Translations under genes and position numbers: made by a program
Shown: in pieces, positions 1 through 64,000 of the stretch
Numbering within the stretch: the stretch's first letter is position 1
How the letters are laid out: each line of letters starts with the position of its first letter
From: a virus
Lineage: Duplodnaviria; Heunggongvirae; Uroviricota; Caudoviricetes
IMG/VR virus record: IMGVR_UViG_3300017971_000004
Location: 64,001 to 128,000 of that record
Direction: 5' to 3' (one strand)
Length of the DNA stretch: 64,000 bases
The notes under the pieces: model-generated
Database searches by the model: none
The model's input: only the letters and a program-made list of their open reading frames with translations
Told to the model about the DNA's origin: nothing

Positions 1-63
1 GCGTCGCGTTCTTCCTTGGTCTCGTAGCGCCCGGTGTCCGGATTCCAGTAAGGTCCACTCATC
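1..63 (-). CDS. hypothetical protein, N-terminal 21 codons only; gene continues leftwards beyond window start
   Basis: reverse complement of 1-63 reads ATG AGT GGA CCT TAC TGG AAT CCG GAC ACC GGG... (MSGPYWNPDTGRYETKEERD), open to the window edge. Confidence 0.4.
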
Positions 64-76
64 TTGAATCTCCTGT

Positions 77-385
77 TCAACTTCCTCTCTTCCGAGACCG
101 GTAGCGCTTCACCCGCGCCAACCCCTTGGCTCGCACCCGATCCCGGTACTCCTTCAGCTCCGCCACCTGGGCGCGGAGCTGCGTGTTCTCCTTTTCCAGC
201 TCGGCGATGCGTGCCGGCACGCAGATCGTCTCGCCGTCAACCACGACGTTCCCGTTGGGATCCTGAGAGCACTTGCCGTTCTCGAACTCGCCAACCGTCT
301 TGCAGTAGCGCGGCACCCACGACGGGCAGTTCCGCGACGTGCACCGCGCCACCCCGTCCACCAGCTTCGGCTGAACCTCGGGCAC
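77..385 (-). CDS. hypothetical protein with C-terminal coiled-coil/basic tail
   Basis: ORF track 102 aa, GTG start, plausible composition (ELEKENTQLRAQVAELKEYRDRVR). Confidence 0.5.
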   Translation of the reverse strand: MPEVQPKLVDGVARCTSRNCPSWVPRYCKTVGEFENGKCSQDPNGNVVVDGETICVPARIAELEKENTQLRAQVAELKEYRDRVRAKGLARVKRYRSRKRGS

Positions 386-685
386 TCAGCGCTCCTCGAC
401 CAGCTGGGCCACGACTACAGGCTCCAGGCTGCATGGCTCACACAACGTAATCTCCACCGGCTCCATCAGCGGCTCGGTCATCTCTTCGTTCGGTCCCATG
501 ATGTTGGCCAGCAGGGCGTTCCCACCGAGCATCCCGGTCAGGTGGTCCTGCCGCACCACCGCGTCCCGTTTCACCCCGTGCCGCTCGATCTTCAAGGTCC
601 AGAAGATGGGCAGCCCGGCGTGCCCGATGGGTTTCCCGCAGCTCGCGCAGATCGCTCGCTTCCTCAGTTCGTCTTCACGCATCTC
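386..685 (-). CDS. hypothetical Cys-containing small protein (start taken at internal MREDELRK..., upstream part of ORF 386..844 is Arg/Ser-rich junk)
   Basis: protein-like composition only from MREDELRKRAICASCGKPIGH onward. Confidence 0.4.
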   Translation of the reverse strand, partial: EMREDELRKRAICASCGKPIGHAGLPIFWTLKIERHGVKRDAVVRQDHLTGMLGGNALLANIMGPNEEMTEPLMEPVEITLCEPCSLEPVVVAQLVEER

Positions 686-959
686 AATCCTCCCGCTTCC
701 AGCCGAGCCTCTCCAGTCTTTCGACTTCCGCCGCCACCTCCTCCTTGCTGTCGTAACGTTCGATTCCGACGTAGGTGAGTATCGCGTTGCCCGGCACATC
801 GTAGACGACTTCCTCGATCTGATACTCGCCGTCACCGTCCACAATCGTTAAACCCACGAACGGCGACAGCGGCATGTCGACCTTCAGCACCATCCTCGCG
901 TCCGTGCTGCAATAGCCGAACTTCTCGCAGCTGAGCCTCAGCTTGATCTCCACCTTCAT
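684..959 (-). CDS. hypothetical protein
   Basis: 91 aa ORF with balanced composition, abuts downstream gene. Confidence 0.5.
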   Translation of the reverse strand: MKVEIKLRLSCEKFGYCSTDARMVLKVDMPLSPFVGLTIVDGDGEYQIEEVVYDVPGNAILTYVGIERYDSKEEVAAEVERLERLGWKRED

Positions 960-985
960 TTCAGTCCTCCCGAGCTGCCAGGACC

Positions 986-1441
986 TCAGAGCGTCCTGAT
1001 GTCCTCCGTCATCTTCAGAAGATCGATCTCCTCTTTAACTGCGAGAATCGTGACCTTCGTCTTGCTGCCGGGTGGCGTCGTCAGCCTGATGAGCTTCTTC
1101 TTTCTGAGTGCCTTGAGTGCTCGGGAGACAGTGCTGCGGTCACAACCGATCCACTCGGCGATGTCGTTAATCGGTACCTGCATCGATGCCGAGTTGATCT
1201 CGGCTGCCATGTTCCAGAGATAGATACCGACGTCGAGAGTGCGACCCTTGGCCCGAGCGGCGCGCCGGAACCAGTTCATCGGGAAGTTCTCTAGCCGTCT
1301 TGAGTTCTGGAACAACCGTGGCACGATGCCTCTGGATCGTTCCAAAAGCATGTTTTCGTACTTATCGGAGAAGTAGTTCAGCTCGTTGCAGAGTTGGCCC
1401 AGCGCCAACTTCGTTTCGGCATATGGAGAGATCGGTTCCAT
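986..1441 (-). CDS. winged-helix/HTH DNA-binding protein (putative transcriptional regulator)
   Basis: C-terminal segment DIAEWIGCDRSTVSRALKALRKKKLIRL resembles MarR/GntR-type HTH. Confidence 0.5.
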   Translation of the reverse strand: MEPISPYAETKLALGQLCNELNYFSDKYENMLLERSRGIVPRLFQNSRRLENFPMNWFRRAARAKGRTLDVGIYLWNMAAEINSASMQVPINDIAEWIGCDRSTVSRALKALRKKKLIRLTTPPGSKTKVTILAVKEEIDLLKMTEDIRTL

Positions 1442-1442
1442 C

Positions 1443-1796
1443 TCAGTCCTCCCGAGCTGCCAAGATACGGAGCGTATCGAGGTCCTCGATGACCTCGGCC
1501 ACCCCCACCATCAGCAGCCGCCCGTCGAGCCTCTCGGTGCGCGGCTCGTACTTCCGGAACAGGTGGTCGATCTGGTTCTTGACGCGCCGCAGCACGAACT
1601 TCAACGGGTCGGGCGCATGGTGCTCCACCGAAGATGCCTCGACTTCATCTATCGGCACCACCGTCAGCCCCATCTTCCGAAGCTCGGGCTCCACGTAGGC
1701 CGTCACCCAGTGCCGGCTGGTGCCGAAGCACTTGAATGCCCGCTGGAGCGCGTTCTTCAGGTCCGCCTCGATACTTGAGTGCAAGTTCTCCGACAT
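1443..1796 (-). CDS. hypothetical protein
   Basis: 117 aa ORF immediately downstream of a sigma70-like promoter at 1829-1860. Confidence 0.5.
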   Translation of the reverse strand: MSENLHSSIEADLKNALQRAFKCFGTSRHWVTAYVEPELRKMGLTVVPIDEVEASSVEHHAPDPLKFVLRRVKNQIDHLFRKYEPRTERLDGRLLMVGVAEVIEDLDTLRILAARED

Positions 1797-1828
1797 CTGC
1801 TACCTCCCATATTCACACATAGACCCTC

Positions 1829-1860
1829 TCTCAATATACTAAAAGCCCACGGGTGTCAAG
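1829..1860 (-). promoter_or_regulatory. sigma70-like promoter (minus strand: TTGACA - 17 nt - TATTGA) upstream of gene 1443..1796
   Basis: plus-strand tgtcaa at 1854-1859 and tcaata at 1831-1836; same architecture as promoters at 19.07, 27.13 and 30.26 kb. Confidence 0.45.
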
Positions 1861-1896
1861 TTCGAAGTTCAGGGCCGACCTCAACTTCATCTTCCC

Positions 1897-1966
1897 GGCA
1901 ACTTCGTCTCTCAAACGACTTCGTCTTTCAACGACTTCGTCTCTCAAACGACTTCGTCTCTCAGGG
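1897..1966. repeat. tandem repeat, 4 copies of a 17-bp unit CGACTTCGTCTCTCAAA
   Basis: read directly: caacttcgtctctcaaa cgacttcgtctttcaa cgacttcgtctctcaaa cgacttcgtctctcag. Confidence 0.85.
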
Positions 1967-1970
1967 CCAA

Positions 1971-2490
1971 GATGGGACCCGATGCTTTTTGTCGAACCCT
2001 CTCCAACCAGTTTCCACTTGCCAGAATGCTGGTGGGTACATCCGAGGAGTTGGTGACTTCAGTTCGAGTTGGCCAGACTCGGTTCGGATCGGCAACATCG
2101 TTCAACATGAGAACCTTGTCCAACCTTGGCCGAGGTTGCCGAAGTTCTCAAGTTGATGAAGTTGACTTCGTCACATCGGATGAACGTCGGCAATGATTGG
2201 CCAGGATGGGACCCAATTCTCCAGCTGGAGAAGTCGGCCAACTTCGTCTCCCAGAGCCAAGATGGGACCCGTACAAGTTCGGAAGATGGGACCCAATCGA
2301 AGTTCGGGAACTTGGTCGATATGGGACCCAAGAAAGCATAGAAGAAGCCTTCTTCGGGGGTTGGGGAAGTCGAAAAGGATCGTTCGAAGTTTTTGAGATG
2401 ATAGGGGTTGCCAGGATTGTCCAATGATTATGTGGAGTTGGACGGTATTGGTAGGATTGGAATCCGATATATTATCTGGGGATGGGACCC
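1971..2490. repeat. iteron-like array: six direct copies of (G/T)ATGGGACCC at about 1971, 2205, 2261, 2285, 2320 and 2481
   Basis: motif gatgggaccc read six times in the same orientation within a non-coding stretch. Confidence 0.8.
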
Positions 2491-3419
2491 AAATCTATGT
2501 GATCCAAAGCCCGGGATCGCGATCCGATAATCAGCTAGATCGACCCCCGGGGTCCAATAATCCCCAAGATCCGCCGAAATCAGCATAATCTTCGGCAAAC
2601 TTAGGAAGATTATCCAACTTCCAGCAAACTTCAGCCCAACTTCAGGACCAGCCGCCTTGTCGGATTGTCAACACTCAGGAAGATTCACCCTTGTCAGATT
2701 ATCAATAGGCAACACGATGGATTATCGGATTGACTTGCCCAACACCTGGCCAACTTCAGCCCAGGTTGGCGAGATGAATGCGCCCATCTTGGCCAGGATT
2801 GGCCCGAACTCGGGAACCTCTACAACCTATCCCTGGAGCCCAAGCTCCTTAAGCACGGACAGGACTTCACGGAGCTGCTTCGAGGAGCCGCCCAGACCAG
2901 CTCTGCGCCCCGCTACCAGCCATCGCCAGCGCCTGCCGGCCTTCCAGATGTACACCATATCGAACCTCCTCGTCGAGCCTATCAATCCTTCCCAAGGCGG
3001 GTCAACTTTTCGGCTCTCCGTTGGTCGGAGACCACATCTTCCGAACTTCGACCAAGTTCGGGAAAGGTTGGTGAAGATGGATCACGATCCGTCTGACGAG
3101 AGTGTATCGATTCTTGATGGAATTGCGCAATCGTTAACGGTCGGGCAAGTTGGGTGTTGACGAATCGTCAACTCTATTTCGAATATCAATGCGGTTCGAG
3201 GATGGATTTTCGGATTAGTTCAATGTTTGCGAGAGGTTGATGAAGTTCGGCTGGGGAAGTTGCCGAAGATTGTTCAAGGATCGCGGATTTTGGATCGGAT
3301 TGGGACGGATCGCGATCCGCGCGATCCGCTGGTCTGGTCGATTCTCACCTATATACTGAGAGCCTACTTGACGGGTACTTGATGGCCGCTTGCTTGCCAA
3401 TCCCGACCCAACCTCACCA

Positions 3420-3740
3420 ATCTCCGTCCACTTCGTTCCAATCTCGGCAACTTGCTCCCTCTATCCAATCCTTGGCCACTCCGTTCCGAACTTGGCAACT
3501 TCGAACCAACCTCATCTATCTGTCCAACTCCTTGGATGTACCCAGGCGAGTTTCTGGTGGGGGAAGTATCTACCGACTTCATCAAGCTTGCCGACTTACT
3601 CCAGCCGGCCAATCCTTGTCCACTTCGTTCGAGTGAAGCAACTTGGTCAACTTCATCCCTTCGAGCTAACTTCATCTATCTGGCCAACTCGAACTGAAGT
3701 CACCAACTCCTCGGATATACCCAGGCGAGTTTGGCTGATG
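3420..3740. repeat. imperfect direct repeat of about 140-160 bp (units about 3420-3560 and 3610-3740)
   Basis: shared segments ccacttcgttc..caacttg, cttcatctatctg(t/g)ccaactc, caactcct(t/c)ggat(g/a)tacccaggcgagttt. Confidence 0.7.
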
Positions 3741-4092
3741 AGCTATGAGGAGAGGGGATGTACTTACCATGGAGAGAATCTGCCGCGCCATCCTCCTTTT
3801 CAACCACCTGATGTATCGGGTGCAATCTTAGCTTGGACCGACGAAGTCGTTAGAACTTCGAAGTTGAAGTTCAGAAGTTCGGGACTTCGAGGTTCAGCAA
3901 GTTCGGGCCGTCATACAGACGGTTGCTCCAGGGTACCGGTCACGAGGATCTGAGAGACGAAGTCGTGACTTCCCACATTCCTTCGACCGCTTCGTCCACG
4001 GGATCCTTGAACTTGGGTTTGCTCCAGCTCCGGGCCGCGAGCTGGGCTCGAAGATCAGCCAGGTCTGTATCTTCGTCGTGCTCGCCTACCAA

Positions 4093-4535
4093 TCACTCGT
4101 CCTCTTCATCTTCCCAATGTTCGTCGAGTCCTTCGTTCCAGATCTCCAGCTGACGCTCGGGCTTCAGAAGTTGGTTTTTCGAAAGAACCGCATACTCCTG
4201 CTTGAGACGCTCCTGGCTGCCCTGCTGACGGCGCGCGAGACGATAAGGGTAGAACTCCACCGGCAGCTCCGGCAGCCCGCAGAGGCGGCGGTGCAGCTGC
4301 TGGACGCCCCAGGAGGGCTCGTACCGGTCGCAGACGTGGAGAACTTCATCAATGGGATTCGGGAACTTCATCTTCTTGAGATCTTCGAACTTCTTGGAAG
4401 TATCGAGATCGTAGAAGCAGTATACCTCCTCCTCGAAGATCTCCTTGTCGCCGATGATGCCCATCCTCGTGTCGACCGCCCGGTGCTCGCAGGTGGCGCA
4501 GCATTCGGGGAACGTCGGTCTCGGCTTGCCCATGA
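4093..4535 (-). CDS. hypothetical protein (start at internal MGKPRPTFPECCATCEH...; longer ORF 4093..4800 has Arg-rich junk N-terminus)
   Basis: ATG at about 4533-4535; acidic C-terminus EHWEDEEDE. Confidence 0.5.
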
Positions 4536-4589
4536 CCCCTCCTACAGCTTGGTCGCGACGATATGAATGAACATCGCATCGTCTCCATT

Positions 4590-5009
4590 TCAACCGTTCT
4601 CCTTCGATTTCTCCAGTTCCTTCTCCAGCTTGTCGATGGCGGCGTCCACCTTCTTCCCGTAGGCCCGCATCCGCTCCAGGTAGGCCTCGACGGCGGCTCG
4701 CTCCTCCCGGTACAGATCGGGCTGCTGGTACTTCAGGACGCCCGTGATGCCGCCCTGCTTCTCGGTCCTGAACCTGCCGGCACCGATCATCATCGCGCAC
4801 AGGTCGAACGGGGACGCCGACTGCTCTTCGCCCTGGAGATAGAGCGTCAGCCCGGTCTTCTCGCTCTTGTGGACCGTGAAGACCTGCTTGTGCTGGGAGA
4901 TGTAGCTGTCGCAGATCTCCACGTACTCCAGCACGCTGAACTGAGGAGAGCCGGTACTCTCGTCGATGAGATAGAGCTTCTTGGGGCGGTCTTTCTCGGG
5001 TTCGGACAT
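4590..5009 (-). CDS. hypothetical protein
   Basis: 139 aa ORF, good composition. Confidence 0.55.
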   Translation of the reverse strand: MSEPEKDRPKKLYLIDESTGSPQFSVLEYVEICDSYISQHKQVFTVHKSEKTGLTLYLQGEEQSASPFDLCAMMIGAGRFRTEKQGGITGVLKYQQPDLYREERAAVEAYLERMRAYGKKVDAAIDKLEKELEKSKENG

Positions 5010-5018
5010 CCTTTCCTC

Positions 5019-5318
5019 CTACTGCAAGCCGTTCAGCCGTCCCAGCAGCTCGTCCGCGAGCGCCAGGTAATGAGGCACGAGGTTTTGATTGCCGTCCGGG
5101 TTGCCGTTGGAGTTCCCGGCGAGCGCTTCTCTCCAGAAGGTGAGGGCCTCCCGGAAACCTTCGACCATCTCCGTGATCTTGGACCGCTGTTCGTCCGAGG
5201 GTTCGAAACCCTGTCGAAAGTCGACTAAGGTGTCTTCCAGCATCGCCAGCGTGGCCCCGAACTGGCCGTGGATTTCCATGACGCGGTCGATGGCTTCCTG
5301 CTTGGTCAGCTCAGTCAT
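5019..5318 (-). CDS. hypothetical protein
   Basis: 99 aa ORF. Confidence 0.55.
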   Translation of the reverse strand: MTELTKQEAIDRVMEIHGQFGATLAMLEDTLVDFRQGFEPSDEQRSKITEMVEGFREALTFWREALAGNSNGNPDGNQNLVPHYLALADELLGRLNGLQ

Positions 5319-5640
5319 GTTTCTCCATCTCGAAGGTGATCACGAGCGCACCCCTGTCGGAGATGGTCGCCCTCGTTTTCACTCGGATCACCGAGACCGC
5401 CAGCTTGAAGTGAAGCAGGCTCGGATCCTCCTCGTCGACCCAGACGGGACATTCGTAGTCCTCCAGCCCGAGATCGACCGTGGCGAACCAGGCCTCTCCG
5501 ACCGGCGTCTCCTCCCAGGGCAATACCAGCGCGCCCCAGTCGGGACCGTATACCTTCCCGAGATCCGCCGGGTTCACCAGGATCGCGTCGCTCCCGGGCG
5601 TGTCAGGCCAGAGATCCGGAATCAATTGATCGTTCGACAT
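5311..5640 (-). CDS. hypothetical protein
   Basis: 109 aa ORF, overlaps neighbour by a few nt as in operons. Confidence 0.55.
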   Translation of the reverse strand: MSNDQLIPDLWPDTPGSDAILVNPADLGKVYGPDWGALVLPWEETPVGEAWFATVDLGLEDYECPVWVDEEDPSLLHFKLAVSVIRVKTRATISDRGALVITFEMEKHD

Positions 5641-5641
5641 C

Positions 5642-5770
5642 TCAGCTCTCCTGCTCTTCTCCTCCGTAGATGACCATCACCGGCTCGATCTCTTCGCCGG
5701 CTACGTCCTCGATGTATTTGATGCAGGCGATGCAATAATCATCAGCATCACTGAAGATTTCTTTTTTCAT
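5642..5770 (-). CDS. small hypothetical protein (42 aa, MKKEIFSDADDYCIACIKYIED...)
   Basis: internal ATG at about 5768-5770; upstream ORF extension is Arg-rich junk. Confidence 0.3.
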   Translation of the reverse strand: MKKEIFSDADDYCIACIKYIEDVAGEEIEPVMVIYGGEEQES

Positions 5771-6114
5771 ATCGTCTCCTTGAACCGTTCCAGCTCTCCG
5801 TCGATCTCGCGTATCCGAAAAATCTGACCTTCGATCATTCCTGCCAACCGGAACATCTCTTCTTCGAGCATCTCGTTGACGGTCGGCTCCTCCCACGACC
5901 AGATCCACCTCCAGGCCAGCCGCTGGAATCCCCGGAGATGGGTGACGCACCAGCTCTCCGCTTCGTCGCGTTCTTCCCAAAGCATGAACCTTTCGACTTC
6001 GCGCAACAGGTCCCAGCCGAGACTCTCCAAAGCTCCTGCCGGCACGGCTTGGTACAGGTGGGCTCCGATCATCTCCTTGAGGAAGTCGGCTTCGAGGATT
6101 GGTTCAGAGTTCAT
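5767..6114 (-). CDS. hypothetical protein
   Basis: 115 aa ORF, ATGA-type overlap with downstream gene. Confidence 0.5.
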   Translation of the reverse strand: MNSEPILEADFLKEMIGAHLYQAVPAGALESLGWDLLREVERFMLWEERDEAESWCVTHLRGFQRLAWRWIWSWEEPTVNEMLEEEMFRLAGMIEGQIFRIREIDGELERFKETI

Positions 6115-6332
6115 TCCGGAACCTGCACCACGGTCGTCCGGTCGTAGTCAGGTTCTCCGGTTACGGCGATGCGCATCTCCGGATCCTTGGGCTGGCGACC
6201 GCCGGTCACCGTCTCCATCGCACCGTGGTCCCATGCTTCCGCCTTGTCGCGAGCCTCGTCCTCGTCTTCGGCCTCCACTACCCTCCAGACCTCGACAGTT
6301 ATCGGGACGCTAATCTCGAACTTGGGCATCAT
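6111..6332 (-). CDS. hypothetical acidic protein
   Basis: 73 aa ORF. Confidence 0.5.
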   Translation of the reverse strand: MMPKFEISVPITVEVWRVVEAEDEDEARDKAEAWDHGAMETVTGGRQPKDPEMRIAVTGEPDYDRTTVVQVPE

Positions 6333-6550
6333 GGTTCTCCTTCTTGGCGCACTGCCGACACTGCTTATGCTTTATCTCCGCGAGGTCCTTTTCGGCCTCG
6401 GCAGGATGACAAACCTTCTCATGACCGCATTCCAGGATGAAGAAGACGCTTTTACCACGTTGGATACGATCAACCACCAGGCGTTTCGGGCCACCTTTCG
6501 GTCGGCTGCGGGGACGGTCCTTGCGCCGTCTGTGTCCCCTCGCGCTCATC
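6310..6550 (-). CDS. small basic zinc-ribbon-like protein (start at MSARGHRRRK...)
   Basis: CGHEKVCH..CRQCAKK Cys pairs; trimmed from ORF 6310..6672. Confidence 0.4.
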
Positions 6551-7160
6551 AATCCTCTTCCGGATGCGCTTTGCACCATTCGCAGTCGCAGTCGGGATCG
6601 TCGTGCCAGTTGATCCAGGCGATATCGTCGCCTTCGAGGGAGACGCCGCCAGGCATCTTGCACTCCGAGCACCGAACTTCGTCACCTTCGTAGAACTCCT
6701 CGTCGCTCGGGCTATCGGTGAGGATCTCTGGGTCGCCCCCGCAGTATGGACAGCTGTCCCACTCGATCATCACCCAGCGCTTGCCGAAGGCGTCTTTCTC
6801 AGCTGAATAAGAAGAAGAAAAAACTTTGTTTTTCTTGACTTTGCTCGACTCGCGCACCTTTTGCTTGAACTCTTCGATGATGTCGAGCCGGTTGGTGACG
6901 GGATTGCAATAGTCTTCTCGAAAGCTGCGAATCTCCTCGGCCATCTTGACGGCCACCTTTCGCCAGTCGAGGTTTTCGGTATCGGGGCGCAGGAAAGCGG
7001 GCTCGCATTCGCTGAGCGCGCCCACGATGCGGTCGGCGATCTCCTTGCGCTCCAGCAGCTTGACGCCGTAGCCAGCGAGAACGTCCACGATGAGCGTCCA
7101 CGATGCGCTGTAGAGTAGGTTTTTCGGACGAGTTCCAAGGGTAGGTTCAACCTTCTTCAT
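6549..7160 (-). CDS. hypothetical Cys-rich (zinc-binding?) protein, start at MKKVEPTLG...
   Basis: CPYCGG...CSECK...CDCEWC motifs; ATG at about 7158-7160. Confidence 0.5.
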   Translation of the reverse strand: MKKVEPTLGTRPKNLLYSASWTLIVDVLAGYGVKLLERKEIADRIVGALSECEPAFLRPDTENLDWRKVAVKMAEEIRSFREDYCNPVTNRLDIIEEFKQKVRESSKVKKNKVFSSSYSAEKDAFGKRWVMIEWDSCPYCGGDPEILTDSPSDEEFYEGDEVRCSECKMPGGVSLEGDDIAWINWHDDPDCDCEWCKAHPEED

Positions 7161-7338
7161 GGCTCGTCTCCTCTCCGTACTGTCGCTCGATGTGCATTCC
7201 GGCAGCCACCGCCCGCTCGACTCCCTCCAAATACTCCTTGGCCGTGAAGACATGGCCGCGCAGTACCTGGATCAACCACATGCCGACCGCTCCGAGTGCG
7301 ATTCCCGATGCTACGCACATGATCTCATTCATCTTCAA
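7147..7338 (-). CDS. small membrane protein
   Basis: 63 aa with hydrophobic segment VASGIALGAVGMWLIQVL. Confidence 0.4.
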   Translation of the reverse strand: MKMNEIMCVASGIALGAVGMWLIQVLRGHVFTAKEYLEGVERAVAAGMHIERQYGEETSHEEG

Positions 7339-7552
7339 CTCCTGCGGGCTCGATGTGAGCCCATGCGCCGACGAGCACCCGGTTCCACTTCCAGCTGTCG
7401 GCTTCGATCTCCTCGTGTTCTTCGTCGGTCATTCCCCACCAGAGATGGTCCAGTTGGCCGAGCAGCTCGTCCTCTTCGTCCTCGGTGAGAACTTCGAGGA
7501 ACTGGTTGATCAAGTACGCGTCGTGCAGCTTCTGGTACTCAGTCTTCATCTG
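7325..7552 (-). CDS. hypothetical acidic protein (MKTEYQKLHD...)
   Basis: C-terminal third of ORF 7325..7882; ATG overlaps TGA of the upstream frame. Confidence 0.45.
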   Translation of the reverse strand, partial: QMKTEYQKLHDAYLINQFLEVLTEDEEDELLGQLDHLWWGMTDEEHEEIEADSWKWNRVLVGAWAHIEPAGVEDE

Positions 7553-7882
7553 GATGAGGATCGTCCAAGTAGGGATCCTGCTCCTTGAACTCACGCCGCA
7601 CCTCTTCGATGCGGACGTACTCGACGGTGCCCTCCTCTGCGCCTCCTTGACCAGCTCTCGCTGATCGGCACGGAGCTTCGAATACTTGTAGTACTTGTAC
7701 TCTTCGATGACGCGTCGAAGCGTTTCCTCATCGCTCTCGTGAACAAGGCGAACTCCGGCCATCAACGCGCTGGTGAGCTGTGCCAACTCCAACTCGTGTA
7801 AGATTCGCTTCAGATCAGCTGTTAGTTCAGCCATCCTCATTGGGATCGCCCCCTTCATCTGCCGGCACGTAGCCGATGGCAT
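7540..7882 (-). pseudogene. hypothetical gene with apparent frameshift near 7640-7650 (N-terminal part in one frame, C-terminal AEEGTVEYVRIEEVRREFKEQDPYLDDPHPDED* in another)
   Basis: hand translation of both frames across 7541-7650; protein-like sequence switches frame. Confidence 0.35.
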
Positions 7883-8132
7883 TCTTGCCGAGCATCACCG
7901 TGCGCTCCACCGGCACTCCTAGCCAGCGGGCCATCTGCTTCTGCTTCTCCTTGCGCCTCCAGACGAAGTGACCGTGGATGAGCGCGATCACGACGCAAAT
8001 CAGCGTGAGCGCGCCCTGGCAGAACCACCACCAGAACTCTCGGTCGGATTGCAGCACAAGCCCCATGATAATGGCGAACGCGAGCCCGATGAGCCCGCAC
8101 CAGACGGGCGAGTAGGCGATCTTGATCTTCAT
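7827..8132 (-). CDS. membrane protein, 2 predicted TM helices
   Basis: IAYSPVWCGLIGLAFAIIMGLVL and ALTLICVVIALIHGHFV hydrophobic stretches. Confidence 0.45.
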   Translation of the reverse strand: MKIKIAYSPVWCGLIGLAFAIIMGLVLQSDREFWWWFCQGALTLICVVIALIHGHFVWRRKEKQKQMARWLGVPVERTVMLGKNAIGYVPADEGGDPNEDG

Positions 8133-8560
8133 TCCGCAGGCCTTCCGTTGATGAGCTTGGCTACATCCAAGAATCCCAGCCAACCTCCGCCAACTACTTC
8201 GGCGATAACGTAGCGAGGCTTCTCCTCGTCAGGCTCGTAGATCCGAAGGCCGGTAATGAAGTAAGCGATGCCGGTCTCGATGTTCTCGTCGGTGATGATC
8301 TGCTGGATGCGCTGCTCGATGAAGACGGTCGCTCCCTGATCGGCTCTCCGGGACTTCTCCAGAATCCCCTCGACTTGCTCTCTCGTCCAGGGAGGTTCCA
8401 CCTGTAAAGGAGCAGGACCGTACAGCTGCTGGAAGACCTGCGACATGGCCGAAGAGCGTTCCTGCTTTGACGACTCGTCGTGAGGAGGGTGCTCGGTCGC
8501 TCCGGCTATCCTGCGCCGGTACAGCTCCCTGGACTTCGGACAATCGTCCTTACAGCTCAT
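8129..8560 (-). CDS. hypothetical protein
   Basis: 143 aa ORF. Confidence 0.5.
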   Translation of the reverse strand: MSCKDDCPKSRELYRRRIAGATEHPPHDESSKQERSSAMSQVFQQLYGPAPLQVEPPWTREQVEGILEKSRRADQGATVFIEQRIQQIITDENIETGIAYFITGLRIYEPDEEKPRYVIAEVVGGGWLGFLDVAKLINGRPAE

Positions 8561-8934
8561 TTTTCTTCTCCAGCTGTAATTTTTGCAAATTCATCGACTC
8601 GATCCTTGTACAACGTCGTCCGGATCCGCTCCAATTCGCGCTCACGAGCCTCCAGGCGGCGCTGTGTTCGCCGATGAGCCTCCTTCTCGACCCGGAGGGC
8701 CTCTTCCAGCTCGGGGAGCTTACGGAGCCGCTCACGGCCTTCCTCGACGAGATTGAGTGCCGTCGCCCTGTTCGTAGTCATCAATTTCAGCTGATATTGT
8801 AAATCTGCATTACGCTTGGCCAGACCGTCGATTGTCAAGTAGAGCTTCACCCGCTCGAAGTCGCTGCCGAACAGAGGATCCTTCTCGGCTCGAAGGGCTC
8901 GCTCAACCGACTGCCGGATGTCCGAGGACATATC
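8557..8934 (-). CDS. coiled-coil protein (start possibly at 9030)
   Basis: heptad-like charged sequence LRKLPELEEALRVEKEAHRRTQRRLEARERELERIR. Confidence 0.45.
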   Translation of the reverse strand, partial: DMSSDIRQSVERALRAEKDPLFGSDFERVKLYLTIDGLAKRNADLQYQLKLMTTNRATALNLVEEGRERLRKLPELEEALRVEKEAHRRTQRRLEARERELERIRTTLYKDRVDEFAKITAGEEK

Positions 8935-8968
8935 CATGAACTCCTTGGGAATCTTCAGTTTTTCGAGC

Positions 8969-9820
8969 TTATCGTCGTCCACGATGGCCCCCTCCTTCCA
9001 AACCGAGCGCCTTGCGCTTCGCCTCTTCAATGACCTTCCAAGCCTCGTAGTAGCGGTTGAAATGGTCTTCGAGGGCCATGATGAGCCGTCCCATGTTGGC
9101 CTTGTAGAAGCCGGCGCAATTGACGCAGCCGCACTCGACGATCTTCCATTCGTCGTCGACCATGCAGACGTCCATCACGAAGGCGTCGGCGAGCTGGAAG
9201 ACCTTGACCATCTTCTCGCAGAACTCTCGGGCTGCGGGATCGATAGCTCCGCTTTGCACGACCTGTGTCCCGAGCTTGTAGAGACTCCCCGTGACGATCT
9301 CACCGCCCACCACCCAGAAGCGATACTCCTTTTGGATCTTCTTCACCGAGGCGACCTGGATGGGCGTCAGACTGCTCAGCGACGAAGTGTGGCCGTCCGT
9401 GAGCTTCCGCTGCTGGAACTCGCGCCAGCCGTCCTCGTCGAACACCTGGCCGTTGAAATCCTTGGTATCAGCGCACGGGCGGATGAAATAGGCCTGCTTC
9501 TCCCACTTCCAGTCGTCCCGGAACTTCCGAAGCTCCGAGTCCCAGTTGAGAAGATGCTCCCGGTAATGGTTGCGATACACGAAGAAGTGATGATTCGCGT
9601 TCACCAGAACGCCCGGCACCCAGTCGAACTTCTTGGCCAACCGGACCATCTTGAGCGAGCCGAACACGAAGACATCCCGCCGCTTGGTCTGAACTTCGAA
9701 GTTCTCGACGAACGGCAGAACTTTGACGACTTCCCAGTCGAGCTGAAGACGCTCCAACGTCCGCGTCAGAGCATCATACCCTTCCTCGCGGAACACGTTC
9801 TCTTGTATCACATAGAACAT
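8969..9820 (-). CDS. ATP-grasp domain protein
   Basis: C-terminal ADAFVMDVCMVDDEWKIVECGCVNCAGFY resembles the ATP-grasp metal/ATP loop; start placed at MFYVIQ (9820), just downstream of promoter -10 at 9834-9839. Confidence 0.5.
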   Translation of the reverse strand: MFYVIQENVFREEGYDALTRTLERLQLDWEVVKVLPFVENFEVQTKRRDVFVFGSLKMVRLAKKFDWVPGVLVNANHHFFVYRNHYREHLLNWDSELRKFRDDWKWEKQAYFIRPCADTKDFNGQVFDEDGWREFQQRKLTDGHTSSLSSLTPIQVASVKKIQKEYRFWVVGGEIVTGSLYKLGTQVVQSGAIDPAAREFCEKMVKVFQLADAFVMDVCMVDDEWKIVECGCVNCAGFYKANMGRLIMALEDHFNRYYEAWKVIEEAKRKALGLEGGGHRGRR

Positions 9821-9833
9821 CTCTTGCGCTCTG

Positions 9834-9862
9834 ACTATATAGAGGAAAGTTTCCCCTGTCAA
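9834..9862 (-). promoter_or_regulatory. sigma70-like promoter (TTGACA - 17 - TATAGT) for the ATP-grasp gene
   Basis: plus-strand tgtcaa 9857-9862 and actata 9834-9839. Confidence 0.45.
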
Positions 9863-9885
9863 GCAGACAGATCGACAGCTTCTGC

Positions 9886-10271
9886 CTACTCCGGCTGCTT
9901 CACTTTCATCCGCTGGCTCACACTCTCGATGTGGTCGATGGTCTTGCCGGCATCGTTCAAGATGTAGGCTTCTCCGTCGAACACGATGTGTGTTTCCTGA
10001 TTCCCCTTGCGGACTTCGACTACTGTCGCACCGCTCCAGCTGCTCGGGCCGGAGATGAGTTCACCTCCACGACGACATTCCGAAGGCATCAACCAAACCC
10101 CATCTTCGGGTGGAACAGGAAGAATACCGTCCTCGGTCATCCGCTCCAAGTCCTCCGAACTGAGGTACGCCCAAATCTTGATGCTGTCACCTTCGCAATA
10201 GAACCAGGGCGTCTCTCGTGGACCTCCCCAACATCTGTACTTCGAGCTGGCGTCGATCTTGATGATCATGA
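9886..10271 (-). CDS. hypothetical protein (start at MIIKIDASSKY...)
   Basis: trimmed from ORF 9886..10365. Confidence 0.45.
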
Positions 10272-10430
10272 CCTTTCTCCTTTCTGCGGCCTTCTGGCTG
10301 ACTATCTTGCTGTCGATCTGTCTGGGGATAATATACAGGATTGGGAGATGGTGGAATCGAACCACTTGCCTCGTGGAGGAGCGGGTTTACAGCCCACCGC
10401 AGGCCCAGCCTGCCTTAGAGCACCTCCCGT

Positions 10431-10519
10431 TGCACGGGGTGGGATTCGAACCCACACTGTCTCTTAAGCGTTGCCCTGGGGCCTGAACCCAGCGCCTCTA
10501 CCAGTTGGGCTACCCGTGC
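10431..10519 (-). tRNA. tRNA-Leu(CAG)-like, class II (long, poorly paired variable arm)
   Basis: hand-folded: acceptor GCACGGG/CCCGTGC, T-arm GTGGG-TTCGAAT-CCCAC, anticodon stem CTGGG/CCCAG loop TTCAGGC. Confidence 0.5.
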
Positions 10520-10557
10520 GCTATCTAGATGCTAATTAGCGTCTAATTAGCATCTGG

Positions 10558-10630
10558 TGGACAGGGACGGAGTCGAACCGCCTACACCCGGAACTTCAAT
10601 CCGGTGCTCTACCAGTTGAGCTACCTGTCC
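10558..10630 (-). tRNA. tRNA-Phe(GAA)
   Basis: clean cloverleaf GGACAGG-TA-GCTC-AACTGGTA-GAGC-A-CCGGA-TTGAAGT-TCCGG-GTGTA-GGCGG-TTCGACT-CCGTC-CCTGTCC-A. Confidence 0.8.
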
Positions 10631-10632
10631 GT

Positions 10633-10705
10633 TGCGCGTGGAGGGATTCGAACCCCAACATCCGGACCCTCAGTCCGGCGACTCTGCCAGTTGGCCTACA
10701 CGCGC
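10633..10705 (-). tRNA. tRNA, anticodon GAG (Leu-type) in a class-I-length (73 nt) body
   Basis: acceptor GCGCGTG/CACGCGC, anticodon stem CCGGA/TCCGG loop CTGAGGG; weak D-stem and 4-nt variable loop. Confidence 0.5.
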
Positions 10706-10772
10706 GTTGTGTTTCACCTGCTGTCAGCAACCTCCGTTGTCGCTCACTTTCGAACGAATCTGATCAACCAAG

Positions 10773-10846
10773 TGCGACCGCCGGGAGTCGAACCCGGAAC
10801 ATCCTGCTTTTGAAACAGGCGACTCTGCCAGTTGGCCTACGGTCGC
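10773..10846 (-). tRNA. tRNA, anticodon CAA (Leu-type) in a class-I-length body
   Basis: acceptor GCGACCG/CGGTCGC, T-arm CCGGG-TTCGACT-CCCGG, anticodon stem CCTGT/GCAGG loop TTCAAAA; D-region identical to previous tRNA. Confidence 0.5.
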
Positions 10847-10850
10847 TCGA

Positions 10851-10923
10851 TGCGTCCGCCAGGATTCGAACCTGGAACCCCCGGTGTTTAAAGCCGGTGC
10901 CTCTGCCGTTGAGCCACGGACGC
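10851..10923 (-). tRNA. tRNA, anticodon UAA (Leu-type) in a class-I-length body
   Basis: acceptor GCGTCCG/CGGACGC, T-arm CCAGG-TTCGAAT-CCTGG, anticodon stem CCGGC/ACCGG (one C.A mismatch) loop TTTAAAC. Confidence 0.45.
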
Positions 10924-10927
10924 TCGG

Positions 10928-11001
10928 CAGGAGAGCCAGGATTCGAACCTGGGTTTGAGGACTTGGAAACCTCCGTGCTGGACCGCTCGCACTACTCTCC
11001 C
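10928..11001 (-). tRNA. tRNA-Trp(CCA)
   Basis: acceptor GGGAGAG/CTCTCCT, D-stem GTGC/GCAC, anticodon loop TTCCAAG. Confidence 0.55.
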
Positions 11002-11003
11002 GT

Positions 11004-11076
11004 GGTGACCGACGAGACTTGAACTCGCAACGACCGGGGCCACATCCCGGCGCTCTACCAGTTGAGCTACGGCCAC
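11004..11076 (-). tRNA. tRNA-His(GTG), discriminator C, no encoded G-1
   Basis: GTGGCCG-TA-GCTC-AACTGGTA-GAGC-G-CCGGG-ATGTGGC-CCCGG-TCGTT-GCGAG-TTCAAGT-CTCGT-CGGTCAC-C. Confidence 0.75.
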
Positions 11077-11078
11077 AG

Positions 11079-11163
11079 CGGAGGACGCAGGGCTCGAACC
11101 TGCACCGGGATGAACCGGACGACGCCTTAGCAGGGCGCTGCGATACCATTCTGCCAGTCCTCC
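11079..11163 (-). tRNA. tRNA-Ser(GCT), class II
   Basis: acceptor GGAGGAC/GTCCTCC, anticodon stem GCGCC/GGCGT loop CTGCTAA, long variable arm with CCGG-TTCAT-CCGG stem. Confidence 0.75.
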
Positions 11164-11228
11164 ACATTAAAATTTTCCTCCATTTTCTTTAATAGTTCGG
11201 ATCCTAATTAAAACTTTCTTCAATACTG
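11164..11228 (-). promoter_or_regulatory. AT-rich (about 28% GC) spacer inside the tRNA array, candidate internal promoter or processing region
   Basis: acattaaaattttcctccattttctttaatagttcggatcctaattaaaactttcttcaatactgag in an otherwise >60% GC region. Confidence 0.3.
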
Positions 11229-11301
11229 AGTCCCGAGCCGGAATCGAACCGGCGTCTGAGGATTTGCAGTCCCCCGCTTGAACCTGCTCAGCTACCGGGA
11301 C
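11229..11301 (-). tRNA. tRNA-Cys(GCA), discriminator U
   Basis: acceptor GTCCCGG/TCGGGAC, anticodon stem GGGGA/TCCTC loop CTGCAAA, T-arm GCCGG-TTCGATT-CCGGC. Confidence 0.7.
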
Positions 11302-11304
11302 AAG

Positions 11305-11376
11305 CAGGGCCGGGCGGAGTCGAACCGCCGTACTCGGGTCCAAAGCCCGATGCTCTACACGTTGAGCTACGACCCC
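11305..11376 (-). tRNA. tRNA-Gln(TTG)
   Basis: GGGGTCG-TA-GCTC-AACGTGTA-GAGC-A-TCGGG-CTTTGGA-CCCGA-GTAC-GGCGG-TTCGACT-CCGCC-CGGCCCT. Confidence 0.7.
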
Positions 11377-11378
11377 GG

Positions 11379-11468
11379 AGGAGGGCGAGGGATTCGAACC
11401 CCCACGCCGGGACAACGCCGACGACCGCGATTTTCGAGACCGCTCCAATACCGTTCTGGCAGCCCTCC
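11379..11468 (-). tRNA. tRNA-Ser(CGA), class II; 3-prime CC encoded and abutting next tRNA
   Basis: acceptor GGAGGGC/GCCCTCC, anticodon stem GCGGT/ATCGC loop CTCGAAA, long variable arm. Confidence 0.7.
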
Positions 11469-11513
11469 GATTGGTAAATCTTTCCATCACTTAACACTTC
11501 TTTACCGTTCGAG

Positions 11514-11600
11514 CGGAAGCGCCTGGACTCGAACCAGGACCACGGGAAACCGTGCTCTCGGCCTTCCAAGCCGGGGCCTTACCGTTGAGGCTACGCTTCC
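11514..11600 (-). tRNA. tRNA-Ser(GGA), class II
   Basis: acceptor GGAAGCG/CGCTTCC, D-stem GCCT/AGGC, anticodon loop TTGGAAG, variable arm CACGG-TTTC-CCGTG, T-arm CCTGG-TTCGAGT-CCAGG. Confidence 0.65.
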
Positions 11601-11738
11601 GAACTGGAAACGATTAGCTTAGATAAAGCAGTGATTGATGCTGGATAAACGAGGAGAGACACCAGAGGCGGGGAGCCTTGGCGGTGGGGGCGATCATCTT
11701 TCCGATTCGCTTTCGACGTTTCATCGGTCTCTCCTCGG

Positions 11739-11812
11739 TCCGGGCGAGAGGATTTGAACCTCCAACCTCTAGATCCCGAATCTAGCGTGCTACCAGATTG
11801 CACTACACCCGG
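11739..11812 (-). tRNA. tRNA-Pro(CGG)
   Basis: CCGGGTG-TA-GTGC-AATCTGGTA-GCAC-G-CTAGA-TTCGGGA-TCTAG-AGGTT-GGAGG-TTCAAAT-CCTCT-CGCCCGG-A. Confidence 0.75.
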
Positions 11813-11942
11813 ATAGTCTACAGCCCCTCGCGGGGTGGTGTAGGCTTCCGGGCTGGTCGTGCTGTCTGGTTCTTCTTCATCGCACGCTTCTTCGCGCCGC
11901 TACGCGGCGAAGTCTCAAATATAGAAGAAGCCCTCAAAGAGA

Positions 11943-12437
11943 TCAAGCAGAAAGTTCAGAGTCGAGCTTTTCCTTCAAGCCGGTGCCGCTCTCCGTGGTC
12001 ATCCCCCACTGGATGTCCTCATAGGGAATCTCGTTCTCGCGCATCAGCTCCTGGATCAACGCGCGGCCTACTCCCTTTCCCTGCGCCTCGGGCTTGACCT
12101 CGATCATCTTGAGATGCGTCTCGCCGCGCCAGAGAGTGTAGTCCACGTAGCCGAGCCCTTCGCCGGTCTTTGCGTCCTTGGCGACGATCCAGGCGTCCCA
12201 CTGGTCGCCGAGGGCATCACCCCCGTGCTCGAAGGCGAGGGCGTCGCCCTGCTGGGCGTTCCGACCCGTTACGAAAGGAAGCAGCCGAAGAAGAAGCATC
12301 CACTGAGAGAACGCGTTCTCCTCTTCGAAGCGTCTTTTCTCCCGCTCGATGGCCCGCTCAGGTTCATCCTCTTCGATCTCGGGCACCTCGTCACCGATGC
12401 GACGAAGGGCTTCCGTGTTCAGTCCGTGGAGCCGCAT
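11943..12437 (-). CDS. GNAT-family N-acetyltransferase with conserved N-terminal leader MRLHGLNTEALRRI
   Basis: acetyl-CoA binding motif MIEVKPEAQGKGVGRALIQELMRE; start trimmed to the MRLHGLN methionine. Confidence 0.6.
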   Translation of the reverse strand: MRLHGLNTEALRRIGDEVPEIEEDEPERAIEREKRRFEEENAFSQWMLLLRLLPFVTGRNAQQGDALAFEHGGDALGDQWDAWIVAKDAKTGEGLGYVDYTLWRGETHLKMIEVKPEAQGKGVGRALIQELMRENEIPYEDIQWGMTTESGTGLKEKLDSELSA

Positions 12438-13090
12438 CAGTCCTCCCAGACCGAATCGATGAGGTCGTAGATGAGATCGACCTGCTCGTCGGCGAAGTGC
12501 CAGCGGACATCGATGTTGTCGTCGGCCCATTTCTTCGGATCGCCGTCTAGCTCCTCGGACATCGCGCACCAGTCGGCCACCATCTCCGCGATGTCGAGGT
12601 CGCCCATCCCGGTACCGTCGATGACCTCGTCGGGAGCTGCATCCCGGTCGTCCTCGTCGACCACATCGAGCGTCTCCATCTGATGATACTCAGGGTGATG
12701 CTTGCTGTTCAGGATGTGGTGCTGCGTGGCGACGTTGATCGCGTCCTCCATCCCCCCGGGCAGCTCGCACTCGATGCCCTCATCCTCGCACTTGTAGCGC
12801 CAGGTCAGCCAGATGTACGGCTCCAGCTCGGGCTCTTCGAACTTGATCTGGTCGTGTTCTTCACCGCGCTCGATCAGGCCGTCGAAACCGTCCCAGGCAT
12901 CCTCGATCTTCTTGCAGTACTTCTGCACGCGCTCGATGTGCTTGTTGGTCCGGTCGTAGAAGTGCTGTTCCATCTCGTCGGTGATCTGCTGAGCGACACG
13001 CCGAAGGCTGTCAAGCGCGCCCTGGACAGTCATGCCACTACGCATTCCGACCCGGATGATCGCGTTCCGGTCGAGTCCCCGAAGTCTCAT
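12437..13090 (-). CDS. acidic hypothetical protein with N-terminal leader MRLRGLDRNAIIRVG
   Basis: start trimmed to MRLRGLD; ATGA overlap with previous gene. Confidence 0.5.
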   Translation of the reverse strand: MRLRGLDRNAIIRVGMRSGMTVQGALDSLRRVAQQITDEMEQHFYDRTNKHIERVQKYCKKIEDAWDGFDGLIERGEEHDQIKFEEPELEPYIWLTWRYKCEDEGIECELPGGMEDAINVATQHHILNSKHHPEYHQMETLDVVDEDDRDAAPDEVIDGTGMGDLDIAEMVADWCAMSEELDGDPKKWADDNIDVRWHFADEQVDLIYDLIDSVWED

Positions 13091-13374
13091 CCCTCTTTCA
13101 CCGGAGGAAGGTCCCGCAGGACTTCCCACGCCTCGTTGAAGATCCAAGGAGTCTCATCGTATCGTCCATTCTGCTGCTTGAGTAGCACCACGTAACAGTG
13201 ATCATCGATGGCGATCTGAGCACGACCTCCGTACTCGTCTGCCAGCGTAGCTACGGGCTCGAACTCCGCGCCCTCCGGATCATCGTTGTCCCAGATAGCT
13301 CGATCATCGGTCTCCACTTGCACGTATCTCGCGATACGTCGAAGTGACTCTCGGTTGAGACCGTGGAGTCTCAC
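13087..13374 (-). CDS. small hypothetical protein with N-terminal leader (GTG start) MRLHGLNRESLRRIARY
   Basis: 95 aa ORF; GTG start verified by hand at 13372-13374. Confidence 0.5.
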   Translation of the reverse strand: MRLHGLNRESLRRIARYVQVETDDRAIWDNDDPEGAEFEPVATLADEYGGRAQIAIDDHCYVVLLKQQNGRYDETPWIFNEAWEVLRDLPPVKEG

Positions 13375-13802
13375 ATTCCGCCCCCGAACAGACGCTTCAC
13401 GACGTCGAGCGGGAGCACCGTCTCCAACCCGAAGGTCGGGTCGTCCAGGTCGGCCTGGAAGAAGATACCCGGCTGGAACGGGATGAGACCGTGCCCCAAG
13501 ATGATTGCGGCAACCTTCTTCTGACGCTCCACGAGCGCTTCCAGCCAGCGCTCGGCTCCGTTGAAGATGATGAACTTGCCCTGCTCCTCCCAGACCTCTA
13601 CGGGGGCCTGAGAACCGGCTGAGCCTACTCCGTGAAGGATACTGTCGGCAGCTTCGTCGAGCGAATAGATGTCGACCGCCATGTCGGTCAACGGGATGTC
13701 GATGATCTTTGGAGGCGGCATCAGCTCCCCTACCAGACGTTCTCCCATCTTCTCCAAGATGAACTCGTCAACACTTCGGTATGGTCTTGGACGGTTTCTC
13801 AT
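13371..13802 (-). CDS. hypothetical protein
   Basis: 143 aa ORF. Confidence 0.5.
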   Translation of the reverse strand: MRNRPRPYRSVDEFILEKMGERLVGELMPPPKIIDIPLTDMAVDIYSLDEAADSILHGVGSAGSQAPVEVWEEQGKFIIFNGAERWLEALVERQKKVAAIILGHGLIPFQPGIFFQADLDDPTFGLETVLPLDVVKRLFGGGM

Positions 13803-13835
13803 GAAGATAAATATACAGGAAGGTGGGTCGGAAAT

Positions 13836-14117
13836 CTAAAGCTTGGGAGGTTCGGCCACCGATCGAGCCCAGGCACGGGCAGCGACATGTTGCTGTTCGA
13901 CGCGCTCATGAACGATGCGAGCGACTTCGTCGTAGGAGTCTCCGGCGTCGCCATCGACGCCTTCTGTGTAGACGACGTCCTTCTTGCGATGACCGTTCCG
14001 AATAGTCGCCCCCGGCCCGTAGGCAGCCACGACGGCGGCAGCGTCTTCCGGCAGCTTGCAGGCCGCAACGTACTCGCCTTCGGGGGTGTAGACTTTGAAC
14101 TGCGGTGCTCCTGCCAT
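13836..14117 (-). CDS. hypothetical protein
   Basis: 93 aa ORF. Confidence 0.5.
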   Translation of the reverse strand: MAGAPQFKVYTPEGEYVAACKLPEDAAAVVAAYGPGATIRNGHRKKDVVYTEGVDGDAGDSYDEVARIVHERVEQQHVAARAWARSVAEPPKL

Positions 14118-14118
14118 C

Positions 14119-14493
14119 TTAGCCCTCTTTAGAGAGTCTGTTGCATCCCCAGCACAGGTCCGTGATCGGGTCTTCCCCGTCGATCAAGTTGCCGCAGCAT
14201 CGACAACGAACGGGATGGAGATATCCTCGGTACAAGCCGTCGAGCATCGAGGCAACGATGCGCCCGTCTTCCGTCAACTCCACGGGACGAAGTCCGCTGG
14301 CACAAGGCGCTCCGATGACAACCAGGCCGAGCTTCTCCAGTTGCTCGTGGCAAGGAGCGTGCCCACGCCGCTGGTAGTTCTCGAACCCCGGATGCTTTCG
14401 CACCTGCTCGATCACCTTCAGGTGGCGGAGCGCCGTCCCGGTCGTATCAGGATAGCTACGCGAGAACAGGTCAATCGCTACGGATTGATGGTT
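14119..14493 (-). CDS. hypothetical protein with C-terminal zinc-ribbon (CRCCGN...CWGCN)
   Basis: start at internal MNHQSVAID; two Cys pairs at C-terminus. Confidence 0.45.
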   Translation of the reverse strand, partial: NHQSVAIDLFSRSYPDTTGTALRHLKVIEQVRKHPGFENYQRRGHAPCHEQLEKLGLVVIGAPCASGLRPVELTEDGRIVASMLDGLYRGYLHPVRCRCCGNLIDGEDPITDLCWGCNRLSKEG

Positions 14494-14495
14494 CA

Positions 14496-14687
14496 TCAGC
14501 CGTTCTCCTTCTTCCGGATGATCTTGACGGGCGTCCACTGCGAACCGAAGTTCGAGCCGAGTCCGCTCTCCCACTGGACGCCGATCACGTCGCCGTGGGG
14601 GTAACGGCTCCAGGCACGCGGATCAACCACGATGCCCAAGACCCCCGTGTCAGTACGGATGACTTCTTCTCCTTTCTGGAACTCCAT
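14496..14687 (-). CDS. small hypothetical protein (MEFQKGEEVIRTDTGVLGIVVD...)
   Basis: trimmed from ORF 14496..14873. Confidence 0.45.
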   Translation of the reverse strand: MEFQKGEEVIRTDTGVLGIVVDPRAWSRYPHGDVIGVQWESGLGSNFGSQWTPVKIIRKKENG

Positions 14688-14893
14688 CAGTCGAGCCCCA
14701 ACCGGTGCGCGACCGCCTCGCACTCGTGACAAGTTATACCGTCCTTCAGCTGGCCGGCACGGTTGCGCTTGACACCTGCCAGCGTCGGACGACTGGGGTC
14801 CGCCGCCGATTCGCAGACGTGCTCCCAAAGGAGCGCGCTGAGAGGCTTCGCCCACTTGGGACGATTCTTCCACTTCGGAGCCTTCTTTGTCAT
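14687..14893 (-). CDS. small hypothetical protein
   Basis: 68 aa; GGAGG ribosome-binding site 8 nt upstream of ATG (plus-strand cctcc 14902-14906). Confidence 0.5.
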   Translation of the reverse strand: MTKKAPKWKNRPKWAKPLSALLWEHVCESAADPSRPTLAGVKRNRAGQLKDGITCHECEAVAHRLGLD

Positions 14894-14933
14894 GTCATTG
14901 CCCTCCTGTTGGTGTCATTCTTGATACTCTCTC

Positions 14934-14964
14934 TATATAGCACAGAGTCTACCCGATAAGCAAG
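14934..14964 (-). promoter_or_regulatory. sigma70-like promoter (TTGCTT - 18 - TATATA) for gene 14687..14893; copy 1 of a 30-bp repeated motif
   Basis: plus tatata 14934-14939, aagcaa about 14958-14963; motif repeated at 15265-15300. Confidence 0.4.
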
Positions 14965-14973
14965 CAAATTCTA

Positions 14974-15007
14974 GATAAAAAAGGCCGATGCTCAAAAGCA
15001 CCGGCCT
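14974..15007 (-). terminator. rho-independent terminator (minus strand)
   Basis: GGCCGGTGCTTTTGAGCATCGGCC hairpin followed by TTTTTTATC in minus orientation. Confidence 0.55.
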
Positions 15008-15276
15008 GGTTAGATCTTCACATGTAGATCGCGGGCGCAACCCGCATGCCACCTCTAAGTATCCGGTACTTGAGTTAAGTACCGGATCGTGGCGCGGGCG
15101 TGTTGGTGCGCCACAAAAACCCCTTTTTTCGACTCTGATCGGTGCCGGGAGCTAGCGGCTGTCAACCGTGAGTATTCCTGATTGACTCGAAGCGCCGGGG
15201 GAGGAGGCGGCGATGTGATCTTCGAGACCAACCAAGCAAGGACACCGATCATCTTCTTTGGGTCTCCCTTTGACAC
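14975..15276 (-). ncRNA. candidate structured non-coding transcript (about 300 nt) between promoter copy 2 and the 14974-15007 terminator
   Basis: three consecutive hairpins: GCGGGCGCAACCCGC (15038-15052), 10-bp perfect stem ATCCGGTACT-TGAGTTA-AGTACCGGAT (15058-15088), GTGGCGC...GCGCCAC (15094-15120); no credible ORF. Confidence 0.3.
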
Positions 15277-15282
15277 CCTCTC

Positions 15283-15312
15283 TGTATAGCAGATAGTCCA
15301 CCACGAAGTCAA
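15283..15312 (-). promoter_or_regulatory. sigma70-like promoter (TTGACT - 18 - TATACA), copy 2 of the repeated promoter motif
   Basis: plus tgtata 15283-15288 and agtcaa 15307-15312; shares ctctct(a/g)tatagca core with 14921-14945. Confidence 0.4.
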
Positions 15313-15336
15313 GCTAATCCGAAAAAAGAGAAGCTG

Positions 15337-15634
15337 CTACAGAGTCTCATCAACGACGTTGCCCAAGGTATCCAGGGCAATGTCCTTGATGAGTTCCTGA
15401 AGCTCTCGGAAACGAGGATGAGAAGTGAACCGTTCCTCGGCTCGGGCCAAGGTAATGCCTCCTCTCGGAAGCTTGTTCCAGTCGACGGCTGAAGACCGAG
15501 GCAGCCTGCGCGGCAGCTTGCGGAAGCCCCCATTCAAGATCTGTCAAGACATCGTCCCAGTCGACCTCGAATCCTTCGCGCTCGATGCGCTCCTTCTCTT
15601 CCTGATAGCCGCCACCGAACGGATCACTCGACAT
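15337..15634 (-). pseudogene. hypothetical gene with apparent +1 frameshift at a G5/C5 homopolymer (about 15525-15529)
   Basis: N-terminal MSSDPFGGGYQEEKERIEREGFEVDWDDVLTDLEWG in one frame, C-terminal ...AVDWNKLPRGGITLARAEERFTSHPRFRELQELIKDIALDTLGNVVDETL* in the adjacent frame. Confidence 0.35.
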
Positions 15635-16178
15635 CGGGCTCCTCCATCACTTCATGGGGCTCTTCGTCAATGCGATGCATCTCGAACTCGACGCCGGCCT
15701 CGTTGCAGACTTCTTCGAAACCTTCGATCACCTTGTCAGTGTCCTCCCAGATCTCCACCCGTGTCGGCTGATGTTCCTCGATGAGTTGACGGAGCATCTC
15801 GGGCTTCCAGACTTCTGAGCGAGAGCCCTCCGGGGCGAGCCGGATCTCATCGAAGTCGAGATCTTGTTGATCGAGCAGCTCGTTGATCCGATCTTCGAAC
15901 TTCTCGAAGCGACCAGTCACGAGCACGAACGCCGCGTCAGCTGCTTGCTCCGACTCGTGAGCGTCTCGAAGAACCTTTTGCACCCACCAGTCGGTCGTGG
16001 GCTCCTCGGGCACCTGAGGCTCCTCCAGGCTCTTCTCGTTGGACCACCATCCTCGCTCGGGCCACCCTTTCGGTTTCTCGGGACTACGGAACAGAGTGCC
16101 GTCGAAGTCGTACAGATGAAGCACCTTTGCTCCCGCGAGGCGGCGGAGTCCTTGCTTGGTAATGCCGAGAACGATCAT
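15624..16178 (-). CDS. HAD-superfamily phosphatase-like protein
   Basis: motif I LYDFDGTLF, motif II VLVTGR; acidic C-terminus. Confidence 0.55.
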   Translation of the reverse strand: MIVLGITKQGLRRLAGAKVLHLYDFDGTLFRSPEKPKGWPERGWWSNEKSLEEPQVPEEPTTDWWVQKVLRDAHESEQAADAAFVLVTGRFEKFEDRINELLDQQDLDFDEIRLAPEGSRSEVWKPEMLRQLIEEHQPTRVEIWEDTDKVIEGFEEVCNEAGVEFEMHRIDEEPHEVMEEPDVE

Positions 16179-16218
16179 CCCGTTAATTCTACTCGATGTT
16201 CATTGGGTGCTATAAAAA

Positions 16219-16539
16219 TCAACCGCCTTCGACCAAGGGAGGAGCTTCGTCCGCCTCGGGTTCGGCAACCGGACCAGCCACTTCCATCGCCTCGCCAGGA
16301 ATGATACGGGCGACGTCTCCTTTCCCGACGACCGGTGTCACCTCGGTCGTAGCCAAAGTCGACTGAAGTTCGGTCAGGACCTTCTCCTCGACGAGATCGT
16401 CCACTGTCTTGCCGGCATCCTGAGCCGCCTGAAGATCGGCTGGGGTCAACTCGATGTTGAAGTCGACCTCCACGTCCCGTTGATCGGTCTTGACCGTCTC
16501 GCCCGACTCGTTCTTGTAGACGATGTTTACCTTGATCAT
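16219..16539 (-). CDS. hypothetical protein (start at MIKVNIVYKNESG...)
   Basis: trimmed from ORF 16219..16608. Confidence 0.45.
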   Translation of the reverse strand: MIKVNIVYKNESGETVKTDQRDVEVDFNIELTPADLQAAQDAGKTVDDLVEEKVLTELQSTLATTEVTPVVGKGDVARIIPGEAMEVAGPVAEPEADEAPPLVEGG

Positions 16540-16540
16540 C

Positions 16541-16915
16541 TCATCCTCCTCGCGAGAGCGCGACTTTCCCCACCTTTTCCTGCATCTCCACCAAGGAAAC
16601 AAGACCATCCCGCATGGTCTCGTGCATCTCCATCACCATCTGGGTGGCGTTGAGCTGAACTTGGTTGAAGACACGTTCGGCGGTCCGACAGGCCGCACAG
16701 CGAACTCCGAAGGCGTACCTGCCGATGTTCTTCTTCTTCAACTGGCTGGTCTCGAACAACAGGCACGATGCTTCGTTTTCTTCGGAGCCTCGCGATCTGT
16801 ACCATTCGCAAGGTCTCAGACCTTGAACAGCTTCTCCGTCCACGATCCGGTGGCTTCTCGTGATGCAGCTTCGAGGTCCGCACTCGATAGAGAGCACCGG
16901 CATGATCTTCGTCAT
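16541..16915 (-). CDS. hypothetical Cys-containing protein
   Basis: start at internal MTKIMPVLSIECGPRSC... Confidence 0.45.
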   Translation of the reverse strand: MTKIMPVLSIECGPRSCITRSHRIVDGEAVQGLRPCEWYRSRGSEENEASCLLFETSQLKKKNIGRYAFGVRCAACRTAERVFNQVQLNATQMVMEMHETMRDGLVSLVEMQEKVGKVALSRGG

Positions 16916-17031
16916 CTCGACTTGTCCTTCTTCTTGCGCTCGACGTGACCGATGTATCGTTCTGCGAGAATACCCATCACGAACCCCACGAGACCCGCAA
17001 TGATCCACCCCGAGATAGTCCATTCCAGCAT
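16912..17031 (-). CDS. very small membrane protein (MLEWTISGWIIAGLVGFVMGILAERYIGHVERKKKDKSR)
   Basis: single TM helix then basic tail. Confidence 0.3.
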   Translation of the reverse strand: MLEWTISGWIIAGLVGFVMGILAERYIGHVERKKKDKSR

Positions 17032-17119
17032 CGTTTCGACTCCAGTCCCAACATCCCCATACAGTATAAACGGTAGGTGTTTGGTAACTGTGAAGTGCCG
17101 ATATTTTTCATGGCGATGC

Positions 17120-17302
17120 TTACGGGAGGTACTGCTCGTAGATCTCCTCGATCTTCTGGATCTGAACTTCCGTGAACTCCCGACCATCGTCCACCAGCTC
17201 GGTCATGGACTGGACGAAGTCGATCTCCCAGCTCGTGTAATCCATCCCGTCCGTCTCGTCGATGTGCTCTTGCAGCTCGGTGACCATGTCCTCGGGGTCC
17301 AT
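17120..17302 (-). CDS. small acidic protein
   Basis: start at internal MDPEDMVTEL. Confidence 0.4.
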   Translation of the reverse strand: MDPEDMVTELQEHIDETDGMDYTSWEIDFVQSMTELVDDGREFTEVQIQKIEEIYEQYLP

Positions 17303-17637
17303 CAGACGTTCTCCACCGGGACTGTGATGTTGTGGTCCCACAAGCATTTTTCCAGGACATGAACACGACGCTGGAGTCGCCGAATGATCTCGAACCCAGG
17401 CTGGTGCACCAGCTCGCCGGTCGAGCCGGGGAACAGCGCGCCCTTCAAGAACTCCCTGAGAGCTGCAACGATCGCCACGTCGCTCTCGGCCTGGCGTCCG
17501 TGGATGTAGATATCGCCGTTGGGCTCCAGGCGCAGGATCTGGAGATCCTTGCCGTCCGGAGTGGTGCAGTGAAAACAGATGTTTCCATCCAAGTCCTCGG
17601 TATGTTCTCGAATCGTGACACTCTCGTCGCCGCTCAT
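17302..17637 (-). CDS. hypothetical protein
   Basis: 111 aa ORF. Confidence 0.5.
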   Translation of the reverse strand: MSGDESVTIREHTEDLDGNICFHCTTPDGKDLQILRLEPNGDIYIHGRQAESDVAIVAALREFLKGALFPGSTGELVHQPGFEIIRRLQRRVHVLEKCLWDHNITVPVENV

Positions 17638-17647
17638 GCTCGCCTCC

Positions 17648-17944
17648 TTACCTCAAGTGAAAACCGAGCGACATTGCCTGCGCCCGGAGTCGTTGCATCT
17701 CGTCGACCAGCTTGATCTTCGCCTGGTCGAGCGCCGTCTCCCTGCTGAGCCAGTAATCATTGCAAGAGACGTGGTGCTCGATCCAGTTGGAGGTGTCGAC
17801 ATCATAGGTCCTCCCGATCACCGTCTCGTGGGTCGTGCCGGGGTAAATGACCTCTTGCGCCTCCACCCGGAAAAGCTTCGCACTCCTCTCATCGAGGTTC
17901 ACGTAGAAGACGTGGTCGCCCTTCTGTACTTTTCCCGGCTCCAT
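17648..17944 (-). CDS. hypothetical protein (start at MEPGKVQKGDHVFYVNL...)
   Basis: trimmed from ORF 17648..18154. Confidence 0.45.
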   Translation of the reverse strand: MEPGKVQKGDHVFYVNLDERSAKLFRVEAQEVIYPGTTHETVIGRTYDVDTSNWIEHHVSCNDYWLSRETALDQAKIKLVDEMQRLRAQAMSLGFHLR

Positions 17945-18186
17945 CAGTGAAGCGTTCCGTCGCCCTGGATACCGCCTGAAAACGGCACCGGAGGGCCATT
18001 CTTGGACGGCATGTCGGTGACTGTCCAGATCAGCAGCCCCTGCTGCGTGTCGACATTGATGTTGACCGCAGCCACAACCCCGACCGTTTCGCCCTCGACC
18101 TTCTTGATATAGTCGGCGAATGCTTCGGAAGCCTGCTGAGCAGTGAACGCCCATTGCCGAAGATTCGCCCGTTTTATCTTGCTCAT
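17944..18186 (-). CDS. hypothetical protein
   Basis: 85 aa ORF. Confidence 0.4.
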   Translation of the reverse strand: MSKIKRANLRQWAFTAQQASEAFADYIKKVEGETVGVVAAVNINVDTQQGLLIWTVTDMPSKNGPPVPFSGGIQGDGTLH

Positions 18187-18347
18187 GTTCCTTCCCCGCA
18201 CTCGATGACCACCTTCTCTCCCTCCAATCTTACTCGTTCGATCTCGTAATACTGCCGTCCGATGGCAACGACGACCTCCTGATCCAGCTGCCCCTCCAGC
18301 TCCACGAGCAGGTCACACACCCGGTCGAGGCGCTCCTTATCCATCGA
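18183..18347 (-). CDS. small hypothetical protein
   Basis: C-terminal part of ORF 18183..18443. Confidence 0.35.
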   Translation of the reverse strand, partial: SMDKERLDRVCDLLVELEGQLDQEVVVAIGRQYYEIERVRLEGEKVVIECGEGT

Positions 18348-18657
18348 CATCCTCCCAGTCGATGTCGTTGACGCAGCCGATCTCCCACGGAGCGATATCG
18401 AGATCGACCCCGTTGAAATAGACCGTATCAACCTCGCCATCACCGTTCAGATAGAGCGTGGTATCGATCTTTCGGATACCCCAGAAGTAAGAGGCCGTGA
18501 TGAGGTACTGGAAGTCGAAAGAGGATTCAGGCTGCTCCATCGCCATCTGCGCCACAGCGCCCAAGCACGCGGACTCGACCGTGTAGAAGTTCGGCAAGAT
18601 GAACACACCGTCCAAAAGATCGACCATCCGTGTCGGACCTTTGTTCGTCGGGAACAT
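18337..18657 (-). CDS. hypothetical protein
   Basis: C-terminal part of ORF 18337..18792. Confidence 0.4.
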   Translation of the reverse strand: MFPTNKGPTRMVDLLDGVFILPNFYTVESACLGAVAQMAMEQPESSFDFQYLITASYFWGIRKIDTTLYLNGDGEVDTVYFNGVDLDIAPWEIGCVNDIDWEDVDG

Positions 18658-18689
18658 GCTCTGAATATACAGGAAGCGGATCGAGAAGC

Positions 18690-19040
18690 CTAGTTCTTCA
18701 CCAACCTGAGATGAGGTTTGGACTCGGGCCACTCCTTCGGAGGGGAAACAGGAGGCGGAGGGAGTGGAAACGACCACCACCAGCCGTCCCAATCCTTGTT
18801 GGGCTGAACTTCACCGGTCGCAGGATCGTGAGTTAACGTCACGTAGCCGGCGATGTTGCCGAACTTGTCGGCAACGAGGTAGCGCCCGATGCGTTTGGGG
18901 CGCTCTTGGCTCCAATGCCCGTTGAGATATCCAGTCCACGAGCAGGTGACGCCGTCCTGATACTGCTCGTCATCTTTCTCACGGACAACCTTGATGGGAT
19001 CTTTGGGAACTGGGGCGTTCATCTCGTTTGGATTCTTCAT
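18690..19040 (-). CDS. hypothetical protein with WW-rich C-terminus
   Basis: 116 aa, first gene after promoter at 19045-19078. Confidence 0.5.
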   Translation of the reverse strand: MKNPNEMNAPVPKDPIKVVREKDDEQYQDGVTCSWTGYLNGHWSQERPKRIGRYLVADKFGNIAGYVTLTHDPATGEVQPNKDWDGWWWSFPLPPPPVSPPKEWPESKPHLRLVKN

Positions 19041-19044
19041 AACC

Positions 19045-19078
19045 TGATAAATATCATAGAATGAGGGAGGCTGTCAAT
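19045..19078 (-). promoter_or_regulatory. sigma70-like promoter with extended core TATATTGACAG
   Basis: plus ctgtcaatat 19071-19080; minus orientation TTGACA - 17 - ATATTT. Confidence 0.45.
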
Positions 19079-19096
19079 ATAGAAAGAGTACTAGAG

Positions 19097-19822
19097 CTAC
19101 TTTTTCAGCCGTCTCGCGATGCGTTCCAACTGGCCGTCCCCGAGACCTTTCTTGTACCGACCTTGGCGGTCGAACTCCAGGTTTTCGTCCTCTTCCTCCT
19201 CCAGCCATCCGAGCGCCTTGAGGGCTTCCCCGATCTGCTCTTCGGAGGGATAGGAGCCGCCGGTATCGGTCCGATAATCCAGCGCATCCTGGTTGTTCTC
19301 CCACAGCCAGCCGAAGACCTTCTCCTCCCAGTCGTCCGGGGCTGTGTCGGAGACCATTGGGGCTTCCATTCGGATGTTCTCCAAGGTCTCCTCGTATTCA
19401 CGCCGGCTGACGTCTTCATCACTCAGTACGGGGTAGTCCATGAGCGCGCCGGCCAGCTCCTCCAGTTTCTGGCCAACATCCGTCAGCTCGCCGCTCGGCT
19501 CCAGGACGCGGACCGCGTACTCGCCGTTGTCGAGACGAACGAAGTCCTCGCTGGTGGGATCGATGCTGTTCAGCGTCTCGATGACCATCTCCATGTTCGA
19601 CTCGTCCCGGTGGGACATCATGTCCTTGTAGCCCTGAATGGTGGCCCACTGGTCGGCCTCGTCCCCTTCGAGACCGAGGTAATGGAAGATCGAGACCGGG
19701 CTCGTCTCCGGCGCGTAGTAGAGGCCGGCATCGCTGAGCAGTCCCCGGAACTCCATGATCTTAGGTTGAAGATCGCCTCGGTAGGTCTGCCGGTCATCGT
19801 CTTCCCAAATGTATCGAGGCAT
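19097..19822 (-). CDS. hypothetical acidic protein
   Basis: 241 aa ORF. Confidence 0.55.
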   Translation of the reverse strand: MPRYIWEDDDRQTYRGDLQPKIMEFRGLLSDAGLYYAPETSPVSIFHYLGLEGDEADQWATIQGYKDMMSHRDESNMEMVIETLNSIDPTSEDFVRLDNGEYAVRVLEPSGELTDVGQKLEELAGALMDYPVLSDEDVSRREYEETLENIRMEAPMVSDTAPDDWEEKVFGWLWENNQDALDYRTDTGGSYPSEEQIGEALKALGWLEEEEDENLEFDRQGRYKKGLGDGQLERIARRLKK

Positions 19823-20847
19823 CAGATTATCCCCTTCTTCCTTGCCTCGGACAATACACGTTCGCCGAGGTCTCTCGGGTACAGCTCCCCGATGTTGAGG
19901 ATCACGTCGATGGTGGAGTAGCCGCCATCCACCAGCGCCCGGATGTCGTTCATGACATCCGTGTAGCCGCTCTCCCCGATCCGCAGCATGTCTTCCTCGC
20001 TGTCCCAGCCTGGTCCGTTCTCCAGCGGAGAACCCGATTGGCGATAGGGCTCCAGCTCGCCGATGTCCATCCGAAGCGCCCCTTCGTGCAGGTAGGGACG
20101 CAAGGGCCTCTCCTTGCGAGGAGGTTTATCATCGGGGTCGACCGGCCCGGACGGGCGCGGAGCGCTCGTCTGCGTGTCCTGAGAGTGCGTGAGCGGGTCG
20201 TAGCGGGGAGTTCTGGGTCCTCCGCTGCCTGGTGACCACTCCGGCGTCTCCGGCTCCTGAGGGCCGAAATGAGCGAAGTCAGGGGCACGTACCTGCTTGG
20301 TGGTCGGATCCGGAGGATCGGAGAAGCTCGGGTTGTCCTCGTCGACATAGCCGGCGATGATGCGAGAGCCCCCGTGAGCCTTGATGGCCTTCTCCTGCTG
20401 GAGAGCGTCTTCCTTGGTCTCGTGCCGTCCCAGCAGCTTGGAGCCGTCGCTCGTATAGAGCCCCCACTCCTTCCCGCTGCCGTCCTTGTCCTCTTCCCGC
20501 AGCTTCTTGATCACGGCAGTCGTCGCCAGCCCCGTGGCCGGCTGGAGTGAGTAGTTCATCTCCAGCTCGGCGCTGTCCAGGGTCTCAACCCCTTCCGGAA
20601 CAGCGGCTCCGGCTTGATCCGCAGGCATCAGGACCGTGTTGGTGGTGTCCGGGGCGTTCTCCACGACGAGGTACTCGTTGCCCTCCGGGCCGTACACCGA
20701 CTGTCCTACCTGGAGCTGGCTCGGATCGAACGGCTGCTCTGTCTGGGAGTAGCGGCGCACCAGCTCGTGGAAGATGACTTCCGACCTCACCCGTCTCCTC
20801 CTGGTCGCTGCTCGCGACGGTTTCGCCATGAGTTCCATCTCCGCCAT
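19822..20847 (-). CDS. hypothetical protein
   Basis: 341 aa ORF. Confidence 0.55.
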   Translation of the reverse strand: MAEMELMAKPSRAATRRRRVRSEVIFHELVRRYSQTEQPFDPSQLQVGQSVYGPEGNEYLVVENAPDTTNTVLMPADQAGAAVPEGVETLDSAELEMNYSLQPATGLATTAVIKKLREEDKDGSGKEWGLYTSDGSKLLGRHETKEDALQQEKAIKAHGGSRIIAGYVDEDNPSFSDPPDPTTKQVRAPDFAHFGPQEPETPEWSPGSGGPRTPRYDPLTHSQDTQTSAPRPSGPVDPDDKPPRKERPLRPYLHEGALRMDIGELEPYRQSGSPLENGPGWDSEEDMLRIGESGYTDVMNDIRALVDGGYSTIDVILNIGELYPRDLGERVLSEARKKGII

Positions 20848-20896
20848 TGTATGGCAGAAATCGTGGGAACTCTTAAATTCGCGTCATCCCTTTTGC

Positions 20897-21691
20897 TCAG
20901 ATTTCATCGGTCTCCGCTCCGAGCCATTTAGCCACCCGAGTGATGTGCCGGTCGTACTTGAAAGACCTCGTGGATCGCGGATTTGACGTGGGCCAGAGTC
21001 TCCAAGGACGGGGGTGAGGCTTGCGGTCCCCGTTCAGCCCCACTGGGTTATTTACACTCCGCTTGGCCATTTCCTTCGCTGCCCAAATCATTCCGGGATC
21101 AAGCGAGAGAATCTGATCCAGGAGCTGCCGGCTGATGTCTCCCTTGCGGCGCACCTGAAGCGGGCCGAAGTCGGCCTTGATGCGGGTGCGCTGGAACTGT
21201 TTCGAGGAGATGATCTTGTAGATGGTCTCCCGATCGTAGGTGAGCTGGAGGTTCTTTACGAGCCCCTCGCTGACCGCCCACTCCCTGGTTTGAAGGTCGA
21301 TGGCGCAGACGTTGAAGCCGCTCTCGTTGTGGGCCACCGCCAGGACGCCCCACGGGTTCAGCTCGACGCCATGCTCTGCTTCGGCCTCATCGATGGACTT
21401 CAAGACCCAGGTCGCCCATTCGGACGCACGCTGCCGCCGCTTGGCATCGGTTTTGACGCGCTTGCCACACTCGTACCAGTACGGTTTTCGATCGCCATTC
21501 TTCTGCTTGATGCTCCGCGACTTCAAGACCGCCTGCACGAACCGGTCGTGCAAGCTCTCCTGTTTTGCTTCGGCCACGTCCGATCCCGCATCGATTGGCT
21601 GCGCCTCCAACGGGAGTCCCGCTTCATCGCCGAAAGCCCCGGTAACGACGAGCAGCGCCGCGAAGATGATGGCCAGAACTACATGTCTCAT
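20897..21691 (-). CDS. secreted lytic transglycosylase (SLT domain), candidate endolysin or virion-associated lysin
   Basis: N-terminal signal peptide MRHVVLAIIFAALLVVTGAFG; SLT catalytic motif AVAHNESGFN. Confidence 0.6.
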   Translation of the reverse strand: MRHVVLAIIFAALLVVTGAFGDEAGLPLEAQPIDAGSDVAEAKQESLHDRFVQAVLKSRSIKQKNGDRKPYWYECGKRVKTDAKRRQRASEWATWVLKSIDEAEAEHGVELNPWGVLAVAHNESGFNVCAIDLQTREWAVSEGLVKNLQLTYDRETIYKIISSKQFQRTRIKADFGPLQVRRKGDISRQLLDQILSLDPGMIWAAKEMAKRSVNNPVGLNGDRKPHPRPWRLWPTSNPRSTRSFKYDRHITRVAKWLGAETDEI

Positions 21692-21787
21692 GCTGGTCCT
21701 CCGTTCAGCGAAATGTATTAATCCTACAAGATGCGAAGTCGGAATCCTTCAATCCGGATCACATCTATATAAGAAGAGTCCACCGGA

Positions 21788-22456
21788 TCAGATGCCGAAA
21801 GCATCCAGCTGGTCCTTCTTGCTGTTGTCGATCCAGTAGAACCGAGTGAAGCCTTTCCCGTCGTACTGCCGTCGCAGCGCGCGGTCGAGAACTTCTCCGA
21901 CCCAGTAGAACAGACAGTAGTCGGTGTAATCGGTACCCTTCCCGTCGAAGGAGAACCTCCGAACGAATTCGCCGATCTCGATGGGTGGACGCTCTCGGAA
22001 CAGGCGCATCCGTTTGATCGAGCCGGCGAAACCCACGCGCAGCAGGAAGACTGCCACCCCGGTCGGATGCAGAATGCTCAAGGACTTCCGAACGAACTCC
22101 TCGGCCAGAGAGTACGGCGGGTTCGTAGCGATGATGTCCCATCCTCCGTGCTCACGGACTTCAGAAGGAGTGTACTGCTCCCAGGGGGCCGTCAAGAAGT
22201 CCGTCCGATATCGGCGCTGCGGTTCCTCGGTGACTACCGACCAGTCGTCGATGATGTCGATACCTACCATCTCGCCGTCGTAGCCGATGTCGGCAGCCGA
22301 CTTGATAAAGGGGTAGGTGAGGCCGCATCCGGGTTCGAGGATGTGGAGCTTGTTCTCGTAGGGATGGAAGTCAGTGGCCCGCAAGAAGGCCCACTGCGCG
22401 TAGCGATACGGGGTCGGATAGAAGTCCCGTCCGCCCCCAGATGGATTTCTAGGCAT
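21788..22456 (-). CDS. N6-adenine DNA methyltransferase, gamma class
   Basis: motif X DFYPTP, motif I LEPGCGLTYPF, motif IV NPPY (IIATNPPYS) in gamma-class order; start at internal MPRNPSGGG. Confidence 0.7.
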   Translation of the reverse strand: MPRNPSGGGRDFYPTPYRYAQWAFLRATDFHPYENKLHILEPGCGLTYPFIKSAADIGYDGEMVGIDIIDDWSVVTEEPQRRYRTDFLTAPWEQYTPSEVREHGGWDIIATNPPYSLAEEFVRKSLSILHPTGVAVFLLRVGFAGSIKRMRLFRERPPIEIGEFVRRFSFDGKGTDYTDYCLFYWVGEVLDRALRRQYDGKGFTRFYWIDNSKKDQLDAFGI

Positions 22457-22604
22457 CGTTTCCTCCTGCACGCAATATACGGGATTGAAGATCGTTGACC
22501 CTGAAGAGAAGCTCACCGGACGGAGGGCAATCCGCATCCCAACTTCGGGTGACAAGTCCGAAGTTGGTGGTGAACCTCTCTTCGGGATCAACGATCCCGA
22601 GAGA

Positions 22605-23228
22605 TCAGAACGTACACTCCCCGTTCTCGGGGTCGCAGGTCACGCAGCCGCCCATGCACTGGACGGCGTACTCGTAGAAGCTCGTACAGACCGATCCCGG
22701 GTACATCTCCGGGCAATTGATGTACGTCTCCCAGGTGCCGGTCCAGGAGGCTGTGCAGCTGTCACTGGTGCCGTCGCAGTACTTGACCGCATCCATCTTC
22801 TGGAAGAGGTCCCCGCACTCCTCGTCGCACTGGTAGAAGGCCTCTTCCTCGCAGATGACCTCGTCCTCGGGTTCGAAGAAGTAGCACCCGTCGCAGCAGG
22901 GACCGGCCATGCATTCGCATCCGGTGTCGGTGTCAATATCGCTGTCCGTGCCGGTATCTGTATCGGTATAAGTATCCGTATCTGTAGAGGAATCAGTATC
23001 CGTATCAGCGTCCGTGTCGGTGTCGAGATCAGTCCCCGTATCCGTGGAAGTGTCCGTTTCTACATCGGAATCGGTGTCGGTGTCAGTATCTGTATCGGTG
23101 TCGGTATCCGTGTCGGAGTCGAGATCGGTCCCCGCGTCGTCATCCCATCCGCCGTCTGCCGGAGCCTCAATGCTGGTGTCATAGCAGCCGGCCAACATCA
23201 GAGCCATGCTCATGATCCAGGTTTTCAT
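22605..23228 (-). CDS. lipoprotein with long (Asp-Thr)n repeat region and C-terminal 14-Cys domain
   Basis: lipobox MALMLAGC; DTDTDTDTDTDTDSDVETDTSTDTGTD...; hexamer repeats visible at 22930-23130. Confidence 0.6.
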   Translation of the reverse strand: MKTWIMSMALMLAGCYDTSIEAPADGGWDDDAGTDLDSDTDTDTDTDTDTDTDSDVETDTSTDTGTDLDTDTDADTDTDSSTDTDTYTDTDTGTDSDIDTDTGCECMAGPCCDGCYFFEPEDEVICEEEAFYQCDEECGDLFQKMDAVKYCDGTSDSCTASWTGTWETYINCPEMYPGSVCTSFYEYAVQCMGGCVTCDPENGECTF

Positions 23229-23238
23229 CTGTCCCTCC

Positions 23239-24678
23239 TTACTCGAACTTCTTCGAGTCTACCACAGCGAGAGCCGCGCCGATGCGGCAGAGGCAGTCGT
23301 AGTAGTCCTCGCTGAGATGGTTGCCCGCGCTCTCGTGGCCCAGCTCATGGATGACGAGCCGAAGGATCGACTCGACCGGCCCGTTGAACCAAGCTCTCCC
23401 CAGGATCGCCACGTTGAACGCGATCCTCCGATGGCCGTACTGCGCAGCGCAGGTCGCGTCCGGGGATTCCATCATCGTGACCGTCACCCCGAAGTCGAAG
23501 GCAGCCCGCGACACTGCTTTCGAAAGGCGTTCGACCCGGTGCATCCCGGCGGTCCAATCATCGCGGGGAATGGTACGTCCATCCGCCACACCCTGCCGGA
23601 AGATCACCGAAGAAGCCGGAATGGCCTCGGCTTCCCGCATCCGCGCCCACTCTTCGCGGCTCATCTCCTTCGGTGAGACGACGTGGTACCCGTTGGCGAT
23701 CCCCCGTTCCCGTCCGTAGTCGTCGCCGGGAGTCAGGACCATGCGGCGTTCGCCCCATCGAAGATCGGCAATGGTAAGGAGCGCGTCGTGCTCGATGCGT
23801 TCGTCGGCGGCTCCGTCCCGCACCCATGCTTCGGAAGCATCTTCCTTGCGGAGCTGCGACACCATGACGTTGAGCACCTCGGCTCGCACGTCCTGGAGGA
23901 ACGCCGGCTGCACGTTATCCCGGTCGGAGTTCAAGGGAACGCGCTGACCGATGTTGTAGTGCCACCTGTCGCCCGTGGGCATCACCGGGATACCCAGCTC
24001 GTAGATACTGGGCTCCTCGCCAGGCGCGGGCTCGTAGACCTCGATGAAGGTCTTCCGACGCGTCTGTCGATACTGCCCCTCCTCGTTCTCGAACTCCGTC
24101 TGGAGCGTCACATCGTGGAGCACGTCGTCCGGCATCCGGGGCTCGACCGACTTGCCGTTCACCCGGTACTCGATCTGCTGCGGCATCAGGATCGTCTTGG
24201 CGACCCGAACGCACTCCTTGATCTCGTTCCGGGTCATCGGGATGTACGCCTCGAATACCGAGCCGCTGTCCCGCTTCACGCGCTTGCGCTCTTCCCGCGT
24301 CCCGTCCTCGTGGAAGACCACGGTTCCGGTCGTAGTCGAGACGGTCGCCTTCTTCGCCAGTGACAGGACCTGCTTGTCGCCCATGTTGAAGCGCCCGGCC
24401 TTGGTCGGATCCTTGCGCTTCCGCGTGTGGGCGAAGAGAGTGAAGGCGTGCCGCAGGTCGTAAAAACCTTCGGGCGCGTCGTCCGCGCAGACCACTTGGG
24501 CCAGCGGTTTCCCCGGTACCGGCTTGATGGTGAGCTTGCAGATGGTGACGCCCGCTTCGTCGCGGACGTTCTGCACCAGCTCCTTGACGATGAACGACTT
24601 CGGTCGGTGCTCGTTCATCTGGCCGAGACCGGCCTTGTCGGCCCCGAACCATCCTTTCTGTCGTTTTGCCATTGTCAT
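23239..24678 (-). CDS. GHKL-family ATPase with C-terminal HExxHx5H zinc-peptidase-like motif
   Basis: N-box ELVQNVRDE, G1 ADDAPEGF, G2 GRFNMGDK; C-terminal VIHELGHESAGNH. Confidence 0.55.
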   Translation of the reverse strand: MTMAKRQKGWFGADKAGLGQMNEHRPKSFIVKELVQNVRDEAGVTICKLTIKPVPGKPLAQVVCADDAPEGFYDLRHAFTLFAHTRKRKDPTKAGRFNMGDKQVLSLAKKATVSTTTGTVVFHEDGTREERKRVKRDSGSVFEAYIPMTRNEIKECVRVAKTILMPQQIEYRVNGKSVEPRMPDDVLHDVTLQTEFENEEGQYRQTRRKTFIEVYEPAPGEEPSIYELGIPVMPTGDRWHYNIGQRVPLNSDRDNVQPAFLQDVRAEVLNVMVSQLRKEDASEAWVRDGAADERIEHDALLTIADLRWGERRMVLTPGDDYGRERGIANGYHVVSPKEMSREEWARMREAEAIPASSVIFRQGVADGRTIPRDDWTAGMHRVERLSKAVSRAAFDFGVTVTMMESPDATCAAQYGHRRIAFNVAILGRAWFNGPVESILRLVIHELGHESAGNHLSEDYYDCLCRIGAALAVVDSKKFE

Positions 24679-24711
24679 TGCCCTCCTTGTTCGAACGAAT
24701 GATTCCGTCGA

Positions 24712-27093
24712 CTACTCGATCTCCTTTCTCTTCGCAGCCAGGCCCTCCAGGAACTCGATGACGCTGAGATGCTCCGGGATCTCCTCGCCGGCATTGACCG
24801 CGTCCACGATGTTGCCCTTCATCTTGATGAGTTCGACCATGTCCTCGTCGAAGGTGCCTTCGCCGTAGAGCCAGTACGAGTTGACCGATGAGGCCTTCGA
24901 GCCGATGCGGTGAACACGGGCCTCGGCCTGTTCCATGATGGCCATGTGCCAGCCGAACTCGACGAAGGCCACGCTGCTGGCGACCTGGAGGTTCAGCCCG
25001 AAGTTGGTAGCCTGCATGGAAGCGACCAGAACACGGCAGCTGTCATCGTTCCAGAACTTGTCCTTCGCGGCCTCGCGCTGCTCGTCGGAGTCGCCTCCCG
25101 AGATGGTGGCCGGATTGTAGTCAGTGAGCGCCTCGGCCAGCTGCTGCTGGATGTTCCGATGATGGGCGAAGACCACCAGCTTGCCGTCGTTGTCAAGGAA
25201 GTTCTTGATCCACTCGATGCAGCCGTTGAGCTTGTGCCTGACAGCGAGCTGGCGCAACCCGTTGATCCGAACCAGCGCCTCGGCGCGGTAGGCTTTGTCG
25301 AAGGCCTTCCGGGCATCATCCGTATCCAGAACGCCCCGTTCGATCTTCCGGTCGATGACCCATCGGACTACATCATCAACGGCTCTCCGGTATTCGGTGA
25401 CGCGGTCGATCTCGATGGGAACCTCGGTGCGCTGCAACGGGGGCAGCTCCTTGGCCACGTCCTTCTTCTCGCGGCGAACGTAGCAGCTGGCGCGCAGCTT
25501 CCGGGCCAGCTCCTCCAGGTTGGTCGCGCCGTTCATGTCCCAGCCGTACTGGGTGCGGGTCGCGCCGCAGTAGCGCCGCATGAACTTCCAGGCCCCTCCG
25601 AACTCCTTCAGACGATCCAGGAAGGCCAACTGGTTGACCAGCTCGACCGGGCGGTTGAGGAGGGGCGTCCCGCTCAGACAGAGACGGATCGGGATGTTCT
25701 TGGACAGCTCGATAGCGGCTTCAGAACGTTGGGCCTTCTTGTTCTTGACCTGCTGGCTCTCGTCGAGGACGATGGCCTTCCACGGAACGTCCTTGAGGCC
25801 GTCCAGGTGCTTCTTGAGGATGTCGTAGTTGATGATGACCACCTCACCCCCGTACTGGGTGAGATCGCCGCCAGAAACGACCTGAGCGCTTCTGGCGGGC
25901 AGCCAGCGCCGGACCTCCTGCGCCCACTGGAGCTTGACCGCCTTGGGAACGACCACGAGGGCCGGGTAGGCGTCCTCGGCCTGGAGCACGCCGAGGGCCT
26001 GGATGGTCTTGCCGAGTCCCATCTCGTCGGCGATGAAGCAACACTTGGTCTCAGTGGCGTACTTGATGCCTCCACGCTGGAAAGGACGGAGCTTCAGGTC
26101 GCCGCTTCCGAGGCCTTCGATCTCGATGTCGGCGTCGACCGCCTGGGAGGCGTGGATGCGCTCGCGGGTCGCCTTCTCCATCGTGGTGACCTCGTCGCGA
26201 AGGCCGGCTTCGACCCGGAGGTTGAACTCGTCCGCCAGCGCCAAGACCCTGCGCCCTGCCTCGACGGTCAGCGGGAAGTAGTTGACGTCCCGAGGACCAC
26301 CATTGCGTCCGGCCCAGTCGCGACCTTCGATGGTCTGCATCTTGTTGACGAGGGCCGGATCGTAGTCAGTCTTGGTGGCAATCCGGTCGCCATCGATCCA
26401 AACCTGCGGCTTCACAGCAGCATCCGCTTCCTCAGCGAGGATGGCACTGACCTTCTCGTCAAGCACCGCGCGATCGGCCCCGGAGATGATGAAGCCGAAG
26501 TCCTCGATGATGGCGGGAAGGAGCTTAAGGCCAGCGTCCCGCATCCTCCAGAAACTGCCCATCCACTTGCGGTCGGCCCAGGCAGCTTCCTTGATGCGGT
26601 CGATCAGCTCGTAGTTCTTGGGGCTGTACAGCTCGAAGTGGTTCTCGCGCTCGTTGTAGACGGCGACCATCTGCTTCTTGTAAGTGAGCAGGTAGGATGG
26701 GAGCGCCGTCTCGCCGCGTTGGACCTTCTCCAAGTCGACCTTGGCCTGGGCGCGCTCGGCCTTGGTTTTCATCGCCTTGGAGACTTCGCCGCGCTTCGGC
26801 TCGCGCTCCCAGTTGACCTTGACCTTGGGAAGCGCGTCCACGTCGACACCGTAAGCCTCCAACTGACCTCGATACTTGGTGAGCATGTTACGGACGACGT
26901 GACAGGTCTCGGCGTCCCACTCGCTCGGGTCGACCCAGGCGATGTAGTTGCCGAACGACTGATCCGGCTTGTTGAAGCCGTGGTCGTCGCGGGTCATTGC
27001 GCCATCGCACACGGCGGATAGCCTGGAGCAGGCATCCTTGAGGATGGCGGCAGCCTCGGTGATTTCAATGGTCATGTTGTCAGTGCCCTCCTT
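24712..27093 (-). CDS. SNF2-family helicase (start at MKEGTDNMTIEITE, about 27093)
   Basis: DEMGLGKT, LSGTPLLNRP, helicase C motifs; upstream part of ORF to 27399 is out-of-context junk overlapping the promoter. Confidence 0.8.
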   Translation of the reverse strand, partial: KEGTDNMTIEITEAAAILKDACSRLSAVCDGAMTRDDHGFNKPDQSFGNYIAWVDPSEWDAETCHVVRNMLTKYRGQLEAYGVDVDALPKVKVNWEREPKRGEVSKAMKTKAERAQAKVDLEKVQRGETALPSYLLTYKKQMVAVYNERENHFELYSPKNYELIDRIKEAAWADRKWMGSFWRMRDAGLKLLPAIIEDFGFIISGADRAVLDEKVSAILAEEADAAVKPQVWIDGDRIATKTDYDPALVNKMQTIEGRDWAGRNGGPRDVNYFPLTVEAGRRVLALADEFNLRVEAGLRDEVTTMEKATRERIHASQAVDADIEIEGLGSGDLKLRPFQRGGIKYATETKCCFIADEMGLGKTIQALGVLQAEDAYPALVVVPKAVKLQWAQEVRRWLPARSAQVVSGGDLTQYGGEVVIINYDILKKHLDGLKDVPWKAIVLDESQQVKNKKAQRSEAAIELSKNIPIRLCLSGTPLLNRPVELVNQLAFLDRLKEFGGAWKFMRRYCGATRTQYGWDMNGATNLEELARKLRASCYVRREKKDVAKELPPLQRTEVPIEIDRVTEYRRAVDDVVRWVIDRKIERGVLDTDDARKAFDKAYRAEALVRINGLRQLAVRHKLNGCIEWIKNFLDNDGKLVVFAHHRNIQQQLAEALTDYNPATISGGDSDEQREAAKDKFWNDDSCRVLVASMQATNFGLNLQVASSVAFVEFGWHMAIMEQAEARVHRIGSKASSVNSYWLYGEGTFDEDMVELIKMKGNIVDAVNAGEEIPEHLSVIEFLEGLAAKRKEIE

Positions 27094-27104
27094 CATTGTC
27101 TCTA

Positions 27105-27137
27105 GATATATCACGAGAGTATGGGACCTGTCAATAT
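27105..27137 (-). promoter_or_regulatory. sigma70-like promoter, extended core TTTTTATATTGACAG, driving the SNF2 operon
   Basis: plus tgtcaa 27129-27134; -10 ATATAT about 27105-27111. Confidence 0.5.
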
Positions 27138-27162
27138 AAAAAAAGCCCACCCTAAGAAGAGA

Positions 27163-27200
27163 AACCGGGCGGCGCGGGAGGGCAAGACCTACGCCGCCCG
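27163..27200 (-). terminator. hairpin terminator for gene 27212..28048
   Basis: 10-bp GC stem CCGGGCGGCG...CGCCGCCCGG followed in minus orientation by a T-rich tract. Confidence 0.5.
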
Positions 27201-27211
27201 GCGATGGAAGG

Positions 27212-28048
27212 CTACTTTCCGAGACCTTTCCGAATCTGGACATGCTCCGAGTCGCGCTCACCGTCCTGGTAATGCTTGACTCCGGTATGCTTCGCACGAG
27301 GACGTGGCTTCTTCTCCTCAGGATCTTCGAATCCCTTCGACCGGAGCCATGCCTTGGCGATGCCTTCGTATCGAACAGCCAGCGCGGTGATCTGCTCACC
27401 TTGCTCGGACGCCTCCTCCTGCTCCTTCAGCTCCTTGAGACGCTTGGCGAAACCAAACACAAGTCCTTCACGGTACTCGCGCTTGGCCGCGTTCCGATAC
27501 GACTCGAAGGTTTTGTAGTAGTAGCGTCCCAGACTGCTCATCAGCTGTCGCATCAGGCCGCGTTGCCGGTCTGGATTCTCCCACTCGGCGCGGTCGACAT
27601 GATATTTCCGGGACAGCTCTCTGATCTGGTTGAAGACCGACTGGAAGGCGTAAGCTGCCATCGAGGCGTTGAGTTTCACCCCGTAGAACATCAGTCGCCC
27701 ACCAGTCCAGTAGGTGGGCTCGATGTAGGTCACCGAAGCGTCCATATAGTCGGCCACCACGATAGCCAAGGACAAGGCCCACTTAGCAGTCTGCTTGGTC
27801 TTCATGTCGATGACCACCCCATCCGCCTCCGGCCCCTGAGCGGCTCCAGGAGCGCCCACGACCTCGACGTCCTCCATCTCCAGGCCGTACTGGAGCATCA
27901 GCCTCCGCGCCAGCTCCAGGGCAGCCTGGGCTTCGTGGTCGACGTCCTCTGGCTTCTCCGCGTTCCGGACAGCGTTCTCGGCCCGGTTGAAGAGCAGCTG
28001 GACGCGCTCGATGACCTTCTTCAGCTTGTCTGGATCAACTTCGGGCAT
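27212..28048 (-). CDS. hypothetical protein with DUF2786-like N-terminal helix
   Basis: KLKKVIERVQLLFNRAENAVRNAEKPEDVDHEAQAALELARRLMLQYGL resembles the DUF2786 consensus. Confidence 0.45.
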   Translation of the reverse strand: MPEVDPDKLKKVIERVQLLFNRAENAVRNAEKPEDVDHEAQAALELARRLMLQYGLEMEDVEVVGAPGAAQGPEADGVVIDMKTKQTAKWALSLAIVVADYMDASVTYIEPTYWTGGRLMFYGVKLNASMAAYAFQSVFNQIRELSRKYHVDRAEWENPDRQRGLMRQLMSSLGRYYYKTFESYRNAAKREYREGLVFGFAKRLKELKEQEEASEQGEQITALAVRYEGIAKAWLRSKGFEDPEEKKPRPRAKHTGVKHYQDGERDSEHVQIRKGLGK

Positions 28049-28355
28049 CGCAGTCGCATTCTTCCGTTCGTGGCTTCCCGCAAGTCGCGCACCACCGGGC
28101 TTCACTATGGACCTGTTCGATCCATGCCACGGTCTCGGCCCAGCTTTCGTTGCCCCGTTGATGGGGCCACGCCCTCTCTCCTTTCGCGAGCGCGTTCGTG
28201 ATGGCAGTTATTTCCTCGATGATTTCCTCGCGCTTCTTCTCCACATAGTAGTCGATGAGCTGTTCCGGCGTCGCGTCGTAGACGATAATGTCATCCACGA
28301 TAGTAGAGAAGATGGCGAACTTGCCGCTTGGCATCTTGACGATTCGATGACCCAT
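28035..28355 (-). CDS. hypothetical Cys-containing protein
   Basis: 112 aa ORF trimmed to MGHRIVKMPSG. Confidence 0.4.
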   Translation of the reverse strand: MGHRIVKMPSGKFAIFSTIVDDIIVYDATPEQLIDYYVEKKREEIIEEITAITNALAKGERAWPHQRGNESWAETVAWIEQVHSEARWCATCGKPRTEECDCDARS

Positions 28356-28891
28356 CAGTCCGCCATCCCCCACAGGATGTCCAGGGCGCGCTTGTAACGC
28401 CGCTCGATGCTGCGCTCCTGCTCGGGCAGCCCCTCGATCCGGGAAAGGTTGTCCTGGAGATCAGCGAGCTTCACGCGCAGCGCGATGCGCGCCGCCTCCT
28501 GCATGTCTGAATTCGGGTACACCGACTTGCTGGCTTCCTTGATCGACCGGATGTACTGGACATAGGTCGGTCGATGCACCCCGGCTTCCGCAGGCGGACG
28601 AGTGAGCAAACGGACCGCCTCGACGACGCTGACGCTGAATCCTTCGATACGCAGGTCTTCCGGCGTGGCGTCAGTGTCTTCGCAGACATCGTGAAGCACC
28701 GCGACTTTCATCGCATCCAGATCCGGCCCGAGAATCGGCAGTCCGACGCCTTGTCGATTCTCTTTCCAAGCTACCGCCACCATGACGCGGAGCGGATGCA
28801 GGATGTAGGGATGCCCCTGCTTGTCGACTTGGCCTGCGTGAGTATTGGCGGCAAGCTCGATGGCTCGCTCGATTGATCCGTCCCGTCTCAT
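28355..28891 (-). CDS. HD-domain (p)ppGpp hydrolase-like protein (small alarmone hydrolase)
   Basis: RelA/SpoT hydrolase motifs AANTHAGQVDKQGHPYILHPLRV and AVLHDVCEDT. Confidence 0.6.
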   Translation of the reverse strand: MRRDGSIERAIELAANTHAGQVDKQGHPYILHPLRVMVAVAWKENRQGVGLPILGPDLDAMKVAVLHDVCEDTDATPEDLRIEGFSVSVVEAVRLLTRPPAEAGVHRPTYVQYIRSIKEASKSVYPNSDMQEAARIALRVKLADLQDNLSRIEGLPEQERSIERRYKRALDILWGMAD

Positions 28892-29097
28892 TTTTTCATT
28901 TACCTTCTTCTTGAAGCTGTTCCATCCAACGATTAACCAGCGCACTCCAAACTTCATCAGATTTATATGTAGGAGTTAAAGGAATCTCCCCAAATACCTC
29001 GAAAAAACGAATCTTGAATTTTTTGGGGGACAATAACTGACTTGTGGTAAGTTTAAGTTTTTTTTCCTTCTAAGTAGAACTCGTAAAAAGATGGCTG

Positions 29098-29113
29098 AGT
29101 GTTCTTGAACACT
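29098..29113. promoter_or_regulatory. perfect palindrome AGTGTTC-TT-GAACACT inside a 200-bp AT-rich island, candidate operator
   Basis: read directly at 29098-29113; island 28958-29157 is about 35% GC. Confidence 0.35.
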
Positions 29114-29157
29114 ATTTTGTCAAATACAATAGAAACAAGATCATATCTACGCATCGC

Positions 29158-30216
29158 TTACCACTCCTCTTCGCAGTTATTGCAATAGTACCGAGGCTCG
29201 TCATCCTCGGCATCCGGGTTCGCATCCTCGATGCCAGTGCTGCCGCAGGCCGGGCAACGCACCGTGTCATCGTCCGCGTCCTCTTCGTCGTCCGCCCTAT
29301 CGTCAATGTCGTCGACGTGATACGCGCGGTTCTCCTTCTGCCGGTAGTCCTCCGCGAAGGTGTAGAGTTCTTCCTTCATCTTCCGCTCGACGGCCACCAT
29401 CTTGTCCCAAAGGTCGGGGTCGCGGAGCGCCTGGACGGCCTCGGTCACCAGCTGATCGAGGGCCTTGGGCTCGACCGCGTCCAGCTCCCAGCTGGAGTCG
29501 CCGTACTGCTCGATGTACTTGTCGGCGCGGGAGTCGGTCAACTTGGCCGGGTTCTCGGGAGGCCGGAGTTCCTCGACCTGGGAGTACTTGAGCGCCAGCC
29601 GCTCGAAGGTCACCGGGTGCCCCGAGAACAGCGAGAGGCGCTCCTCCACATCACGGTCCATGTCCAGACCGCTGGGGTCGTGGTCGCCCAGGTACAGGAT
29701 GTGGATGCGCTTGTCGTCGTTCTTGTAGAGCCGCTTCAGCCGCTGCCCTATACGGTACATCATCGACTGGCTGGAGTAGCCCTTGTTGGCCGTGAAGTTC
29801 ACGTCCAGGCGACGGCAGACGGGGATGAGGACGCCTTCGAGCGCCTGCTTCTCCACCATGACCTCGATGTGGTTCGACTGCCCCTCCCACTTGTCGATAG
29901 CGAAGGAGCGCGCCGCCGCCTCGATGATGTCCGCCGGGCTGTCCCAGTGCGACGGCGACTCAGTCTTGCGGCCACGGTCGACGATCATGTCCCAGTCGAT
30001 CAGCCCGGCCATGCGCGCGTCGTTCACGAGCGTCCCGAGCGTCTTGTACTCCTTCTGGTTGTTCGGGATGATGTCCTTGGACACCAGCTGATAAAAGAGT
30101 TGCCGCAACGTCAGGTCGTAGCCCTGAGCCTTGTAGCTGTCCAGAATCGCGTTGATGGTTTGGAGCAGCTGGAGCTTATCATCTCGAAAGTCCCGCTCGA
30201 TGAATGCTTGTTTCAC
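29158..30216 (-). CDS. Spo11/TopoVI-A-like protein (winged-helix with candidate catalytic Tyr plus Toprim) with acidic linker and C-terminal zinc ribbon
   Basis: LRQLFYQLV (compare Spo11 VRDIFYSNV), Toprim VMVEKQAL, KGY, GDHDPSG; C-terminal CPACG...CNNCE. Confidence 0.5.
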   Translation of the reverse strand: MKQAFIERDFRDDKLQLLQTINAILDSYKAQGYDLTLRQLFYQLVSKDIIPNNQKEYKTLGTLVNDARMAGLIDWDMIVDRGRKTESPSHWDSPADIIEAAARSFAIDKWEGQSNHIEVMVEKQALEGVLIPVCRRLDVNFTANKGYSSQSMMYRIGQRLKRLYKNDDKRIHILYLGDHDPSGLDMDRDVEERLSLFSGHPVTFERLALKYSQVEELRPPENPAKLTDSRADKYIEQYGDSSWELDAVEPKALDQLVTEAVQALRDPDLWDKMVAVERKMKEELYTFAEDYRQKENRAYHVDDIDDRADDEEDADDDTVRCPACGSTGIEDANPDAEDDEPRYYCNNCEEEW

Positions 30217-30238
30217 GCGATTGCTCTCCTTTTTCCCA

Positions 30239-30270
30239 GATTCTTAACATATGCTGAGGGTTCTGTCAAT
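30239..30270 (-). promoter_or_regulatory. sigma70-like promoter, core TTTTTATATTGACAG, upstream of the Spo11-like gene
   Basis: plus tgtcaa 30264-30269; -10 TAAGAAT about 30240-30246. Confidence 0.45.
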
Positions 30271-30281
30271 ATAAAAAGATA

Positions 30282-30812
30282 CTACACCCTGGAAGTGCGC
30301 CGCCCAATCCGGTAGACGTGCGTGACCGAAATGCCAAACTTGGATGCCAACTCCTTACGAGGAACTCCCTTTTCGAATTGGAGGCGCAGCATAGCAACCT
30401 GCTGATCCGTGAGCTTCGATTGTGGATGATGCTCTCCTCGAAGTCCTGATCCCCTTCCGCGAACAAAGGGATTCAGGTGCGGTTGCGTGCGGGCACCATT
30501 ACGGTCGCCAGAGGCGGTGCGCCCCTTTCGATCCCGATCAACGTTGTTATCACGTTGAGTACCCAGAAAAAGATGATCTACACGTACACATTTTGGATTA
30601 TCGCATTGATGCAGAACATGAATACCCTTAGGAATCTTCCCGTGTTCCAGCATCCACGCGACCCGATGCGCATAGAGAGGGTGGGAACTTAGCTTCCGAG
30701 CTTGAAGCAGCCCATATCCGTTCCGGGTCACATAGCCCGTCCACTCCCAGCACTTCGAGGTCTTGACTACTTTGCGCCAAAACCGTTCAACAAATTCAAC
30801 AGGAAACTCCAT
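30282..30812 (-). CDS. HNH homing endonuclease (HNH_3-type) with C-terminal HTH
   Basis: CWEWTGY..NGYG..AHRVAWMLEHGKIPKGIHVLHQCDNPKCVRVDHLFLGTQRDN. Confidence 0.8.
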   Translation of the reverse strand: MEFPVEFVERFWRKVVKTSKCWEWTGYVTRNGYGLLQARKLSSHPLYAHRVAWMLEHGKIPKGIHVLHQCDNPKCVRVDHLFLGTQRDNNVDRDRKGRTASGDRNGARTQPHLNPFVRGRGSGLRGEHHPQSKLTDQQVAMLRLQFEKGVPRKELASKFGISVTHVYRIGRRTSRV

Positions 30813-30859
30813 GCCTTAACATAGCACAAGCGATAGTAACTATCAATAACAGTGTTAGG

Positions 30860-31099
30860 CTATCTAGCGCGCTTCACACGGATGGTTTTAGGCGCACTGA
30901 GAGGACACTGAATGGTGACTTCTTGGTCACCAAACGAGGTATCTTCGACTTTTAACACCTCGCAGTTCGGATACCTGGACTTGATGTGTTCGAGCAATGG
31001 GTCGTGACATCCGCAGAGGGCGATCATTGTTGCCAGCAACAACATGCCGAGGCAGCCTACGAGAAGAATCAAGGGAACTGCGAAGTGCTTGAAGCTCAT
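30860..31099 (-). CDS. small secreted or membrane Cys-rich protein
   Basis: MSFKHFAVPLILLVGCLGMLLLATMIALCGC signal-like N-terminus; rest of ORF 30860..31858 is junk. Confidence 0.35.
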   Translation of the reverse strand: MSFKHFAVPLILLVGCLGMLLLATMIALCGCHDPLLEHIKSRYPNCEVLKVEDTSFGDQEVTIQCPLSAPKTIRVKRAR

Positions 31100-32301
31100 C
31101 GACCCCGAGGAACGGCCTTGATCTGGTCCCACCGAACCTTGATGAGATGGCGTCCATCCTCGGTCCGCATGAGATAGTAGTTGCCGTTCTTGTCCCAAAG
31201 GGTCTCGGCGTAACCGCGCGTTCCCTTCGGATAGGTCGTCTTGCCGCCCCACCCCGGACCGGAGACGGTCATCTCCTGCTTCAGCTCGACGTAGTCGTTG
31301 GTGTTGAACGAGAACTGCAACCCTTCCATCTCGGCAGGATCGAGCCCCTCGCGTTTCTCCCCCAGCTCTTCGACGCGCTCTTCGACCGGCTCGACTTCTT
31401 CGAATGCGACTCTCGAAGCCATGACTTCCGGCAGAGGCTCTAGAGGACCAAGATCGACCCCCTCCATCAACTCGGCCAAATCGTTGGCCATGTTCGGAGC
31501 AGCTTCCATTCCCGTCTCGGGGACGTTGAGGTTCTGCTGAATGGCCTGGAGCGACAGGTCGAACATCTGGTTCTCCAGATCGTTCCTCTGCTGCCAGACA
31601 TCGGAATTGTTGTTCTCCCGGTTGGAGTTGACCTGATCCCGAACGTCGAGCAGCTCCCGAATCTTGACAACAGCTTGAGCCTCCAGAGGATCTCCGATGA
31701 AACGGTCGAGGTACTCTTCGAGCTGGTTCGAGTCCCAACAAGCCATCTTCGGACGCGAACCCTGGATAATGATCACCGTCTGGCCGGCAGGAAGCGCCTT
31801 CATGCGTTCCAGGTTGAGCAGGTTCAGCTCGTGCATGATCTGGCGTTCGGACTTCCACAGCTCGTTGAAGATGTCATCGAACTGATCACACTGGGCCGTC
31901 AGCTCGAAGTATTCTTCGAGCATCCGGGTCGCCTCGTCCTCGAACGGCGTCCCCTTCAGCTTCATGTACCAGTCCTCCCAGTGGAGGCTGTCGTGGTAGT
32001 TCCGCTTCTTCATGGCTTGTACCTCCGGAGCCGTGGCTCCTTCGCCGAGAGTGCCGCGCTGCGCCTCGAAGAGATCGACCGCCGCGTTGCCCACGTACTG
32101 CATCAAGGCATCCGAACCATCCAGATCTTCTTCATCTTCGAGATCAGTCTCGATAAAGTCACTCAAGTCCACCGGAATGTCGACCTCCCAGCCGAGGCTA
32201 CCACTCTCCGACACCGTGGCATGATATGCATCGGCATCCTCGGAAGGCTCGATGAGAACATCGAATCCCCGGATCAGCATCGTGTAGGTGTCTTGAGCCA
32301 T
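31096..32301 (-). CDS. hypothetical acidic protein
   Basis: 401 aa ORF. Confidence 0.55.
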   Translation of the reverse strand: MAQDTYTMLIRGFDVLIEPSEDADAYHATVSESGSLGWEVDIPVDLSDFIETDLEDEEDLDGSDALMQYVGNAAVDLFEAQRGTLGEGATAPEVQAMKKRNYHDSLHWEDWYMKLKGTPFEDEATRMLEEYFELTAQCDQFDDIFNELWKSERQIMHELNLLNLERMKALPAGQTVIIIQGSRPKMACWDSNQLEEYLDRFIGDPLEAQAVVKIRELLDVRDQVNSNRENNNSDVWQQRNDLENQMFDLSLQAIQQNLNVPETGMEAAPNMANDLAELMEGVDLGPLEPLPEVMASRVAFEEVEPVEERVEELGEKREGLDPAEMEGLQFSFNTNDYVELKQEMTVSGPGWGGKTTYPKGTRGYAETLWDKNGNYYLMRTEDGRHLIKVRWDQIKAVPRGR

Positions 32302-32304
32302 CTG

Positions 32305-34737
32305 CTACTTCTTCTTCGCCTTCTGCTGCGCGTCGGGATTGCCGGGACGCCCACGGTTCGGACCGTAGGGATTGAGAACGAAACCATCGTTGAGCAGGTG
32401 CGGGAACCAATGGTCCTTCGAGCAGGTGTGGAGTCGGCGCAGGATATAGTTCTGCTCGACATGCGCATACTCACGAGGGAACGAGTCGAGCCCCTGCTCC
32501 TCCGCCTCGACCATGTCCCCCAGCACCACGTCGTAGCCCGGAGGTGTGAACCGCTGAAGCTCGATGTCTTCCACCGCGCCGGGCTTGGCGTCTCCCTCGT
32601 TCTGCGCGTTCTTCATCTTGCCCTCCCTGCCGAAAGCATGTTCTTCGGCCAGTTCGGCCAGGAAGTCCCAGTCGACATAGTACTCCGGGCCGCTGACGGC
32701 CCCGAAGGCTGCCTGGAGCGCTTCCGGCAAGTCGATGTCCTGAGTGCTCTGGACAAGGTCCATCATCTCCGAATGCTTCTTCTGGTCCAAGAGGATGTCA
32801 TCGAAGAGTTCCCGAGTCGTGTCCCCGACATCGAGCAGTTCCTCCCATCCTTCGGCCTGGGCCTTCTTGGCCTTCATCAAGTACTTCCCAATGATCTTCG
32901 CCACCCGCTTGGCCGCGACCTCCTCGACTCCGAACCCGACATAGGCGACGAGGTCCTCGGTGAGCCCGTACCAGTCGATCTGGTTGGGATCAACTCCAAT
33001 GCTCTGCGTCAACGGCAGCACGGCATCGTAGATGACGCTGACCTGATCCTCGACATAAGGCTCCTGCATCGCGAACTTGACCATCTCCATGATCTGCGGC
33101 TGCCGGGTGATCTGGACATAGAGGTCACCGGTCGGATCGCCGCTGCTCTGGTACTGAGGAGTGCTCTGGCCTGGGTACGAGGGCGCGACCACCGTGGGAT
33201 CGGTGGCGATGCCCGGGTCTCCCATTGCGGACGGGATGGCCGGAGAAGTAGCCTGCGCCGCTTTGGCCGTGACTTCGGGCTCAGGAGCAACTTCCTCTTC
33301 GGGCGTCTCGCCGGGAGCAACGACCCCCTCCTCGACCGGAGCACCAGCACTGAGCAGCGCGTTCGCGATGTGGGTCCAGTCGACTTCACCAACTTCCGAG
33401 ACATCTTCCTGCGGAATCGCAGTCTGGAAGGTGGGCTCCGATTCGAGCTGCCGCGCGAAGGTCTGAACGTTGAGGCTCTGGCTGGCGAGCCGGCTGGCGA
33501 TGTTCCAGTACGCAGGATCGCTCACAATGGCGTTGTAGACCTGCTGGGTAGCAGAGTTGATGAAGCCGCCCCAGTAGCCCTCCTGGCCCGTCTCCAGATG
33601 CACAGATGGAGACGTTCCGGTCGGTAGTTCATCACCGAACGGGTCGCTGAAAAACTGCTGGACCTGCTCCCACCATTGCGCGTCGTGCCGGCTCGAATCC
33701 TTGCCGGAATGCTCCTTCTGCTCCTTCTCGCGCTTCTGCTTGTCCGCATTGTCCTGCTGACGATCCCGATCCTTCTTCCGCGACTTCTCTCCTGGCGTCT
33801 CGCGCTTGTAGTCGGAGTCGAGGTCCCGGGGATCGTGGTTCTCCTGTTCGAGCAACGTATCCTTGTTCTCCTTCATCGGAGAACCGGGAACGTTCCAGTC
33901 GCGCTCGTTGAAGTCCTGAGCCTGCCGATGAGCTTCCGAACGAGGAGGACGCCCTTCGTAGCGTGCCTCCCACTCCTCGTAGCTCTCACCCGGCTCACGC
34001 TGACGTTCCCATTCCCGGATCCGCTCACGCTCCCCTTCCGACAGGCCTTTCTCCAACCATTCCTTCGCTTCCTCAGGGGACTCGAACGCCCGCTTCGCCA
34101 AGGACCTCGTAAGAAGGTTCTGGCCGGAGAACTCGCGCGGTTGCCAGCCCCGGCTGTTGCGCTGCTCGACGGCAATGTCCAGCTCGTCCCCCCTCAGAGG
34201 GGGCGAGTACTCGCCGCGCAAAGGCTCCAGGTAGAAAGAGGTGTTGCGGTTCACGATGGAGTCCACCGTGTTCTGCCCGAGCACGTACATCCGGTCCTCG
34301 AAGACGATCGTCGAGGGAGGCACCACGGCCCCATCGTGGATGGTCACCGGCAGAAGAGCCTGCCGCGTCACGCCGGTCACGGTGCAGATGCGCAGGTTGA
34401 ACAGCACCTCGGCGTCGATGATCTGGTCTTCATCGTGACGAGCGTGCCGGACGTTCTTGACGTTGTTGTAAGAGACCTTCGGCGGCAACGGCCAGTGGAG
34501 CACGTCGAGCGCGGCTTGGGCGGCGATGGCGGCTTCCTGGATGAAGGCGTTCAAGCTGCGATCACCGGGCTTCAACCCGACTTGCTTGACCTTCGAAAAG
34601 ATGTCCAGCAAGTCGATGTCGGTCGCAGTCCGATGTTTCATCGCCGCACGCATTTTGGCGACCCTCTCATCCCAGCTCTGGAAGAGCGGATGTGCGGAGA
34701 CGTGGGACTTCTTCTTGAGTTCAGTGAACGTCGGCAT
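32305..34737 (-). CDS. large hypothetical protein (810 aa), possible virion or ejected protein
   Basis: long uninterrupted ORF with protein-like composition; no recognised catalytic motif. Confidence 0.55.
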   Translation of the reverse strand: MPTFTELKKKSHVSAHPLFQSWDERVAKMRAAMKHRTATDIDLLDIFSKVKQVGLKPGDRSLNAFIQEAAIAAQAALDVLHWPLPPKVSYNNVKNVRHARHDEDQIIDAEVLFNLRICTVTGVTRQALLPVTIHDGAVVPPSTIVFEDRMYVLGQNTVDSIVNRNTSFYLEPLRGEYSPPLRGDELDIAVEQRNSRGWQPREFSGQNLLTRSLAKRAFESPEEAKEWLEKGLSEGERERIREWERQREPGESYEEWEARYEGRPPRSEAHRQAQDFNERDWNVPGSPMKENKDTLLEQENHDPRDLDSDYKRETPGEKSRKKDRDRQQDNADKQKREKEQKEHSGKDSSRHDAQWWEQVQQFFSDPFGDELPTGTSPSVHLETGQEGYWGGFINSATQQVYNAIVSDPAYWNIASRLASQSLNVQTFARQLESEPTFQTAIPQEDVSEVGEVDWTHIANALLSAGAPVEEGVVAPGETPEEEVAPEPEVTAKAAQATSPAIPSAMGDPGIATDPTVVAPSYPGQSTPQYQSSGDPTGDLYVQITRQPQIMEMVKFAMQEPYVEDQVSVIYDAVLPLTQSIGVDPNQIDWYGLTEDLVAYVGFGVEEVAAKRVAKIIGKYLMKAKKAQAEGWEELLDVGDTTRELFDDILLDQKKHSEMMDLVQSTQDIDLPEALQAAFGAVSGPEYYVDWDFLAELAEEHAFGREGKMKNAQNEGDAKPGAVEDIELQRFTPPGYDVVLGDMVEAEEQGLDSFPREYAHVEQNYILRRLHTCSKDHWFPHLLNDGFVLNPYGPNRGRPGNPDAQQKAKKK

Positions 34738-35101
34738 GACTGTTCCTCTTCGCGCTCTGGCCTATCTGGATGCGACCGCCGCTGATCTGTACGGCGTTTT
34801 CGCGGCGTTCTCGATCTTCCTTCCGACGCTTGTCGCGATTGGGCTGCTCGGACGTGAGTTCGGTGGCCAGCAGCCGGTCGACGGCGATGATCATGGAAGG
34901 CCGCACGATGATCTCCTCATAAGTATGATCGGGTCGAGGCTCCCAGAAATCGATACGGTCTTCGTCCTTCTCTCGGGCGAGGATGTCGGTCCACAGGTCG
35001 CCGATGTCCTTGTGCTCCGACAACACCTTGAGGACGCAGCCTCTACAAAAGAGACGGTAGAGGTACAGGATGTCCGGCGGATCCTTTGGTTTCCCCTTCA
35101 T
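34721..35101 (-). CDS. hypothetical protein (start at internal MKGKPKDPPD)
   Basis: trimmed from ORF 34721..35275. Confidence 0.35.
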   Translation of the reverse strand: MKGKPKDPPDILYLYRLFCRGCVLKVLSEHKDIGDLWTDILAREKDEDRIDFWEPRPDHTYEEIIVRPSMIIAVDRLLATELTSEQPNRDKRRKEDRERRENAVQISGGRIQIGQSAKRNSHADVH

Positions 35102-35664
35102 TCTCCCTCCACCAGCTGTCGGAGCAGACTTCCCGAAGCACGTTCGGTATGCCAGTCCCGGATGTCCCGTTCGGAAAAAGCAAATAGCGCGAGACGCTCC
35201 CCTACTCGAACATTGTTCTTCTCGCAGAAGCCCCCGTTGACCTCTATAACGCCGTCGACGTGGGCACACCCCCACTGGTCACGGCTACCGACCTTGGTCA
35301 TCTCCTCAATCCGCACGATTTCGCTGTCGCGCAGAAAGAGGATGTCGAGCGGGAACGCCACGGAGCCTTGGTGGAAGGTGACATCGGAGTAGCCTGGATA
35401 TGGGAAGTAGAGTCCATTCCTGGACGGCAACGATTCGTAGGATTGAAGGCCAACCTGCTTCTTCTCCTCGGTGTCCGCGACGTCGCAGCGCACCCAGAGA
35501 TCATCGCTCATCCAAACGGCGTTGACCCGGACGACGGGGATCGGTCGCATCTTGCTGGTGAGCCGCACCAATCCGTGGTCGAACATGTGGATATGAGGTT
35601 GCTCACCTTTGATGAGCAGCCCGTAATCCTCTTCGTACTCACGGGAATGCAGCTTTACCAGCAC
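35098..35664 (-). CDS. hypothetical protein
   Basis: 188 aa ORF. Confidence 0.5.
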   Translation of the reverse strand: MLVKLHSREYEEDYGLLIKGEQPHIHMFDHGLVRLTSKMRPIPVVRVNAVWMSDDLWVRCDVADTEEKKQVGLQSYESLPSRNGLYFPYPGYSDVTFHQGSVAFPLDILFLRDSEIVRIEEMTKVGSRDQWGCAHVDGVIEVNGGFCEKNNVRVGERLALFAFSERDIRDWHTERASGSLLRQLVEGE

Positions 35665-35666
35665 AG

Positions 35667-36119
35667 CTACTTCTTCTTTTTCTTCGACTTGGTCTTCTTC
35701 TTGGGCTCTTCCTTCTTCGGCTCTTCCGGAGGATCCGGCTCCTTGGGAGGCTGCGCCGGCTCAGCAGGAACCTCTTTCTCGGGCTCTTCCTTCTTCGGCT
35801 CTTCCGGAGGATCCGGCTCCTTGGGAGGCTGCGCCGGCTGCGAAACCTTTCTCGGCGACAGCAGTACCAGGCGCGGAGGAGACCCGTGAAGGATCTTGTT
35901 CAACTCCGGCTGCGCCTTCAGCTCGTTGACGGACAGGCCTGTCAACGACACAAGCTCCCGCGACTGCTGCGGCGGGATGAGCACGTTGATCGAGGACTCC
36001 TTGAGCATCTTGCGGCGCTTGTGCTTCGGAGTTCCCTCAGGAATCGTGTAGGACTTGTACACCGTGCAGGAGACGGGTCCCCTGGAGATGTTGTGTACCT
36101 CGTAGGTTTCTTCGGGCAT
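35667..36119 (-). CDS. Pro/Lys-rich protein with internal 15-aa duplication and poly-Lys tail
   Basis: PAQPPKEPDPPEEPKKEEP twice; 45-bp DNA direct repeat at about 35700-35850. Confidence 0.45.
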   Translation of the reverse strand: MPEETYEVHNISRGPVSCTVYKSYTIPEGTPKHKRRKMLKESSINVLIPPQQSRELVSLTGLSVNELKAQPELNKILHGSPPRLVLLSPRKVSQPAQPPKEPDPPEEPKKEEPEKEVPAEPAQPPKEPDPPEEPKKEEPKKKTKSKKKKK

Positions 36120-36129
36120 GTCTTGCCTC

Positions 36130-39100
36130 CTATTCGAACAGGCTCGTCAGCCCCCTCTGGGACCCCAACCCGTACAGCTTCTTGGCGTCCTGGACGGTCA
36201 TGCCCAGCTCGGTGAGCAGCTTCCTGGCGAGAAAGCTCGCCTTCAGCGACGGCACCTGCTCCGGGGTGGTCGCCGAGACTTCCATCTCCTGAACATCGCT
36301 CAGCAGCTGGAGAGCCCTCTCCTCTTCGGATGAACCGTCACCCGCATCGAACTCCGGGAGGGTTGCTTCCGCGCCGGCAGGAGGAGTGGGAGGAGCTGCA
36401 CCCGGCGCTCCAGCATCCGGCGTAGGGGGAGCAGGCGTCATGGGAGCAGCGGGTTCCGGAGCGGCTTGCGAAAGAAGCTTGCGCCGGTTGACCTTGCGCA
36501 GGATCAGCTTGGCCAGCCGTTGCCGGGCTGCCGGCGTCATCGGCTTGGGAACGCCTCCCGGAGCAGGGGCTGCCGGCGTCGGAGGAGTCGGAGCCTTGGG
36601 CTCGGGTACCCCCGGCTTCTCGCCCGGCGTCAACGGCTTCTTCTTGGTTCCCGGCTTGTTCAGCTGGATCTGGAGGATCTTCTTCTTGTCCTCCTCATCC
36701 AGCAGAGCGATATCCTCGGCAGTCCAGCCGAGCGCCTGGAGACCGGAATCGCCGCTTCCGGGAGGAAGAGCTTCGGGCTTCGCGGGACCAGCCGGTGCCG
36801 GAGGAGCCGCAGGAGCGCCTCCAGCCGGCGGAGCACCAGGCGCGGGTGTCGGAGCCGGGGTAGTCGGTTCGGCGAGCGGAGCGCCGGCCTGGGCCTCCCT
36901 GCGGGCGCGCAGATACGCGGCTTTCCTCTTCTGGTAACCCGGATCGTTCAGGTCGGCCTTCTTCTTGTCTTTCTTCTTTCCTTTATCTTTGGTGTCCGGC
37001 TTGGGCTTTCCCGTGTCTCCCTCGGTGAGCTGCTTGCCGTAGTCGCCCATGTAGCCTTCCCAGTACTGCTCGGCTTCCGGATCGACGGCTTCCTTTTCGG
37101 CCCGCTCGGACTTGCGGTCGCACGCGGCCTCGTGATCTTCGTCGGGCATCGAGGAACGGCCCCGGTTCTCGGCTCGGGGACAGCCTTTGCCCCCCTCCAC
37201 CTCGGCCTCCTGGGCATGCCGCCGACCCTCCCGCCACTCGGGATACTCGTCAAGGAAGTCCTCGTAGTCCTTCTCCAGCTCGGCCCACGCCTTCGCGCCT
37301 TCTTCCGAGGTGTCGAAGTAATCGGTATAGACGAATCCGTTGGTGTCCTCATGCAGGATGGCGGCAGCGAAGCTCCACTCGTCGCCATCTTGGTGGACCG
37401 TTACGGGCTCACCGAGATCCAAGAAGGTGTAGACGCCGAAGCCCTCGTCCCCAAGGTCTTCTCCCCAGCCGTCCAGCATTCCGGCATAGAGAAACTCCTG
37501 AACGTTGTCATCGAACTTGCCCGGCCCGAACCGTTCGTAGTTGATGTCGGTGACGTTCCCGATGCTCTCCATCCCGGATTCGTAAGTGGTCTCGGGCTTG
37601 TCGCCCGCGAACTCACCTGCACCGATCTCTTCATCGTCTGGAGGCGTCAGCGCCCGACGCCGGCCCTCCCGCGACGGTTCGGACGAATCCAGAGACTTCT
37701 CGATCCCCGGTTCGGGCTGGACGTCGTCATCAAAAGGGGATTGCTCGTCCTCCCACCTAGACGCCTGAACGGGAGCGACCTGCTCCGCCGACTGCTCGTC
37801 GACGACACCCTGTTCCTCAACGGGAGCGCCTTCCGGCTGCGCCGGCTTGAACTTGGACCAGTCGACCTCCTCGCCGCCCAACGCCATCGTGAGGGCGTGC
37901 AGCTCCTCGGCGGATTCAGCGCCGATCTCACGCCCGTAACTCCCGTCGCCACTCCAGTTCTCCTTGAGCTTGGGGCCTGCGGTGCGCCGCGACTTCTTCT
38001 CCTTCTTCTTGGTCTCCTCGGAACCTCCGGGGGTATAGCCCTTGTCCTTCATCCACCAGCTCAGCGCCCACGGGTTGTCGATGCCGGGCTCGTCCTTCAT
38101 CTCCTTGACGGTTTTCTCCCAGCCCTTCGGAGCCACCGCTTCCTTGTCCTCTTCAGCGGTGACCTCGGACTGTTGACCGATCCGCCGAGCAGCCTTGGCC
38201 GCGCCACCCAGAGCTTCCTCGGCCAGGTAGGCCGACTGGAAATCCAGAGTATCTCCGCGCAGATAGGCATTGATGATCTCGGACGCGGCCAGCTCGTCGT
38301 AACCCTGGTCGACAAGATACGCGATGGCCTCGGAGGTAGTATCCTCCCCGAGCGCCCATTGCGCGAACTTGACCACGCGGCCCTGATGCCGCCGGTAAGC
38401 TACCTTCCAGGCCTCCTCGTCGAACGCCTGCTCGGCCTCTTCCGCATGATCGAATGCCTCGCCGTAGTCCCCCGACTCCATCGCCTGCTCGGCCATCCGG
38501 AGATGCTCGAACATCGCGTCGTTGCCGCTCTCGTCGGCGGCGCGCTTCAGGTCTTGGATGTAGTCGTAGAGGTGCTCGGGATTCAGGTCTCCCCGATCGT
38601 AATCGAAAGGCTCCTCTTCCTCGAACATCTGCGCGCGGCGCTGGTTCTTCTCGGCCTGGTCAGTAGGCAGGAAGATGTTGTTCGCGGCCCACTTCTGAGG
38701 ATCCATGATGTCCCGCAGGAGATCCTCGCTGGGACGCGCTCGGCGCAGGTCCTGGTAGATGGCCGTGGGATCGGGAGTGGCGTCCTCGAACGAGTCGCGG
38801 ATGCCCATCTTGCCTTTCCCTTCGGTCTCCTCGCGCAGCTCCTTCTTCTCGCCCTTGGACTGAGAGATCACCTCCTCCGGGTCGGACGGGTTCTCGCCTT
38901 TGTTGAGCTTCTTGCCGGGCTCCTCGACGGGACGAACCTTGAAGGGATCCTCTTCGGCCTTCCGCCGTGCCGCGACACCAGGAGCCGCTTGAGGAGCCTC
39001 CTCGCCCATCTGGGCCTTCCCGACACCCAGCTGCCCGGGACCGCGCTTGGGCTTCTGAGGCTCATGCAGCCCTTCCTTGCTGGCGACCGCCGACATGTCT

Positions 39101-39966
39101 TCCTCGGACCACGCGCTGAACGCACCGCTCAAGGCGTCCCACACCGCATCCTCATCGGAGTCCACCGGCAGCCGTTGAAGCTCCGAGATGGCGATGAACG
39201 GATCGACAACCATGTCGTTGCGAGCATCGAAGAGATGGACGGTCCCGTCCGGATTGTCTTCGACAGAGATGCTGGTCTGGAAGTTCTCCATCAGCTGCTG
39301 GAGGCGCTCTCCGAGACCACTCATCTGCCGACCACCCGGCATCTGCTGGAGCGTCTCGATCACGTCTTCCTGCGTCTGGCCCCGACGACGACCGAACCGG
39401 TTCCGACCGTCTTCCTCGATGCGGACCTTCTTGTCGTGCCAGTTGGTCGGAGCGCCGGAGGTATCGGAACCGAGGCTCGTGTCGGGGAGACCACCCTCTT
39501 CGATGTTCGGGCGTGGACGCTTGTTGATCGCCGGGTCGAAGCTCTTGAGACCCTTGTTCGTCGAGTCCGGACCGAGGGATGTATCCGGTTTCGAGGTGCC
39601 CTTCTGGTCGGTCCCCTTGGGACGCTGGTTGATCTCCGGATCGAACTTCCCTTTCGGCTCCTTGCTGTCGGAGTCGGGGCCGAGGAGCGACTGAGCATCG
39701 CCGGGAAGCTTGACCTGATCACCTTGGGTCTCGTTGACCTTGGGAATCGGCATGTCGGCCTTCTTGCAGAAGTCGGCCACCACCCGATCGAGATGCCCGA
39801 TGTGGGTCATGTACCCGTCGTGGTCGCCAGGGGGCCAGAGTTCGACCATGTCGTTGTTGTTGATCCGGATCATCCAGCCGCTCGAAGCTTCCACGATCCT
39901 GCCCCGAAGAACGGCGTCCTTCACCTGACGGGGGTTGTACCGGGCTTTCCGTGTTGCGTTGCTCAT
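36130..39966 (-). CDS. giant hypothetical protein (1278 aa), candidate internal virion/ejected protein with Ala/Pro-rich linkers
   Basis: single long ORF; low-complexity AP-rich C-terminal third. Confidence 0.6.
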   Translation of the reverse strand: MSNATRKARYNPRQVKDAVLRGRIVEASSGWMIRINNNDMVELWPPGDHDGYMTHIGHLDRVVADFCKKADMPIPKVNETQGDQVKLPGDAQSLLGPDSDSKEPKGKFDPEINQRPKGTDQKGTSKPDTSLGPDSTNKGLKSFDPAINKRPRPNIEEGGLPDTSLGSDTSGAPTNWHDKKVRIEEDGRNRFGRRRGQTQEDVIETLQQMPGGRQMSGLGERLQQLMENFQTSISVEDNPDGTVHLFDARNDMVVDPFIAISELQRLPVDSDEDAVWDALSGAFSAWSEEDMSAVASKEGLHEPQKPKRGPGQLGVGKAQMGEEAPQAAPGVAARRKAEEDPFKVRPVEEPGKKLNKGENPSDPEEVISQSKGEKKELREETEGKGKMGIRDSFEDATPDPTAIYQDLRRARPSEDLLRDIMDPQKWAANNIFLPTDQAEKNQRRAQMFEEEEPFDYDRGDLNPEHLYDYIQDLKRAADESGNDAMFEHLRMAEQAMESGDYGEAFDHAEEAEQAFDEEAWKVAYRRHQGRVVKFAQWALGEDTTSEAIAYLVDQGYDELAASEIINAYLRGDTLDFQSAYLAEEALGGAAKAARRIGQQSEVTAEEDKEAVAPKGWEKTVKEMKDEPGIDNPWALSWWMKDKGYTPGGSEETKKKEKKSRRTAGPKLKENWSGDGSYGREIGAESAEELHALTMALGGEEVDWSKFKPAQPEGAPVEEQGVVDEQSAEQVAPVQASRWEDEQSPFDDDVQPEPGIEKSLDSSEPSREGRRRALTPPDDEEIGAGEFAGDKPETTYESGMESIGNVTDINYERFGPGKFDDNVQEFLYAGMLDGWGEDLGDEGFGVYTFLDLGEPVTVHQDGDEWSFAAAILHEDTNGFVYTDYFDTSEEGAKAWAELEKDYEDFLDEYPEWREGRRHAQEAEVEGGKGCPRAENRGRSSMPDEDHEAACDRKSERAEKEAVDPEAEQYWEGYMGDYGKQLTEGDTGKPKPDTKDKGKKKDKKKADLNDPGYQKRKAAYLRARREAQAGAPLAEPTTPAPTPAPGAPPAGGAPAAPPAPAGPAKPEALPPGSGDSGLQALGWTAEDIALLDEEDKKKILQIQLNKPGTKKKPLTPGEKPGVPEPKAPTPPTPAAPAPGGVPKPMTPAARQRLAKLILRKVNRRKLLSQAAPEPAAPMTPAPPTPDAGAPGAAPPTPPAGAEATLPEFDAGDGSSEEERALQLLSDVQEMEVSATTPEQVPSLKASFLARKLLTELGMTVQDAKKLYGLGSQRGLTSLFE

Positions 39967-39995
39967 TGTATCCCTCGACCTCGTTGTGAAACGAT

Positions 39996-40553
39996 TCAGC
40001 GCCCTGCTTCTTCGTCCAGTTCGGTCACCATCTCCAGAAGATAAGGATCTCCATCGTAGGCCAAGTCCGTTTCCTCTCCCGCGAGAGAGGGCAGCTGCAA
40101 ACCATGATCTTCATGATCATCGTTCCAGCCTACTCCGTGTCCCATGATCTCCATCGCCAGGTAGTGGCCGAACTCTTTCTCATCGAAAAAGTCCTCATCC
40201 TCTCCCGGCGGCACGAAACCTGCCAGATTCACGTTGTTGATCTGCTCGATTTCGTCGTAGAGCTTGTTGGCGAAGGAGTAAGCTTCTCCGGGAGTCTCCG
40301 GTGCGATGTCCATCAACTCCGCGCCCATGAAGCTGGGAGCATCTTCGATGCCTTCGTACCCGAGTTCACGCGCCTTCTCCTCGGCGTACTCCCACTCCGA
40401 GGCCCACGCCGACACGAAGAAGGCACGAGCCATCCCCTCCAGGATAAGAGGATCGGGACCTCCGAGCGCGAGTTCCTGTTGTTGAGCCGTGAGCCCCATC
40501 TTGCCCGCAATGCGGGAGAGGGCACTATCCGGGACTCCAGGTGGCTTTATCAT
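39996..40553 (-). CDS. hypothetical protein
   Basis: 185 aa ORF. Confidence 0.5.
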   Translation of the reverse strand: MIKPPGVPDSALSRIAGKMGLTAQQQELALGGPDPLILEGMARAFFVSAWASEWEYAEEKARELGYEGIEDAPSFMGAELMDIAPETPGEAYSFANKLYDEIEQINNVNLAGFVPPGEDEDFFDEKEFGHYLAMEIMGHGVGWNDDHEDHGLQLPSLAGEETDLAYDGDPYLLEMVTELDEEAGR

Positions 40554-40558
40554 CAGAT

Positions 40559-42229
40559 CTACTCCCGTCCCTTCCAGTCTTTGAAACCAGGGTGCGGATA
40601 TTCCTCGTCACCTTCCATACTCCACATCTGAAGATCCTCGGCCTCTGTCTCCGCAAAATCCATCTGCTCCTCGGTGTAATCCGCGAAGTACTCCTCATCG
40701 GTGTCACCAGGCTGGAGTGTCAAAAAGCCGAGAAGACCTCGAACAGTCTCGTCCGAATCGATAGCATCCATTGGGCTGGCACCGTAGTCATCACCCTCGA
40801 AGAGAATGTTACCTTTGGGGTCTTCAAAGACATATCGAATCTGGTGTTGACCGGTCCGAGCGCGTGTACCAGCGTCCCACATGCGAAGCCGGTAACCATC
40901 GACGTCTACGTCACGGAGAAGATTGTAATCATCCTCCCCTTCCTCGAAAGTCCAGGACCGCCCCAATTGATCTTCAAAGGCCTGTCGATGAGAAGCCCCT
41001 CGAATTCTCGAAGGAACCGCATCTTCCCGAATGAAGTCGGCCAAAGACATCGGATCAATCATGGTGAGACGGCTTTTCAGCTCATCTACCTGATCGGTCC
41101 AGACTTCAGAGGTGTAGTTGTAAGGAGTAAAGCCACCGAGAATCTCGCCACCGTAATGCACGATGTCGACCATGATGTTGACGCCCCATCCCTCCGTACC
41201 TTCATCGATTCCTTCGTAAGGTCCCGAATCAGCCAACTGGAACGAAATATCGATGGAGTCTTCCTCATCGTCGAGATCGCCGTAGTTGATGTTTACCCAG
41301 TAGCCGTGGTTGCCTTCCCCTTCCATGAAGTAGGGATCACTGACCGCCAGCTGCTCACCGCCTATTTCAGAGACTTCGCGTAGATCTTCGACCGTTTCCT
41401 TTGCCGCTTGCTCTAGACGAGGGCCTGCGATAGCCCAAGCTTCTTCATAGGTTTTGAATGTTCCGTCACCTTCTTGCTGACCTCTTCGTTTCGGCGGAGG
41501 GTTCTTCTTGCGAAACTCCTCTGGATCTCCGCCTCCGATGTCGTGCTTCATGCGCTCGACTACCCAGTCAGCGACTTCCTCTCCTTCGTCAAAAGAGAGG
41601 TCCATCTCCTCGTCGTTGAGGACGGCGAGGATATACTGACGCGCCTTGACCTGATGCGGATGCGGACCGGCCAGACCGTATTTGACCATCAGGCGGTCGT
41701 AGTCGGCCTGGGTCTCGATCTGAGAAGCGATGTGATGGAGATCGGTACGAGGGAGGGTGGCATAGCCGCGCTGGCCGATCTCGACGATGACGTCACCGAC
41801 CGCCGATTTCGGGAAATTCCGCGCGTAGTGTTCTCGCAGCTTCAAGTAGGACGACGCCGTGATGCTGCCGGTCCGGTTCTTCCTCCACATCGATTCGAGA
41901 TGCCCGTGGAAAGCCCGCAGACCGGCATCCCGATCGAGATCCTTGCGCGCCCTGACAATCTGGAGCGCATCATAGACGGAGGCGATGGGGAGCTTCGCAT
42001 GAATCTCACCAGCCTCCTCTTCGAGGGCCTCCGCGATGCGCTGCTGGACCTGATGGATGTGGGGAATGTTTAGACGCAGCTCACGCTCGTTCGCACGCTC
42101 GCGGGCCTTGCGCTCCGCAATCGCCCCCTCGTAGTGGGAGGCGAGGCGCTCGATCCTCAGACCGGGGATTTCCTGTCCAGAGAGATCGGCCAAGTCCTGC
42201 ATGACGTGACGTCCATAGCGAGTGTTCAT
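40559..42229 (-). CDS. hypothetical acidic protein (556 aa)
   Basis: long ORF, no recognised motif. Confidence 0.55.
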   Translation of the reverse strand: MNTRYGRHVMQDLADLSGQEIPGLRIERLASHYEGAIAERKARERANERELRLNIPHIHQVQQRIAEALEEEAGEIHAKLPIASVYDALQIVRARKDLDRDAGLRAFHGHLESMWRKNRTGSITASSYLKLREHYARNFPKSAVGDVIVEIGQRGYATLPRTDLHHIASQIETQADYDRLMVKYGLAGPHPHQVKARQYILAVLNDEEMDLSFDEGEEVADWVVERMKHDIGGGDPEEFRKKNPPPKRRGQQEGDGTFKTYEEAWAIAGPRLEQAAKETVEDLREVSEIGGEQLAVSDPYFMEGEGNHGYWVNINYGDLDDEEDSIDISFQLADSGPYEGIDEGTEGWGVNIMVDIVHYGGEILGGFTPYNYTSEVWTDQVDELKSRLTMIDPMSLADFIREDAVPSRIRGASHRQAFEDQLGRSWTFEEGEDDYNLLRDVDVDGYRLRMWDAGTRARTGQHQIRYVFEDPKGNILFEGDDYGASPMDAIDSDETVRGLLGFLTLQPGDTDEEYFADYTEEQMDFAETEAEDLQMWSMEGDEEYPHPGFKDWKGRE

Positions 42230-42313
42230 GATGGGTACCTCACTTCGAGTTCTTCTCGATTTAGAAACTTTATCACAAAGAGGTTGCTCGATTCTAAAGA
42301 CGGCAGGAATTTT

Positions 42314-42622
42314 TTAAGCGTCCGAAAGAGCTGCCACGAGCCGCCGTAAAGAGTAGCGTTCCTTGCATTTCGAGCACTCGGCCTCGACCGGTAAAGTACC
42401 GAAAACAGTACGGATTGGCTCATCACAGCACGGACTCAGGAGGTCGCGGCAATCATCGTCCCCCGGCTCGGGGCAGTCTTCCTCGGCGGATGATTTCTGC
42501 TTGAGTCTGCGAACTCTTCTCAAGAGATGCATCAACTCCCGGATCTTGCCCTGGGAGGAGTCGTCGGAGCTGATGATCTCGTCGAAGCTTTGCTGAAACT
42601 CGGAAGGGGGCGCAGCAGGCAT
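42314..42622 (-). CDS. hypothetical Cys-containing protein
   Basis: 102 aa ORF. Confidence 0.45.
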   Translation of the reverse strand: MPAAPPSEFQQSFDEIISSDDSSQGKIRELMHLLRRVRRLKQKSSAEEDCPEPGDDDCRDLLSPCCDEPIRTVFGTLPVEAECSKCKERYSLRRLVAALSDA

Positions 42623-42624
42623 GC

Positions 42625-43431
42625 CTAGTTGGCAGGGGAGATCTTCTTCGGAACGATCTTGACCCAGTCCTCACCGTAAGCTCCGAAGTACTGGGACCAG
42701 TATTCGGCGGCGACGTCATCGACCCCGTTCTTCCGCATCCACGCGGCGGCGAGATCGGCACGCACCCGGCGCTTGACCTCCTTCACCAGCTCCACCCCGA
42801 AAGGCCCGTAGTAGTCTTCCCAATAGCTCTTGGCCCGAGAGTCGACAGCGATCCTGCGAGAATCGTCATCCTCGAACTCGGCGAAGATCGCAGCAATCCT
42901 GTGCGCCAAGGTGGGACCGCGCCGGCTGGCAGTGACCTCCAAGCCGTCGTAGAGCGCATCGATAGCGAGCTTGATCGCCTGCTTGTCCTCGTTCGGCAGC
43001 TCCGCGAGGATCTCCGCCGCGACCAGGAACGGCACGTCGAAGTACTTCGACGCCATCCTGGTCTTCATACCGTCCGCCACCGCCTGACGCGCGTCCTGCA
43101 CCATCTTCATGCCGAAGGCGGAACGCAGCTCATCCCAGGTGTGGATGTGCGGAGGCGTTTCCTGCCGCGAGGCCGAATTGAACCGGCGCGACACCGACAC
43201 GGGGATATCCTCGCTCAACGTCGGATCGTCGACGAGGTCCGCCCCGAAGAGTCCCCAGTAGGCCGCGACCGTCTCGGCAGCGATCTTCCTGGAGGCCTGA
43301 CGAGCCTGCGTGTCGAACATTTCCTTTTCCATTCTGCTGCGACGGAGTTTCCTCCGCCCGTTTTCGTCCAGCTCGGCCTCCCACAGATGGTGGGCGCGTC
43401 TGCTGGGCTGTTGCTCGGGTGCGTGTTCCAT
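42625..43431 (-). CDS. hypothetical protein
   Basis: 268 aa ORF. Confidence 0.5.
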   Translation of the reverse strand: MEHAPEQQPSRRAHHLWEAELDENGRRKLRRSRMEKEMFDTQARQASRKIAAETVAAYWGLFGADLVDDPTLSEDIPVSVSRRFNSASRQETPPHIHTWDELRSAFGMKMVQDARQAVADGMKTRMASKYFDVPFLVAAEILAELPNEDKQAIKLAIDALYDGLEVTASRRGPTLAHRIAAIFAEFEDDDSRRIAVDSRAKSYWEDYYGPFGVELVKEVKRRVRADLAAAWMRKNGVDDVAAEYWSQYFGAYGEDWVKIVPKKISPAN

Positions 43432-43449
43432 GTCACACCTCCGGACGGC

Positions 43450-43749
43450 CTAATCGTAAGTCCGACCGTCCCATGCGTCCAGGGATGCCAACTCGAAGTT
43501 GTAGCCCGCGTTGAACTGCTGTTGGGCTCTTTGTTCGGCCTCCTTGTCCGCCAGCCACGACTGGAGCAACTTCGTGATCGCCGTCAGCTTCCAGTCCATG
43601 CTGTACGTCGACACCGTAGCCAATGCCTTCTCGGCCCCTCGAATCAAATTCTCCCAGTAGGAGTTGTCGAGCGGGTTTGCCGCAACTTTCTGCGGAAGGT
43701 CCATCCGCTCAACCACCGACCGAAGAAGTTGTTCCTCTCCCGGCGTCAT
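43450..43749 (-). CDS. hypothetical protein
   Basis: 99 aa ORF. Confidence 0.45.
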   Translation of the reverse strand: MTPGEEQLLRSVVERMDLPQKVAANPLDNSYWENLIRGAEKALATVSTYSMDWKLTAITKLLQSWLADKEAEQRAQQQFNAGYNFELASLDAWDGRTYD

Positions 43750-43811
43750 AACGATTATATATTAACAGGTTCTGTTTAGGAGTTCTAAACTTGAGACAGG
43801 TCTACAATTTT

Positions 43812-44807
43812 TTACGAACCAGGCAGATCGCCCATGATTGACTTGGCCTCCTGGACTCCATCCGGGGTGAGCCGCATGATCTGGTTGTCCCCAGGATCAA
43901 ACTCCAACAGCCCTGGATTGCGGTAGACCTCACGCCGGGTATTGTTCGTTCGGGGTACTCGGCCATCCTCAGTCCGAAGATGCTCCACCAGCTTGACCAC
44001 GTCAACCGAATTGCCGAGCTTGTGGAGAGTCACGAAGACTCGATCACGGAACGAGAAGTTCGTCTTTCCGCACAGCACTGCGCGCTTGACCGGCTTTCTA
44101 AGGCGTCGGATCTTGGACGACTTACGCCTCTTGAGCATGGACTTCGGAAGGATGTCAAAGATCGCATCCAAGAGTGCATCCAGGTAAGGATTGGGCTCAT
44201 CCGAGTCCCGGTTGGGACGGGGGAAAGCCTTCGGCTTCAGATCGAAATAGATCGGCATCCGCATATCGCCGAAGTAGATGGGGCTCGGCACCAGCGCGAA
44301 CTTGCCGTCCGACAACTGAGCGATTTTCGGACTGCCGCGTAGGATGCCCTGGACCACCGGGATCGGCGCGGAGGTCATGATCAAGTTGTCGTCGAGGGCG
44401 TTGATGCAGGCGCAGTAGCGCTTGCTCCTGATCTTCTTGAGCACGTAGTCGTGCCGGCTATAGGAGGACCGCTCGATGTCGAGGAGATAGCACTGCTCAC
44501 CACGCCGCTTGCAGATGTACTTGCGTCGGAACTCCTGGAAAGAGCACTTGAAGTACTTCTTGATCCAGTGATACATCGTCACGAAAGAGACGCCCACGTA
44601 ATCGGCCATGCCGCCAGCGGTCTTGAACGAAGCGGCATCCAGGATCACGTTCTTGATCGACGCGCCGTGCTGTACCTGCGTGATCAGCACCCGGTATGAA
44701 TGCTTTCGTTTACACTCCGAGCAGAAAGCGTATCCGTAAGCCCCCCGCTTGATCCCGTTGTCGGGAAGCGGGTTCACGCAGCCAGGCGAGTCACAGTACG
44801 CGGGCAT
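43812..44807 (-). CDS. zinc-finger/HTH DNA-binding protein
   Basis: N-terminal CDSPGC..CSEC; HTH-like MADYVGVSFVTMYHWIKKY; basic. Confidence 0.45.
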   Translation of the reverse strand: MPAYCDSPGCVNPLPDNGIKRGAYGYAFCSECKRKHSYRVLITQVQHGASIKNVILDAASFKTAGGMADYVGVSFVTMYHWIKKYFKCSFQEFRRKYICKRRGEQCYLLDIERSSYSRHDYVLKKIRSKRYCACINALDDNLIMTSAPIPVVQGILRGSPKIAQLSDGKFALVPSPIYFGDMRMPIYFDLKPKAFPRPNRDSDEPNPYLDALLDAIFDILPKSMLKRRKSSKIRRLRKPVKRAVLCGKTNFSFRDRVFVTLHKLGNSVDVVKLVEHLRTEDGRVPRTNNTRREVYRNPGLLEFDPGDNQIMRLTPDGVQEAKSIMGDLPGS

Positions 44808-44810
44808 CGC

Positions 44811-45236
44811 TCACTTGACGTCGAAGAACTTCTTCACGAACGATTCAAGCTTCAAGAGCGGCTCGGGAATGTAGAGCACTCCCTTGTCCTTGAACTTGAT
44901 CATGTCGACGTAGACCTTCAAATCCCTCTTGAGCTTGGCGACCGTTCGCAAGTTGTCATCGGCCAACGCTGCCTTAGCCTTCGCGACATCTTTCTCACTG
45001 ATCCTAGGCTCCTTGTCCGTTTCGATCATCTCCATCTCGGGAGGAGGGGCTGCGCCGAGCATCTCGTCGAGAAAGTGGCAGTCGTCGTAGGGATGCGTGC
45101 CGCCAGCTTGGACAGACGTTTGAAACTCCTCGTCAGTCACGAGATCGGTCGGCAACCCGAAAGACGGGTCACCGGGGCAACGACCGGTCCTATGGATCAG
45201 CTCAACTGCGTGATCCTTCCACGGTTTCTTCTTCAT
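44811..45236 (-). CDS. hypothetical protein
   Basis: 141 aa ORF. Confidence 0.45.
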   Translation of the reverse strand: MKKKPWKDHAVELIHRTGRCPGDPSFGLPTDLVTDEEFQTSVQAGGTHPYDDCHFLDEMLGAAPPPEMEMIETDKEPRISEKDVAKAKAALADDNLRTVAKLKRDLKVYVDMIKFKDKGVLYIPEPLLKLESFVKKFFDVK

Positions 45237-46479
45237 TGATCCACCTCACTTGGCTGAGGATGCTGTCGAACATCTCGTCGGAACCTTCCTTCTCGATCTC
45301 GTAGAGCTTGCAGTAGTAGCGCATCGCCAGCTGCTGCATGTAGTCTCGATAGAGCTGTCCGACGAACTTCTGCCGAAAGTCCTCCTCGTTGTCGACGGCG
45401 ACCGCAGCCATCGCGCGCTTCCGGTCACCTTTGAAGTTCTGAAGATGTATCTCCATGATGCGGTCGACGTTCTGGTTGATCCACTCCTGCGGGAACGGCG
45501 GAATGCGCGAGTTGAGCATGATCTGATTGATCACATGGTCAACCGCCGTGGACTTCTCGGCGTTCTTCACGTACTTCCCATAGTCCTGGTGAAAACGCTT
45601 CCGGAAGTCTTCGAGGTCTTCGAAGCCCGCATCCTTCGCCAACTCGTCGTCGATTTCGGGGGTATGGATGATCTGGAGATCATGAACCTTCACAGACGCT
45701 TGGACCATCTTGCCGTTGATCTTCTTGTCGTGCTTGGCCTCGAACTCCACCTCGAAGAGATCACCGCGCTCGTGCCGGAGAAGGGACTCTTTCAGCTCGG
45801 GGATGTGGATCACGTCGACTTCCAGCCACTGACCCTGGAAGGTTCCGGCAATGTAGGGCTCGCCGTCTACACTGGCGGTGACGTCGAGGAGCACCTTGTG
45901 CTTCTCGGTGACCACGCTTCCCTCATCGGGTTCCATACTCCGATGCTGCCGCTGCACTTCCTTGAGTCGGCGCTCCCACTCATCTTCCTCCGGCGGCAGC
46001 GGAGGTCGCTTCACGGCCCAGTTGATGGTGCCGCGCATCTCCAGCTCCGGGACGAAGTAGACGATGGATACGATTTGAGGATGTTCGTTCTCGGGCGGAG
46101 GGTAGTTGAACAGCTCCAGGCCCTCCACGAACATGATGTCATCCGTGAGCTTCTCCCGGATGATTTTCGAGAGGATGTTCCCGTACAGCTTCGAGGGACG
46201 CAGCTTCTTCTCCAACATCTTCCGCGCCTGCGGTTGACCACCTCCCTTCTGCTTCCGGGCCTTGATCTTGAACTTGGCAATCAAGCGCTCCCCGAACTCG
46301 TCCCAAAAGTCATCGAACTTCTCCCGAAGCTCCTTGTACGGGACGTAGATCACGACCCGATACGGAGGCGCGAGAGCCTCCACGACCATCGGGGGTACGG
46401 GATTATCGGGCGTCTCGATATCTTCGGATGGTGATTTCGGTGCGGGGCTCTCCGTCATAACCGATGTCTCCTTCCACAA
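45202..46479 (-). CDS. tig: trigger-factor-like chaperone (FKBP-type PPIase domain)
   Basis: LDVTASVDGEPY and GQWLEVDVIHIPE align with E. coli Tig IDFTGSVDGEEF and GQGRMIPGFEDGI; C-terminal ELAKDAGFEDLEDFRKR like ELTAEFIKRFG; 425 aa. Confidence 0.5.
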   Translation of the reverse strand: MWKETSVMTESPAPKSPSEDIETPDNPVPPMVVEALAPPYRVVIYVPYKELREKFDDFWDEFGERLIAKFKIKARKQKGGGQPQARKMLEKKLRPSKLYGNILSKIIREKLTDDIMFVEGLELFNYPPPENEHPQIVSIVYFVPELEMRGTINWAVKRPPLPPEEDEWERRLKEVQRQHRSMEPDEGSVVTEKHKVLLDVTASVDGEPYIAGTFQGQWLEVDVIHIPELKESLLRHERGDLFEVEFEAKHDKKINGKMVQASVKVHDLQIIHTPEIDDELAKDAGFEDLEDFRKRFHQDYGKYVKNAEKSTAVDHVINQIMLNSRIPPFPQEWINQNVDRIMEIHLQNFKGDRKRAMAAVAVDNEEDFRQKFVGQLYRDYMQQLAMRYYCKLYEIEKEGSDEMFDSILSQVRWINEEETVEGSRS

Positions 46480-46876
46480 TCTTTCGACTGTGCTCCTCGC
46501 GTACCAGCTTGTCGTCTACGAGGATCGCGGCCACCTTGATACCTCCTGCAACCGATATCCCCTGCATCGCGTCGAGGATGAAGGCCGGGAGATTATCGAG
46601 ATCAGGCTCGTGACCCCTCTTCACATAAAATACAAGATCAACTTGGATGAGATAATCTATCGGCCTGGATCGTCCTTGATTCCTGTACTGGGTATAGAGG
46701 AGCTGGGAAGTTCGCTGCCGGGCCTGTTTCATCTCGTGGCTGTGATCAATAAAAGGTTGACGCCGCTGCCGAGGATCACGGAAGAGGATGTTGAGATTGT
46801 TCTTCTGGACCCACGGCTTGCCGGTGATCACGAAGTGGAGCGGATCATCGTCCGCGAAGTAGATCGGTTCAAACAT
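46403..46876 (-). CDS. rusA: RusA-family Holliday junction resolvase
   Basis: GHEPDLDNLPAFILDAMQG matches the RusA kPDlDNlvKavlDal core. Confidence 0.6.
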   Translation of the reverse strand: MFEPIYFADDDPLHFVITGKPWVQKNNLNILFRDPRQRRQPFIDHSHEMKQARQRTSQLLYTQYRNQGRSRPIDYLIQVDLVFYVKRGHEPDLDNLPAFILDAMQGISVAGGIKVAAILVDDKLVREEHSRKIVEGDIGYDGEPRTEITIRRYRDAR

Positions 46877-46877
46877 C

Positions 46878-47129
46878 TCAGCAGCACAAGCTGTTCAGGA
46901 TCGCGACTACGGCTTCGTCGTGCCGGAACCAAAGGTTCTTCACAATGTAGTCCCGCTCCTGTGGACCCTGCTCCCACAGATCGCGGACGTAGCGATCCAC
47001 GAAGGGACCGCTGAGTATGCGGATATCGTTGCCCTCGACGCGGTACTGAACCAGATCGAGCTTCCGCTGGACCCGGCGAGCCTTCTCTCCGGCCTGCTCC
47101 TGGCGCGATTGGACCTTCGGATTGGTCAT
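46878..47129 (-). CDS. hypothetical protein
   Basis: 83 aa ORF. Confidence 0.45.
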   Translation of the reverse strand: MTNPKVQSRQEQAGEKARRVQRKLDLVQYRVEGNDIRILSGPFVDRYVRDLWEQGPQERDYIVKNLWFRHDEAVVAILNSLCC

Positions 47130-47683
47130 TTCTTCCCGAGAGGACGAACATTTTCGGCGCGGAGATCCGGAGGCATCCCTTCGACAATCTGGATGTCGGA
47201 GTCCATCCCGATGATGGTCTTGACCGCCAGCTCATACTCGCCGGCCAGCGCTACATCATGGGGCCGGTTGGCCTTCATCACGTAGAGAGACTTGACCTTG
47301 AAGAACATCCAGTCCAACGGACTCAAGATCGTGAAATGCTTGGAGAACTGAGGACCGATGGCCTTGATCCGCTTGGTCTCAGGATCAATGTCGATTGGAA
47401 TCTCCGCGAACATCAACGGTTGGTAGACAGGAAGGAGGCCATCGTCCAGCTCACGGATTCCACCCATGATGGCCCGAGCGTTCACAGTCAGGATCACCAT
47501 CACGGTGCTCTCATTGTACGGATTGCGGATCGCCCGCATGTCGAAGGTACGCTCCAACCAGTCGACGAACTCTTCTTCTTCCTCAGGACCATCGATCCGC
47601 CTGTGAGGATTGCTCGTATCCTCTGAGTGGCTCATTGAGATACTCCTAACGTGGTGATTCCATTCTGTTTTCTGGCAATCCAA
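47126..47683 (-). CDS. hypothetical protein
   Basis: 185 aa ORF. Confidence 0.5.
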   Translation of the reverse strand: MDCQKTEWNHHVRSISMSHSEDTSNPHRRIDGPEEEEEFVDWLERTFDMRAIRNPYNESTVMVILTVNARAIMGGIRELDDGLLPVYQPLMFAEIPIDIDPETKRIKAIGPQFSKHFTILSPLDWMFFKVKSLYVMKANRPHDVALAGEYELAVKTIIGMDSDIQIVEGMPPDLRAENVRPLGKK

Positions 47684-49713
47684 ACTTCGCTGAAAGGCAG
47701 CAGATCGTTAACGTGCCCGCTGTTGTCTGTTACCAAAGCAGTCGCCGCCTGGAGGTTGGTGAAGCTGTCCACGAGCCGTTGGGAATTGGTGATGTCCACG
47801 AAGGCGAAGATCTCATCGAGCAGGATCAGGTTGCATCCGTGGCCGCTTTGAAGAGCAATCTCGTGAAGTGCCCGGATCAGCGCGTTGGCGATCTTGGCGG
47901 TCTCGCCATCCGAATAAAGTCGTGGATCGATATTTTTCGGACCGTCGACGATCTCGACCTTGACCTCGGACTTCAGAAGATCCTTGATGTCGGCAGCTCC
48001 CCGGCTCGACTTCTTTTCCCCGAAGGACGAGATGTTGACCCGGATAGTATCGCCCATAGCGGCCAGGTTCTGGTTCACCTTGTCAGACAGACCGCTCATC
48101 GCCACCGAGAGTCGGTGCAGCTTGATGTAGGGGATGTTGGAGATGAGCCATTCCAAGATGATCAAGTCTGACTTCGAGGACGAGATAGAAGATTCCATTT
48201 CGGTGATCTTCGAGGTTCGGGTCTCAACGGCCTCCTGAAGGTCTTTGATGTCCTGGAGCGCTTTCTGCGCCTGCTGAATCCAGTTCTGGATGGAGACCGT
48301 CTCCGTCCGGTAGCCACCGAGCTGCTGCTGAAGTTGAGAGATCTGGAAAGTGAGCTGCCGGATTTCCTCGGTGAGACGCTCATACTCCGAGTTGCTCGCC
48401 TGCATCTGAACTTTCTTCTCTTCGATCTGCTTGGCAATCTCGTCCGCCTTGACCTTCATCTCCGTGTAGGCCTTGGCGCGAGCATCTTGAACTTCCCGAT
48501 GATGAGCGTCCCGACGTTCGACGGCCTCCTGGTATTGAACCTCCAAGCTGGCAACTTCGCCCTGGAGATGCTTCAGATGTTTCTCGATCTCGGTCTTCCT
48601 GGTCTTGGTGATCTTCGCCCCGCAAGTTGGACAGGATTCGAAGTCTCGAAGATCTCCGTCACGGAGGAAGACAGTAATCGCACCCTTGGCTACATCGACC
48701 TTCGAGCGCATGTTCTGAACCTGCTGCTCGAAGCTGGGGTCGAAGTTCGGCAGGATCTCCTCCAGGTTCCCAGGATTCCGAATCCGAGCCTCCTCCTGCG
48801 CCAGGTCCGAGATCTCCTGAGAGAGTCCGCTGATGCCGCTTCTGGCGTAGATGTCGCGCTGCTGCTGCGAGAGACGTTCCGCATCGGCACCGTGGCCTTG
48901 GATCTGCTCCTCGACCGCTGCGGATGCCTTCGTCACCTCGGTCAGCTGCTGATGGAACCGATGCTCTTGCGCAGCCCAGTCGGTCTGCTCGAACTGCGCA
49001 AGCCGCTGGCGCAATTCTTGCCGAGCCCCGGTCTCGTAAGCAATCTTCTCCTGAGTCTCCGCCACGGTCTTCTGTAGAACGGCCTTCTCGGCACGAGACC
49101 GCGCGAGGATGTGGTCCCACTCCTCGACTCCGGTGATACCGGCGAGGATGTCGATACGTTCCTTGTTGGTACCGCGCAGGAACCGATAGCCCACTCGCTG
49201 GCTCAGGTAAGAGATGGAGACGAACCTGGAGTAGGTGATGCCGAGGGCCTCCGTGATGCGCTTGCGCGTCTCGGACATCGAAGAGCCGCGCTCGTCGAGC
49301 CATTGCTCCCCATCGTAGCGTTCGAAGAAGAGAGAAGTTCCTTTGTAGACAACGCCGTTGTCGGTGTCGATGGCGTAGAACTCGTCCTTCCAGTCACGGC
49401 ACGAAGTCACCCGGTAGTAGATGCCGTCGTCCCCAATGAACTCTACGCGGCCCGCATAACCTCTCTCCCAGACGTCGTTGACGACGCCGTTGCCGCTGAC
49501 CCCGGTCGGGTTCTCGCCGTAGAGGATCTCGCACAGGGCGTTGAACAAGCTGCTCTTTCCGGACCCGTTCGAATCGCCACCGATATCATCGTTCACCCCG
49601 ATCAGGTTCACGAGCCCCCTCCGCTCGACATCGATGTTGGACGAACTCCCGTAGGAGAACATGCCGGTCGGGTTGATGTAGCGGATCGTCAACATCAGGG
49701 CTTGACCTTCCAC
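47632..49713 (-). CDS. sbcC: SbcC/Rad50-like ATPase (recombination nuclease subunit, gp46-like)
   Basis: Walker A GDSNGSGKSS, long coiled-coil middle, C-terminal LILLDEIFAFVD. Confidence 0.75.
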   Translation of the reverse strand: MEGQALMLTIRYINPTGMFSYGSSSNIDVERRGLVNLIGVNDDIGGDSNGSGKSSLFNALCEILYGENPTGVSGNGVVNDVWERGYAGRVEFIGDDGIYYRVTSCRDWKDEFYAIDTDNGVVYKGTSLFFERYDGEQWLDERGSSMSETRKRITEALGITYSRFVSISYLSQRVGYRFLRGTNKERIDILAGITGVEEWDHILARSRAEKAVLQKTVAETQEKIAYETGARQELRQRLAQFEQTDWAAQEHRFHQQLTEVTKASAAVEEQIQGHGADAERLSQQQRDIYARSGISGLSQEISDLAQEEARIRNPGNLEEILPNFDPSFEQQVQNMRSKVDVAKGAITVFLRDGDLRDFESCPTCGAKITKTRKTEIEKHLKHLQGEVASLEVQYQEAVERRDAHHREVQDARAKAYTEMKVKADEIAKQIEEKKVQMQASNSEYERLTEEIRQLTFQISQLQQQLGGYRTETVSIQNWIQQAQKALQDIKDLQEAVETRTSKITEMESSISSSKSDLIILEWLISNIPYIKLHRLSVAMSGLSDKVNQNLAAMGDTIRVNISSFGEKKSSRGAADIKDLLKSEVKVEIVDGPKNIDPRLYSDGETAKIANALIRALHEIALQSGHGCNLILLDEIFAFVDITNSQRLVDSFTNLQAATALVTDNSGHVNDLLPFSEVWIARKQNGITTLGVSQ

Positions 49714-49958
49714 ATCTCGTCGATCATGTCGCAGATGACCTTCTTCGCTTCTTCGGGACCACCGTTCACTCCCACCATCGACGTGTGGAACGCCCGCGCC
49801 TGCGTGTCCCCCACCTTCGCGACCGAGACGATCCGGGAGTCGTTCCAGAGAACGTGCTGCGGAGGAAGCACGGCCAAGCTGAAGACAAAGGTATGCTCCT
49901 GGACGAGTTCGCCACCGAGCGAAAAGATGGTGCCCTTCGGCCCTATCTGGTCAGACAT
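49695..49958 (-). CDS. hypothetical protein
   Basis: 87 aa ORF. Confidence 0.4.
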   Translation of the reverse strand: MSDQIGPKGTIFSLGGELVQEHTFVFSLAVLPPQHVLWNDSRIVSVAKVGDTQARAFHTSMVGVNGGPEEAKKVICDMIDEMWKVKP

Positions 49959-50209
49959 CAGATTCCCCCTCGATCAAAGATGGCCACGCGGTGAACGTTC
50001 TGCTTGATGTCCCACTTCTTGAGCTTGCCGCCGCAGGTGCACTTCATCGTCGGATGGATCTCGGGCTTCTCCTCGGTGTCGTTGAACAAGTCCTCGTACT
50101 GCTTGTCACACTTTACGCACTTATAGCCGACCATCCGCATTTCAACTCTCCTGCATCTTCCGGACCATTTCGAAGATCTTGTTCTTCGAAAGGTTGCCGA
50201 CATCGGCAA
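49958..50209 (-). CDS. zinc-ribbon protein
   Basis: CVKCDK...CTCGG. Confidence 0.4.
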   Translation of the reverse strand: MPMSATFRRTRSSKWSGRCRRVEMRMVGYKCVKCDKQYEDLFNDTEEKPEIHPTMKCTCGGKLKKWDIKQNVHRVAIFDRGGI

Positions 50210-51239
50210 ACCCGCTCTCCAGGTAGAGGTCCAGATCGTCGAGCACGCTCTGAGAGGCGCTCATGTCGACCACAGCCTCGTTCTGCTCCACCTGATAGTC
50301 ACGGATGATCTCGATGCTCCGAGCCATCAAGATGTTGGTATAGTTGCTCCACCGCTCGTCGTCGGCGATACGGTCCACATCGGCACGACGACCTTTCAAG
50401 CGCACCTCCACGGCGACATCGTTGACCACCTCGTCCTTGATGTCGATGTTCTCGTAGCGCGTGTCCGGTCCAACTTCGAAAGATGCTCGATGGAAGAAGT
50501 TTCTGGTCGGCACGAAAGTTGTTTCAACGTTCCAACCATCTGCACCCCGAGTCGCCGTCACCTCCAGCCAACCGCGCTGTCGGTCCGCGTCAGCCCGGGT
50601 GCGCTGGAGCACGGAGCCAAGGTACCCGCCCCGGGTGTTCCGGAACGGCAGCTGCTGCGGGACGTGGAGATCCCCGGCGAGCACGAAGTCCCACTCGGGC
50701 CGGTCGAGCTGGTTGGCTTCGAGGCCATCCGCGAAGGTACGGTCACCGTCATCCTCCATGAATGATCCGCGCACGATGGCGTGGAAGAGAAAGAGGTTGA
50801 GCTGCTCCGGATTGGGCTTGTAGTTGGCCATGTCGAACGGCACGTCGGCAGGGAGCGCGTTGATCGCGTAGGTCTCCTTATTGATGGTCATCGGTTCGTC
50901 CAGAACAACGAGATTCGGGAGAGTCCGAAGCGATTCAGAAGTATGCCACTCCCGGTTGTTCTTGGTCCAGTCGTGGTTGCCCACCAGATGATAGTGCGGA
51001 ACTCCAGAACGCTCCCAAAGCGCATCCGCCAACGCGCGATCGGCCCTGACTTTGATCTCATCCTCAGGTTCCCGCTTGAGAAAGCGGTCACCACAGAAGA
51101 TGGAGAAGTCGAACTGACCGTCAACGACACGCTGATGGGCGGCGCGCTCGATGGCGAGAGTATCGTCGAGAGTGATGCACCGCGCCGCCAGCCGATCGTG
51201 ATGAATGTCACTGTATGCAAGGAAACGGATGGCGCTCAT
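50142..51239 (-). CDS. sbcD: SbcD/Mre11-like nuclease (gp47-like)
   Basis: calcineurin-like phosphoesterase motifs LAYSDIHHD, GDRF, GNHD, GDLH. Confidence 0.8.
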   Translation of the reverse strand: MSAIRFLAYSDIHHDRLAARCITLDDTLAIERAAHQRVVDGQFDFSIFCGDRFLKREPEDEIKVRADRALADALWERSGVPHYHLVGNHDWTKNNREWHTSESLRTLPNLVVLDEPMTINKETYAINALPADVPFDMANYKPNPEQLNLFLFHAIVRGSFMEDDGDRTFADGLEANQLDRPEWDFVLAGDLHVPQQLPFRNTRGGYLGSVLQRTRADADRQRGWLEVTATRGADGWNVETTFVPTRNFFHRASFEVGPDTRYENIDIKDEVVNDVAVEVRLKGRRADVDRIADDERWSNYTNILMARSIEIIRDYQVEQNEAVVDMSASQSVLDDLDLYLESGFADVGNLSKNKIFEMVRKMQES

Positions 51240-51514
51240 GAGCTTTCCCCCTCCACTCTAAGCGGCGTCGAGTTCACCACGGTCAGGAAGGTCACCAAGA
51301 ACGGGAAGATGTCATCAACGAACTCGTGAAGCTTCTCACCAATCTCCTCTTTGGAAACTCCGGCATGCACTTCCGGAGACGTCTTCAGAAATCGCAAAAC
51401 GATGTACTTGCACAAGACATCGATATCCTCGGTGAGCAGCTCCTCGTCGAGCTTGTGGAGATGGTCCTTGACTACCTGGAGGTAGCCGTCACCGGGATCA
51501 GACAAAGTACCCAT
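51236..51514 (-). CDS. hypothetical protein
   Basis: 92 aa ORF. Confidence 0.4.
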   Translation of the reverse strand: MGTLSDPGDGYLQVVKDHLHKLDEELLTEDIDVLCKYIVLRFLKTSPEVHAGVSKEEIGEKLHEFVDDIFPFLVTFLTVVNSTPLRVEGESS

Positions 51515-52502
51515 ACCGAGTCAGAATCTCCCTCTCGATCTTGACCATCAGATCCGGATCGACATCGAGCATCTGCGCCGCATTCTCAACACCCTGGCCA
51601 AGACGTGTTCCCTGGTAGGAGTAATGGGTACCGGCCTTCTCGATGACCCCAACGTTCTTGGCGCTTCCGATTCGGATGATGTCGAGCGCACGAGGGAAGC
51701 CATCTCCGAAACGAAGCTCGACCTCGGCTTCCCGGAAGGGCGGCGCGACCTTGTTCTTGACGACCTTGAAGCGCACCTTCTGGCCGATGATCTGCTCGCC
51801 CTGCTTGGACTTACCGATCTGCTTCACCTCCACGCGCTGGGTGGCATAGAACTTCAGAGCGCGACCCCCGGTGGTCGTTTCGGGATTACCGAACATGACG
51901 CCAATCTTCATCCGGATCTGGTTGATGAAGATGACCACCACCCCGGTCCGGGAGACTGTCGCGGTGAGCTTGCGAAGCGCCTGAGCCATCATCCTCGCTT
52001 GCAACCCCACATGCGAGTCGCCGTAGTCCCCCTCCAGCTCGGCCTTGGGGACGAGGTTGGCGACGGAATCGTAGACGACGACGTCACCCGGCTTCATGTT
52101 CTCGCAGATGGCATGGCCCATCTCCAGCGCATCCTCTCCGCAGTCAGGTTGCGAGAAGAGTAGATCGGAGAAGTTGACGCCGAGCTTCTTGGCGTAGCTC
52201 GTATCAAGCGCATGTTCGACATCGATGAACGCTGCCACCCCCTCGGACCGCTGAGCCGCGACGATGGCTTGGAGGGTGGCCGTGGTCTTGCCCGATCCTT
52301 CCGAACCGAAGAACTCCACGATGCGCCCTTGCGGATAGCCTCCCCCGAGCGCGATGTCGAGACCGAGGATACCAGACGAAATCCGAGGTACATTCTCGAT
52401 CTTGGTCGCATCGAGGGTTGTCAGCCCCGAGAAGTCTTTTCCTCGGGTCGATTGGATCTTCTTGAGGATGTCGACCGTGCGACTCTTGGTCTCCTTCGAC
52501 AT
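51498..52502 (-). CDS. recA: RecA/UvsX-like recombinase
   Basis: LGLDIALGGGYPQGRIVEFFGSEGSGKTT and downstream RecA core. Confidence 0.85.
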   Translation of the reverse strand: MSKETKSRTVDILKKIQSTRGKDFSGLTTLDATKIENVPRISSGILGLDIALGGGYPQGRIVEFFGSEGSGKTTATLQAIVAAQRSEGVAAFIDVEHALDTSYAKKLGVNFSDLLFSQPDCGEDALEMGHAICENMKPGDVVVYDSVANLVPKAELEGDYGDSHVGLQARMMAQALRKLTATVSRTGVVVIFINQIRMKIGVMFGNPETTTGGRALKFYATQRVEVKQIGKSKQGEQIIGQKVRFKVVKNKVAPPFREAEVELRFGDGFPRALDIIRIGSAKNVGVIEKAGTHYSYQGTRLGQGVENAAQMLDVDPDLMVKIEREILTRYGYFV

Positions 52503-52511
52503 GACGACCCC

Positions 52512-54134
52512 CTACCAGGAACGCCGCCGACCCGGAGGATCCTCGCCACCCGGAGGTGTCCGCTCGGGAGGAGCGCCTTGCGGAGGAGCCGTGGTGGGCG
52601 GCGTTTGGGTCTGCGCCGGAGGAGCGCCGGGAGGGGCTCCAGGGGGCTGCTGAGCCGGAGGAAAACCCGGAGGAGCGGCAGCACCCGGTTGCGCCGGAGG
52701 AGCGCCGGGAGGGGCTCCAGGGGGCTGCTGAGCCGGAGGAGCGCCGGGGGGCTGAGAGAGATCGACCACGGGCACCGTCCCGCCAGGAGTCGACACCGGG
52801 ACCGGCTGGGCAGCCGGAGGCTGCGGCGGAATGGGAGCACCACTCTGCTGGGCCGGAGGAGCGCCCGGCGGGGCTCCAGGGGGCGGCTGCACCGCCGGAG
52901 GCTGACCTGCCGGAGGAGCACCGGGAGGCATCGTACCGGCGGGCACTGCGTAGCCGTCAGGAGAAACAGCCCCGGAAGAAGGCGGAGCGCCCGGAGGAGT
53001 GCCCGTCGACACCGGAGGCACATATCCTTGAGCGGGAGGAGCACCAGGCGGCACGTAACCCTGCGCGGGAGGAGCACCCATAGGCTGACCGGTAGGCTGC
53101 CCTGTCGGGTAGCCGGTTGGCTGGCCCGCTGCCGGAGCACCGGTTGCAGCAGCCTCCCCGTACTCGGTAGCGGATGTCTTCTCGCGCTCGGCGTAATAGA
53201 GGCCTTCCTCGTAAGTGATCATGTGAACAAAGTCCGAAGGATCGATCATCGCCCCTTGGTTCATGATGTACTGCACCCATTCGGGAGGATATGGATGGTA
53301 CCGGTTAACGAACATGATGTCGTACTTCGTATTCCGCAGATCTCCGGCCTTGCACTCGGTGGTGTTCTTCACGACGGAGAGGACCGGAAAACCCGCATCG
53401 GTCGGCTCGAAGAAGCGGAAACCGCCGGGCATCGCTTCATAGAGCGCTAAGAGCTTCTGGTAGATGCTCTTCGGCGAGAACCAGATCTGGTGCTCGACCG
53501 TCTCCTCACCCTCATCCTTGGGACGCGTGCCCACGAACTTGGCGTGATCGAAGACGCCAATCACGAAGCGCGTGTCCACCCCGAACTTGCGAGCCGCATC
53601 CCGTTCCGCCGACAGCACCGGATGGTTGTCAACGAACTTCCAGTAGCCGTCCTTGGAAAGCGAACGCTTATCGGTGCCGCAGGTGTCCCAGCACTTGTTG
53701 TACGCGTCCCAATGCCGCTGCTCCTCCTCACAGAAAGCGCAACGCGGCTGATCGAACAGCGGCCCGCGTCCGAGGCTCTCCACGAGGTACTTGTTCAGTG
53801 CAAGAGGACACAGGATCTGTCCGAACTTCATGGTCCCGTCCGGATGGTTGAAGTTCTGAACGTTGTGGACCGGCAGCCGGAAGTAGAAGGTAGAGATAGG
53901 AGCGCTCGGATTCATCGAGACGAGCCCGCTTCCCACCATTCCGTACTTGGCAGCCGTCTCCGGATCCGGGTTGAACATCTTCCAGTTGTGGGGAGAGAAA
54001 AGCGGAATGATGACGTCGTTGTTGACGACTTGCCCAGCCTTGTCGGGGAGCGGCCTGAAGAGCCGCTTGTCCCGAGAGGACCCCTTCTCGTCCCGCTCCT
54101 TCTCACGCTGATAGGGCATCGTGAATTCGCTCAT
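52512..54134 (-). CDS. zinc-binding protein with about 260-aa Pro/Ala/Gln/Gly-rich repetitive C-terminal tail; possible ssDNA-binding (gp32-like) protein
   Basis: N-domain CPLALNKY...CAFCEE...CWDTCG; tail of (GAPPAQ)-like repeats; start at MSEFTMPYQ. Confidence 0.35.
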   Translation of the reverse strand: MSEFTMPYQREKERDEKGSSRDKRLFRPLPDKAGQVVNNDVIIPLFSPHNWKMFNPDPETAAKYGMVGSGLVSMNPSAPISTFYFRLPVHNVQNFNHPDGTMKFGQILCPLALNKYLVESLGRGPLFDQPRCAFCEEEQRHWDAYNKCWDTCGTDKRSLSKDGYWKFVDNHPVLSAERDAARKFGVDTRFVIGVFDHAKFVGTRPKDEGEETVEHQIWFSPKSIYQKLLALYEAMPGGFRFFEPTDAGFPVLSVVKNTTECKAGDLRNTKYDIMFVNRYHPYPPEWVQYIMNQGAMIDPSDFVHMITYEEGLYYAEREKTSATEYGEAAATGAPAAGQPTGYPTGQPTGQPMGAPPAQGYVPPGAPPAQGYVPPVSTGTPPGAPPSSGAVSPDGYAVPAGTMPPGAPPAGQPPAVQPPPGAPPGAPPAQQSGAPIPPQPPAAQPVPVSTPGGTVPVVDLSQPPGAPPAQQPPGAPPGAPPAQPGAAAPPGFPPAQQPPGAPPGAPPAQTQTPPTTAPPQGAPPERTPPGGEDPPGRRRSW

Positions 54135-54787
54135 ACCTTTCCTCCTCGGATCTTCTCCATCACCCGGGCGTCGGGTACGGAGACGCCATCGATGTTGTAT
54201 CGCTTGGCCATCTGCATCTTGGCGTACAGATCCAGATGGAACGACTGCGAGTTGAGGCGTTCGGCCACCTTTTCCACGGTCTCGAATTCTTCCTGGAGAC
54301 GTTTCATCGTGGCTTCGACCGTCTCGAAGTACCACGGCGTCTCCACGTACAGGTACTTGTACATGGCAGCGCTGAACTCGACCTCGGTGCCGGCGAAGCC
54401 GCGCCGCTGATCGGCAGCGGAGAACGCGGCGGTCGCGTACTTCTGGCGCTCGTTATCCGTGGTCTCGTTGGAGTAGATCTGAATGACCATCTCCTTGACG
54501 GCGGTGTCGGTCGGCTTCGGCTCGCCGTAGGCGAAGACCACCAGCTTAGCGTAGGACTTGTTGTGCGCCCACCACTTCCGCTGCCACTCGTCCTTGAACC
54601 GTTCGTAGCGCATCTTCAGACGCACCGCCAAGGCCTCCCAGTATGATTGGTTCGCGGAGTGGGTCCGCAGCATGGTCTCGACATCGTTCTCGTCAAAACG
54701 CAGCAGCTCCAGGACGTCCGTCTCCGGAAGATGCTCGTCGAGGACGATCTGTACCTGTCCTCTGTTGATACCGATGCCGAACTTCAC
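54131..54787 (-). CDS. hypothetical protein in the replisome block
   Basis: 218 aa ORF. Confidence 0.5.
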   Translation of the reverse strand: MKFGIGINRGQVQIVLDEHLPETDVLELLRFDENDVETMLRTHSANQSYWEALAVRLKMRYERFKDEWQRKWWAHNKSYAKLVVFAYGEPKPTDTAVKEMVIQIYSNETTDNERQKYATAAFSAADQRRGFAGTEVEFSAAMYKYLYVETPWYFETVEATMKRLQEEFETVEKVAERLNSQSFHLDLYAKMQMAKRYNIDGVSVPDARVMEKIRGGKV

Positions 54788-55086
54788 TTCTTCTCCTCGC
54801 TCACGCGCCGTGCCGACCTGGCCTGTCCTTTCCTGCCATAGAGCTTCTTTCCCACGCTCTCCCGCTTCTTGGGCTCCTCGATTTCCTCCCGAACTAGCTC
54901 ACCCTCGGACCTGACGACGTACTGCTCGATGGGGATCTTGATCTCCTCGTGGATACCGCAGCGCCCGCAGACGACGTGAGCGTAATAGAACTCGGTCGTC
55001 AGCGCGCACCCCCGGTTCCGCATCCAGTTTCCGCACTTGGGGCATTTCAAGTCCGAGTGCCATGCGAGCTTTGTACCCTCCGCCAT
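54784..55086 (-). CDS. zinc-ribbon protein
   Basis: CPKCGN...CGRCG. Confidence 0.45.
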   Translation of the reverse strand: MAEGTKLAWHSDLKCPKCGNWMRNRGCALTTEFYYAHVVCGRCGIHEEIKIPIEQYVVRSEGELVREEIEEPKKRESVGKKLYGRKGQARSARRVSEEKK

Positions 55087-56157
55087 TCACCGGCATACCT
55101 TGACCGCGAACACGTCCCAGACGATCCGGGGGTACGAGGTATGCTGCATGAACTCCATCGTGATCTCCCACTCGCGGCTGAGCATCTTCAGATCCGCTAG
55201 TGACAAGGTTAAATTACAGGAAAGAGATTCGAGCGGAATCCCACTTTGAAGTTCGACCCCGGTGACACCGGCCAAGTACACCCCGAAGTCCCGAAGCAGG
55301 ATAGGGATGCCTTCCGAGAAGAGATACTGAAGATCGCGCCCTTCTCGATGCCAGCGACGGATCTCCTCCAGGAACAGCCGGAGGTTACGCTGGTCGAGAA
55401 CATCGGCCAAGTCTCCGTATTCCTGTCGAGAGATGACCCCGACCGAACCCTGGAGCACGTCGATATCGAGGTTCTCCCCTCCGGCGGCGATGATCATCGC
55501 GTCGAGGATCTGTTGAACATCCCGGAGCGAACCTCCGCCGTATCGTGCCAGAGCACGCAAGAAGCCCTCGGTATAGCCCAAGCCTTCTTGTTCCACGATG
55601 TACCGAAGGTTCGAGTAGATGTCGGCCTCGGAAAGAGGCTGGAGAGGCATTCTCAAGCAGCGGGACCTGATAGTATCTTCGAGCTTCTGAGGATCTGTCG
55701 TGACCAGGATGAAAATGGTGTTCTTCGGGGGCTCTTCGATGGTCTTGAGAAGCGCCGCCTGGGCAGACTTCGAGAGCATGTGGGCTTCGTCCAGGATGAC
55801 GACCCGGTAGTTGTGGATGATGACCTGAGACAGGATGGAATCCAGCTCGCGAACATCCTCGACGCGAGAGTTCGAGGCAGCGTCCAGTTCCAGAATCGAG
55901 AAATTGGCGACCATGTCCGCATCCCGACAGGAATCGCATTCACAACATGGCTCTTCGGCTGGAAGAAAGTTGGGACAGTTGAGAGCCTTGGCGTAAAGTC
56001 GAGCCAAGGTCGTCTTGCCGGTACCCCGGATGCCTGAGAACAACATCGCCTTGGGAACTCGCCCCATCTTGATGGAGTTCACCAGGATCCGCTTCGAGAC
56101 TTCCTGGCCGACGACCTCGGCGAATCGACGCGGACGGTACTTGATCGAGGACTGCAC
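55087..56157 (-). CDS. dnaX: clamp-loader ATPase (DnaX gamma/tau-like)
   Basis: KYRPRRFAEVVGQE, Walker A GIRGTGKTT, zinc module CPNF..CCECDSC, ILDEAHML, SRC sensor. Confidence 0.8.
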   Translation of the reverse strand: MQSSIKYRPRRFAEVVGQEVSKRILVNSIKMGRVPKAMLFSGIRGTGKTTLARLYAKALNCPNFLPAEEPCCECDSCRDADMVANFSILELDAASNSRVEDVRELDSILSQVIIHNYRVVILDEAHMLSKSAQAALLKTIEEPPKNTIFILVTTDPQKLEDTIRSRCLRMPLQPLSEADIYSNLRYIVEQEGLGYTEGFLRALARYGGGSLRDVQQILDAMIIAAGGENLDIDVLQGSVGVISRQEYGDLADVLDQRNLRLFLEEIRRWHREGRDLQYLFSEGIPILLRDFGVYLAGVTGVELQSGIPLESLSCNLTLSLADLKMLSREWEITMEFMQHTSYPRIVWDVFAVKVCR

Positions 56158-56163
56158 TGAACG

Positions 56164-57048
56164 CTACTTGTAGTACTTCAAGTCGATCCCGTAGAACTCC
56201 TTGATGGCCTGCTTGATCCGAACGACCCTGGGGCTCTTGTTCGCCGGCTTGGCCCACCCCCAGTTGCCGAACTTGGACCGATTGGCCAACTTCCAAGCTT
56301 CCTGGAAGTATGTTTCGGGATCGGCCCTCCGGGCATTCCGGAACAAGCGATAGGCCGCGCCAGGGTTGTTCTGCCAAAGGTTGAAGAAGAGGGCCGCAAG
56401 GGGCGTCTCCCAGGTCACCGGGTTCTCACCGTCCAACAGCCAGTTGATGCTTTTGCCGCCCAGCGGAGGACGATTGTAATCGAGCTGCTTCTTGAACTCC
56501 TGCTTGGCGAAGTGGGTCTGGGCCTCAGCCACCCCGAACTCGTTCCCCATCTCACCGAAGAATTCCGCCAGCCGGAGCGCGTGCTTCTTCTGATCCAAGA
56601 AAGTTCCGTATCTGAGACGGCCCATGCAAGCATCGACGATCTTCTTCCGCTCAGCCTTCTTGTTCGGATTGAGAGTGTGGACACCCGCCAACACGAACTT
56701 GCCGCCTCTGATGTTGAAGCCGAACTGCTGAAACGCGCCCCCCTCCGAGCCACACACCTCTTCGAAGAGGGTCGAGTCCCCGTCGCTCTCGAAGTCGTAG
56801 ACGTCGATGGACTTGAAGCTCTCCAGCAGCTTCTGGAGCCGACCGCTCTTGAAGGTCCACTGCATGAAGCCCCAAGTGACGCCGGTCTCGTCGTACATCA
56901 CCACGGTGTCGTGCGCGCCTTCGCAGCGGGCGACGACGCCCATGATCTTCGTCCACGGACCGAACGGCTGCGGAGGGCTGTAGAGATTGGTACCCTTGAC
57001 GCGAGGGCCACCGCCCTTCTTGTACTTGACCCACTTGGCTTGCATCAC
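56164..57048 (-). CDS. hypothetical protein
   Basis: 294 aa ORF. Confidence 0.5.
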   Translation of the reverse strand: MMQAKWVKYKKGGGPRVKGTNLYSPPQPFGPWTKIMGVVARCEGAHDTVVMYDETGVTWGFMQWTFKSGRLQKLLESFKSIDVYDFESDGDSTLFEEVCGSEGGAFQQFGFNIRGGKFVLAGVHTLNPNKKAERKKIVDACMGRLRYGTFLDQKKHALRLAEFFGEMGNEFGVAEAQTHFAKQEFKKQLDYNRPPLGGKSINWLLDGENPVTWETPLAALFFNLWQNNPGAAYRLFRNARRADPETYFQEAWKLANRSKFGNWGWAKPANKSPRVVRIKQAIKEFYGIDLKYYK

Positions 57049-57839
57049 TTCTTCCCCTTCTTCTTCGAAGCCCTTTTCCGAGGCTTCGACTTCCTGGGCT
57101 CACTGACAGGAACCCCGGCTTTCCTCATCGAATCCTGGTTCTTGCGCCTGATCTTGGCAGCCTTCTTGTAGTGCTGCGTCTCGGCCTCCTTGTGAGCCTT
57201 CCCACGCTTGTGGGCAGACAAGCCGCTGGGACTCTGCGCCTGATAATCGCAGACGGCGCAGTACGAGGCCTCGGCTTCGATCTTGGCGCGCTCTTCCTCG
57301 GCCCGCTTCCGGTAGAACGCCTCTTCGCCTTTGTACTTGCACTTCGACTTGGCATGCCGGTTGAGGTCATCGATGTCCCTGAAGCCGAGGTTGCACTCGG
57401 GGCACCAGAACGCGGGCTTCTGCTCCTCGACGCCGCAGAACTTGCCGGCTTCGCGAGGCTCGAAATTCTCACGCAGCGCGATGGTGCGCTTCTCGGCAGG
57501 CGTCAACGAAAGCAGGACTTCCAGACGGTCCATCAGCCCACGATACGAACGCATGTCCTGGTCGAGGACGCCACTCACCGCCTCCTTGAGAACGGAGGTA
57601 TCGAAGATGTTCTCTTCGAGCCAGTACAGTGTTCCCAGGATGACGAGCACATCCCGCTTCCTGGAGGTCGCGTCATCGAGCTGGCGACGCAGCTGCCTGG
57701 TAAGACGGTCGAGTTCGTCGTTTTCCTGGATCAAGGAATCCAGGACGACCTTGAACTTCTGATCGAGAACCCCACGGCGCAGGATATCATCCTCTCCGTA
57801 CTTCTCGATGAGTTGGTCTCGGGTATCCTCTGTCGGCAT
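57045..57839 (-). CDS. C2H2-type zinc-finger protein with Lys-rich tail
   Basis: CPECNLGFRDIDDLNRH and CAVCDYQAQSPSGLSAH. Confidence 0.5.
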   Translation of the reverse strand: MPTEDTRDQLIEKYGEDDILRRGVLDQKFKVVLDSLIQENDELDRLTRQLRRQLDDATSRKRDVLVILGTLYWLEENIFDTSVLKEAVSGVLDQDMRSYRGLMDRLEVLLSLTPAEKRTIALRENFEPREAGKFCGVEEQKPAFWCPECNLGFRDIDDLNRHAKSKCKYKGEEAFYRKRAEEERAKIEAEASYCAVCDYQAQSPSGLSAHKRGKAHKEAETQHYKKAAKIRRKNQDSMRKAGVPVSEPRKSKPRKRASKKKGKK

Positions 57840-57840
57840 C

Positions 57841-60153
57841 TTACTCCTCCTCTTTGTACTTGTCCGACCAGCGCTGCACGACTTCGGTATCGATCAAGAT
57901 CGGTATCGAGAAGTTGGTGCGCGCCTTCATCTTGGTGACCATGTTATCGTACATGATCTTCTTGACCTGCTCGACCGCGCTCTTATGGGAGTACACCACT
58001 AACTCGTCATGGATGTGAAGAATCGGGCACGCGGCAACCTCGTAGCGCCTGAAATCGTTGTAGATGCCAATCAGCGACAAGGACGTCATGTCGACGGCGG
58101 ATCCTTGAATCGGCTGGTTCACTCCCTGTCGAAGGGCGCGCCCCACTTTGCCGCTAATGTACTTGACTTCGCGATTAACGAAGCAAGAGTAGAGATGTTC
58201 GCAATCAGGACAGCTCGGACGGATATCAGAACTGCGTCGGGTCTGCACGAGATCCTTCAGATGGGACTCGCTCAGGCTGCAACGGGCAACTGCTCCGTAA
58301 GGTCCGTAGATTATCTCGAAAGCCTCCTCGAACGTGAGACCTACACTACTCGGATGAGGACCGTTCCGATAACAGACAGGACGGGAGTCCCGGCTGGGCC
58401 AAGTAGCGCTCTCCGGAATGACGAGCTGCGCGTCGGGAAGGTGACGCACACGCCCGAAGATGTTCCGTGAGACGCCGTACTCCCGGAGGTTCTGATGGGT
58501 GTCGTCGATCCACTGTTTGAGAACCGGAGCTGCCCCGAAGTAGTCCTCGTGGATCAACTTGTGCGCCTCCTCGATGGAGATGCCGAGACGCTCGGCCAGA
58601 GAGAACTCCGACTCGCCGTAAGCGATTCCGAAGTTGACGGCCTTGGCGTCGGAACGTTGCTTCGGATACTTCTTCTTGACCTCCCCGATCGGGCAATCGA
58701 GATTCCAGATACGGTGCGCCATCGCGGAGTGCATGTCGTGTCCCGCGAGGAAGCCCTCGATCCAGACAGGTTCCTGCGAGACGTGGGCGATGACGCGCAG
58801 CTCGATCTGGGAGAAGTCGGAGAAGACGAGGATATGGTCCTCGTCGGCGCACCACATCGACTTGACGATGATGCCACCGTTCTCGGGCCGAGGCAGCGTG
58901 GTCAGATTAGGCTCGGTGAGCTTCAACCTGCCAGTGACGCTATCCATCCAGTAGTGAGGATGAACCCAGCCGATGGTGCCACCGTTTGTACGCTCGACAA
59001 TCTTGTCCAGAGCGGCTTCGGCGTAGTGGCCGTGGATCTGCTCGGCACGACGATATTCGAGGATGTGGTCCTTGATCGGATGTTCGAGCGCTTTGATGGT
59101 GTCAGCATCGGTGACCCACTTGCCGTCCTTGCTCTTGCGGCCAGGAAGGCCGAGACCCCCCTCCGCCTTGGGGCGGAAGAGAGCCTCTCCAAGCTGATGC
59201 GGAGAACCGACGTTGATATTGCTTTTGGTCCTGGACGCCCCCATCGGTTGTTGATGCACAGCAGCAGGATCGTTTTTTTCAAGCATCTTGCGAATTTGAT
59301 CTTGTGCGCGCTTCATGATCGCCGCCTGCTCACGATGAACCTGCTGCGCTCGCTGAATGTCGAGCGGAACTCCGTGCAGCTCCATCACCGTCAAGACGTG
59401 CGAAAGAGGCATGATTAGTTCGCGGAAGAGCGGGAGCATACCTTCTTCTTCGACCTTTGGCTCGAACACGAACTTCAACGACAGCGTCAGGTCGGCGTCG
59501 GCGCACCCGTAAGGATACAACTTGTCGAGAGGCACCTTCGAGTATCGCTTCAGGTGCTGGTCGTAGAAAGCCAGGGCCTCCGTGAGATCGCTCTTGAACA
59601 GACTCGCCTCGGCGCGTAGGTAGGCATCCGCCATGCCCAGCTTCAGGATCTGACCCTTCAGCCCGAAGTCGGACTTGAGGGCATGAGAGCACACGACGCG
59701 ATCCTCATCGATGAGAGCGTGCGCCAGCATCGTGTCGAAGGCGAAGTTCTCGACGAAAATATCATTGAGCATCGCCAGCTGGAAGATGTCGAACTTGCCG
59801 TTCTGCGCAACCTTGGGAACCGGAGACTCCAGGACCTCTCTGAGCGCGTTCAAGACCGCCTCCTGGTGAGGCCAGTAAGGGCGATCATAGGCATCGGTGA
59901 GCGGTAGATAAGCCGCGATACCTGGAATCCAAGGCTCTGTGACCTGCGTGCGCCCCCACGCGAAGGAGATGCCGCAGATGCATTCCTCGAAGGCATCAGG
60001 CAGCTTCTTCTTACCCTTCCATGTCGGATGGTTGGTCTCGATGTCGAAGGAGAACTCCGGAGCTTTCAAAAGCTCGCCAAACAACCACGAGATCTTCTTC
60101 GGATTGTCGATGAGATGGTACGTCTTGGGGACCTGGGTTTCCGAAAAATACAT
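57841..60153 (-). CDS. polA: family A DNA polymerase (Pol I-like) with 3-5 exonuclease domain
   Basis: exo I FSFDIETN; motif B RRSDAKAVNFGIAYGES; motif C HDELVV. Confidence 0.85.
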   Translation of the reverse strand: MYFSETQVPKTYHLIDNPKKISWLFGELLKAPEFSFDIETNHPTWKGKKKLPDAFEECICGISFAWGRTQVTEPWIPGIAAYLPLTDAYDRPYWPHQEAVLNALREVLESPVPKVAQNGKFDIFQLAMLNDIFVENFAFDTMLAHALIDEDRVVCSHALKSDFGLKGQILKLGMADAYLRAEASLFKSDLTEALAFYDQHLKRYSKVPLDKLYPYGCADADLTLSLKFVFEPKVEEEGMLPLFRELIMPLSHVLTVMELHGVPLDIQRAQQVHREQAAIMKRAQDQIRKMLEKNDPAAVHQQPMGASRTKSNINVGSPHQLGEALFRPKAEGGLGLPGRKSKDGKWVTDADTIKALEHPIKDHILEYRRAEQIHGHYAEAALDKIVERTNGGTIGWVHPHYWMDSVTGRLKLTEPNLTTLPRPENGGIIVKSMWCADEDHILVFSDFSQIELRVIAHVSQEPVWIEGFLAGHDMHSAMAHRIWNLDCPIGEVKKKYPKQRSDAKAVNFGIAYGESEFSLAERLGISIEEAHKLIHEDYFGAAPVLKQWIDDTHQNLREYGVSRNIFGRVRHLPDAQLVIPESATWPSRDSRPVCYRNGPHPSSVGLTFEEAFEIIYGPYGAVARCSLSESHLKDLVQTRRSSDIRPSCPDCEHLYSCFVNREVKYISGKVGRALRQGVNQPIQGSAVDMTSLSLIGIYNDFRRYEVAACPILHIHDELVVYSHKSAVEQVKKIMYDNMVTKMKARTNFSIPILIDTEVVQRWSDKYKEEE

Positions 60154-60156
60154 CGG

Positions 60157-60750
60157 TCATTCCTTGCTGGCTACATTCCCATCGACTTCTTCTACCGGCT
60201 CTCCGTCAGGGTACTTTTCCAGGTACTTCCACATCTCGGTAGCGACAATTATCAGATCTCGCAGCTCTCGCTGCTGGAGGAACTCGCTGCGGTTCCACTG
60301 GCTGTCGCTGTGCCACTCATGCTGGAAACGAGCTAAGTAAGTTCCTCCTTCGTTAATATACAGTTCCGCCACGACCGACCCGCACTTGAACTCTCGAACA
60401 GGTCGGATGTAGGGGATCACACGTTCATCCTGCCGATCCTCGTGCTCGACGGGAGCCCATGTCGTGATGATATCGGTCGTGGCCACCGTTTTCGTGTTGC
60501 GCCCGAAACGTCGCATCTCTTTGTGGCAGACAGAAATGTACTCCATGGCCCGAGTAGCGGCGATCACCAAGCAAGGCACATCGACAACACGCAAAAAAGA
60601 AGAGAAGAATCGATCTTCCCCGATCTTCGTCTCCGTCTTGCAGATGACATCGAAGTAGACCCTTTCCTGGGTACCCCTCTTCCAGATTTCGAGCACAACA
60701 CTGTTGTTGACTGCTTCGGCGATTTTCACATCTTCGTAGGAGACGTCCAT
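60157..60750 (-). CDS. hypothetical protein
   Basis: 197 aa ORF. Confidence 0.5.
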   Translation of the reverse strand: MDVSYEDVKIAEAVNNSVVLEIWKRGTQERVYFDVICKTETKIGEDRFFSSFLRVVDVPCLVIAATRAMEYISVCHKEMRRFGRNTKTVATTDIITTWAPVEHEDRQDERVIPYIRPVREFKCGSVVAELYINEGGTYLARFQHEWHSDSQWNRSEFLQQRELRDLIIVATEMWKYLEKYPDGEPVEEVDGNVASKE

Positions 60751-60767
60751 CCGTAAACCTCGGTAGA

Positions 60768-61418
60768 TCAGCTCTTCTTGCGGTCGCGATACTCGATCAC
60801 GTCCTTCTCGCGCACGTAGGTCATACCGTCCACGACGACCTTCTCGACGTTCTTGCGCCGGACGTGACTGTACATGTTCACATAGGTGCAGCCGTACACT
60901 TTAGCGGCCTTCGCGATGGTGATGAGTTCATTTCCGTCTTCATCGAAAACCGGCCCCTTCTTCTTCTTGAGATGCTTCTTCGAATCGTCCTCCTCGATCC
61001 CAAGCCCCATCTGGGCTTCATCGGAAGGTTCGTCCTCCGGGTTCTCGGCTGCCAGGCGCTCCATCACAAGTTCGTAAAGCCGCTTGTAGGTCATCTTCTT
61101 GAGGTTGTGGGTAAGGGCCTTCTTGAGGGTCGGCTTCTTCTTGGCCTCCCCGATGCCGAGCCGGTACGCCAGAGCAGCCAAGCAGAAGTAATGGATATGG
61201 CAGGTGATCTTGCACTGTCGCCCTGGAACATTGTTGCAGTATTCGCACGGCTCCCCGTTCTCCAAAGGAGCTTGGATGTTGCAAACATGCGCCTTCAACT
61301 TGGGATCAGAGAAGCACTCCAGCCCAATGACCTCGTCACCAAGTCGCGAAGAGTAGAACTCGTTGATCTGCTTGAGCACCTCTGCGTCGAGGTGAACCTT
61401 CTGCTTTATCCGAGCCAC
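60768..61418 (-). CDS. DNA-binding protein (Cys cluster plus C-terminal HTH-like segment)
   Basis: CEYCNN...CKITCH; IAKAAKVYGCTYVNMYSHVRR. Confidence 0.45.
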   Translation of the reverse strand: MARIKQKVHLDAEVLKQINEFYSSRLGDEVIGLECFSDPKLKAHVCNIQAPLENGEPCEYCNNVPGRQCKITCHIHYFCLAALAYRLGIGEAKKKPTLKKALTHNLKKMTYKRLYELVMERLAAENPEDEPSDEAQMGLGIEEDDSKKHLKKKKGPVFDEDGNELITIAKAAKVYGCTYVNMYSHVRRKNVEKVVVDGMTYVREKDVIEYRDRKKS

Positions 61419-61427
61419 GGTGCCCTC

Positions 61428-62540
61428 CTAACCAGATGCCTTCGGAAACAGAGTCACGTCGTTGAAGCTCTCGTTGTCAGCGAGGATCAGTCGAGCCCCC
61501 GCATCGTACAAGTCAATGCGCTCCCCATAAGACTTGAGACCACTGAGCAGCTTGTTTTTATGAACACGAAACTTGATTTTTCGGTACGGTCCCGGCTCTA
61601 CGCACTGAATAGTTTCAGACGCCTCGCACTTAGAAAACGTGACCGCACTTACCTTCCATACCGTACAGTTCTGATTGCGGCCTATTTGCTCAAAGTGGAC
61701 CTGAGATTCGTCAGTTCCTACGACCGCCGAGATGAGGTCGAGAACGTCCGTGAGCTGCTTACGGTCAAAGGCATACCGGTCACCGGCCACCTCCACCTGC
61801 GGGAGACCGTCCACGAGCCCAAGTTGGCCCACGTACTCGCCTATCTCATCGGCCCAGAGCGGCATGTAGAAAAAGACGTCCTTGTCCAGCCGAAGCCCCA
61901 GATGGTTCTCTCCCACGAAGACACCGACCACATTATCCTTGAAGGAGTAGATCGCCCGGGACATCTCATCGGAGACCACAAAGCGCCGAGTAGCGCAGCT
62001 CAACGGAGTGCAGGCGATACTGCGCCACGCCGCGTGCGAGAACTTGAACACGCGTGCCACAGCTCCCGTGTTGTCCACCAGAACTCCCTGAAACCGCTTA
62101 GTCTTCCCAACGGACGAATAGGCAGCCGACACCGCGTTCATGAGCCACTTGGCTTCGTCACCCTGGAGCGTCTCGAACACCGGCATACGCATCGGTTGGT
62201 AGAACTCCAGCGTGGGGAACGTAACTGAGATGTTGTCCTCTTCGATTCGCAAGCTGTTCCCCACCGGAGTCAGCTTGATCCGACTGCCGGGATAAAGCTT
62301 CTTGAAGAGCGCGATGAACTTGGACGACTCGACACCCCCTTGAAAAGGAGTTCCTCCGGCTACCTCGATGTGGACCATGACGAAGGCCAGCTGGGACTGC
62401 GCGAACATCGAGAACACGCTCCCGTCGCAAGACAGGTAGATATAGGAGTTCTTCGAGTTGGTGCGCTCGATGGCCGTACAGAACTGGACGCCCAGTCCAT
62501 GATCGATGATGAAGCTGTCTCCTTCTGGTTGAATCAGCAT
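61428..62540 (-). CDS. hypothetical protein; size and position suggest a sliding-clamp (beta-clamp/gp45-like) subunit
   Basis: 370 aa, sits between polymerase and sigma/primase genes; no motif verified. Confidence 0.3.
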   Translation of the reverse strand: MLIQPEGDSFIIDHGLGVQFCTAIERTNSKNSYIYLSCDGSVFSMFAQSQLAFVMVHIEVAGGTPFQGGVESSKFIALFKKLYPGSRIKLTPVGNSLRIEEDNISVTFPTLEFYQPMRMPVFETLQGDEAKWLMNAVSAAYSSVGKTKRFQGVLVDNTGAVARVFKFSHAAWRSIACTPLSCATRRFVVSDEMSRAIYSFKDNVVGVFVGENHLGLRLDKDVFFYMPLWADEIGEYVGQLGLVDGLPQVEVAGDRYAFDRKQLTDVLDLISAVVGTDESQVHFEQIGRNQNCTVWKVSAVTFSKCEASETIQCVEPGPYRKIKFRVHKNKLLSGLKSYGERIDLYDAGARLILADNESFNDVTLFPKASG

Positions 62541-63457
62541 ACTTGACTCGCTCGAAGGTAGATCGGCGTCTTGCCGAAGGTGTGGAGCGGAATGCCACTG
62601 GATACTTCGTAATCGCGCTCGATCTCGAAACGCGACAAACCGACCTGACGATGAGACAGTCCGGTATATTGAGAGATCGACCGTGTGGGCATCGCAGGAT
62701 TGTCGAGCAAGCAGCCCAGGACGACGAGCGCTTCGGGAGACAGTGTGTCACCGAGTCCCATGATTGTCTCGTCGGAGATAACTTGCTGCTCCGGGTTGGA
62801 GCCGTAGTCAGATAGATAGCTGGAAATCTCGGCGGAAGACGGATAGAGAGTGTGGTCGAATTCTTCGCGTGAGCTGGGGATATCGATGTCGACCAGATGG
62901 ACGGACTTGCGCATGTTCTTGACCTTGCGCTTCTCGGAAAACGTCTTCCTCGGACCACTCCGGACGGTGACAGCACGTTCGCTGATACTGTCGATCACGA
63001 AGCCTTTCTTAGCCGTGAAGTGAGAAGCGAGCAGATTCACATACTGCTGATGGATCTCACGGTAGACGCTCGACTCGATCTTGCCGCGCTTGACCAGCTC
63101 CAGGTTCTTGCAGTCGGTCCAGAAGCGTTTATGGAGACGCACGTTGTGCGGCAACGTCTCAATCAGGACCGCCATTCCATCGAAGGCGACAATGCGGTAC
63201 AGGTTCCCGTTGTAGCGCCACAGATTTTGGCGGTACATGTCGTTGACCTTGACGAGGCCGACGAAGATGTCTCCAAGCACATCTTCCGGAGGGGTGTTGG
63301 TTATCCTGGAAACTCGTTCGACGGCATGGCACAAGAAATTCGACCATCTGTTAATCGCAGCCGCCAGCGCTGGATGCTCCCGTTCCAGGCCGGCGATGGT
63401 CATCCTCACCATGACGTCCAGCTTCATCACGCCCTCCACAACTCCGCGATTCGTTCT
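62534..63457 (-). CDS. sigma-factor-like transcription protein (region 4 HTH)
   Basis: C-terminal PTRSISQYTGLSHRQVGLSRFEIERDY; start at internal MKLDVMVRM. Confidence 0.45.
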   Translation of the reverse strand, partial: RTNRGVVEGVMKLDVMVRMTIAGLEREHPALAAAINRWSNFLCHAVERVSRITNTPPEDVLGDIFVGLVKVNDMYRQNLWRYNGNLYRIVAFDGMAVLIETLPHNVRLHKRFWTDCKNLELVKRGKIESSVYREIHQQYVNLLASHFTAKKGFVIDSISERAVTVRSGPRKTFSEKRKVKNMRKSVHLVDIDIPSSREEFDHTLYPSSAEISSYLSDYGSNPEQQVISDETIMGLGDTLSPEALVVLGCLLDNPAMPTRSISQYTGLSHRQVGLSRFEIERDYEVSSGIPLHTFGKTPIYLRASQVC

Positions 63458-64000
63458 GCGGACAAACCGCCAGGGTCCTCGTGGCGTTCCAGTTGAATGA
63501 GACCCGCGTTGACACCGGACGCGAGCAGCTCGTTCTGGATCACCTTCCCGTAGTTCTTCTTCGGTGTCGCCGCATCGCCGTCGAGGCACACCTCGGGCGT
63601 AAGTCCGAGGTCACGGCAGATCTGCACGATGCGGTTGAGCTGCGCATCGGATGCCTCCTTTGTGAAGAGGCCGACGCTCTGAATGCCGAAACGATAGAGG
63701 TTCCATACGTCGGACGCGCCCTCCACGATCCAGAAACGGCCCGACCGGTTCCAAGGAAGCAGCCACCCCCCGTACAACAGTCGTTGAATCGGTGAAGACG
63801 AAGGACTGCGCCAACGCAGCCGCGATTTTGGGTTGAGGTAGCGGACCTGGAAGGTGAGATAGACACCGTTGAGATCGTAGACGGGAAGAATGATCGAGTC
63901 CTGCACGCTGATGCCAGCTGAAACGCCGAGACGCCCGTAGAGCAGCCCAAAAGTATCGATGACATTCCGGTCGAGACCACGCTCCTCCAGGTACGGGACG
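63427..64000 (-). CDS. Toprim-domain protein, probable DnaG-like primase; 5-prime end beyond window
   Basis: Toprim EGASDVW...LDGDAATPKK; reading frame stays open upstream of 63906 to the window edge. Confidence 0.45.
   Translation of the reverse strand, partial: VPYLEERGLDRNVIDTFGLLYGRLGVSAGISVQDSIILPVYDLNGVYLTFQVRYLNPKSRLRWRSPSSSPIQRLLYGGWLLPWNRSGRFWIVEGASDVWNLYRFGIQSVGLFTKEASDAQLNRIVQICRDLGLTPEVCLDGDAATPKKNYGKVIQNELLASGVNAGLIQLERHEDPGGLSAERIAELWRA

Follow-up and report, generated by a model that had tools for sequence, protein, structure and literature searches.

A repeat-packed 2.1-kb non-coding region at a gene-module boundary of a large phage, a candidate cis-acting control region

Results and discussion

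The window, by which we mean the whole 64,000-nucleotide stretch of phage DNA that was analysed, contains only one long non-coding gap (1797-3939), which contains no convincing gene and consists of four or more families of short repeats (a 17-mer, GATGGGACCC, CAACTTC/GAAGTTG and GGATTGG/CCAATCC) together with GGATCGCGATCC palindromes. We tentatively hypothesize that it may be a cis-acting control hub, composed of operator arrays and situated at the boundary between two gene modules. The original prediction had read the region as a candidate origin of replication or packaging site; that it is cis-acting DNA made of binding-site-like repeat arrays, and not a gene, agrees with our results, but they establish neither of the two functions. 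Long non-coding stretches packed with repeats are uncommon in phage genomes, and those that have been studied contain the sites that govern DNA replication, packaging or injection (T5 iss, the lambda and P1 origins, pac, cos). The present region is a well-delimited example in a giant phage without a cultured relative, and it offers concrete candidate sites together with a candidate binder.

A single long gap without a convincing gene

The minus strand carries 84 of the 85 predicted genes of the window. To the right of the region lie replication genes and a tRNA array, and to its left an operon of small genes. Its limits had been given as 1800-3950; a gap of about 2.1 kb is indeed present, but its limits are corrected to 1797-3939, or to 1797-4092 if the 50-codon ORF that follows is not a gene, and this ORF may set the true right limit. 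Two ORFs bear on the extent and content of the gap:

2827-2958, minus strand: possible small gene (MVYIWKAGRRWRW..., 43 aa); a Shine-Dalgarno sequence, GAGGAGG, lies 6 nt before it, and its GC3 is 0.77
3940-4092, minus strand: ORF of 50 codons, in frame straight after the TGA of a 146-aa gene (4093-4533), of weakly coding composition

The claim that the interval contains no protein-like ORF is upheld, no part of 1800-3950 showing the codon bias of the phage's genes. The long ORFs inside the region have a codon log-likelihood of -0.13 to -0.46 per codon, where the flanking genes have +0.22 to +0.59; GC3, which is 0.74-0.89 in the flanks, drops to about 0.5 in the region; and a Pfam search with the long ORFs inside the region returned no matches. 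A public gene caller annotated one ORF of 167 aa, rich in Ser, Thr, Pro and Arg, at 2657-3160 on the plus strand, an annotation that looks spurious. The 43-aa ORF, which has no family match, may be a real gene, as a candidate only. GC content is lower in the region, as had been noted (0.52-0.53 versus about 0.58 for the window). A 146.8-kb ENA contig was considered as a circular genome and rejected; since this contig is not circular, the phage genome is at least about 200 kb.

A candidate promoter at the left edge

At the left, downstream edge of the region, directly upstream of a 117-aa gene, we observed a sigma-70-type promoter sequence, which we term P_L. The elements of this edge and the product of the second gene beyond it are as follows:

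1833-1859, minus strand: candidate promoter P_L, sigma-70-type, TTGACA (1854-1859), 15-nt spacer, TATATT (1833-1838)
1797-1832, minus strand: 5' leader of the operon, with a GAGAGAGGG element (1824-1832) and the Shine-Dalgarno sequence GGGAGG (1803-1808), before the ATG (1794-1796) of the 117-aa gene
986-1441, minus strand: winged-helix protein of 151 aa, second gene of the operon from P_L

P_L is a candidate promoter that would drive this operon, with the 117-aa gene first. The same promoter family (TTGACw, a spacer and TATAnn) is found in five other intergenic gaps of the window, in two of them with GAGAG after the -10 element; the spacer of P_L is short and without the TGn present in the other members of the family, so P_L is possibly a regulated promoter. 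A strict sigma-70 consensus scan did not list P_L, the region has no excess of sigma-70 promoters, and where the upstream operon ends, no intrinsic terminator is recognisable on the minus strand. The position of P_L at the left edge points to a transcriptional role, one that is absent from the readings proposed originally.

The 151-aa protein matches Pfam HTH_Crp_2 (1e-7) and MarR, as well as the MarR structure 3nrv in the PDB (E=0.002), and has weak PHROG matches to the winged-helix DNA-binding domains of initiators (replication-initiation, DnaD-like and O-like; 2e-6 to 3e-3). From these matches it looks more MarR-like than initiator-like, and we regard it as a candidate binder of one of the repeat families. 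An AlphaFold model made without homologues has a pLDDT of 55 and is of low confidence outside the winged helix; for the 117-aa, 139-aa and 151-aa proteins, searches of IMG/VR and of 5.8 billion proteins returned only self-matches.

The 17-bp repeats and the question of an origin

Every item in the earlier list of repeats, palindromes and duplications is present where it had been placed, and all of these families (the 17-mer, ATGGGACCC, the CAACTTC-type repeats, GGATCGCGATCC and a duplication of about 150 bp) occur far above chance. Two of them form arrays close to P_L:

1898-1964, plus strand: the 17-bp unit ACGACTTCGTCTCTCAA repeated 3.8 times in tandem, some 70 to 140 nt upstream from where P_L starts
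1971-2490, plus strand: six (G/T)ATGGGACCC sites (1971, 2205, 2261, 2285, 2320, 2481), which read GGGTCCCATC toward the downstream operon

The 17-bp unit had been described as four tandem copies, and we find 3.8 copies at 1901-1963 with 91% matches. When up to three mismatches are allowed, the region holds seven of the eight copies in the window (chance expectation 1.3), five of them on the plus strand (four at 1898-1963 and one at 2238) and two on the minus strand (3835-3850 and 3951-3966, the latter exact). A search for the 17-mer in other phages found only unrelated tandem repeats.

If the region were an origin of replication, the 17-bp repeats would be iterons bound by the adjacent winged-helix protein, and the palindromic centres described below would be melting or loading sites. 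The arrangement of a tandem array with inverted copies 1.9 kb away, to which the split iteron clusters of P4 (ori/crr) and P1 (incC/incA) are comparable, is consistent with this, as are the PHROG matches of the 151-aa protein to initiator-type domains, the adjoining block of replication genes and the lower GC content. We nevertheless consider an origin unlikely. The DnaA box TTATCCACA occurs seven times in the window at up to one mismatch, but not once between 1800 and 3960, and no 100-bp block of the region falls below 0.45 GC; the window's only strongly AT-rich gap lies outside it, at 28958-29157 (200 bp, GC 0.34). The GC skew, which had been put forward as a check, shows no inflection in the window, its cumulative value falling steadily through the region, and gene orientation does not diverge, the genes on both sides being on the minus strand. 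Furthermore, at a spacing of 16-17 bp only alternate 17-bp units (33 bp) come into helical phase, the winged-helix protein resembles MarR proteins in size too, and the scan of flanking proteins recognised neither a helicase nor a loader. GATC sites (Dam), clustered in oriC or P1 pac, are not enriched.

Other repeat families

The six same-orientation copies claimed for ATGGGACCC are all found on the plus strand (starts at 1972, 2206, 2262, 2286, 2321 and 2482), where 0.54 would be expected in the region, and there are none elsewhere in the 64 kb; with the preceding base included, five of the six read GATGGGACCC and the remaining one TATGGGACCC. The many short CAACTTC-type repeats reported earlier amount to 56 sites at up to one mismatch, compared with about 12 expected from the rest of the window (4.7-fold). 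These sites form blocks of alternating orientation, and many of their same-strand spacings are 8-11 or 17-20 bp, near one or two helical turns. The palindromes are likewise where they had been seen, GGATCGCGATCC at 2514-2525 and 3307-3318 and CCCCCGGGG at 2544-2552; GGATCACGATCC, a variant of GGATCGCGATCC, occurs at 3079-3090, the number expected for the palindrome being 0.06. The direct duplication measures about 135-170 bp (3392-3553 versus 3586-3732), with 74% identity in aligned columns, and contains indels.

Large-scale architecture and inverted ends

On a larger scale the region consists of two diverged modules of about 850 bp, each a G-rich block, a palindrome and a C-rich block, and it is flanked by imperfect inverted ends of about 200-300 bp that are collinear with each other:

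2300-2830, no strand assigned: module 1, G-rich at 2300-2480, then a palindromic centre, C-rich at 2600-2800
3050-3760, no strand assigned: module 2, the diverged counterpart of module 1 (alignment of 2377-2676 with 3212-3530, z about 8)
2033-2077, no strand assigned: left arm of a 45-nt inverted repeat, partner 3679-3723, 44/45 identical
3679-3723, no strand assigned: right arm of the 45-nt inverted repeat, 44/45 identical to the left arm
2093-2164, no strand assigned: imperfect palindrome of 72 bp (76%), with convergent CAACTTC-type sites 8-10 bp apart
3815-3966, minus strand: right inverted end, collinear with the left end (1880-2077)

In module 1, the G-rich block contains GAAGTTG/GGATTG sites, the centre is formed by GGATCGCGATCC (2514-2525) and CCCCCGGGG (2544-2552), and the C-rich block contains CAACTTC at 11-bp spacing and GATTAT/ATAATC sites. 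In module 2, a G-rich block (3050-3300) and a C-rich block (3390-3740, with the duplication of about 150 bp) enclose palindromes and a 9-bp tandem repeat (3279-3330). Strand composition flips at the palindromic centres. The right end holds two inverted 17-bp units (3835-3850 and 3951-3966), a degenerate GATGGGACCC (3815-3833) and a tandem of the 8-bp GAAGTTCA (3866-3904). The 45-nt arms are 1601 nt apart, with a third, partial copy at 3524-3544, and Logan assemblies break precisely within them, at 2069 and 3687, because of this repeat.

Such ends could belong to a non-autonomous mobile element with terminal inverted repeats of about 200-300 bp and subterminal binding sites, or the 45-nt arms could bound an invertible segment of 1.6 kb. 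The collinear inverted ends carry multiple 17-mer sites, as at the ends of Tn7 or Mu, the arms are 98% identical while their surroundings are degenerate, and a TnpB/Cas12-like gene is located 1.9 to 4.1 kb past the left end of the window. However, there is no target-site duplication, the extreme termini are mismatched, no second copy exists in 74 kb, and neither the window nor its extension contains a serine-recombinase motif. Pfam and PHROG scans of the flanking genes found no recombinase, integrase, invertase or conventional transposase, the sole PHROG transposase-family match among them being that of the TnpB/Cas12-like protein, through its C-terminal domain. As for inversion, the assemblies speak neither for nor against it: the short-read Logan contigs end at the 45-nt arms, a long ENA contig that spans the region shows the arrangement and orientation of the window, and a second long contig, reported as a similar place, shows the window's arrangement. 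We judge a mobile or invertible element to be very unlikely.

The 72-bp palindrome has a folding z-score of about -5 on both strands, and folding signals that are equal on the two strands argue for DNA palindromes rather than structured RNA. The region might instead be the source of a non-coding RNA, for instance a motif-rich, unstructured transcript of either strand that acts as a protein sponge. RNA from the C-rich blocks would be unusually unstructured (-14 to -17 kcal/mol per 120 nt, z at least 0), AAGGAUUGG and GGAG motifs abound on their complementary strand, and TATACTGAGAGCC at 3352-3364 on the plus strand resembles the -10 and GAGAG part of the promoter family described above. Yet the 3352 site has no -35 element, the structure signals are all strand-symmetric, and there are no homologues for covariation. 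A covariance search with Rfam 15 found no match in the region (best E=0.7), only tRNAs reaching the gathering score within the window. An RNA role strikes us as highly improbable.

Searches for relatives of the region

A blastn comparison of the region with 50,697 phage records and 72,556 plasmids gave no match, and we found no homologous region in any related genome. The ATP-grasp (R2K_3) gene, 5 kb away, has relatives in seven AT-rich phages, which have that gene alone in common with this phage, with no synteny and none of the motifs; no cultured phage has a PolA more than about 30% identical to the one encoded here. Two further candidates were tried and rejected: a CRISPR array, for which the region has no repeat-spacer periodicity and none of which lies beside the TnpB/Cas12-like gene, and a diversity-generating (DGR) reading of the duplication of about 150 bp, whose copies differ by indels and mixed substitutions.

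RGATGGGACCCR arrays in other phages and the packaging alternative

Arrays of RGATGGGACCCR are present in about 64 distinct, otherwise unrelated IMG/VR contigs, whereas a control with the motif reversed gives about 15. The RGATGGGACCCR arrays usually separate replication or early genes from a terminase or structural operon, and they are often near contig ends: on one side are TerS/TerL/portal or tail/structural operons, and on the other a primase, helicase, methyltransferase or integrase. In 11 of the 18 whole-contig loci the array is within 12.5% of a contig end, and in two it is 13-18 nt from the end. The motif has a strand bias of 196:20 in the arrays. In other phages the first gene of an operon follows 30-400 nt downstream of the GATGGGACCC array, and the interval often contains a sigma-70-like promoter. 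We also observed one array contig that begins with a poly-C tail, 100 nt before the array. An all-against-all BLAST of the neighbouring proteins, small ORFs included, and a comparison with the proteins of the window revealed no common neighbouring protein able to bind the motif; in the literature the motif appeared only in primers and unrelated sequences. About three quarters of its matches in GTDB genomes are coding Met-Gly-Pro repeats, and the remainder are spread across many phyla, so that they gave no indication of the host.

From these observations, we put forward, as a possibility on the doubtful side, that the RGATGGGACCCR arrays are an undescribed phage cis-element, common to many unrelated tailed phages including this jumbo phage. 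They would be sites for one conserved phage or host factor and would mark the junction of replication or early genes with packaging or structural genes, possibly also the end of the genome at which packaging or injection begins; the 2-kb region would then be an expanded version with lineage-specific operator arrays added. If the recurrence of the motif holds, it provides a sequence handle for module boundaries or genome ends in metagenomic phage contigs and points to a DNA-binding factor so far unrecognised.

The same arrays keep alive a packaging or genome-end role, by virtue of their position in other phages beside terminase or structural operons and contig ends. On this view the packaging machinery, or a factor that protects or handles the ends, would recognise the arrays and GATGGGACCC in particular, and the region would lie in or near a pac site, a terminal-repeat boundary or a T5-like injection-stop. 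The placement of the IMG/VR arrays between packaging or structural operons and replication-type genes, their closeness to contig ends and their strand bias all fit such a role, and the geometry of the window is the same, its array having the replication genes on the corresponding side. T5 offers a precedent: its iss, an untranslated region of 1.6 kb that functions in DNA entry, is filled with repeats and palindromes and includes inverted repeats far apart; every T5-like iss has eight paired DnaA boxes, located on inverted repeats (Davison, bioRxiv 10.1101/866236). Those defining boxes are absent here, however, and the phage, to judge by its PolA, stands outside the T5 lineage. A PHROG scan of 19 flanking proteins (nine from the window and ten from the extension) recognised no terminase, one of them, of 445 aa, having only a faint C-terminal Xis/TerS-like HTH match. 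The terminases that adjoin the arrays in other phages belong to different families and the motif is absent from the cultured relatives of one of them, so a common terminase recognition site is hard to explain. In addition, assemblies run through the region, the Logan breaks being explained by the 45-nt repeat. We regard a packaging or end-related function as conceivable but rather doubtful.

A control hub at the module boundary

In the reading that we prefer, a control hub, the repeats would be operator sites for phage DNA-binding proteins, and one repeat family would most obviously be bound by the MarR-like winged-helix protein, whose gene is the second one downstream. Lambda CI loops the DNA between OL and OR; similarly, proteins bound at the 17-mer clusters and 45-nt arms of both ends would pair and loop the 2-kb segment. 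The looped complex would set the activity of P_L and may also stop or filter read-through from the upstream operon. The GATGGGACCC array would be a module common to many phages that marks off the early or replication block from the next operon and may serve as the binding site of some factor. In favour of a control hub are the non-coding composition, the excess of every repeat family, the near-helical spacings and alternating blocks of the CAACTTC-type sites, the switch of strand composition at the palindromic centres, the two related modules, the collinear inverted ends, the strand-equal folding signals, the promoter family with the 17-mer array upstream of P_L, the regulator-like winged-helix gene in the P_L operon, the lack of a recognisable terminator before the region, and the placement of GATGGGACCC arrays ahead of operons in other phages. 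Several observations weigh against a control hub: an operator region of 2.1 kb would be very long, the 15-nt spacer of P_L is non-optimal and the strict consensus scan missed this promoter, the 151-aa protein is also weakly similar to initiator DNA-binding domains, and the arrays beside terminase genes and near contig ends in other phages fit a packaging or genome-end role at least equally.

Comparison with known systems

The T5 iss resembles the region in several respects: it is untranslated, exceeds 1.5 kb, is dense in direct repeats, palindromes and nested repeats, has an inverted-repeat pair 1.6-4 kb apart, belongs to a large virulent-type phage with a tRNA block and its own PolA, and has a block of small genes on one side and the replication genes on the other. 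It differs in that there is no sequence or protein kinship (T5-like phages are not among the best PolA matches), no set of eight paired DnaA boxes and no recognised homologue of A1, A2 or dmp here.

P1 pac and lambda cosB are clusters of short terminase-binding repeats. As in these, a short asymmetric motif occurs here in several copies on one strand within a few hundred bp, and the GATGGGACCC arrays of other phages are directly beside terS/terL; in contrast, no terminase was recognised among the flanking proteins scanned here, GATC shows no enrichment, and the GATGGGACCC 10-mer is common to phages with unrelated terminases. With the split-iteron origins (P1 incC/incA, P4 ori/crr, R6K) the region shares a tandem 17-bp array, distant copies in opposite orientation and an adjacent winged-helix gene, but it lacks their DnaA boxes, a stretch below 0.45 GC, an initiator-sized Rep and a skew signal.

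The omega heptads of pSM19035, parC/ParR of R1 and pB171 and parH/ParG of TP228 are arrays of short sites bound cooperatively by small dimeric proteins. They compare with the region in their 7-bp sites about one turn apart, in direct and inverted blocks, upstream of promoters, whereas here the sites are non-contiguous, the scale is much larger (2 kb, several motif families), and no ParA/ParM motor or ribbon-helix-helix gene was recognised nearby.

Compared with the lambda OL/OR operators (CI looping) and the flanking sites of phage 186, the intervening DNA is here non-coding and full of other repeat families, and the protein is MarR-like, not of the CI-type HTH, with no lysogeny genes seen. 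What the region has in common with them is a cluster of sites of about 17 bp by a promoter, copies about 2 kb off that could pair with it by looping, and a small DNA-binding protein encoded beside the sites.

A non-coding region built of repeats

The stretch at 1797-3939, across which the original prediction saw no protein-like ORF, indeed gives no coding signal from the gene for a 117-aa protein (1443-1796, minus strand) up to the genes that end at 3940 or 4093. In codon log-likelihood per codon, the long internal ORFs score negative and every flanking gene scores positive; GC at third positions averages about 0.5 in the region versus 0.74-0.89 in the flanks, and no ORF of the region matches Pfam. 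A 167-aa ORF annotated as a gene by one pipeline has an implausible composition. One short ORF may be a real small gene:

2827-2958, minus strand: Arg/Trp-rich ORF of 43 codons; strong, well-spaced GAGGAGG Shine-Dalgarno sequence; third-position GC 0.77; no family match

At the right edge (3940-4533, minus strand), a 146-aa gene ends in a TGA stop, after which 50 more codons of acidic, protein-like composition continue in frame with no gap. They could reflect read-through or a split gene, or form a small gene of their own; an inverted, exact copy of the 17-mer described next overlaps the final codons of this stretch.

All of the repeats originally predicted are present, and all are non-random. 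The tandem 17-bp unit was found in 3.8 copies and, with up to three mismatches, seven of its eight copies in the window fall inside the region, against a chance expectation of 1.3 in the window. The motif ATGGGACCC occurs six times, always on the plus strand and nowhere else in the window (0.54 expected), CAACTTC with up to one mismatch at 56 sites (versus about 12 expected) and the palindrome GGATC(G/A)CGATCC at three (versus 0.06 expected); the imperfect duplication of about 150 bp is likewise there. Many same-strand neighbouring CAACTTC-type sites are spaced at 8-11 or 17-20 bp, roughly one or two helical turns, and a 72-bp palindrome (2093-2164) is built from convergent sites.

The original prediction missed that the two ends of the region are collinear inverted repeats: inwards from either end come 17-mer units, a GATGGGACCC site (degenerate at the right end) and a 45-nt arm, the arms being identical at 44 of 45 positions. 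The interior comprises two diverged module copies of about 850 bp each (the alignment of 2377-2676 with 3212-3530 scores about 8 SD over shuffles), in which a G-rich block with GAAGTTG and GGATTGG sites leads to a palindromic centre, which carries GGATCGCGATCC, and then to a C-rich block with those sites in reversed orientation. Logan short-read assemblies break exactly within the arms and hold the 1.66-kb piece between them as its own contig, which is an assembly-graph effect and no evidence of a terminus. We regard it as improbable that the region is a mobile or invertible segment. Neither strand exceeds the other in local folding signal, which therefore points to DNA palindromes rather than RNA, and no Rfam family matches the region; that it serves as a source of RNA is slightly less probable still, and what remains of our estimate goes to something else.

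These observations show cis-acting DNA of the protein-assembly type at a gene-module boundary. The data do not decide among three readings of it: transcription control, a packaging or genome-end function, and replication.

A promoter at the left edge

We tentatively rank transcription control with DNA looping first: no other reading can point to a functional element observed directly, the promoter, together with a plausible regulator encoded in the promoter's own operon. On the minus strand of five other intergenic gaps of the window, TTGACw is followed by 17-18 nt that end in TGn and then by TATAnn. GAGAGrG follows TATAnn in two of these five promoters, or in three of six when the region's own is counted, and two of the promoters come after a T-run or a hairpin with a T-run.

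Sigma-70-type promoters of the window
14894-15336, 18781-19096, 30217-31095 and 1824-1859, minus strand: family of six promoters, spacers 15-18 nt
1854-1859, minus strand: left-edge promoter, TTGACA
1833-1838, minus strand: left-edge promoter, TATATT
1824-1832, minus strand: left-edge promoter, GAGAGAGGG

The left-edge elements stand about 30 nt ahead of the Shine-Dalgarno sequence and ATG of the 117-aa gene. A spacer of just 15 nt without TGn suggests that this promoter needs help. The 17-mer array begins about 40 nt upstream of the -35 hexamer, and the GATGGGACCC sites span about 110 to 630 nt upstream of it. The second gene of the operon encodes a 151-aa winged-helix protein, most similar to Crp and MarR regulators (Pfam 1e-7; PDB 3nrv, E=0.002), with weaker PHROG matches to the DNA-binding domain of replication initiators (2e-6) and no homologue among 5.8 billion proteins. 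We hypothesize that proteins bound to the repeats would control transcription from the left-edge promoter, with looping of the intervening DNA.

Genomic setting and the possible origin function

The phage is an uncultivated tailed phage with a GC content of about 58%, and 84 of the 85 genes predicted in the window lie on the minus strand. Other recognisable genes besides those below encode a SNF2 helicase, an SbcC-like ATPase and a topoisomerase-like protein.

57841-60153: family-A DNA polymerase gene
10342-11812, minus strand: array of 14 tRNA genes, four Leu and three Ser among them

Against cultured phages, the polymerase reaches no more than about 30% identity, and at the DNA level nothing similar was found among them. 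The window's sequence recurs in public assemblies, one of which breaks within the tRNA array, at 10453. ENA contig k141_823475 (146,827 bp) matches window positions 1-10453 with one mismatch and extends further left, and the gene at 15624-16178 is on a different contig of the same sample; therefore, the genome is at least about 200 kb.

An ATP-grasp (R2K_3) protein encoded at 8969-9820 (minus strand) is 38-56% identical to proteins of IMG/VR phages with 24-36% GC; these very AT-rich phages have nothing else in common with the window, and the gene likely moved horizontally. An HNH endonuclease gene (30282-30812; PHROG 1e-29), in a patch of lower GC with its own promoter-like sites on both sides, looks like an inserted homing-endonuclease cassette. 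In L001, the sequence extending the window leftwards, a 732-aa protein (3960-6158, 1.9-4.1 kb past the window's left end) has a Cas12f1-like TNB / TnpB-type C-terminal domain (Pfam PF07282) and matches PHROG transposase families (best 1.4e-18). The 380-nt gap after its gene holds an inverted repeat of about 24 nt, ACATGCAGTGAACAGATCTCTCGAT / ATCGAGAGATCTGTTCACTGTATGT, about 190 nt apart (6180-6415), and no CRISPR array adjoins the gene.

For a replication origin, one of the two functions originally proposed, the iteron-like array stands, but the region contains no DnaA box, no 100-bp block below 0.45 GC and no enrichment of GATC, and cumulative GC skew does not turn at it. Gene orientation is unchanged across the window and about 8.5 kb beyond its left end. 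An iteron-type origin, which the array with its distant inverted copies and, ambiguously, the winged-helix gene favour and these results oppose, seems doubtful to us. The most AT-rich spot of the window is a 200-bp gap at 28958-29157 (GC 0.34), an alternative candidate for an unwinding element or a strong promoter; it lies just downstream of the topoisomerase-like gene (29158-30216).

Motif arrays in other phages

Scanning IMG/VR for GATGGGACCC followed 5-35 nt on by ATGGGACCC, we obtained 71 loci, about 64 of them distinct, with a locus GC of 0.41-0.70; the array-bearing contigs are otherwise unrelated.

Examples of the array loci L005-L075
L034, 6539-6725
L057, 6463-6576
L058, 2094-2292
L039, L053 and L071

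Almost all of the loci are in evidently non-coding DNA. The arrays have two to seven same-strand copies (three to seven at 25 loci), separated by spacers that are unrelated to each other and whose lengths are not multiples of three. The extended consensus, RGATGGGACCCR, fits all six window copies, and degenerate GGGACCC copies often stand beside arrays (GGGACCC to GGGTCCC, 196 : 20 within 400 nt of arrays). With the motif reversed, as a control, the scan yielded 27 loci (about 15 distinct), for the most part tandem or coding repeats. Of the matches in 186 thousand bacterial genomes, about three quarters were coding Met-Gly-Pro repeats, and the non-coding ones were scattered across many phyla. 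No neighbouring protein family was found to be common to the loci, or to the loci and the window, and in the case of one terminase next to an array the motif is absent from its cultured relatives.

The arrays are consistently placed all the same. On the side that GGGTCCCATC points to, large terminase, portal, tail-fibre and virion proteins predominate; the opposite side has a few terminases, together with primases, a helicase, methyltransferases, an anti-restriction protein, an integrase and an invertase. Arrays usually lie between replication or early genes and a terminase or structural operon, often near contig ends (at most 12.5% from the end in 11 of 18 whole-contig loci), and 30-400 nt ahead of the first gene; at some, a clear sigma-70 promoter intervenes. 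The window has the matching polarity, with replication genes on the corresponding side and the motif pointing to the next operon. Our full-text literature search found no description of such arrays; the recurrence of these 10-mer arrays across unrelated phages appears to be undescribed and is the part most worth pursuing.

Because of these cross-phage data and a likeness to the injection-stop region of T5, we rank a packaging or genome-end function second, as a possible reading. The window region resembles that of T5, but the DnaA boxes that define the latter (Davison, bioRxiv 10.1101/866236) are missing here, the phage has no lineage relation to T5, and the lack of a recognisable terminase among the flanking proteins scanned counts against this reading too. 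The region is without a relative or an exact counterpart, yet it is of a known kind, that of the complex cis-acting control regions of phages.

Follow-up and report, generated by a model that had tools for sequence, protein, structure and literature searches.

Type I tRNA-Leu genes with anticodons GAG, CAA and UAA in the tRNA array of an uncultured large phage

A dense array of fourteen tRNA genes, recognized by ARAGORN and Rfam, is located on the minus strand of the window, which is the 64,000-nucleotide stretch of DNA from an uncultured large phage that was analyzed here (Table 1). An earlier note, prepared by hand folding, had described thirteen tRNAs in this region, and all of them were recovered by ARAGORN at the same positions and with the same anticodons (CGG, GGA, CGA, UUG, GCA, GCU, GUG, CCA, UAA, CAA, GAG, GAA and CAG). 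The count was nevertheless one too low, because a class II tRNA-Tyr(GUA) sits 2 nt downstream of tRNA-Leu(CAG), just beyond the start coordinate of that note; the 5' end of this fourteenth member was placed at 10428 by seven acceptor pairs (GGGAGGT with ATCTCCC) and A73. The spacers, which had been given as 2-4 nt throughout, measure 0-5 nt at eight junctions but 35, 44, 64, 66 and 136 nt at five others. A scan of the array for promoters and terminators gave none above shuffled expectation. The 35-nt spacer between tRNA-Phe and tRNA-Leu(CAG) contains a perfect 12-bp inverted repeat. Twelve of the fourteen genes scored above the gathering score of the Rfam tRNA model, including all three of the short tRNA-Leu genes discussed below. 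Ten of the tRNAs had been regarded as clean, a description that has to be withdrawn for tRNA-Leu(CAG), whose variable region is long (20 nt) and unstructured, forming no stable stem and reaching 0 kcal/mol when folded alone.

Table 1. Features of the tRNA array, with positions in the window
Feature	Position	Strand	Basis
tRNA-Tyr(GUA), class II, fourteenth member	10342..10428	-	ARAGORN 10342-10425; covariance model alignment 10342-10428
tRNA-Leu(CAG), 89 nt, Leu-type D-arm	10431..10519	-	ARAGORN; Rfam 53.7 bits
Perfect 12-bp inverted repeat GATGCTAATTAG-ACG-CTAATTAGCATC	10528..10554		read from sequence
tRNA-Phe(GAA), CCA encoded	10555..10630	-	ARAGORN, Rfam
Type I tRNA-Leu(GAG), 73 nt	10633..10705	-	ARAGORN; Rfam 47.3 bits; family covariance model 73.2 bits
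Type I tRNA-Leu(CAA), 74 nt	10773..10846	-	ARAGORN; Rfam 52.3 bits; family covariance model 82.0 bits
Type I tRNA-Leu(UAA), 73 nt	10851..10923	-	ARAGORN; Rfam 55.3 bits; family covariance model 66.7 bits
tRNA-Trp(CCA)	10926..11001	-	ARAGORN, Rfam
tRNA-His(GUG)	11004..11076	-	ARAGORN, Rfam
tRNA-Ser(GCU), class II	11078..11163	-	ARAGORN, Rfam
tRNA-Cys(GCA)	11228..11301	-	ARAGORN, Rfam
tRNA-Gln(UUG)	11304..11376	-	ARAGORN, Rfam
tRNA-Ser(CGA), class II	11377..11468	-	ARAGORN; under Rfam gathering score
tRNA-Ser(GGA), class II	11513..11600	-	ARAGORN, Rfam
tRNA-Pro(CGG), first array gene in the direction of transcription	11737..11812	-	ARAGORN, Rfam

The central observation of the earlier note, namely three adjacent tRNAs of 73-74 nt with Leu-type anticodons (GAG, CAA and UAA), A73 and no long variable arm, was confirmed. 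Their variable loops of 4-5 nt, which read AUGU(U) in GAG, AUGUU in CAA and GGGUU in UAA, do not agree with the class II definition of a variable arm longer than 10 nt with a stem-loop. A folding error, which had been entertained at that time, is ruled out by ARAGORN, Rfam and the family covariance model described below. The anticodon loops consist of 7 nt with U33 (CUGAGGG in GAG, UUCAAAA in CAA and UUUAAAC in UAA), and position 37 obeys the rule for Leu isoacceptors, with G37 accompanying GAG and A37 accompanying CAA and UAA; tRNA-Leu(CAA) carries A36-A37-A38. All three molecules possess U8-A14, A15:U48, G18G19, A20a and A73, begin their acceptor stems with G1-C72, C2-G71 and G3-C70, and bear the canonical T-loop UUCGAAU. 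Their D-arm is of the Leu type, being constructed by a 3-bp stem with a C13-A22 mismatch and a loop AAY(N)GGCAG, and reads GGCC-AACUGGCAG-AGUC in GAG and CAA and GCUC-AACGGCAG-AGGC in UAA, where the D-loop has 8 nt; the same Leu-type D-arm is found in tRNA-Leu(CAG) with its long variable region. These Leu-type features correspond to the determinants of the E. coli leucyl-tRNA synthetase (LeuRS) together with an anti-SerRS determinant (PMC9976931). The stems are fully paired apart from the first T-stem pair of tRNA-Leu(GAG), which is lost or U-C, and a C31-A39 mismatch in tRNA-Leu(UAA). The three genes reach 47-55 bits with Rfam against a threshold of 29 bits, while their single-sequence RNAfold z-scores are modest (-1.9 to -3.2).

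Short tRNA-Leu genes of this kind were sought with a pattern composed of a Leu-type D-loop, class I spacing and NAA/NAG anticodons, in which A73 was left unspecified and the Phe anticodon GAA was allowed. The pattern matched at least 120 loci in IMG/VR viral contigs and at least 120 loci in GTDB genomes, the latter being mostly Actinomycetota chromosomes among the matches listed. A Leu anticodon together with A73 was present in 239 of 239 parsed matches listed, and a Phe anticodon in none. Across 90 members of the family, pairing is found in 98.3% of stem cells, compensatory changes occur at 19 of 20 pairs, and the positions of the Leu-type D-arm are invariant; the covariation amounts to 0.96, compared with 0.22 for shuffles and 0.12-0.18 for slid controls. 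When the array was scored with a covariance model of the family from which the window sequences had been left out, CAA, GAG and UAA, in this order, came out on top, followed by tRNA-Leu(CAG) with 63.1 bits, tRNA-Phe with 62.0 bits and the remaining tRNAs with at most 50.6 bits, so that the margin over tRNA-Phe is a modest 5-20 bits only. Short-arm tRNA-Leu is a common form among Actinobacteria and also in many phages. An origin of the window genes from tRNA-Phe through a change of GAA to YAA was considered and rejected, because their D-arm is Leu-type, unlike the 4-bp GCUC/GAGC stem of tRNA-Phe in the array, and because GAA did not occur in the parsed matches even though the pattern permitted it.

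CTC, CTT and TTG, which these tRNAs would serve, are used as ordinary leucine codons in the window. In its long ORFs, leucine is encoded by CTC (39%), CTG (31%), CTT (16%), TTG (11%), CTA (2%) and TTA (0.6%). The anticodon GAG corresponds to CUC and CUU, which account for 55% of leucine codons in the window, CAA corresponds to UUG, and UAA to UUA and possibly UUG; together with tRNA-Leu(CAG) for CUG, the set covers 98% of leucine codons used in the long ORFs. The meaning of the codons was assessed by aligning four window proteins to 15 related phage loci. CTC, CTT and TTG of the window are aligned with Leu in 66-78% of cases, compared with 61% for CTG, and with Leu or Ile/Val/Met/Phe in 85-86%, which equals the value for CTG. 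Moreover, in the related phages they are exchanged freely for any of the six Leu codons. In the window, CTC, CTT and TTG mean leucine.

The premise of the earlier note that bacterial tRNA-Leu is always class II proved to be false. In Streptomyces coelicolor, the single LeuRS of the organism was shown in vitro to leucylate a type I tRNA-Leu(CAA) (Fan, Huang, Ji & Wang 2019, NAR 47:6369, PMC6614811), and the form is common in the scans described above. The kcat/Km of this synthetase was reported as 6.25 s-1 uM-1 for type I tRNA-Leu(CAA) and 14.2 s-1 uM-1 for type II, and U8-A14 was identified as an identity element common to both types, while the type I molecule was charged neither by E. coli LeuRS nor by one Streptomyces LeuRS (PMC6614811). 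The same work states that nearly all tRNA-Leu of bacteria belong to type II, and a further paper regards tRNA-Leu as long-armed everywhere except in animal mitochondria (PMC9976931). In Mycobacterium tuberculosis, it is tRNALeu-2, 3 and 5 that are noted for a long variable loop (PMC11541572), from which we take the other two of the five tRNA-Leu to have none. No description of short-arm tRNA-Leu in phages was found in the literature, where the term type I tRNALeu was met only in Fan et al. 2019.

The S. coelicolor molecule resembles the window genes in its Leu anticodon, 5-nt variable loop, U8-A14, canonical D- and T-loops and A73, as well as in its coexistence with long-arm tRNA-Leu. In contrast, it is chromosomal and CAA alone is short, whereas the window genes are phage-encoded and GAG, CAA and UAA are all short; its variable loop ACAGC carries C48, whereas the window genes have U48 and keep the A15:U48 pair required by E. 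coli LeuRS. The chromosomal type I tRNA-Leu genes of Actinomycetota (UAA, CAA, UAG and CAG in the GTDB scan), which were included in the covariance model giving the window genes 67-82 bits, share with them the 74-nt architecture, C12 C13 A14 A15, G18 G19 C20 A G A G and A73. They differ in being single genes in conserved housekeeping neighborhoods (Ppx/GppA, POT transporter) rather than members of dense arrays, and in their acceptor stems, which typically start with GCCCCCG instead of the GCGNNNG of the window; the anticodon GAG is absent among 119 parsed cellular type I matches listed from GTDB. Class II tRNA-Leu of E. coli and of a related jumbo phage contig (L009) has the same anticodons, D-arm (3-bp stem, 13-22 mismatch, A15, G18G19, A20a), A73 and C2-G71, but owns a variable arm of 13-17 nt with a 4-5 bp stem that is missing in the window genes. 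Animal mitochondrial type I tRNA-Leu is alike in the short variable loop, the Leu anticodon and A73, but it has reduced or aberrant D- and T-loops and a dedicated LeuRS, unlike the canonical G18G19 and T-loop of the window genes, and the human mitochondrial tRNA-Leu is not charged by S. coelicolor LeuRS (PMC6614811).

Annotated tRNA-Leu genes of 73-78 nt also exist in GenBank records of cultured phages, including Gordonia phages Nedarya and Boopy, Corynebacterium phage Lederberg, Vibrio phage 1.081.O, Erwinia phage phiEa21-4, Lactobacillus phage Iacchus and Bacillus phage PBC2. These genes have the Leu-type D-arm, A73 and a 5-nt variable loop and often lie within tRNA arrays, but there are usually one or two per phage, compared with three consecutive genes in the window besides the long-arm tRNA-Leu(CAG). 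The tRNA-Leu(UAG) of the Vibrio phage shares 79% identity with the window GAG gene, together with an identical 5' strand of the acceptor and the same rare GGCC/AGUC D-stem. No DNA-level kinship between these cultured phages and the window phage was detected, and at the protein level one polymerase and one other protein were tested, giving distant similarity only. Nor was a close relative found that would allow a gene-by-gene comparison of the array: megablast of the array against 50,697 phage records returned no match, and IMG/VR contains no exact copy of the 23-mer common to tRNA-Leu(GAG) and tRNA-Leu(CAA). The flanking ATP-grasp R2K and DUF5662 proteins led to 13 related IMG/VR loci on contigs of 13-340 kb, only one of which, L009, carries tRNAs; its tRNA-Leu genes, including GAG, are class II, which indicates that the short form is not a conserved trait of the lineage. 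Similar triple type I tRNA-Leu arrays are present on contigs binned as Planctomycetota, with which no detectable proteins of the window are shared. A search with PHROG and Pfam of 13 window ORFs, mostly the largest, found no LeuRS or other synthetase; these ORFs held a helicase, an SbcC-like protein, a DNA polymerase A, a metallophosphatase, an ATP-grasp protein, a GNAT protein and a DUF5662 protein.

Taken together, the three genes are very probably genuine type I tRNA-Leu genes, carried in a phage array that would supplement the tRNA pool of the host during infection. Of the options listed in the earlier note, that of unusual Leu decoders is thereby supported by the Leu anticodons, the family membership and the codon evidence. 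Transcription of the array from the minus strand would yield one or a few precursors, to be cleaved by the tRNA processing enzymes of the host, as the spacers of 0-5 nt suggest, and CCA would be added by the host enzyme, since no CCA is encoded in these genes as read from the sequence. Subsequently, the host LeuRS would charge the three tRNAs with leucine, presumably recognizing features of the elbow and D-arm common with class II tRNA-Leu rather than the long arm. The charged tRNAs would then decode CUC and CUU (GAG), UUG (CAA) and UUA and UUG (UAA), while tRNA-Leu(CAG) would read CUG. Leucylation would depend on a host LeuRS that accepts type I molecules, like that of S. coelicolor and unlike that of E. 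coli when given the Streptomyces tRNA.

A further proposal, which is compatible with the supplementary role and would add to it, is that the short form was selected in phages as a counter-defence, escaping toxins or nucleases that recognize the class II long arm, so that short tRNA-Leu would survive when the host tRNA-Leu is inactivated. Although we judge it unlikely, several observations agree with it: Vibrio, Erwinia, Bacillus and Lactobacillus, which are not known to have type I tRNA-Leu, are hosts of phages that carry the short form; the resemblance of the window GAG gene to the Vibrio phage gene hints at spread between phages; and the type I Leu gene of Corynebacterium phage Lederberg adjoins an RtcB-like RNA ligase. 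However, the same array retains long-arm tRNA-Ser (three genes), tRNA-Tyr and tRNA-Leu(CAG), and no defence or anti-defence gene was identified beside it among the 13 window ORFs searched with PHROG and Pfam. Actinomycetota cells use type I tRNA-Leu themselves, and simple acquisition from such hosts therefore explains much of the distribution in phages. To our knowledge, no defence system targets tRNA-Leu via the long arm. MenT3 prefers tRNA-Ser and does not favor tRNA-Leu (PMC11541572).

The imperfections noted above raise the question of decay, in which at least one of the three would be a degenerating or non-functional copy carried along in the array. The T-stem defect of GAG, and the C31-A39 mismatch of UAA combined with the rarity of its codon UUA, are the reasons why one or both could be decaying, and the modest RNAfold z-scores and the class II tRNA-Leu found instead in L009 point in the same direction. 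Single mismatches of such a kind are, however, common in working tRNAs, and the stems are otherwise fully paired. None of the three has lost an invariant tRNA position or a Leu identity position, the Rfam scores lie well over the threshold, and the codons that would fall to tRNA-Leu(GAG) are the most frequent ones for leucine; taken together, these points make decay quite improbable. Mischarging or recoding, by which the tRNAs would place a different amino acid at Leu codons and which the earlier note had also proposed, is scarcely credible, because the superficial mismatch of a Leu anticodon on a class I body, reminiscent of yeast mitochondrial recoding tRNAs (PMC7609411), is contradicted by the codon alignments, in which CTC, CTT and TTG act as ordinary Leu codons, by the lack of G3-U70 (Ala identity) and of the anticodon-based identity of Phe, Val, Ile and Met, by the presence of all Leu identity elements, and, by analogy, by the leucylation of the same architecture in S. 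coelicolor.

As type I tRNA-Leu, the three genes are ordinary examples of a form already described and annotated in many genomes, and there is no case for recoding or for a new class of RNA. They may also provide a clue to the host, as the phage would need a host LeuRS that accepts type I tRNA-Leu, an ability documented for an actinomycete LeuRS but lacking in E. coli LeuRS when the Streptomyces tRNA was the substrate. A broader reading, which is speculative and rather doubtful, is that short-arm tRNA-Leu represents a major architecture favored by phages and passed among them, also where the hosts belong to Vibrio, Erwinia, Bacillus or Lactobacillus, with tRNA-Leu of their own that are thought to be all long-armed. 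If so, LeuRS across bacteria would accept type I substrates with U48, contrary to the result obtained for E. coli with the C48 Streptomyces tRNA, or else the short tRNA-Leu of phages would act beyond ordinary decoding, for example in resisting arm-directed host toxins. The window would then be an extreme case, in which three of four Leu isoacceptors have been converted, including GAG, which serves 55% of the Leu codons and has no short counterpart among the cellular matches listed. According to the scans, short-arm tRNA-Leu is far commoner than textbooks and recent reviews (PMC9976931, PMC6614811) state, and establishing this by a census, together with charging of the phage versions in hosts that have long-arm tRNA-Leu only, would amend the literature on tRNA identity in a modest but genuine way.

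The three neighbouring minus-strand genes with the anticodons GAG, CAA and UAA are real tRNA genes and encode genuine type I tRNA-Leu, the form with a short variable loop. ARAGORN found 14 tRNA genes in the array and none in the rest of the 64-kb window, and it recovered all 13 genes and anticodons named in the earlier note, whose total was one short, Tyr-GUA lying just past its start coordinate. The tight packing described there, with spacers of 2-4 nt, holds at eight junctions (0-5 nt), whereas the other five measure 35, 44, 64, 66 and 136 nt; the array is dense, though its spacing is uneven. Twelve of the 14 genes lay above the gathering score of the Rfam tRNA model, in which the short tRNA-Leu obtained 47.3, 52.3 and 55.3 bits (threshold, 29), and their length of 73-74 nt, variable loops of 4-5 nt and A73 were confirmed.

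Array genes in transcription order (ARAGORN) and other features; coordinates refer to the window unless a contig or accession is named, and bits are scores in the type I Leu covariance model
Feature	Coordinates	Strand	Length	Bits	Remark
tRNA array	10342-11812	minus			14 genes
1 Pro-CGG		minus			
2 Ser-GGA		minus			
3 Ser-CGA		minus			
4 Gln-UUG		minus			
5 Cys-GCA		minus			
6 Ser-GCU		minus			
7 His-GUG		minus		50.6	
8 Trp-CCA		minus			
9 Leu-UAA	10851-10923	minus	73 nt	66.7	type I
10 Leu-CAA	10773-10846	minus	74 nt	82.0	type I
11 Leu-GAG	10633-10705	minus	73 nt	73.2	type I
12 Phe-GAA		minus		62.0	
13 Leu-CAG	10431-10519	minus		63.1	long arm, variable region GGCAACGCUUAAGAGACAGU
14 Tyr-GUA		minus			
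Spacer	10706-10772		64-66 nt		
Spacer	11164-11227		64-66 nt		AGTATTGAAGAAAGTTTTAATTAGGATCC...
Inverted repeat	10528-10554				GATGCTAATTAG-ACG-CTAATTAGCATC
ORF	11614-11724	minus	36 codons		MKRRKRIGKMIAPTAKAPRLWCLSSFIQHQSLLYLS
ATP-grasp R2K-family (PF14243/PF18299) and DUF5662 proteins	8969-9862 and 12437-13147	minus			
GNAT acetyltransferase	11943-12569				
L143 array	L143 3550-3912				Leu-CAG, -UAA, -GAG
L198 array	L198 301-2422				Leu-CAG, -UAA, -GAG
Lederberg Leu-CAA	MK977712.1 44777-44853				type I
Vibrio phage 1.081.O Leu-UAG	MG592456.1 201403-201479				
L009 CUA-anticodon tRNA	L009 15684-15758				"Pyl" by ARAGORN

Several features lie between and beside the tRNA genes. The two spacers of 64-66 nt within the otherwise tightly packed array could be relics of lost tRNA genes or internal promoters of another type, since a sigma-70 scan returned no promoter there; spacer 11164-11227 is strongly AT-rich. 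The perfect 12-bp inverted repeat, AT-rich against a genome of 58% GC, takes up the 35 nt that separate tRNA-Phe from tRNA-Leu(CAG); processing, protein binding or a terminator-like hairpin are possible roles. Between tRNA-Pro and tRNA-Ser(GGA), the 136-nt gap is partly filled by an ORF with GAGGAG ahead at Shine-Dalgarno distance. The array is flanked by genes for a GNAT acetyltransferase, an ATP-grasp protein and a DUF5662 protein, the latter two recurring, with 41-56% identity, in 13 contigs of IMG/VR that reach 340 kb in length.

In the cloverleaf reading, the three short tRNA-Leu share G1-C72, C2-G71, G3-C70 and U8, a D-stem whose three pairs precede a C13-A22 mismatch, the D-loop A14 A15 C (U) G18 G19 C A20a G, U48 closing the variable loop, and a canonical T-loop (UUCGAAU or UUCGACU). 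Position 37 is G with GAG and A with CAA and UAA, matching the Leu isoacceptor pattern; the blemishes are an improper first T-stem pair in GAG and a C31-A39 mismatch in UAA. Leucyl-tRNA synthetase (LeuRS) of Escherichia coli depends on A73, the A15-U48 Levitt pair, G18G19, A20a and D/T-loop contacts, without relying on the anticodon or the long arm, and C2-G71 is an anti-determinant against SerRS (PMC9976931); all of these elements are present in the three tRNAs. The same D-arm design (GCCC-AACUGGUAG-AGGC) recurs in the long-arm Leu-CAG, whereas Phe has an ordinary 4-bp GCUC/GAGC stem.

Family membership was assessed with a gap-free alignment of 90 type I Leu members (70 viral and 20 cellular, below 85% pairwise identity, the window excluded), in which pairing holds in 98.3% of stem cells, double changes occur at 19 of 20 pairs, and covariation scores 0.96, compared with 0.22 in shuffles and 0.12-0.18 in slid controls. 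The covariance model derived from this alignment, run over the array with filters off, placed the three short tRNA-Leu first, with a modest lead over Phe and with the unlisted genes below His; they are therefore the best fit to the family. Leu-CAG is the only long-arm tRNA-Leu of the array, and its 20-nt variable region, folded alone, gave 0 kcal/mol and no stable stem, in contrast to the 4-bp arm stems with GCAA loops in the class II tRNA-Leu of the related contig L009 (3300038679_000357). Because this region ends in ACAGU, the variable loop most often seen in the type I family, the Leu-CAG gene looks like a type I tRNA-Leu carrying a 15-nt insertion.

The earlier note had found the trio strange on the premise that bacterial tRNA-Leu is always class II, probably because general reviews still state the long arm, one of them for all organisms but animal mitochondria (PMC9976931). 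This textbook generalisation does not hold, as is evident from Actinomycetota and phage genes and from Streptomyces coelicolor, an exact parallel, whose five tRNA-Leu comprise four of type II and a single type I tRNA-Leu(CAA) with a variable loop of 5 nt (PMC6614811). Its single LeuRS leucylates both types (Fan et al. 2019, PMC6614811), with kcat/Km of 6.25 s-1 uM-1 for type I and 14.2 for type II; U8-A14 is an identity element common to both, acceptance of type I is decided by the leucine-specific domain of LeuRS, and neither E. coli LeuRS nor one other Streptomyces LeuRS charged the type I tRNA (PMC6614811). In Mycobacterium tuberculosis, tRNALeu-2, 3 and 5 are described as having a long variable loop (MenT3 toxin paper, PMC11541572), a wording by which the remaining two of five would lack it, in agreement with the Mycobacterium matches in GTDB. 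The literature search returned no paper discussing short-form tRNA-Leu in phages.

Annotated class-I-length tRNA-Leu are present in cultured phages. A distant BLAST search of GenBank phages with the three genes as queries retrieved them from Gordonia phages Nedarya (CAG, 75 nt) and Boopy (UAG, 75 nt; UAA, 76 nt), Corynebacterium phage Lederberg (CAA, 74 nt plus CCA) and Vibrio phage 1.081.O (UAG, 74 nt plus CCA), and a second search added Erwinia phage phiEa21-4 (AAG), Lactobacillus phage Iacchus (UAG) and Bacillus phage PBC2 (UAG); all share the D-arm, 5-nt variable loop and A73 of the window trio. An IUPAC pattern of Leu-type D-loop, class-I spacing and NAA or NAG anticodon, with Phe GAA permitted and position 73 free, gave at least 120 matches in IMG/VR viral contigs and at least 120 in GTDB species genomes. 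The 120 viral matches listed carry UAA (58), UAG (30), CAA (25), CAG (3), GAG (3) and AAG (1), and 119 form a good cloverleaf; the 119 parsed among the GTDB matches listed carry UAA (69), CAA (28), UAG (15) and CAG (7), with no GAG or AAG. Phe GAA is absent from both sets, and A73 is invariant (120/120 and 119/119).

The GTDB matches listed come mostly from Actinomycetota (Nocardia, Mycobacterium, Rhodococcus, Corynebacterium, Gordonia, Amycolatopsis, Bifidobacterium and many more) and are cellular genes, as opposed to prophage cargo. A Ppx/GppA phosphatase gene recurs close to the UAA gene in Nocardia, Rhodococcus, Bifidobacterium and Arcanobacterium, and in the Nocardia genomes a POT-family transporter gene adjoins the UAA gene as well. 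L143 and L198, contigs binned as Planctomycetota MAGs, each hold a phage-like tRNA array with a trio of type I tRNA-Leu in the style of the window; in L143 these stand 2-16 nt apart and a Tyr gene follows. The two contigs may derive from phages that were mis-binned, or from prophages, and no proteins shared with the window were detected. The single tRNA of Lederberg, its tRNA-Leu(CAA), sits immediately downstream of a gene for an RtcB-like RNA ligase, a pairing suggestive of tRNA repair or counter-defence. The Vibrio phage UAG tRNA is 79% identical to the window GAG tRNA, with the same 5' acceptor strand GCGCGUG and uncommon GGCC/AGUC D-stem, despite unrelated hosts and genomes, which may reflect tRNA gene exchange between phages or convergence.

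Recoding, which the earlier note had entertained, would require the codons read by the trio to have left leucine. In four window proteins (DNA polymerase, helicase, ATP-grasp protein and DUF5662) compared with 15 related IMG/VR loci at 41-65% identity, leucine was faced by 66% of CTC, 74% of CTT, 78% of TTG and 61% of CTG, rising to 81-86% for each when Ile, Val, Met and Phe were added. The relatives use all six Leu codons at these positions, CTC facing CTG 26, CTC 27, TTG 22 and TTA 18 times; CTC, CTT and TTG are therefore synonymous with CTG, and sense-codon reassignment is excluded as far as sequence data can do so. Across 31 long non-overlapping window ORFs (13,090 codons), leucine is written as CTC (39%) and CTT (16%), read by GAG; CTG (31%), read by CAG; TTG (11%), read by CAA and possibly UAA; TTA (0.6%), read by UAA; and CTA (2%), which has no reader in the array. 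The most used Leu codons are thus those of the GAG tRNA, and the four tRNA-Leu together serve 98% of usage.

The genome to which the window belongs is large, uncultured and phage-like, has a GC content of about 58% and carries most of its genes on the minus strand. Family A DNA polymerase, a helicase and an SbcC-like protein are encoded in the window, and a scan of 13 of its ORFs gave no LeuRS. No cultured phage resembled the array at the DNA level, the polymerase and one other protein retrieved distant relatives only in tblastn, and the IMG/VR relatives are contigs of 160-340 kb. One of them, the jumbo-phage contig L009 (255 kb), carries 26 tRNAs in a 20.7-kb stretch, and its tRNA-Leu (UAG, GAG and CAG) have the normal class II form, so the lineage as a whole is not fixed for the short one. 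The L009 array also holds a 95-nt "Val-AAC" and a CUA-anticodon tRNA that may be an amber suppressor.

We infer that the three type I tRNAs are expressed, processed and charged, and that they most likely serve the phage as ordinary leucine decoders, adding to an already known kind of tRNA-Leu. The phage versions have U48, whereas the Streptomyces type I tRNA has C48, a difference that may be relevant to acceptance by LeuRS. The puzzle is that the short form is frequent in phages, including those of hosts thought to have only long-arm tRNA-Leu, and it is sharpened by the failure of E. coli LeuRS to charge the Streptomyces type I tRNA (PMC6614811).

Follow-up and report, generated by a model that had tools for sequence, protein, structure and literature searches.

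The propeptides of the T4 internal proteins, 10–19 residues in length, direct a variety of proteins to the core of the prohead (PMC9026906, PMC3012670). The SPN3US proteins gp53 and gp54 begin with an identical 15-residue N-terminus and are 34% identical overall, and this shared start has been read as resembling the T4 capsid-targeting sequence (CTS) (PMC5694885). Encapsulin cargo-loading peptides are also short, for example LTVGSLRR from M. xanthus and GGDLGIRK from T. maritima (PMC11190991). On a larger scale, domain mosaicism, in which unrelated phage proteins have a homologous fragment in common, has been described for whole domains by profile comparison (PMC10684548).

The 64,000-nucleotide stretch of DNA analysed here (the window) belongs to an uncultivated phage with a genome of about 188 kb. 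It carries three consecutive minus-strand genes, G1, G2 and G3, whose stop and start codons overlap and which begin with versions of one 15-residue leader, given in short form in Table 1 and reading MRLHGLNRESLRRIARY, MRLRGLDRNAIIRVGMR and MRLHGLNTEALRRIGDE in extended form. The gene coordinates and N-termini confirm what the initial annotation had reported, three tandem genes with overlapping stop and start codons and a shared N-terminal leader, and the shared leader is a real observation. In the G1 frame the GTG at 13374 is the earliest possible start. Independent gene callers accepted two of the three leader starts; one public gene call (P0001) lacks the G1 leader because its start was placed at V18, which leaves a protein of 78 aa.

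Table 1. Leader genes, leader copies and neighbouring features in the window (window coordinates).
Feature	Position	Strand	Details
HAD_SAK_1 phosphatase, probable fourth carrier	15624..16178	-	184 aa; begins MIVLGITKQGLRRLAGAKV, followed by HAD motif I, LHLYDFDGT
Diverged leader copy MIVLGITKQGLRRLA on the HAD gene	16134..16178	-	from N-terminal score
Terminator-like hairpin with overlapping sigma70-like promoter	14968..15007	-	11-bp stem, then T run
G1	13087..13374	-	95 aa; GTG start; overlap with upstream stop is GTGA
G1 leader MRLHGLNRESLRRIA	13330..13374	-	GTG start overlaps stop of the preceding 143-aa gene
G2, DUF5662	12437..13090	-	217 aa; overlap is ATGA; leader and about 24 more residues precede the domain
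G2 leader MRLRGLDRNAIIRVG	13046..13090	-	most diverged of the three
Possible partial second leader copy in G2, MTVQGALDSLRRVA	12992..13033	-	residues 20–33; weak support
G3, GNAT	11943..12437	-	164 aa; overlap is TGATG; leader, acidic linker and short GNAT core
G3 leader MRLHGLNTEALRRIG	12393..12437	-	residues 1–15 of G3
Promoter-like site near tRNA array	11946..11918	-	from promoter scan
14 tRNA genes	10342..11812	-	array directly downstream of G3, the last gene before it

When every 15-mer of the six-frame translation (93,135 in all) was scored by mean BLOSUM62 against the three leaders, the leaders themselves reached 46–54 and the next best 23. Likewise, when the N-termini of 77 called genes were compared pairwise (2,926 pairs), the three combinations of leaders scored 56, 36 and 33, as against 22 for the best pair that includes no leader gene, and by these scores the phage has what characterizes the T4 CTS, a short N-terminal peptide on unrelated proteins of one phage. 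The 64 kb contain just three ORF starts that fit the pattern R-[LIVM]-x-G-[LIVM]-[DN].

The nucleotide alignment of the gene starts retains only 28 invariant columns out of 121, and the differences are mostly synonymous (pS 0.68–0.85). Nei–Gojobori counts over codons 2–14 gave pS = 0.85 and pN = 0.09 for G1 versus G3 (Fisher p = 6e-6), and pS = 0.78 and pN = 0.36 for G2 versus G3 (p = 0.012), in agreement with the earlier claim that codon usage differs among the leaders and that selection acts on the peptide. Nucleotide-level conservation independent of codon position was not found at the leader starts of G1–G3. Since synonymous sites are saturated while the amino acids are kept (G1/G3), the leader is an old translated peptide under selection and not a DNA or RNA motif, and we are highly confident that this tag exists, that it is translated and that selection acts on it as a peptide. 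An RNA hairpin was also considered and was rejected: the GAGAC-N6-GTCTC palindrome in G1 is not kept in G2 or G3.

Beyond the leader the three proteins are unrelated, as had been noted originally: compared with each other, the leaderless bodies give BLASTP E-values from 0.9 to 44. They do not constitute a tandem paralogue family, given the lack of body similarity, the different Pfam families and the fact that their homologues elsewhere are not neighbours. After its leader, G1 consists of the 75–80-aa core of a widespread family of small phage proteins with the invariant motif PVATLADEYGGR...IDDHCY. Twenty-four of 30 aligned family members start 0–3 residues before the position matching Y17 of G1, and the remaining members have N-terminal extensions unrelated to the leader; the genomic surroundings of G1 homologues are unrelated and include neither DUF5662 nor GNAT neighbours. 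G2 matches DUF5662 (PF18907) over residues 40–194 (87.2 bits, cutoff 27, E = 1.2e-24). Its 15 IMG/VR homologues align from about residue 34–40 on, all without the leader, which is absent from the 13 DUF5662 homologues whose N-termini were read, the true relative L001 included; none of the 15 homologue loci has an MRLxGL-type ORF start. A literature search found no paper mentioning DUF5662. G3, described from the outset as a GNAT acetyltransferase, retains that assignment on matches that are weak yet above threshold (PF13508, 31.8 bits, cutoff 27; PF00583, 28.8 bits, cutoff 20.7) and on the GNAT motif QGKGVG at residues 103–108. Its matches to GNATs in the PDB are weak (E 0.003 to 0.3), and a search for sequence homologues returned only G3 itself.

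A probable fourth carrier lies 2.7 kb upstream of the leader genes. This gene encodes a HAD phosphatase (PF10307, 63.8 bits, cutoff 25.6) whose domain runs from near residue 17, with DFDGT at residues 24–28. Its N-terminus is the best leader match after G1–G3, scoring 27 against G1 where pairs without a leader gene reach at most 22. Of its 11 IMG/VR homologues, ten have alignments that begin at residue 20, those with high GC start M-x-E-LHLYDFDGT, and the leader is absent from these homologues. An HMM built from the three leaders did not recover the HAD N-terminus from the six-frame translation. As for G2, residues 27–35 (DSLRRVAQQ) were preferred by MAFFT as the partner of ESLRRIARY in G1, and judging from the sequence the leader of G2 may be split, or part of it may be present a second time. 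In unanchored local alignment both the HAD copy and the second G2 copy fall inside the background range, and because neither is significant without N-terminal anchoring, we grade the former probable and the latter weak. There is no linker between leader and folded core in G1 and in the HAD protein, a feature that speaks against the address reading preferred below. Because the peptide is missing, in other phages, from the homologues of G1, of DUF5662 and of the HAD phosphatase, we regard the leader as a lineage-specific add-on.

Searches for the leader beyond these genes covered 81.5 kb of the phage, that is the window and 17.5 kb outside it, and found no further copy beyond the local cluster. 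A strict degenerate DNA pattern of the G1/G3 leader had no match in IMG/VR. A looser 36-bit pattern covering all three leaders matched 3 times in IMG/VR, 17 times in JGI metagenomes and 28 times in GTDB genomes; these matches are all ORF-internal, antisense or in unrelated contexts, and none is a phage gene start. Recurrent ORF-internal matches to this pattern read VRLRGLD..Y.V. Against 1.84 billion representative proteins the leader profile returned one spurious eukaryotic RhoGAP-repeat protein, a 15-residue profile being unable to reach the E-value cut-off, and a word-index search with the 40-column leader alignment, which missed G3 itself, gave no candidate.

Among the conditions on which the initial annotation would have abandoned its reading was that the leader be confined to the three genes as a simple local duplication of paralogues. 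It is indeed confined to the local cluster within the 81.5 kb, and a simple duplication of paralogues is contradicted by the unrelated bodies. Since there are at most four copies, the HAD copy included, and all lie within 4.3 kb on one strand, local unequal recombination had a part at least in spreading the leader. More radically, successive recombination at one gene-start junction might have copied the first 45 nt and left a peptide without function. The clustering fits such a history, three of the copies being adjacent, as do the possible tandem copies in G2 and the plasticity of accessory regions beside tRNA arrays. A neutral relic, however, should lose residues as fast as it loses synonymous identity, and G1 and G3 do not behave in this way; the same pS/pN pattern recurs in four copies of a different peptide on another phage contig (L002, below), and DNA identity across the leader junctions is low. 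We therefore consider a functionless by-product highly improbable. If the tag were a recombination scar only, it would be a minor point on how accessory regions grow.

The leader has a net charge of +2 to +3, as against −12 to −36 for the acidic carrier bodies, a mean hydrophobicity between −0.39 and +0.12, and hydrophobic residues at positions 3, 6, 11 and 14. In an AF2 model of G1, residues 1–10 have a pLDDT of 51 and residues 8–14 form a short helix; in a single-sequence AF2 model of G3 the leader pLDDT is below 50, with a helix at residues 9–14. Leader pLDDT is about 40–51 across these two independent models, and in neither is the leader packed against its own carrier protein. The leader is predicted to be flexible, MRLxGL forming a short extended segment and xExLRRI, after it, an amphipathic helix of two turns. 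Three familiar kinds of explanation were set aside. A Sec or Tat signal peptide is not compatible with the lack, after the RR, of a hydrophobic core, which in such signals spans at least 7–10 residues, and with the charged residues that follow the leader (RYVQVETDD, DEVPEIEEDE); there is no GG at the leader end, as a double-glycine bacteriocin leader would have; and a halophile or archaeal virus origin, suggested by the acidic bodies, does not fit the ordinary median pI of 5.5 for 77 proteins.

An exposed, flexible extreme N-terminus of the kind predicted could also control the amount or timing of these proteins, as a degron, as a protease or chaperone signal, or through codon or nascent-peptide tuning of coupled genes. 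The overlapping stop and start codons of G1–G3 imply translational coupling, and other possible starts follow each leader within 16–20 codons (V18 in G1 and G3, M16 and M20 in G2), so tagged and untagged forms could both be made. These internal starts, however, have no convincing Shine–Dalgarno sequence, an RNA-level signal is unlikely because the mRNA is not conserved at synonymous sites, and degrons for a host protease would be expected across phages, yet this tag is private to one. Control of this sort seems to us quite unlikely.

The reading that we prefer is that the tag is an address. The 15 residues are a portable translated peptide that this phage lineage has added in front of the natural N-termini of three or more, probably four, unrelated accessory enzymes, namely the small G1 protein, the DUF5662 protein, the GNAT and the HAD phosphatase, and it would give all of them one common binding partner. 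We put the chances that it acts as such an addressing or docking label at about even. The partner is probably encoded by the phage, because the tag is private to this phage and other phages use different peptides, where a conserved host hub should impose the same motif. In its most concrete version the label would load cargo into the assembling prohead, in the manner of the T4 CTS or of encapsulin cargo-loading peptides; in a second version it would hold the enzymes together or anchor them on a complex made by the phage.

The genomic context bears on both versions. The hairpin and overlapping promoter in Table 1 likely mark the boundary between the HAD transcription unit and an eight-gene unit that ends with G1–G2–G3, and promoter-like sites in that stretch number six as against 0.9 expected. 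The leader genes sit in a replication, tRNA and accessory region, with an R2K ATP-grasp gene also nearby. What the 81.5 kb read encodes is replication, recombination and accessory functions; genes for head proteins, scaffold or protease are absent from it, and the subset of ORFs whose proteins were scanned includes no capsid-like family. On weak evidence, the sigma70-like promoter and the replication and tRNA neighbours, early expression fits better than head assembly. The family A polymerase is less than 31% identical to that of any isolated phage, and at that distance no cultured relative offers a virion proteome for comparison.

The strict T4-type form of the prohead version holds that the leader binds the scaffolding core or the inner capsid surface, that the proteins are packaged, that the prohead protease removes the leader and that ejection delivers the enzymes to the next host. 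The architecture fits the T4 CTS (PMC9026906, PMC3012670) and SPN3US gp53/gp54 (PMC5694885), and the genome is large. Loss of about 15 residues would restore the N-terminus of the G1 family (MYKQVETD versus RYVQVETD in G1) and that of the HAD protein, 3–4 residues before LHLYDFDGT, and a tag private to the phage is what a partner encoded by the phage itself would produce. Against this, the leader end bears no conserved Glu-type prohead-protease site when judged by the T4 (L/I-x-E) and phiKZ/SPN3US (S/A/G-x-E) consensus, from which this phage's own protease may differ: position 9 is E, N, E and Q, and its P3 residue N, D, N and T, in G1, G2, G3 and HAD, respectively, and no other conserved acidic residue occurs in positions 1–17. 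Moreover, the leader has no sequence similarity to known CTSs, the head genes are not visible in the 81.5 kb, the cargo would be acidic enzymes and not basic DNA-associated proteins, the operon looks early, and the replication genes, with their family A polymerase, are not T4-like. By analogy with T4, then, a cleaved and ejected propeptide is conceivable but doubtful, and we are equally tentative about the broader proposal that the tag acts specifically in capsid loading. What stands of the original interpretation is a selected peptide module on unrelated proteins whose families elsewhere lack it; capsid targeting and the ejected effector drew no support from our computations, and capsid loading lacks direct support because the 81.5 kb contain no head, scaffold or protease gene.

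Two unrelated phage contigs, L002 and L010, show the same layout around DUF5662 genes, each with a peptide of its own. In L002, four modules with unrelated bodies start M[RE]KTANQIADEAL.K, the copies differing from one another at pS 0.31–0.79 and pN 0.03–0.14, and tagged modules are fused in frame to upstream enzymes. In L010, MSLLNE[IL]EN[TM]IE opens the DUF5662 gene as well as a GNAT gene close by. Read as an assembly tag, the shared N-terminal strand and helix would bind the enzymes together, or to a phage-made scaffold in the cytoplasm, as a unit of several enzymes with RNA or tRNA as substrate, the counterpart of the multidomain RNA-repair fusions called 'Swiss Army Knife'. The name HAD_SAK_1 itself denotes a module of such multidomain RNA-repair proteins, and the carriers are all small enzymes beside the 14-tRNA array and the R2K ATP-grasp gene. 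A leader is common to DUF5662 and GNAT proteins in two unrelated phages (that of the window and L010), the in-frame joining in L002 points the same way, and the predicted amphipathic helix, with its hydrophobic positions, would suit such binding. The functional link among the four enzymes, however, is only putative; the GNATs of the window and of L010 have no detectable similarity, and GNATs are common in phages; and a helix of 7–8 residues is short for a stable coiled coil. We judge this assembly role rather improbable.

The recurrence of one layout with different peptides suggests that scans of N-termini within genomes could find such sets systematically. It also allows a wider proposal: private 'zip-code' peptides of 13–15 N-terminal residues would be a general, so far undescribed device of large non-T4 phages, each sending accessory enzymes of varying kinds, DUF5662, GNAT and HAD proteins among them, to one destination built by its own phage, most plausibly the prohead. 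We consider this generalization unlikely; were it true, attaching the tag to a gene would be enough to recruit new cargo, and the window phage (MRLHGLN.E.LRRI), L002 (MRKTANQIADEAL.K) and L010 (MSLLNEIENTIE) would be three independent instances. For the window phage itself, an address label would mark accessory proteins that share a fate, whether as candidate packaged effectors or as members of one complex, and would show phage genes being recruited into that fate by the addition of 45 nucleotides. There would be a practical use as well: a portable loading peptide could serve as the T4 CTS has in packaging foreign proteins.

Among described systems, the T4 CTS of IPI, IPII, IPIII and Alt offers the closest likeness: a short N-terminal peptide (10–19 residues in T4, 15 here) on otherwise unrelated proteins, specific to a phage lineage and carried by non-essential-looking accessory genes in a plastic region. 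The leader differs in having no sequence similarity to it, no conserved L/I-x-E site, acidic enzymes as carriers and a host phage that is not T4-like; packaging and cleavage of its carriers are putative. With SPN3US gp53/gp54 and phiKZ-like propeptides it shares an N-terminus far more conserved than the body. However, gp53 and gp54 are paralogues, whereas the bodies here are unrelated, and the SPN3US proteins have A/S-x-E motifs and were found in virions, whereas the leader here has no such conserved motif and a place of its carriers in the virion is putative.

Encapsulin peptides are likewise short terminal peptides on unrelated enzymes, which in encapsulins they dock inside an HK97-fold shell. 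Their (G)SLRR resembles ESLRRI in G1, DSLRRV at residues 27–32 of G2, ALRRI in G3 and GLRRL in HAD, a likeness of 3–5 residues that is too short for statistics. The encapsulin peptides named above were fused at the C-terminus, the opposite end to this tag, and no shell gene is visible near the tag genes. In T4, gp43, gp33 and gp55 have in common a C-terminal sliding-clamp-binding peptide, so that one short peptide gives unrelated proteins a common partner; that peptide is C-terminal and serves a replication hub, whereas ours is N-terminal on metabolic-type enzymes and its partner is only putative. Finally, the leader resembles domain mosaicism in being a homologous fragment common to unrelated phage proteins, and differs from it in size, 15 residues falling far short of a domain, and in that the repeats lie in one and the same genome.

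Three consecutive minus-strand genes, G1, G2 and G3, overlap in their stop and start codons and begin with a common 15-residue leader (MRLHGLN.E.LRRI). This similarity, reported in the initial annotation, stands far above two backgrounds. When six-frame 15-mers (n = 93,135) were scored for similarity to the leaders of G1–G3, those leaders reached 46–54 and the next best 15-mer 23, and among 2,926 pairs of N-termini (77 called genes, window plus flanks) the three leader pairs scored 56, 36 and 33, against 22 for the best pair without any leader gene. Only G1, G2 and G3 have ORF starts fitting the core pattern of the leader.

Features of the leader genes, their surroundings and the comparison loci
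Feature	Position	Strand	Description
R2K-clade ATP-grasp protein	8969-9820		PF14243 + PF18299; just past tRNA array
14 tRNA genes, compact array	10342..11812	minus	Tyr, Leu x4, Phe, Trp, His, Ser x3, Cys, Gln, Pro
Sigma70-like promoter site	11946..11918	minus	at G3 end, ahead of tRNAs
G3	11943..12437	minus	164 aa; begins MRLHGLNTEALRRIGDE
G2	12437..13090	minus	217 aa; begins MRLRGLDRNAIIRVGMR
G1	13087..13374	minus	95 aa, GTG start; begins MRLHGLNRESLRRIARY
Sigma70-like promoters	14995..14968 and 14893..14864	minus
Strong intrinsic-terminator-like hairpin	15007..14982	minus	11-bp stem + T run
HAD_SAK_1 phosphatase	15624..16178	minus	2.7 kb upstream, in preceding transcription unit
Helicase, SbcCD, RecA, topoisomerase, family A DNA polymerase	window	all same strand
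L002 tagged modules, four	2706-6727		begin M[RE]KTANQIADEAL[LFT]K; bodies unrelated
L010 DUF5662 and GNAT genes	4848-6166		both begin MSLLNE[IL]EN[TM]IE

Comparison of G1 with G3 over leader codons 2–14 gives 85% difference at synonymous sites, a saturated level, and 9% at nonsynonymous ones (Fisher p = 6e-6); for G2 and G3 the values are 78% and 36% (p = 0.012). In a DNA alignment of the leaders plus 46 nt upstream, 28 of 121 columns are invariant. From the saturated synonymous sites, the few nonsynonymous changes and the few invariant columns it follows that the leader arose by an old duplication, is translated as a peptide and is kept by purifying selection, and the earlier argument from differing codon usage, that selection acts on the peptide and not on an RNA motif, is upheld by these counts. 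A DNA repeat of recent origin, an operator and an RNA structure are all ruled out by synonymous saturation and the 28 invariant columns; one RNA hairpin candidate, GAGAC-N6-GTCTC in G1, is not kept in G2 or G3. That the leader is a neutral scar of recombination is unlikely, since the proportion of differing nonsynonymous sites (pN) lies far below that of synonymous sites (pS). One public gene call for G1 (P0001; JGI, ENA and Logan copies) is 78 aa long and starts at V18, dropping the leader (window 13323-13374), so that the tag is under-reported in protein databases. The G1 frame offers no start earlier than GTG 13374, and the distribution of changes over codon positions shows the leader stretch to be read in that frame.

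Behind the leader the three proteins are unrelated, as had been claimed: BLASTP among the leaderless bodies found no similarity. G2 is a DUF5662 protein whose Pfam domain begins at residue 40, and in the 13 IMG/VR homologues with N-termini read these differ from the G2 leader; an MRLxGL-type ORF start occurs in none of 15 DUF5662 loci from IMG/VR, L001 (a relative described below) included. The G1 family is widespread (~75 residues, 49 matches), in unrelated, temperate-phage-like contexts with no DUF5662 or GNAT neighbours. In 24 of the 30 members aligned, the protein opens with MYKQVETD or has 1–3 extra residues before the Y aligned to Y17 of G1, and the remainder carry unrelated N-terminal extensions; the ancestral Met position corresponds to Arg16 in G1, with 15 residues placed ahead of it. 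G3 matches the GNAT acetyltransferases weakly but above threshold, which confirms the earlier assignment, and no sequence homologue besides G3 itself was found. MAFFT by preference pairs G2 residues 27–35 (DSLRRVAQQ) with ESLRRIARY of G1, and G2 might just possibly hold a split or duplicated leader.

Besides G1–G3 and a probable diverged copy on the HAD_SAK_1 phosphatase, a search for further leader-type ORFs, which the initial annotation had proposed, gave none in the window and a total of 17.5 kb past its two ends. The N-terminus of the phosphatase is the best leader match after G1–G3 (27 vs a background of 22), and HAD motif I (LHLYDFDGT) follows directly after its opening residues, MIVLGITKQGLRRLAGAKV. 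Since the Pfam domain starts near residue 17 and 10 of 11 IMG/VR homologues align only from residue 20 (high-GC ones begin M-x-E-LHLYDFDGT), a 15–19-residue piece was probably added to the canonical N-terminus; it fits M-x-[LV]-x-G-[LI]-[NDT]-x-x-x-[LI]-[RI]-R-[ILV]-[AG]. We grade this carrier as probable because the match is not significant unless anchored at the N-terminus. Degenerate DNA patterns found no true leader copy in IMG/VR, JGI metagenomes or 185,579 GTDB genomes.

All-against-all comparison of N-termini inside each fetched DUF5662 locus revealed the same layout with other peptides. L002 (IMGVR_UViG_3300014914_000031; 49% G+C) is unrelated to the window phage apart from its DUF5662 gene. 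Two of its tagged modules continue the reading frame of an SNF2 helicase ORF and of the DUF5662 domain, and both have an SD-like GGAA(A)GG of their own; its leader copies differ pairwise by pS 0.31–0.79 and pN 0.03–0.14. In L010 (IMGVR_UViG_3300035698_006760; 33% G+C) the GNAT gene lies one position downstream of the DUF5662 gene, with a small HNH-like ORF between, and its product has no similarity to G3 detectable by BLASTP. Two unrelated phages, the window phage and L010, thus have a DUF5662 and GNAT pair with a common leader. Because the layouts in the window, L002 and L010 are alike and the peptides different, each phage has a private peptide common to accessory modules inside its one genome.

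By its gene content, the window (58.6% G+C) is the part of a large phage genome given to replication and accessory functions, and several public assemblies contain identical copies (longest 188,449 and 188,555 bp). No close isolated phage was found, the family A polymerase staying below 31% identity with every entry of the phage collection. The only detectable relative, L001 (IMGVR_UViG_3300029288_000163, 70.8 kb), shares 42% identity in RecA, 49% in SbcD, 36% in SbcC and 56% in DUF5662, and its DUF5662 gene adjoins SbcC and has no leader. Four large replication-region ORFs (1278, 810, 556 and 607 aa; 36130-39966, 32305-34737, 40559-42229 and 52512-54335) have no Pfam or PHROG family match. 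A 732-aa ORF of the phage genome (L045:3960-6158), about 2–4 kb outside the window on its left side, encodes a Cas12f1-like/TnpB zinc-finger domain (PF07282).

G1–G3 end an eight-gene unit preceded by the hairpin, which overlaps a sigma70-like promoter, and by both upstream promoters; promoter-like sites number 6 in this 4.8-kb stretch vs 0.9 expected. G3 is the final gene ahead of the tRNA array, which lies directly downstream. The R2K ATP-grasp and HAD_SAK_1 genes suggest a cluster for RNA repair or RNA/protein modification.

The tag is a translated, selected and modular peptide, private to its lineage. Modelling does not predict that it packs against its carriers, and we infer that it would give them one common binding partner, more likely phage-encoded than a conserved host hub, since the layout recurs with a different tag sequence in each phage. 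Capsid loading, in which the tag would act as a prohead address, is an analogy for which the T4 capsid targeting sequence (CTS) is the best-documented precedent: a 10–19-residue N-terminal propeptide with which diverse internal proteins, and foreign ones too, enter the prohead core before gp21 removes it (PMC9026906, PMC3012670). Against it, the leader has no conserved Glu-type cleavage site, G1 and the HAD protein have no linker, the cargo is acidic, the operon looks early, and no head gene was seen in the window and its flanks (17.5 kb in all). Equally open is that the tag ties the HAD, DUF5662 and GNAT enzymes together or anchors them to a complex made by the phage, in favour of which they are encoded beside tRNAs and the R2K ATP-grasp gene. 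A degron or expression-tuning element is possible.

Among known systems, gp53 and gp54 of phage SPN3US have an identical 15-residue N-terminus, also read as CTS-like (PMC5694885), and ESLRRI of the G1 leader resembles, over 4–5 residues, the Myxococcus xanthus encapsulin cargo-loading peptide LTVGSLRR (PMC11190991). The hint of a recurrence of private tags around DUF5662 genes in other phages makes the finding more interesting. The leader is a CTS-like common N-terminal tag, by analogy a candidate for capsid targeting, in an unrelated and uncultivated phage lineage.
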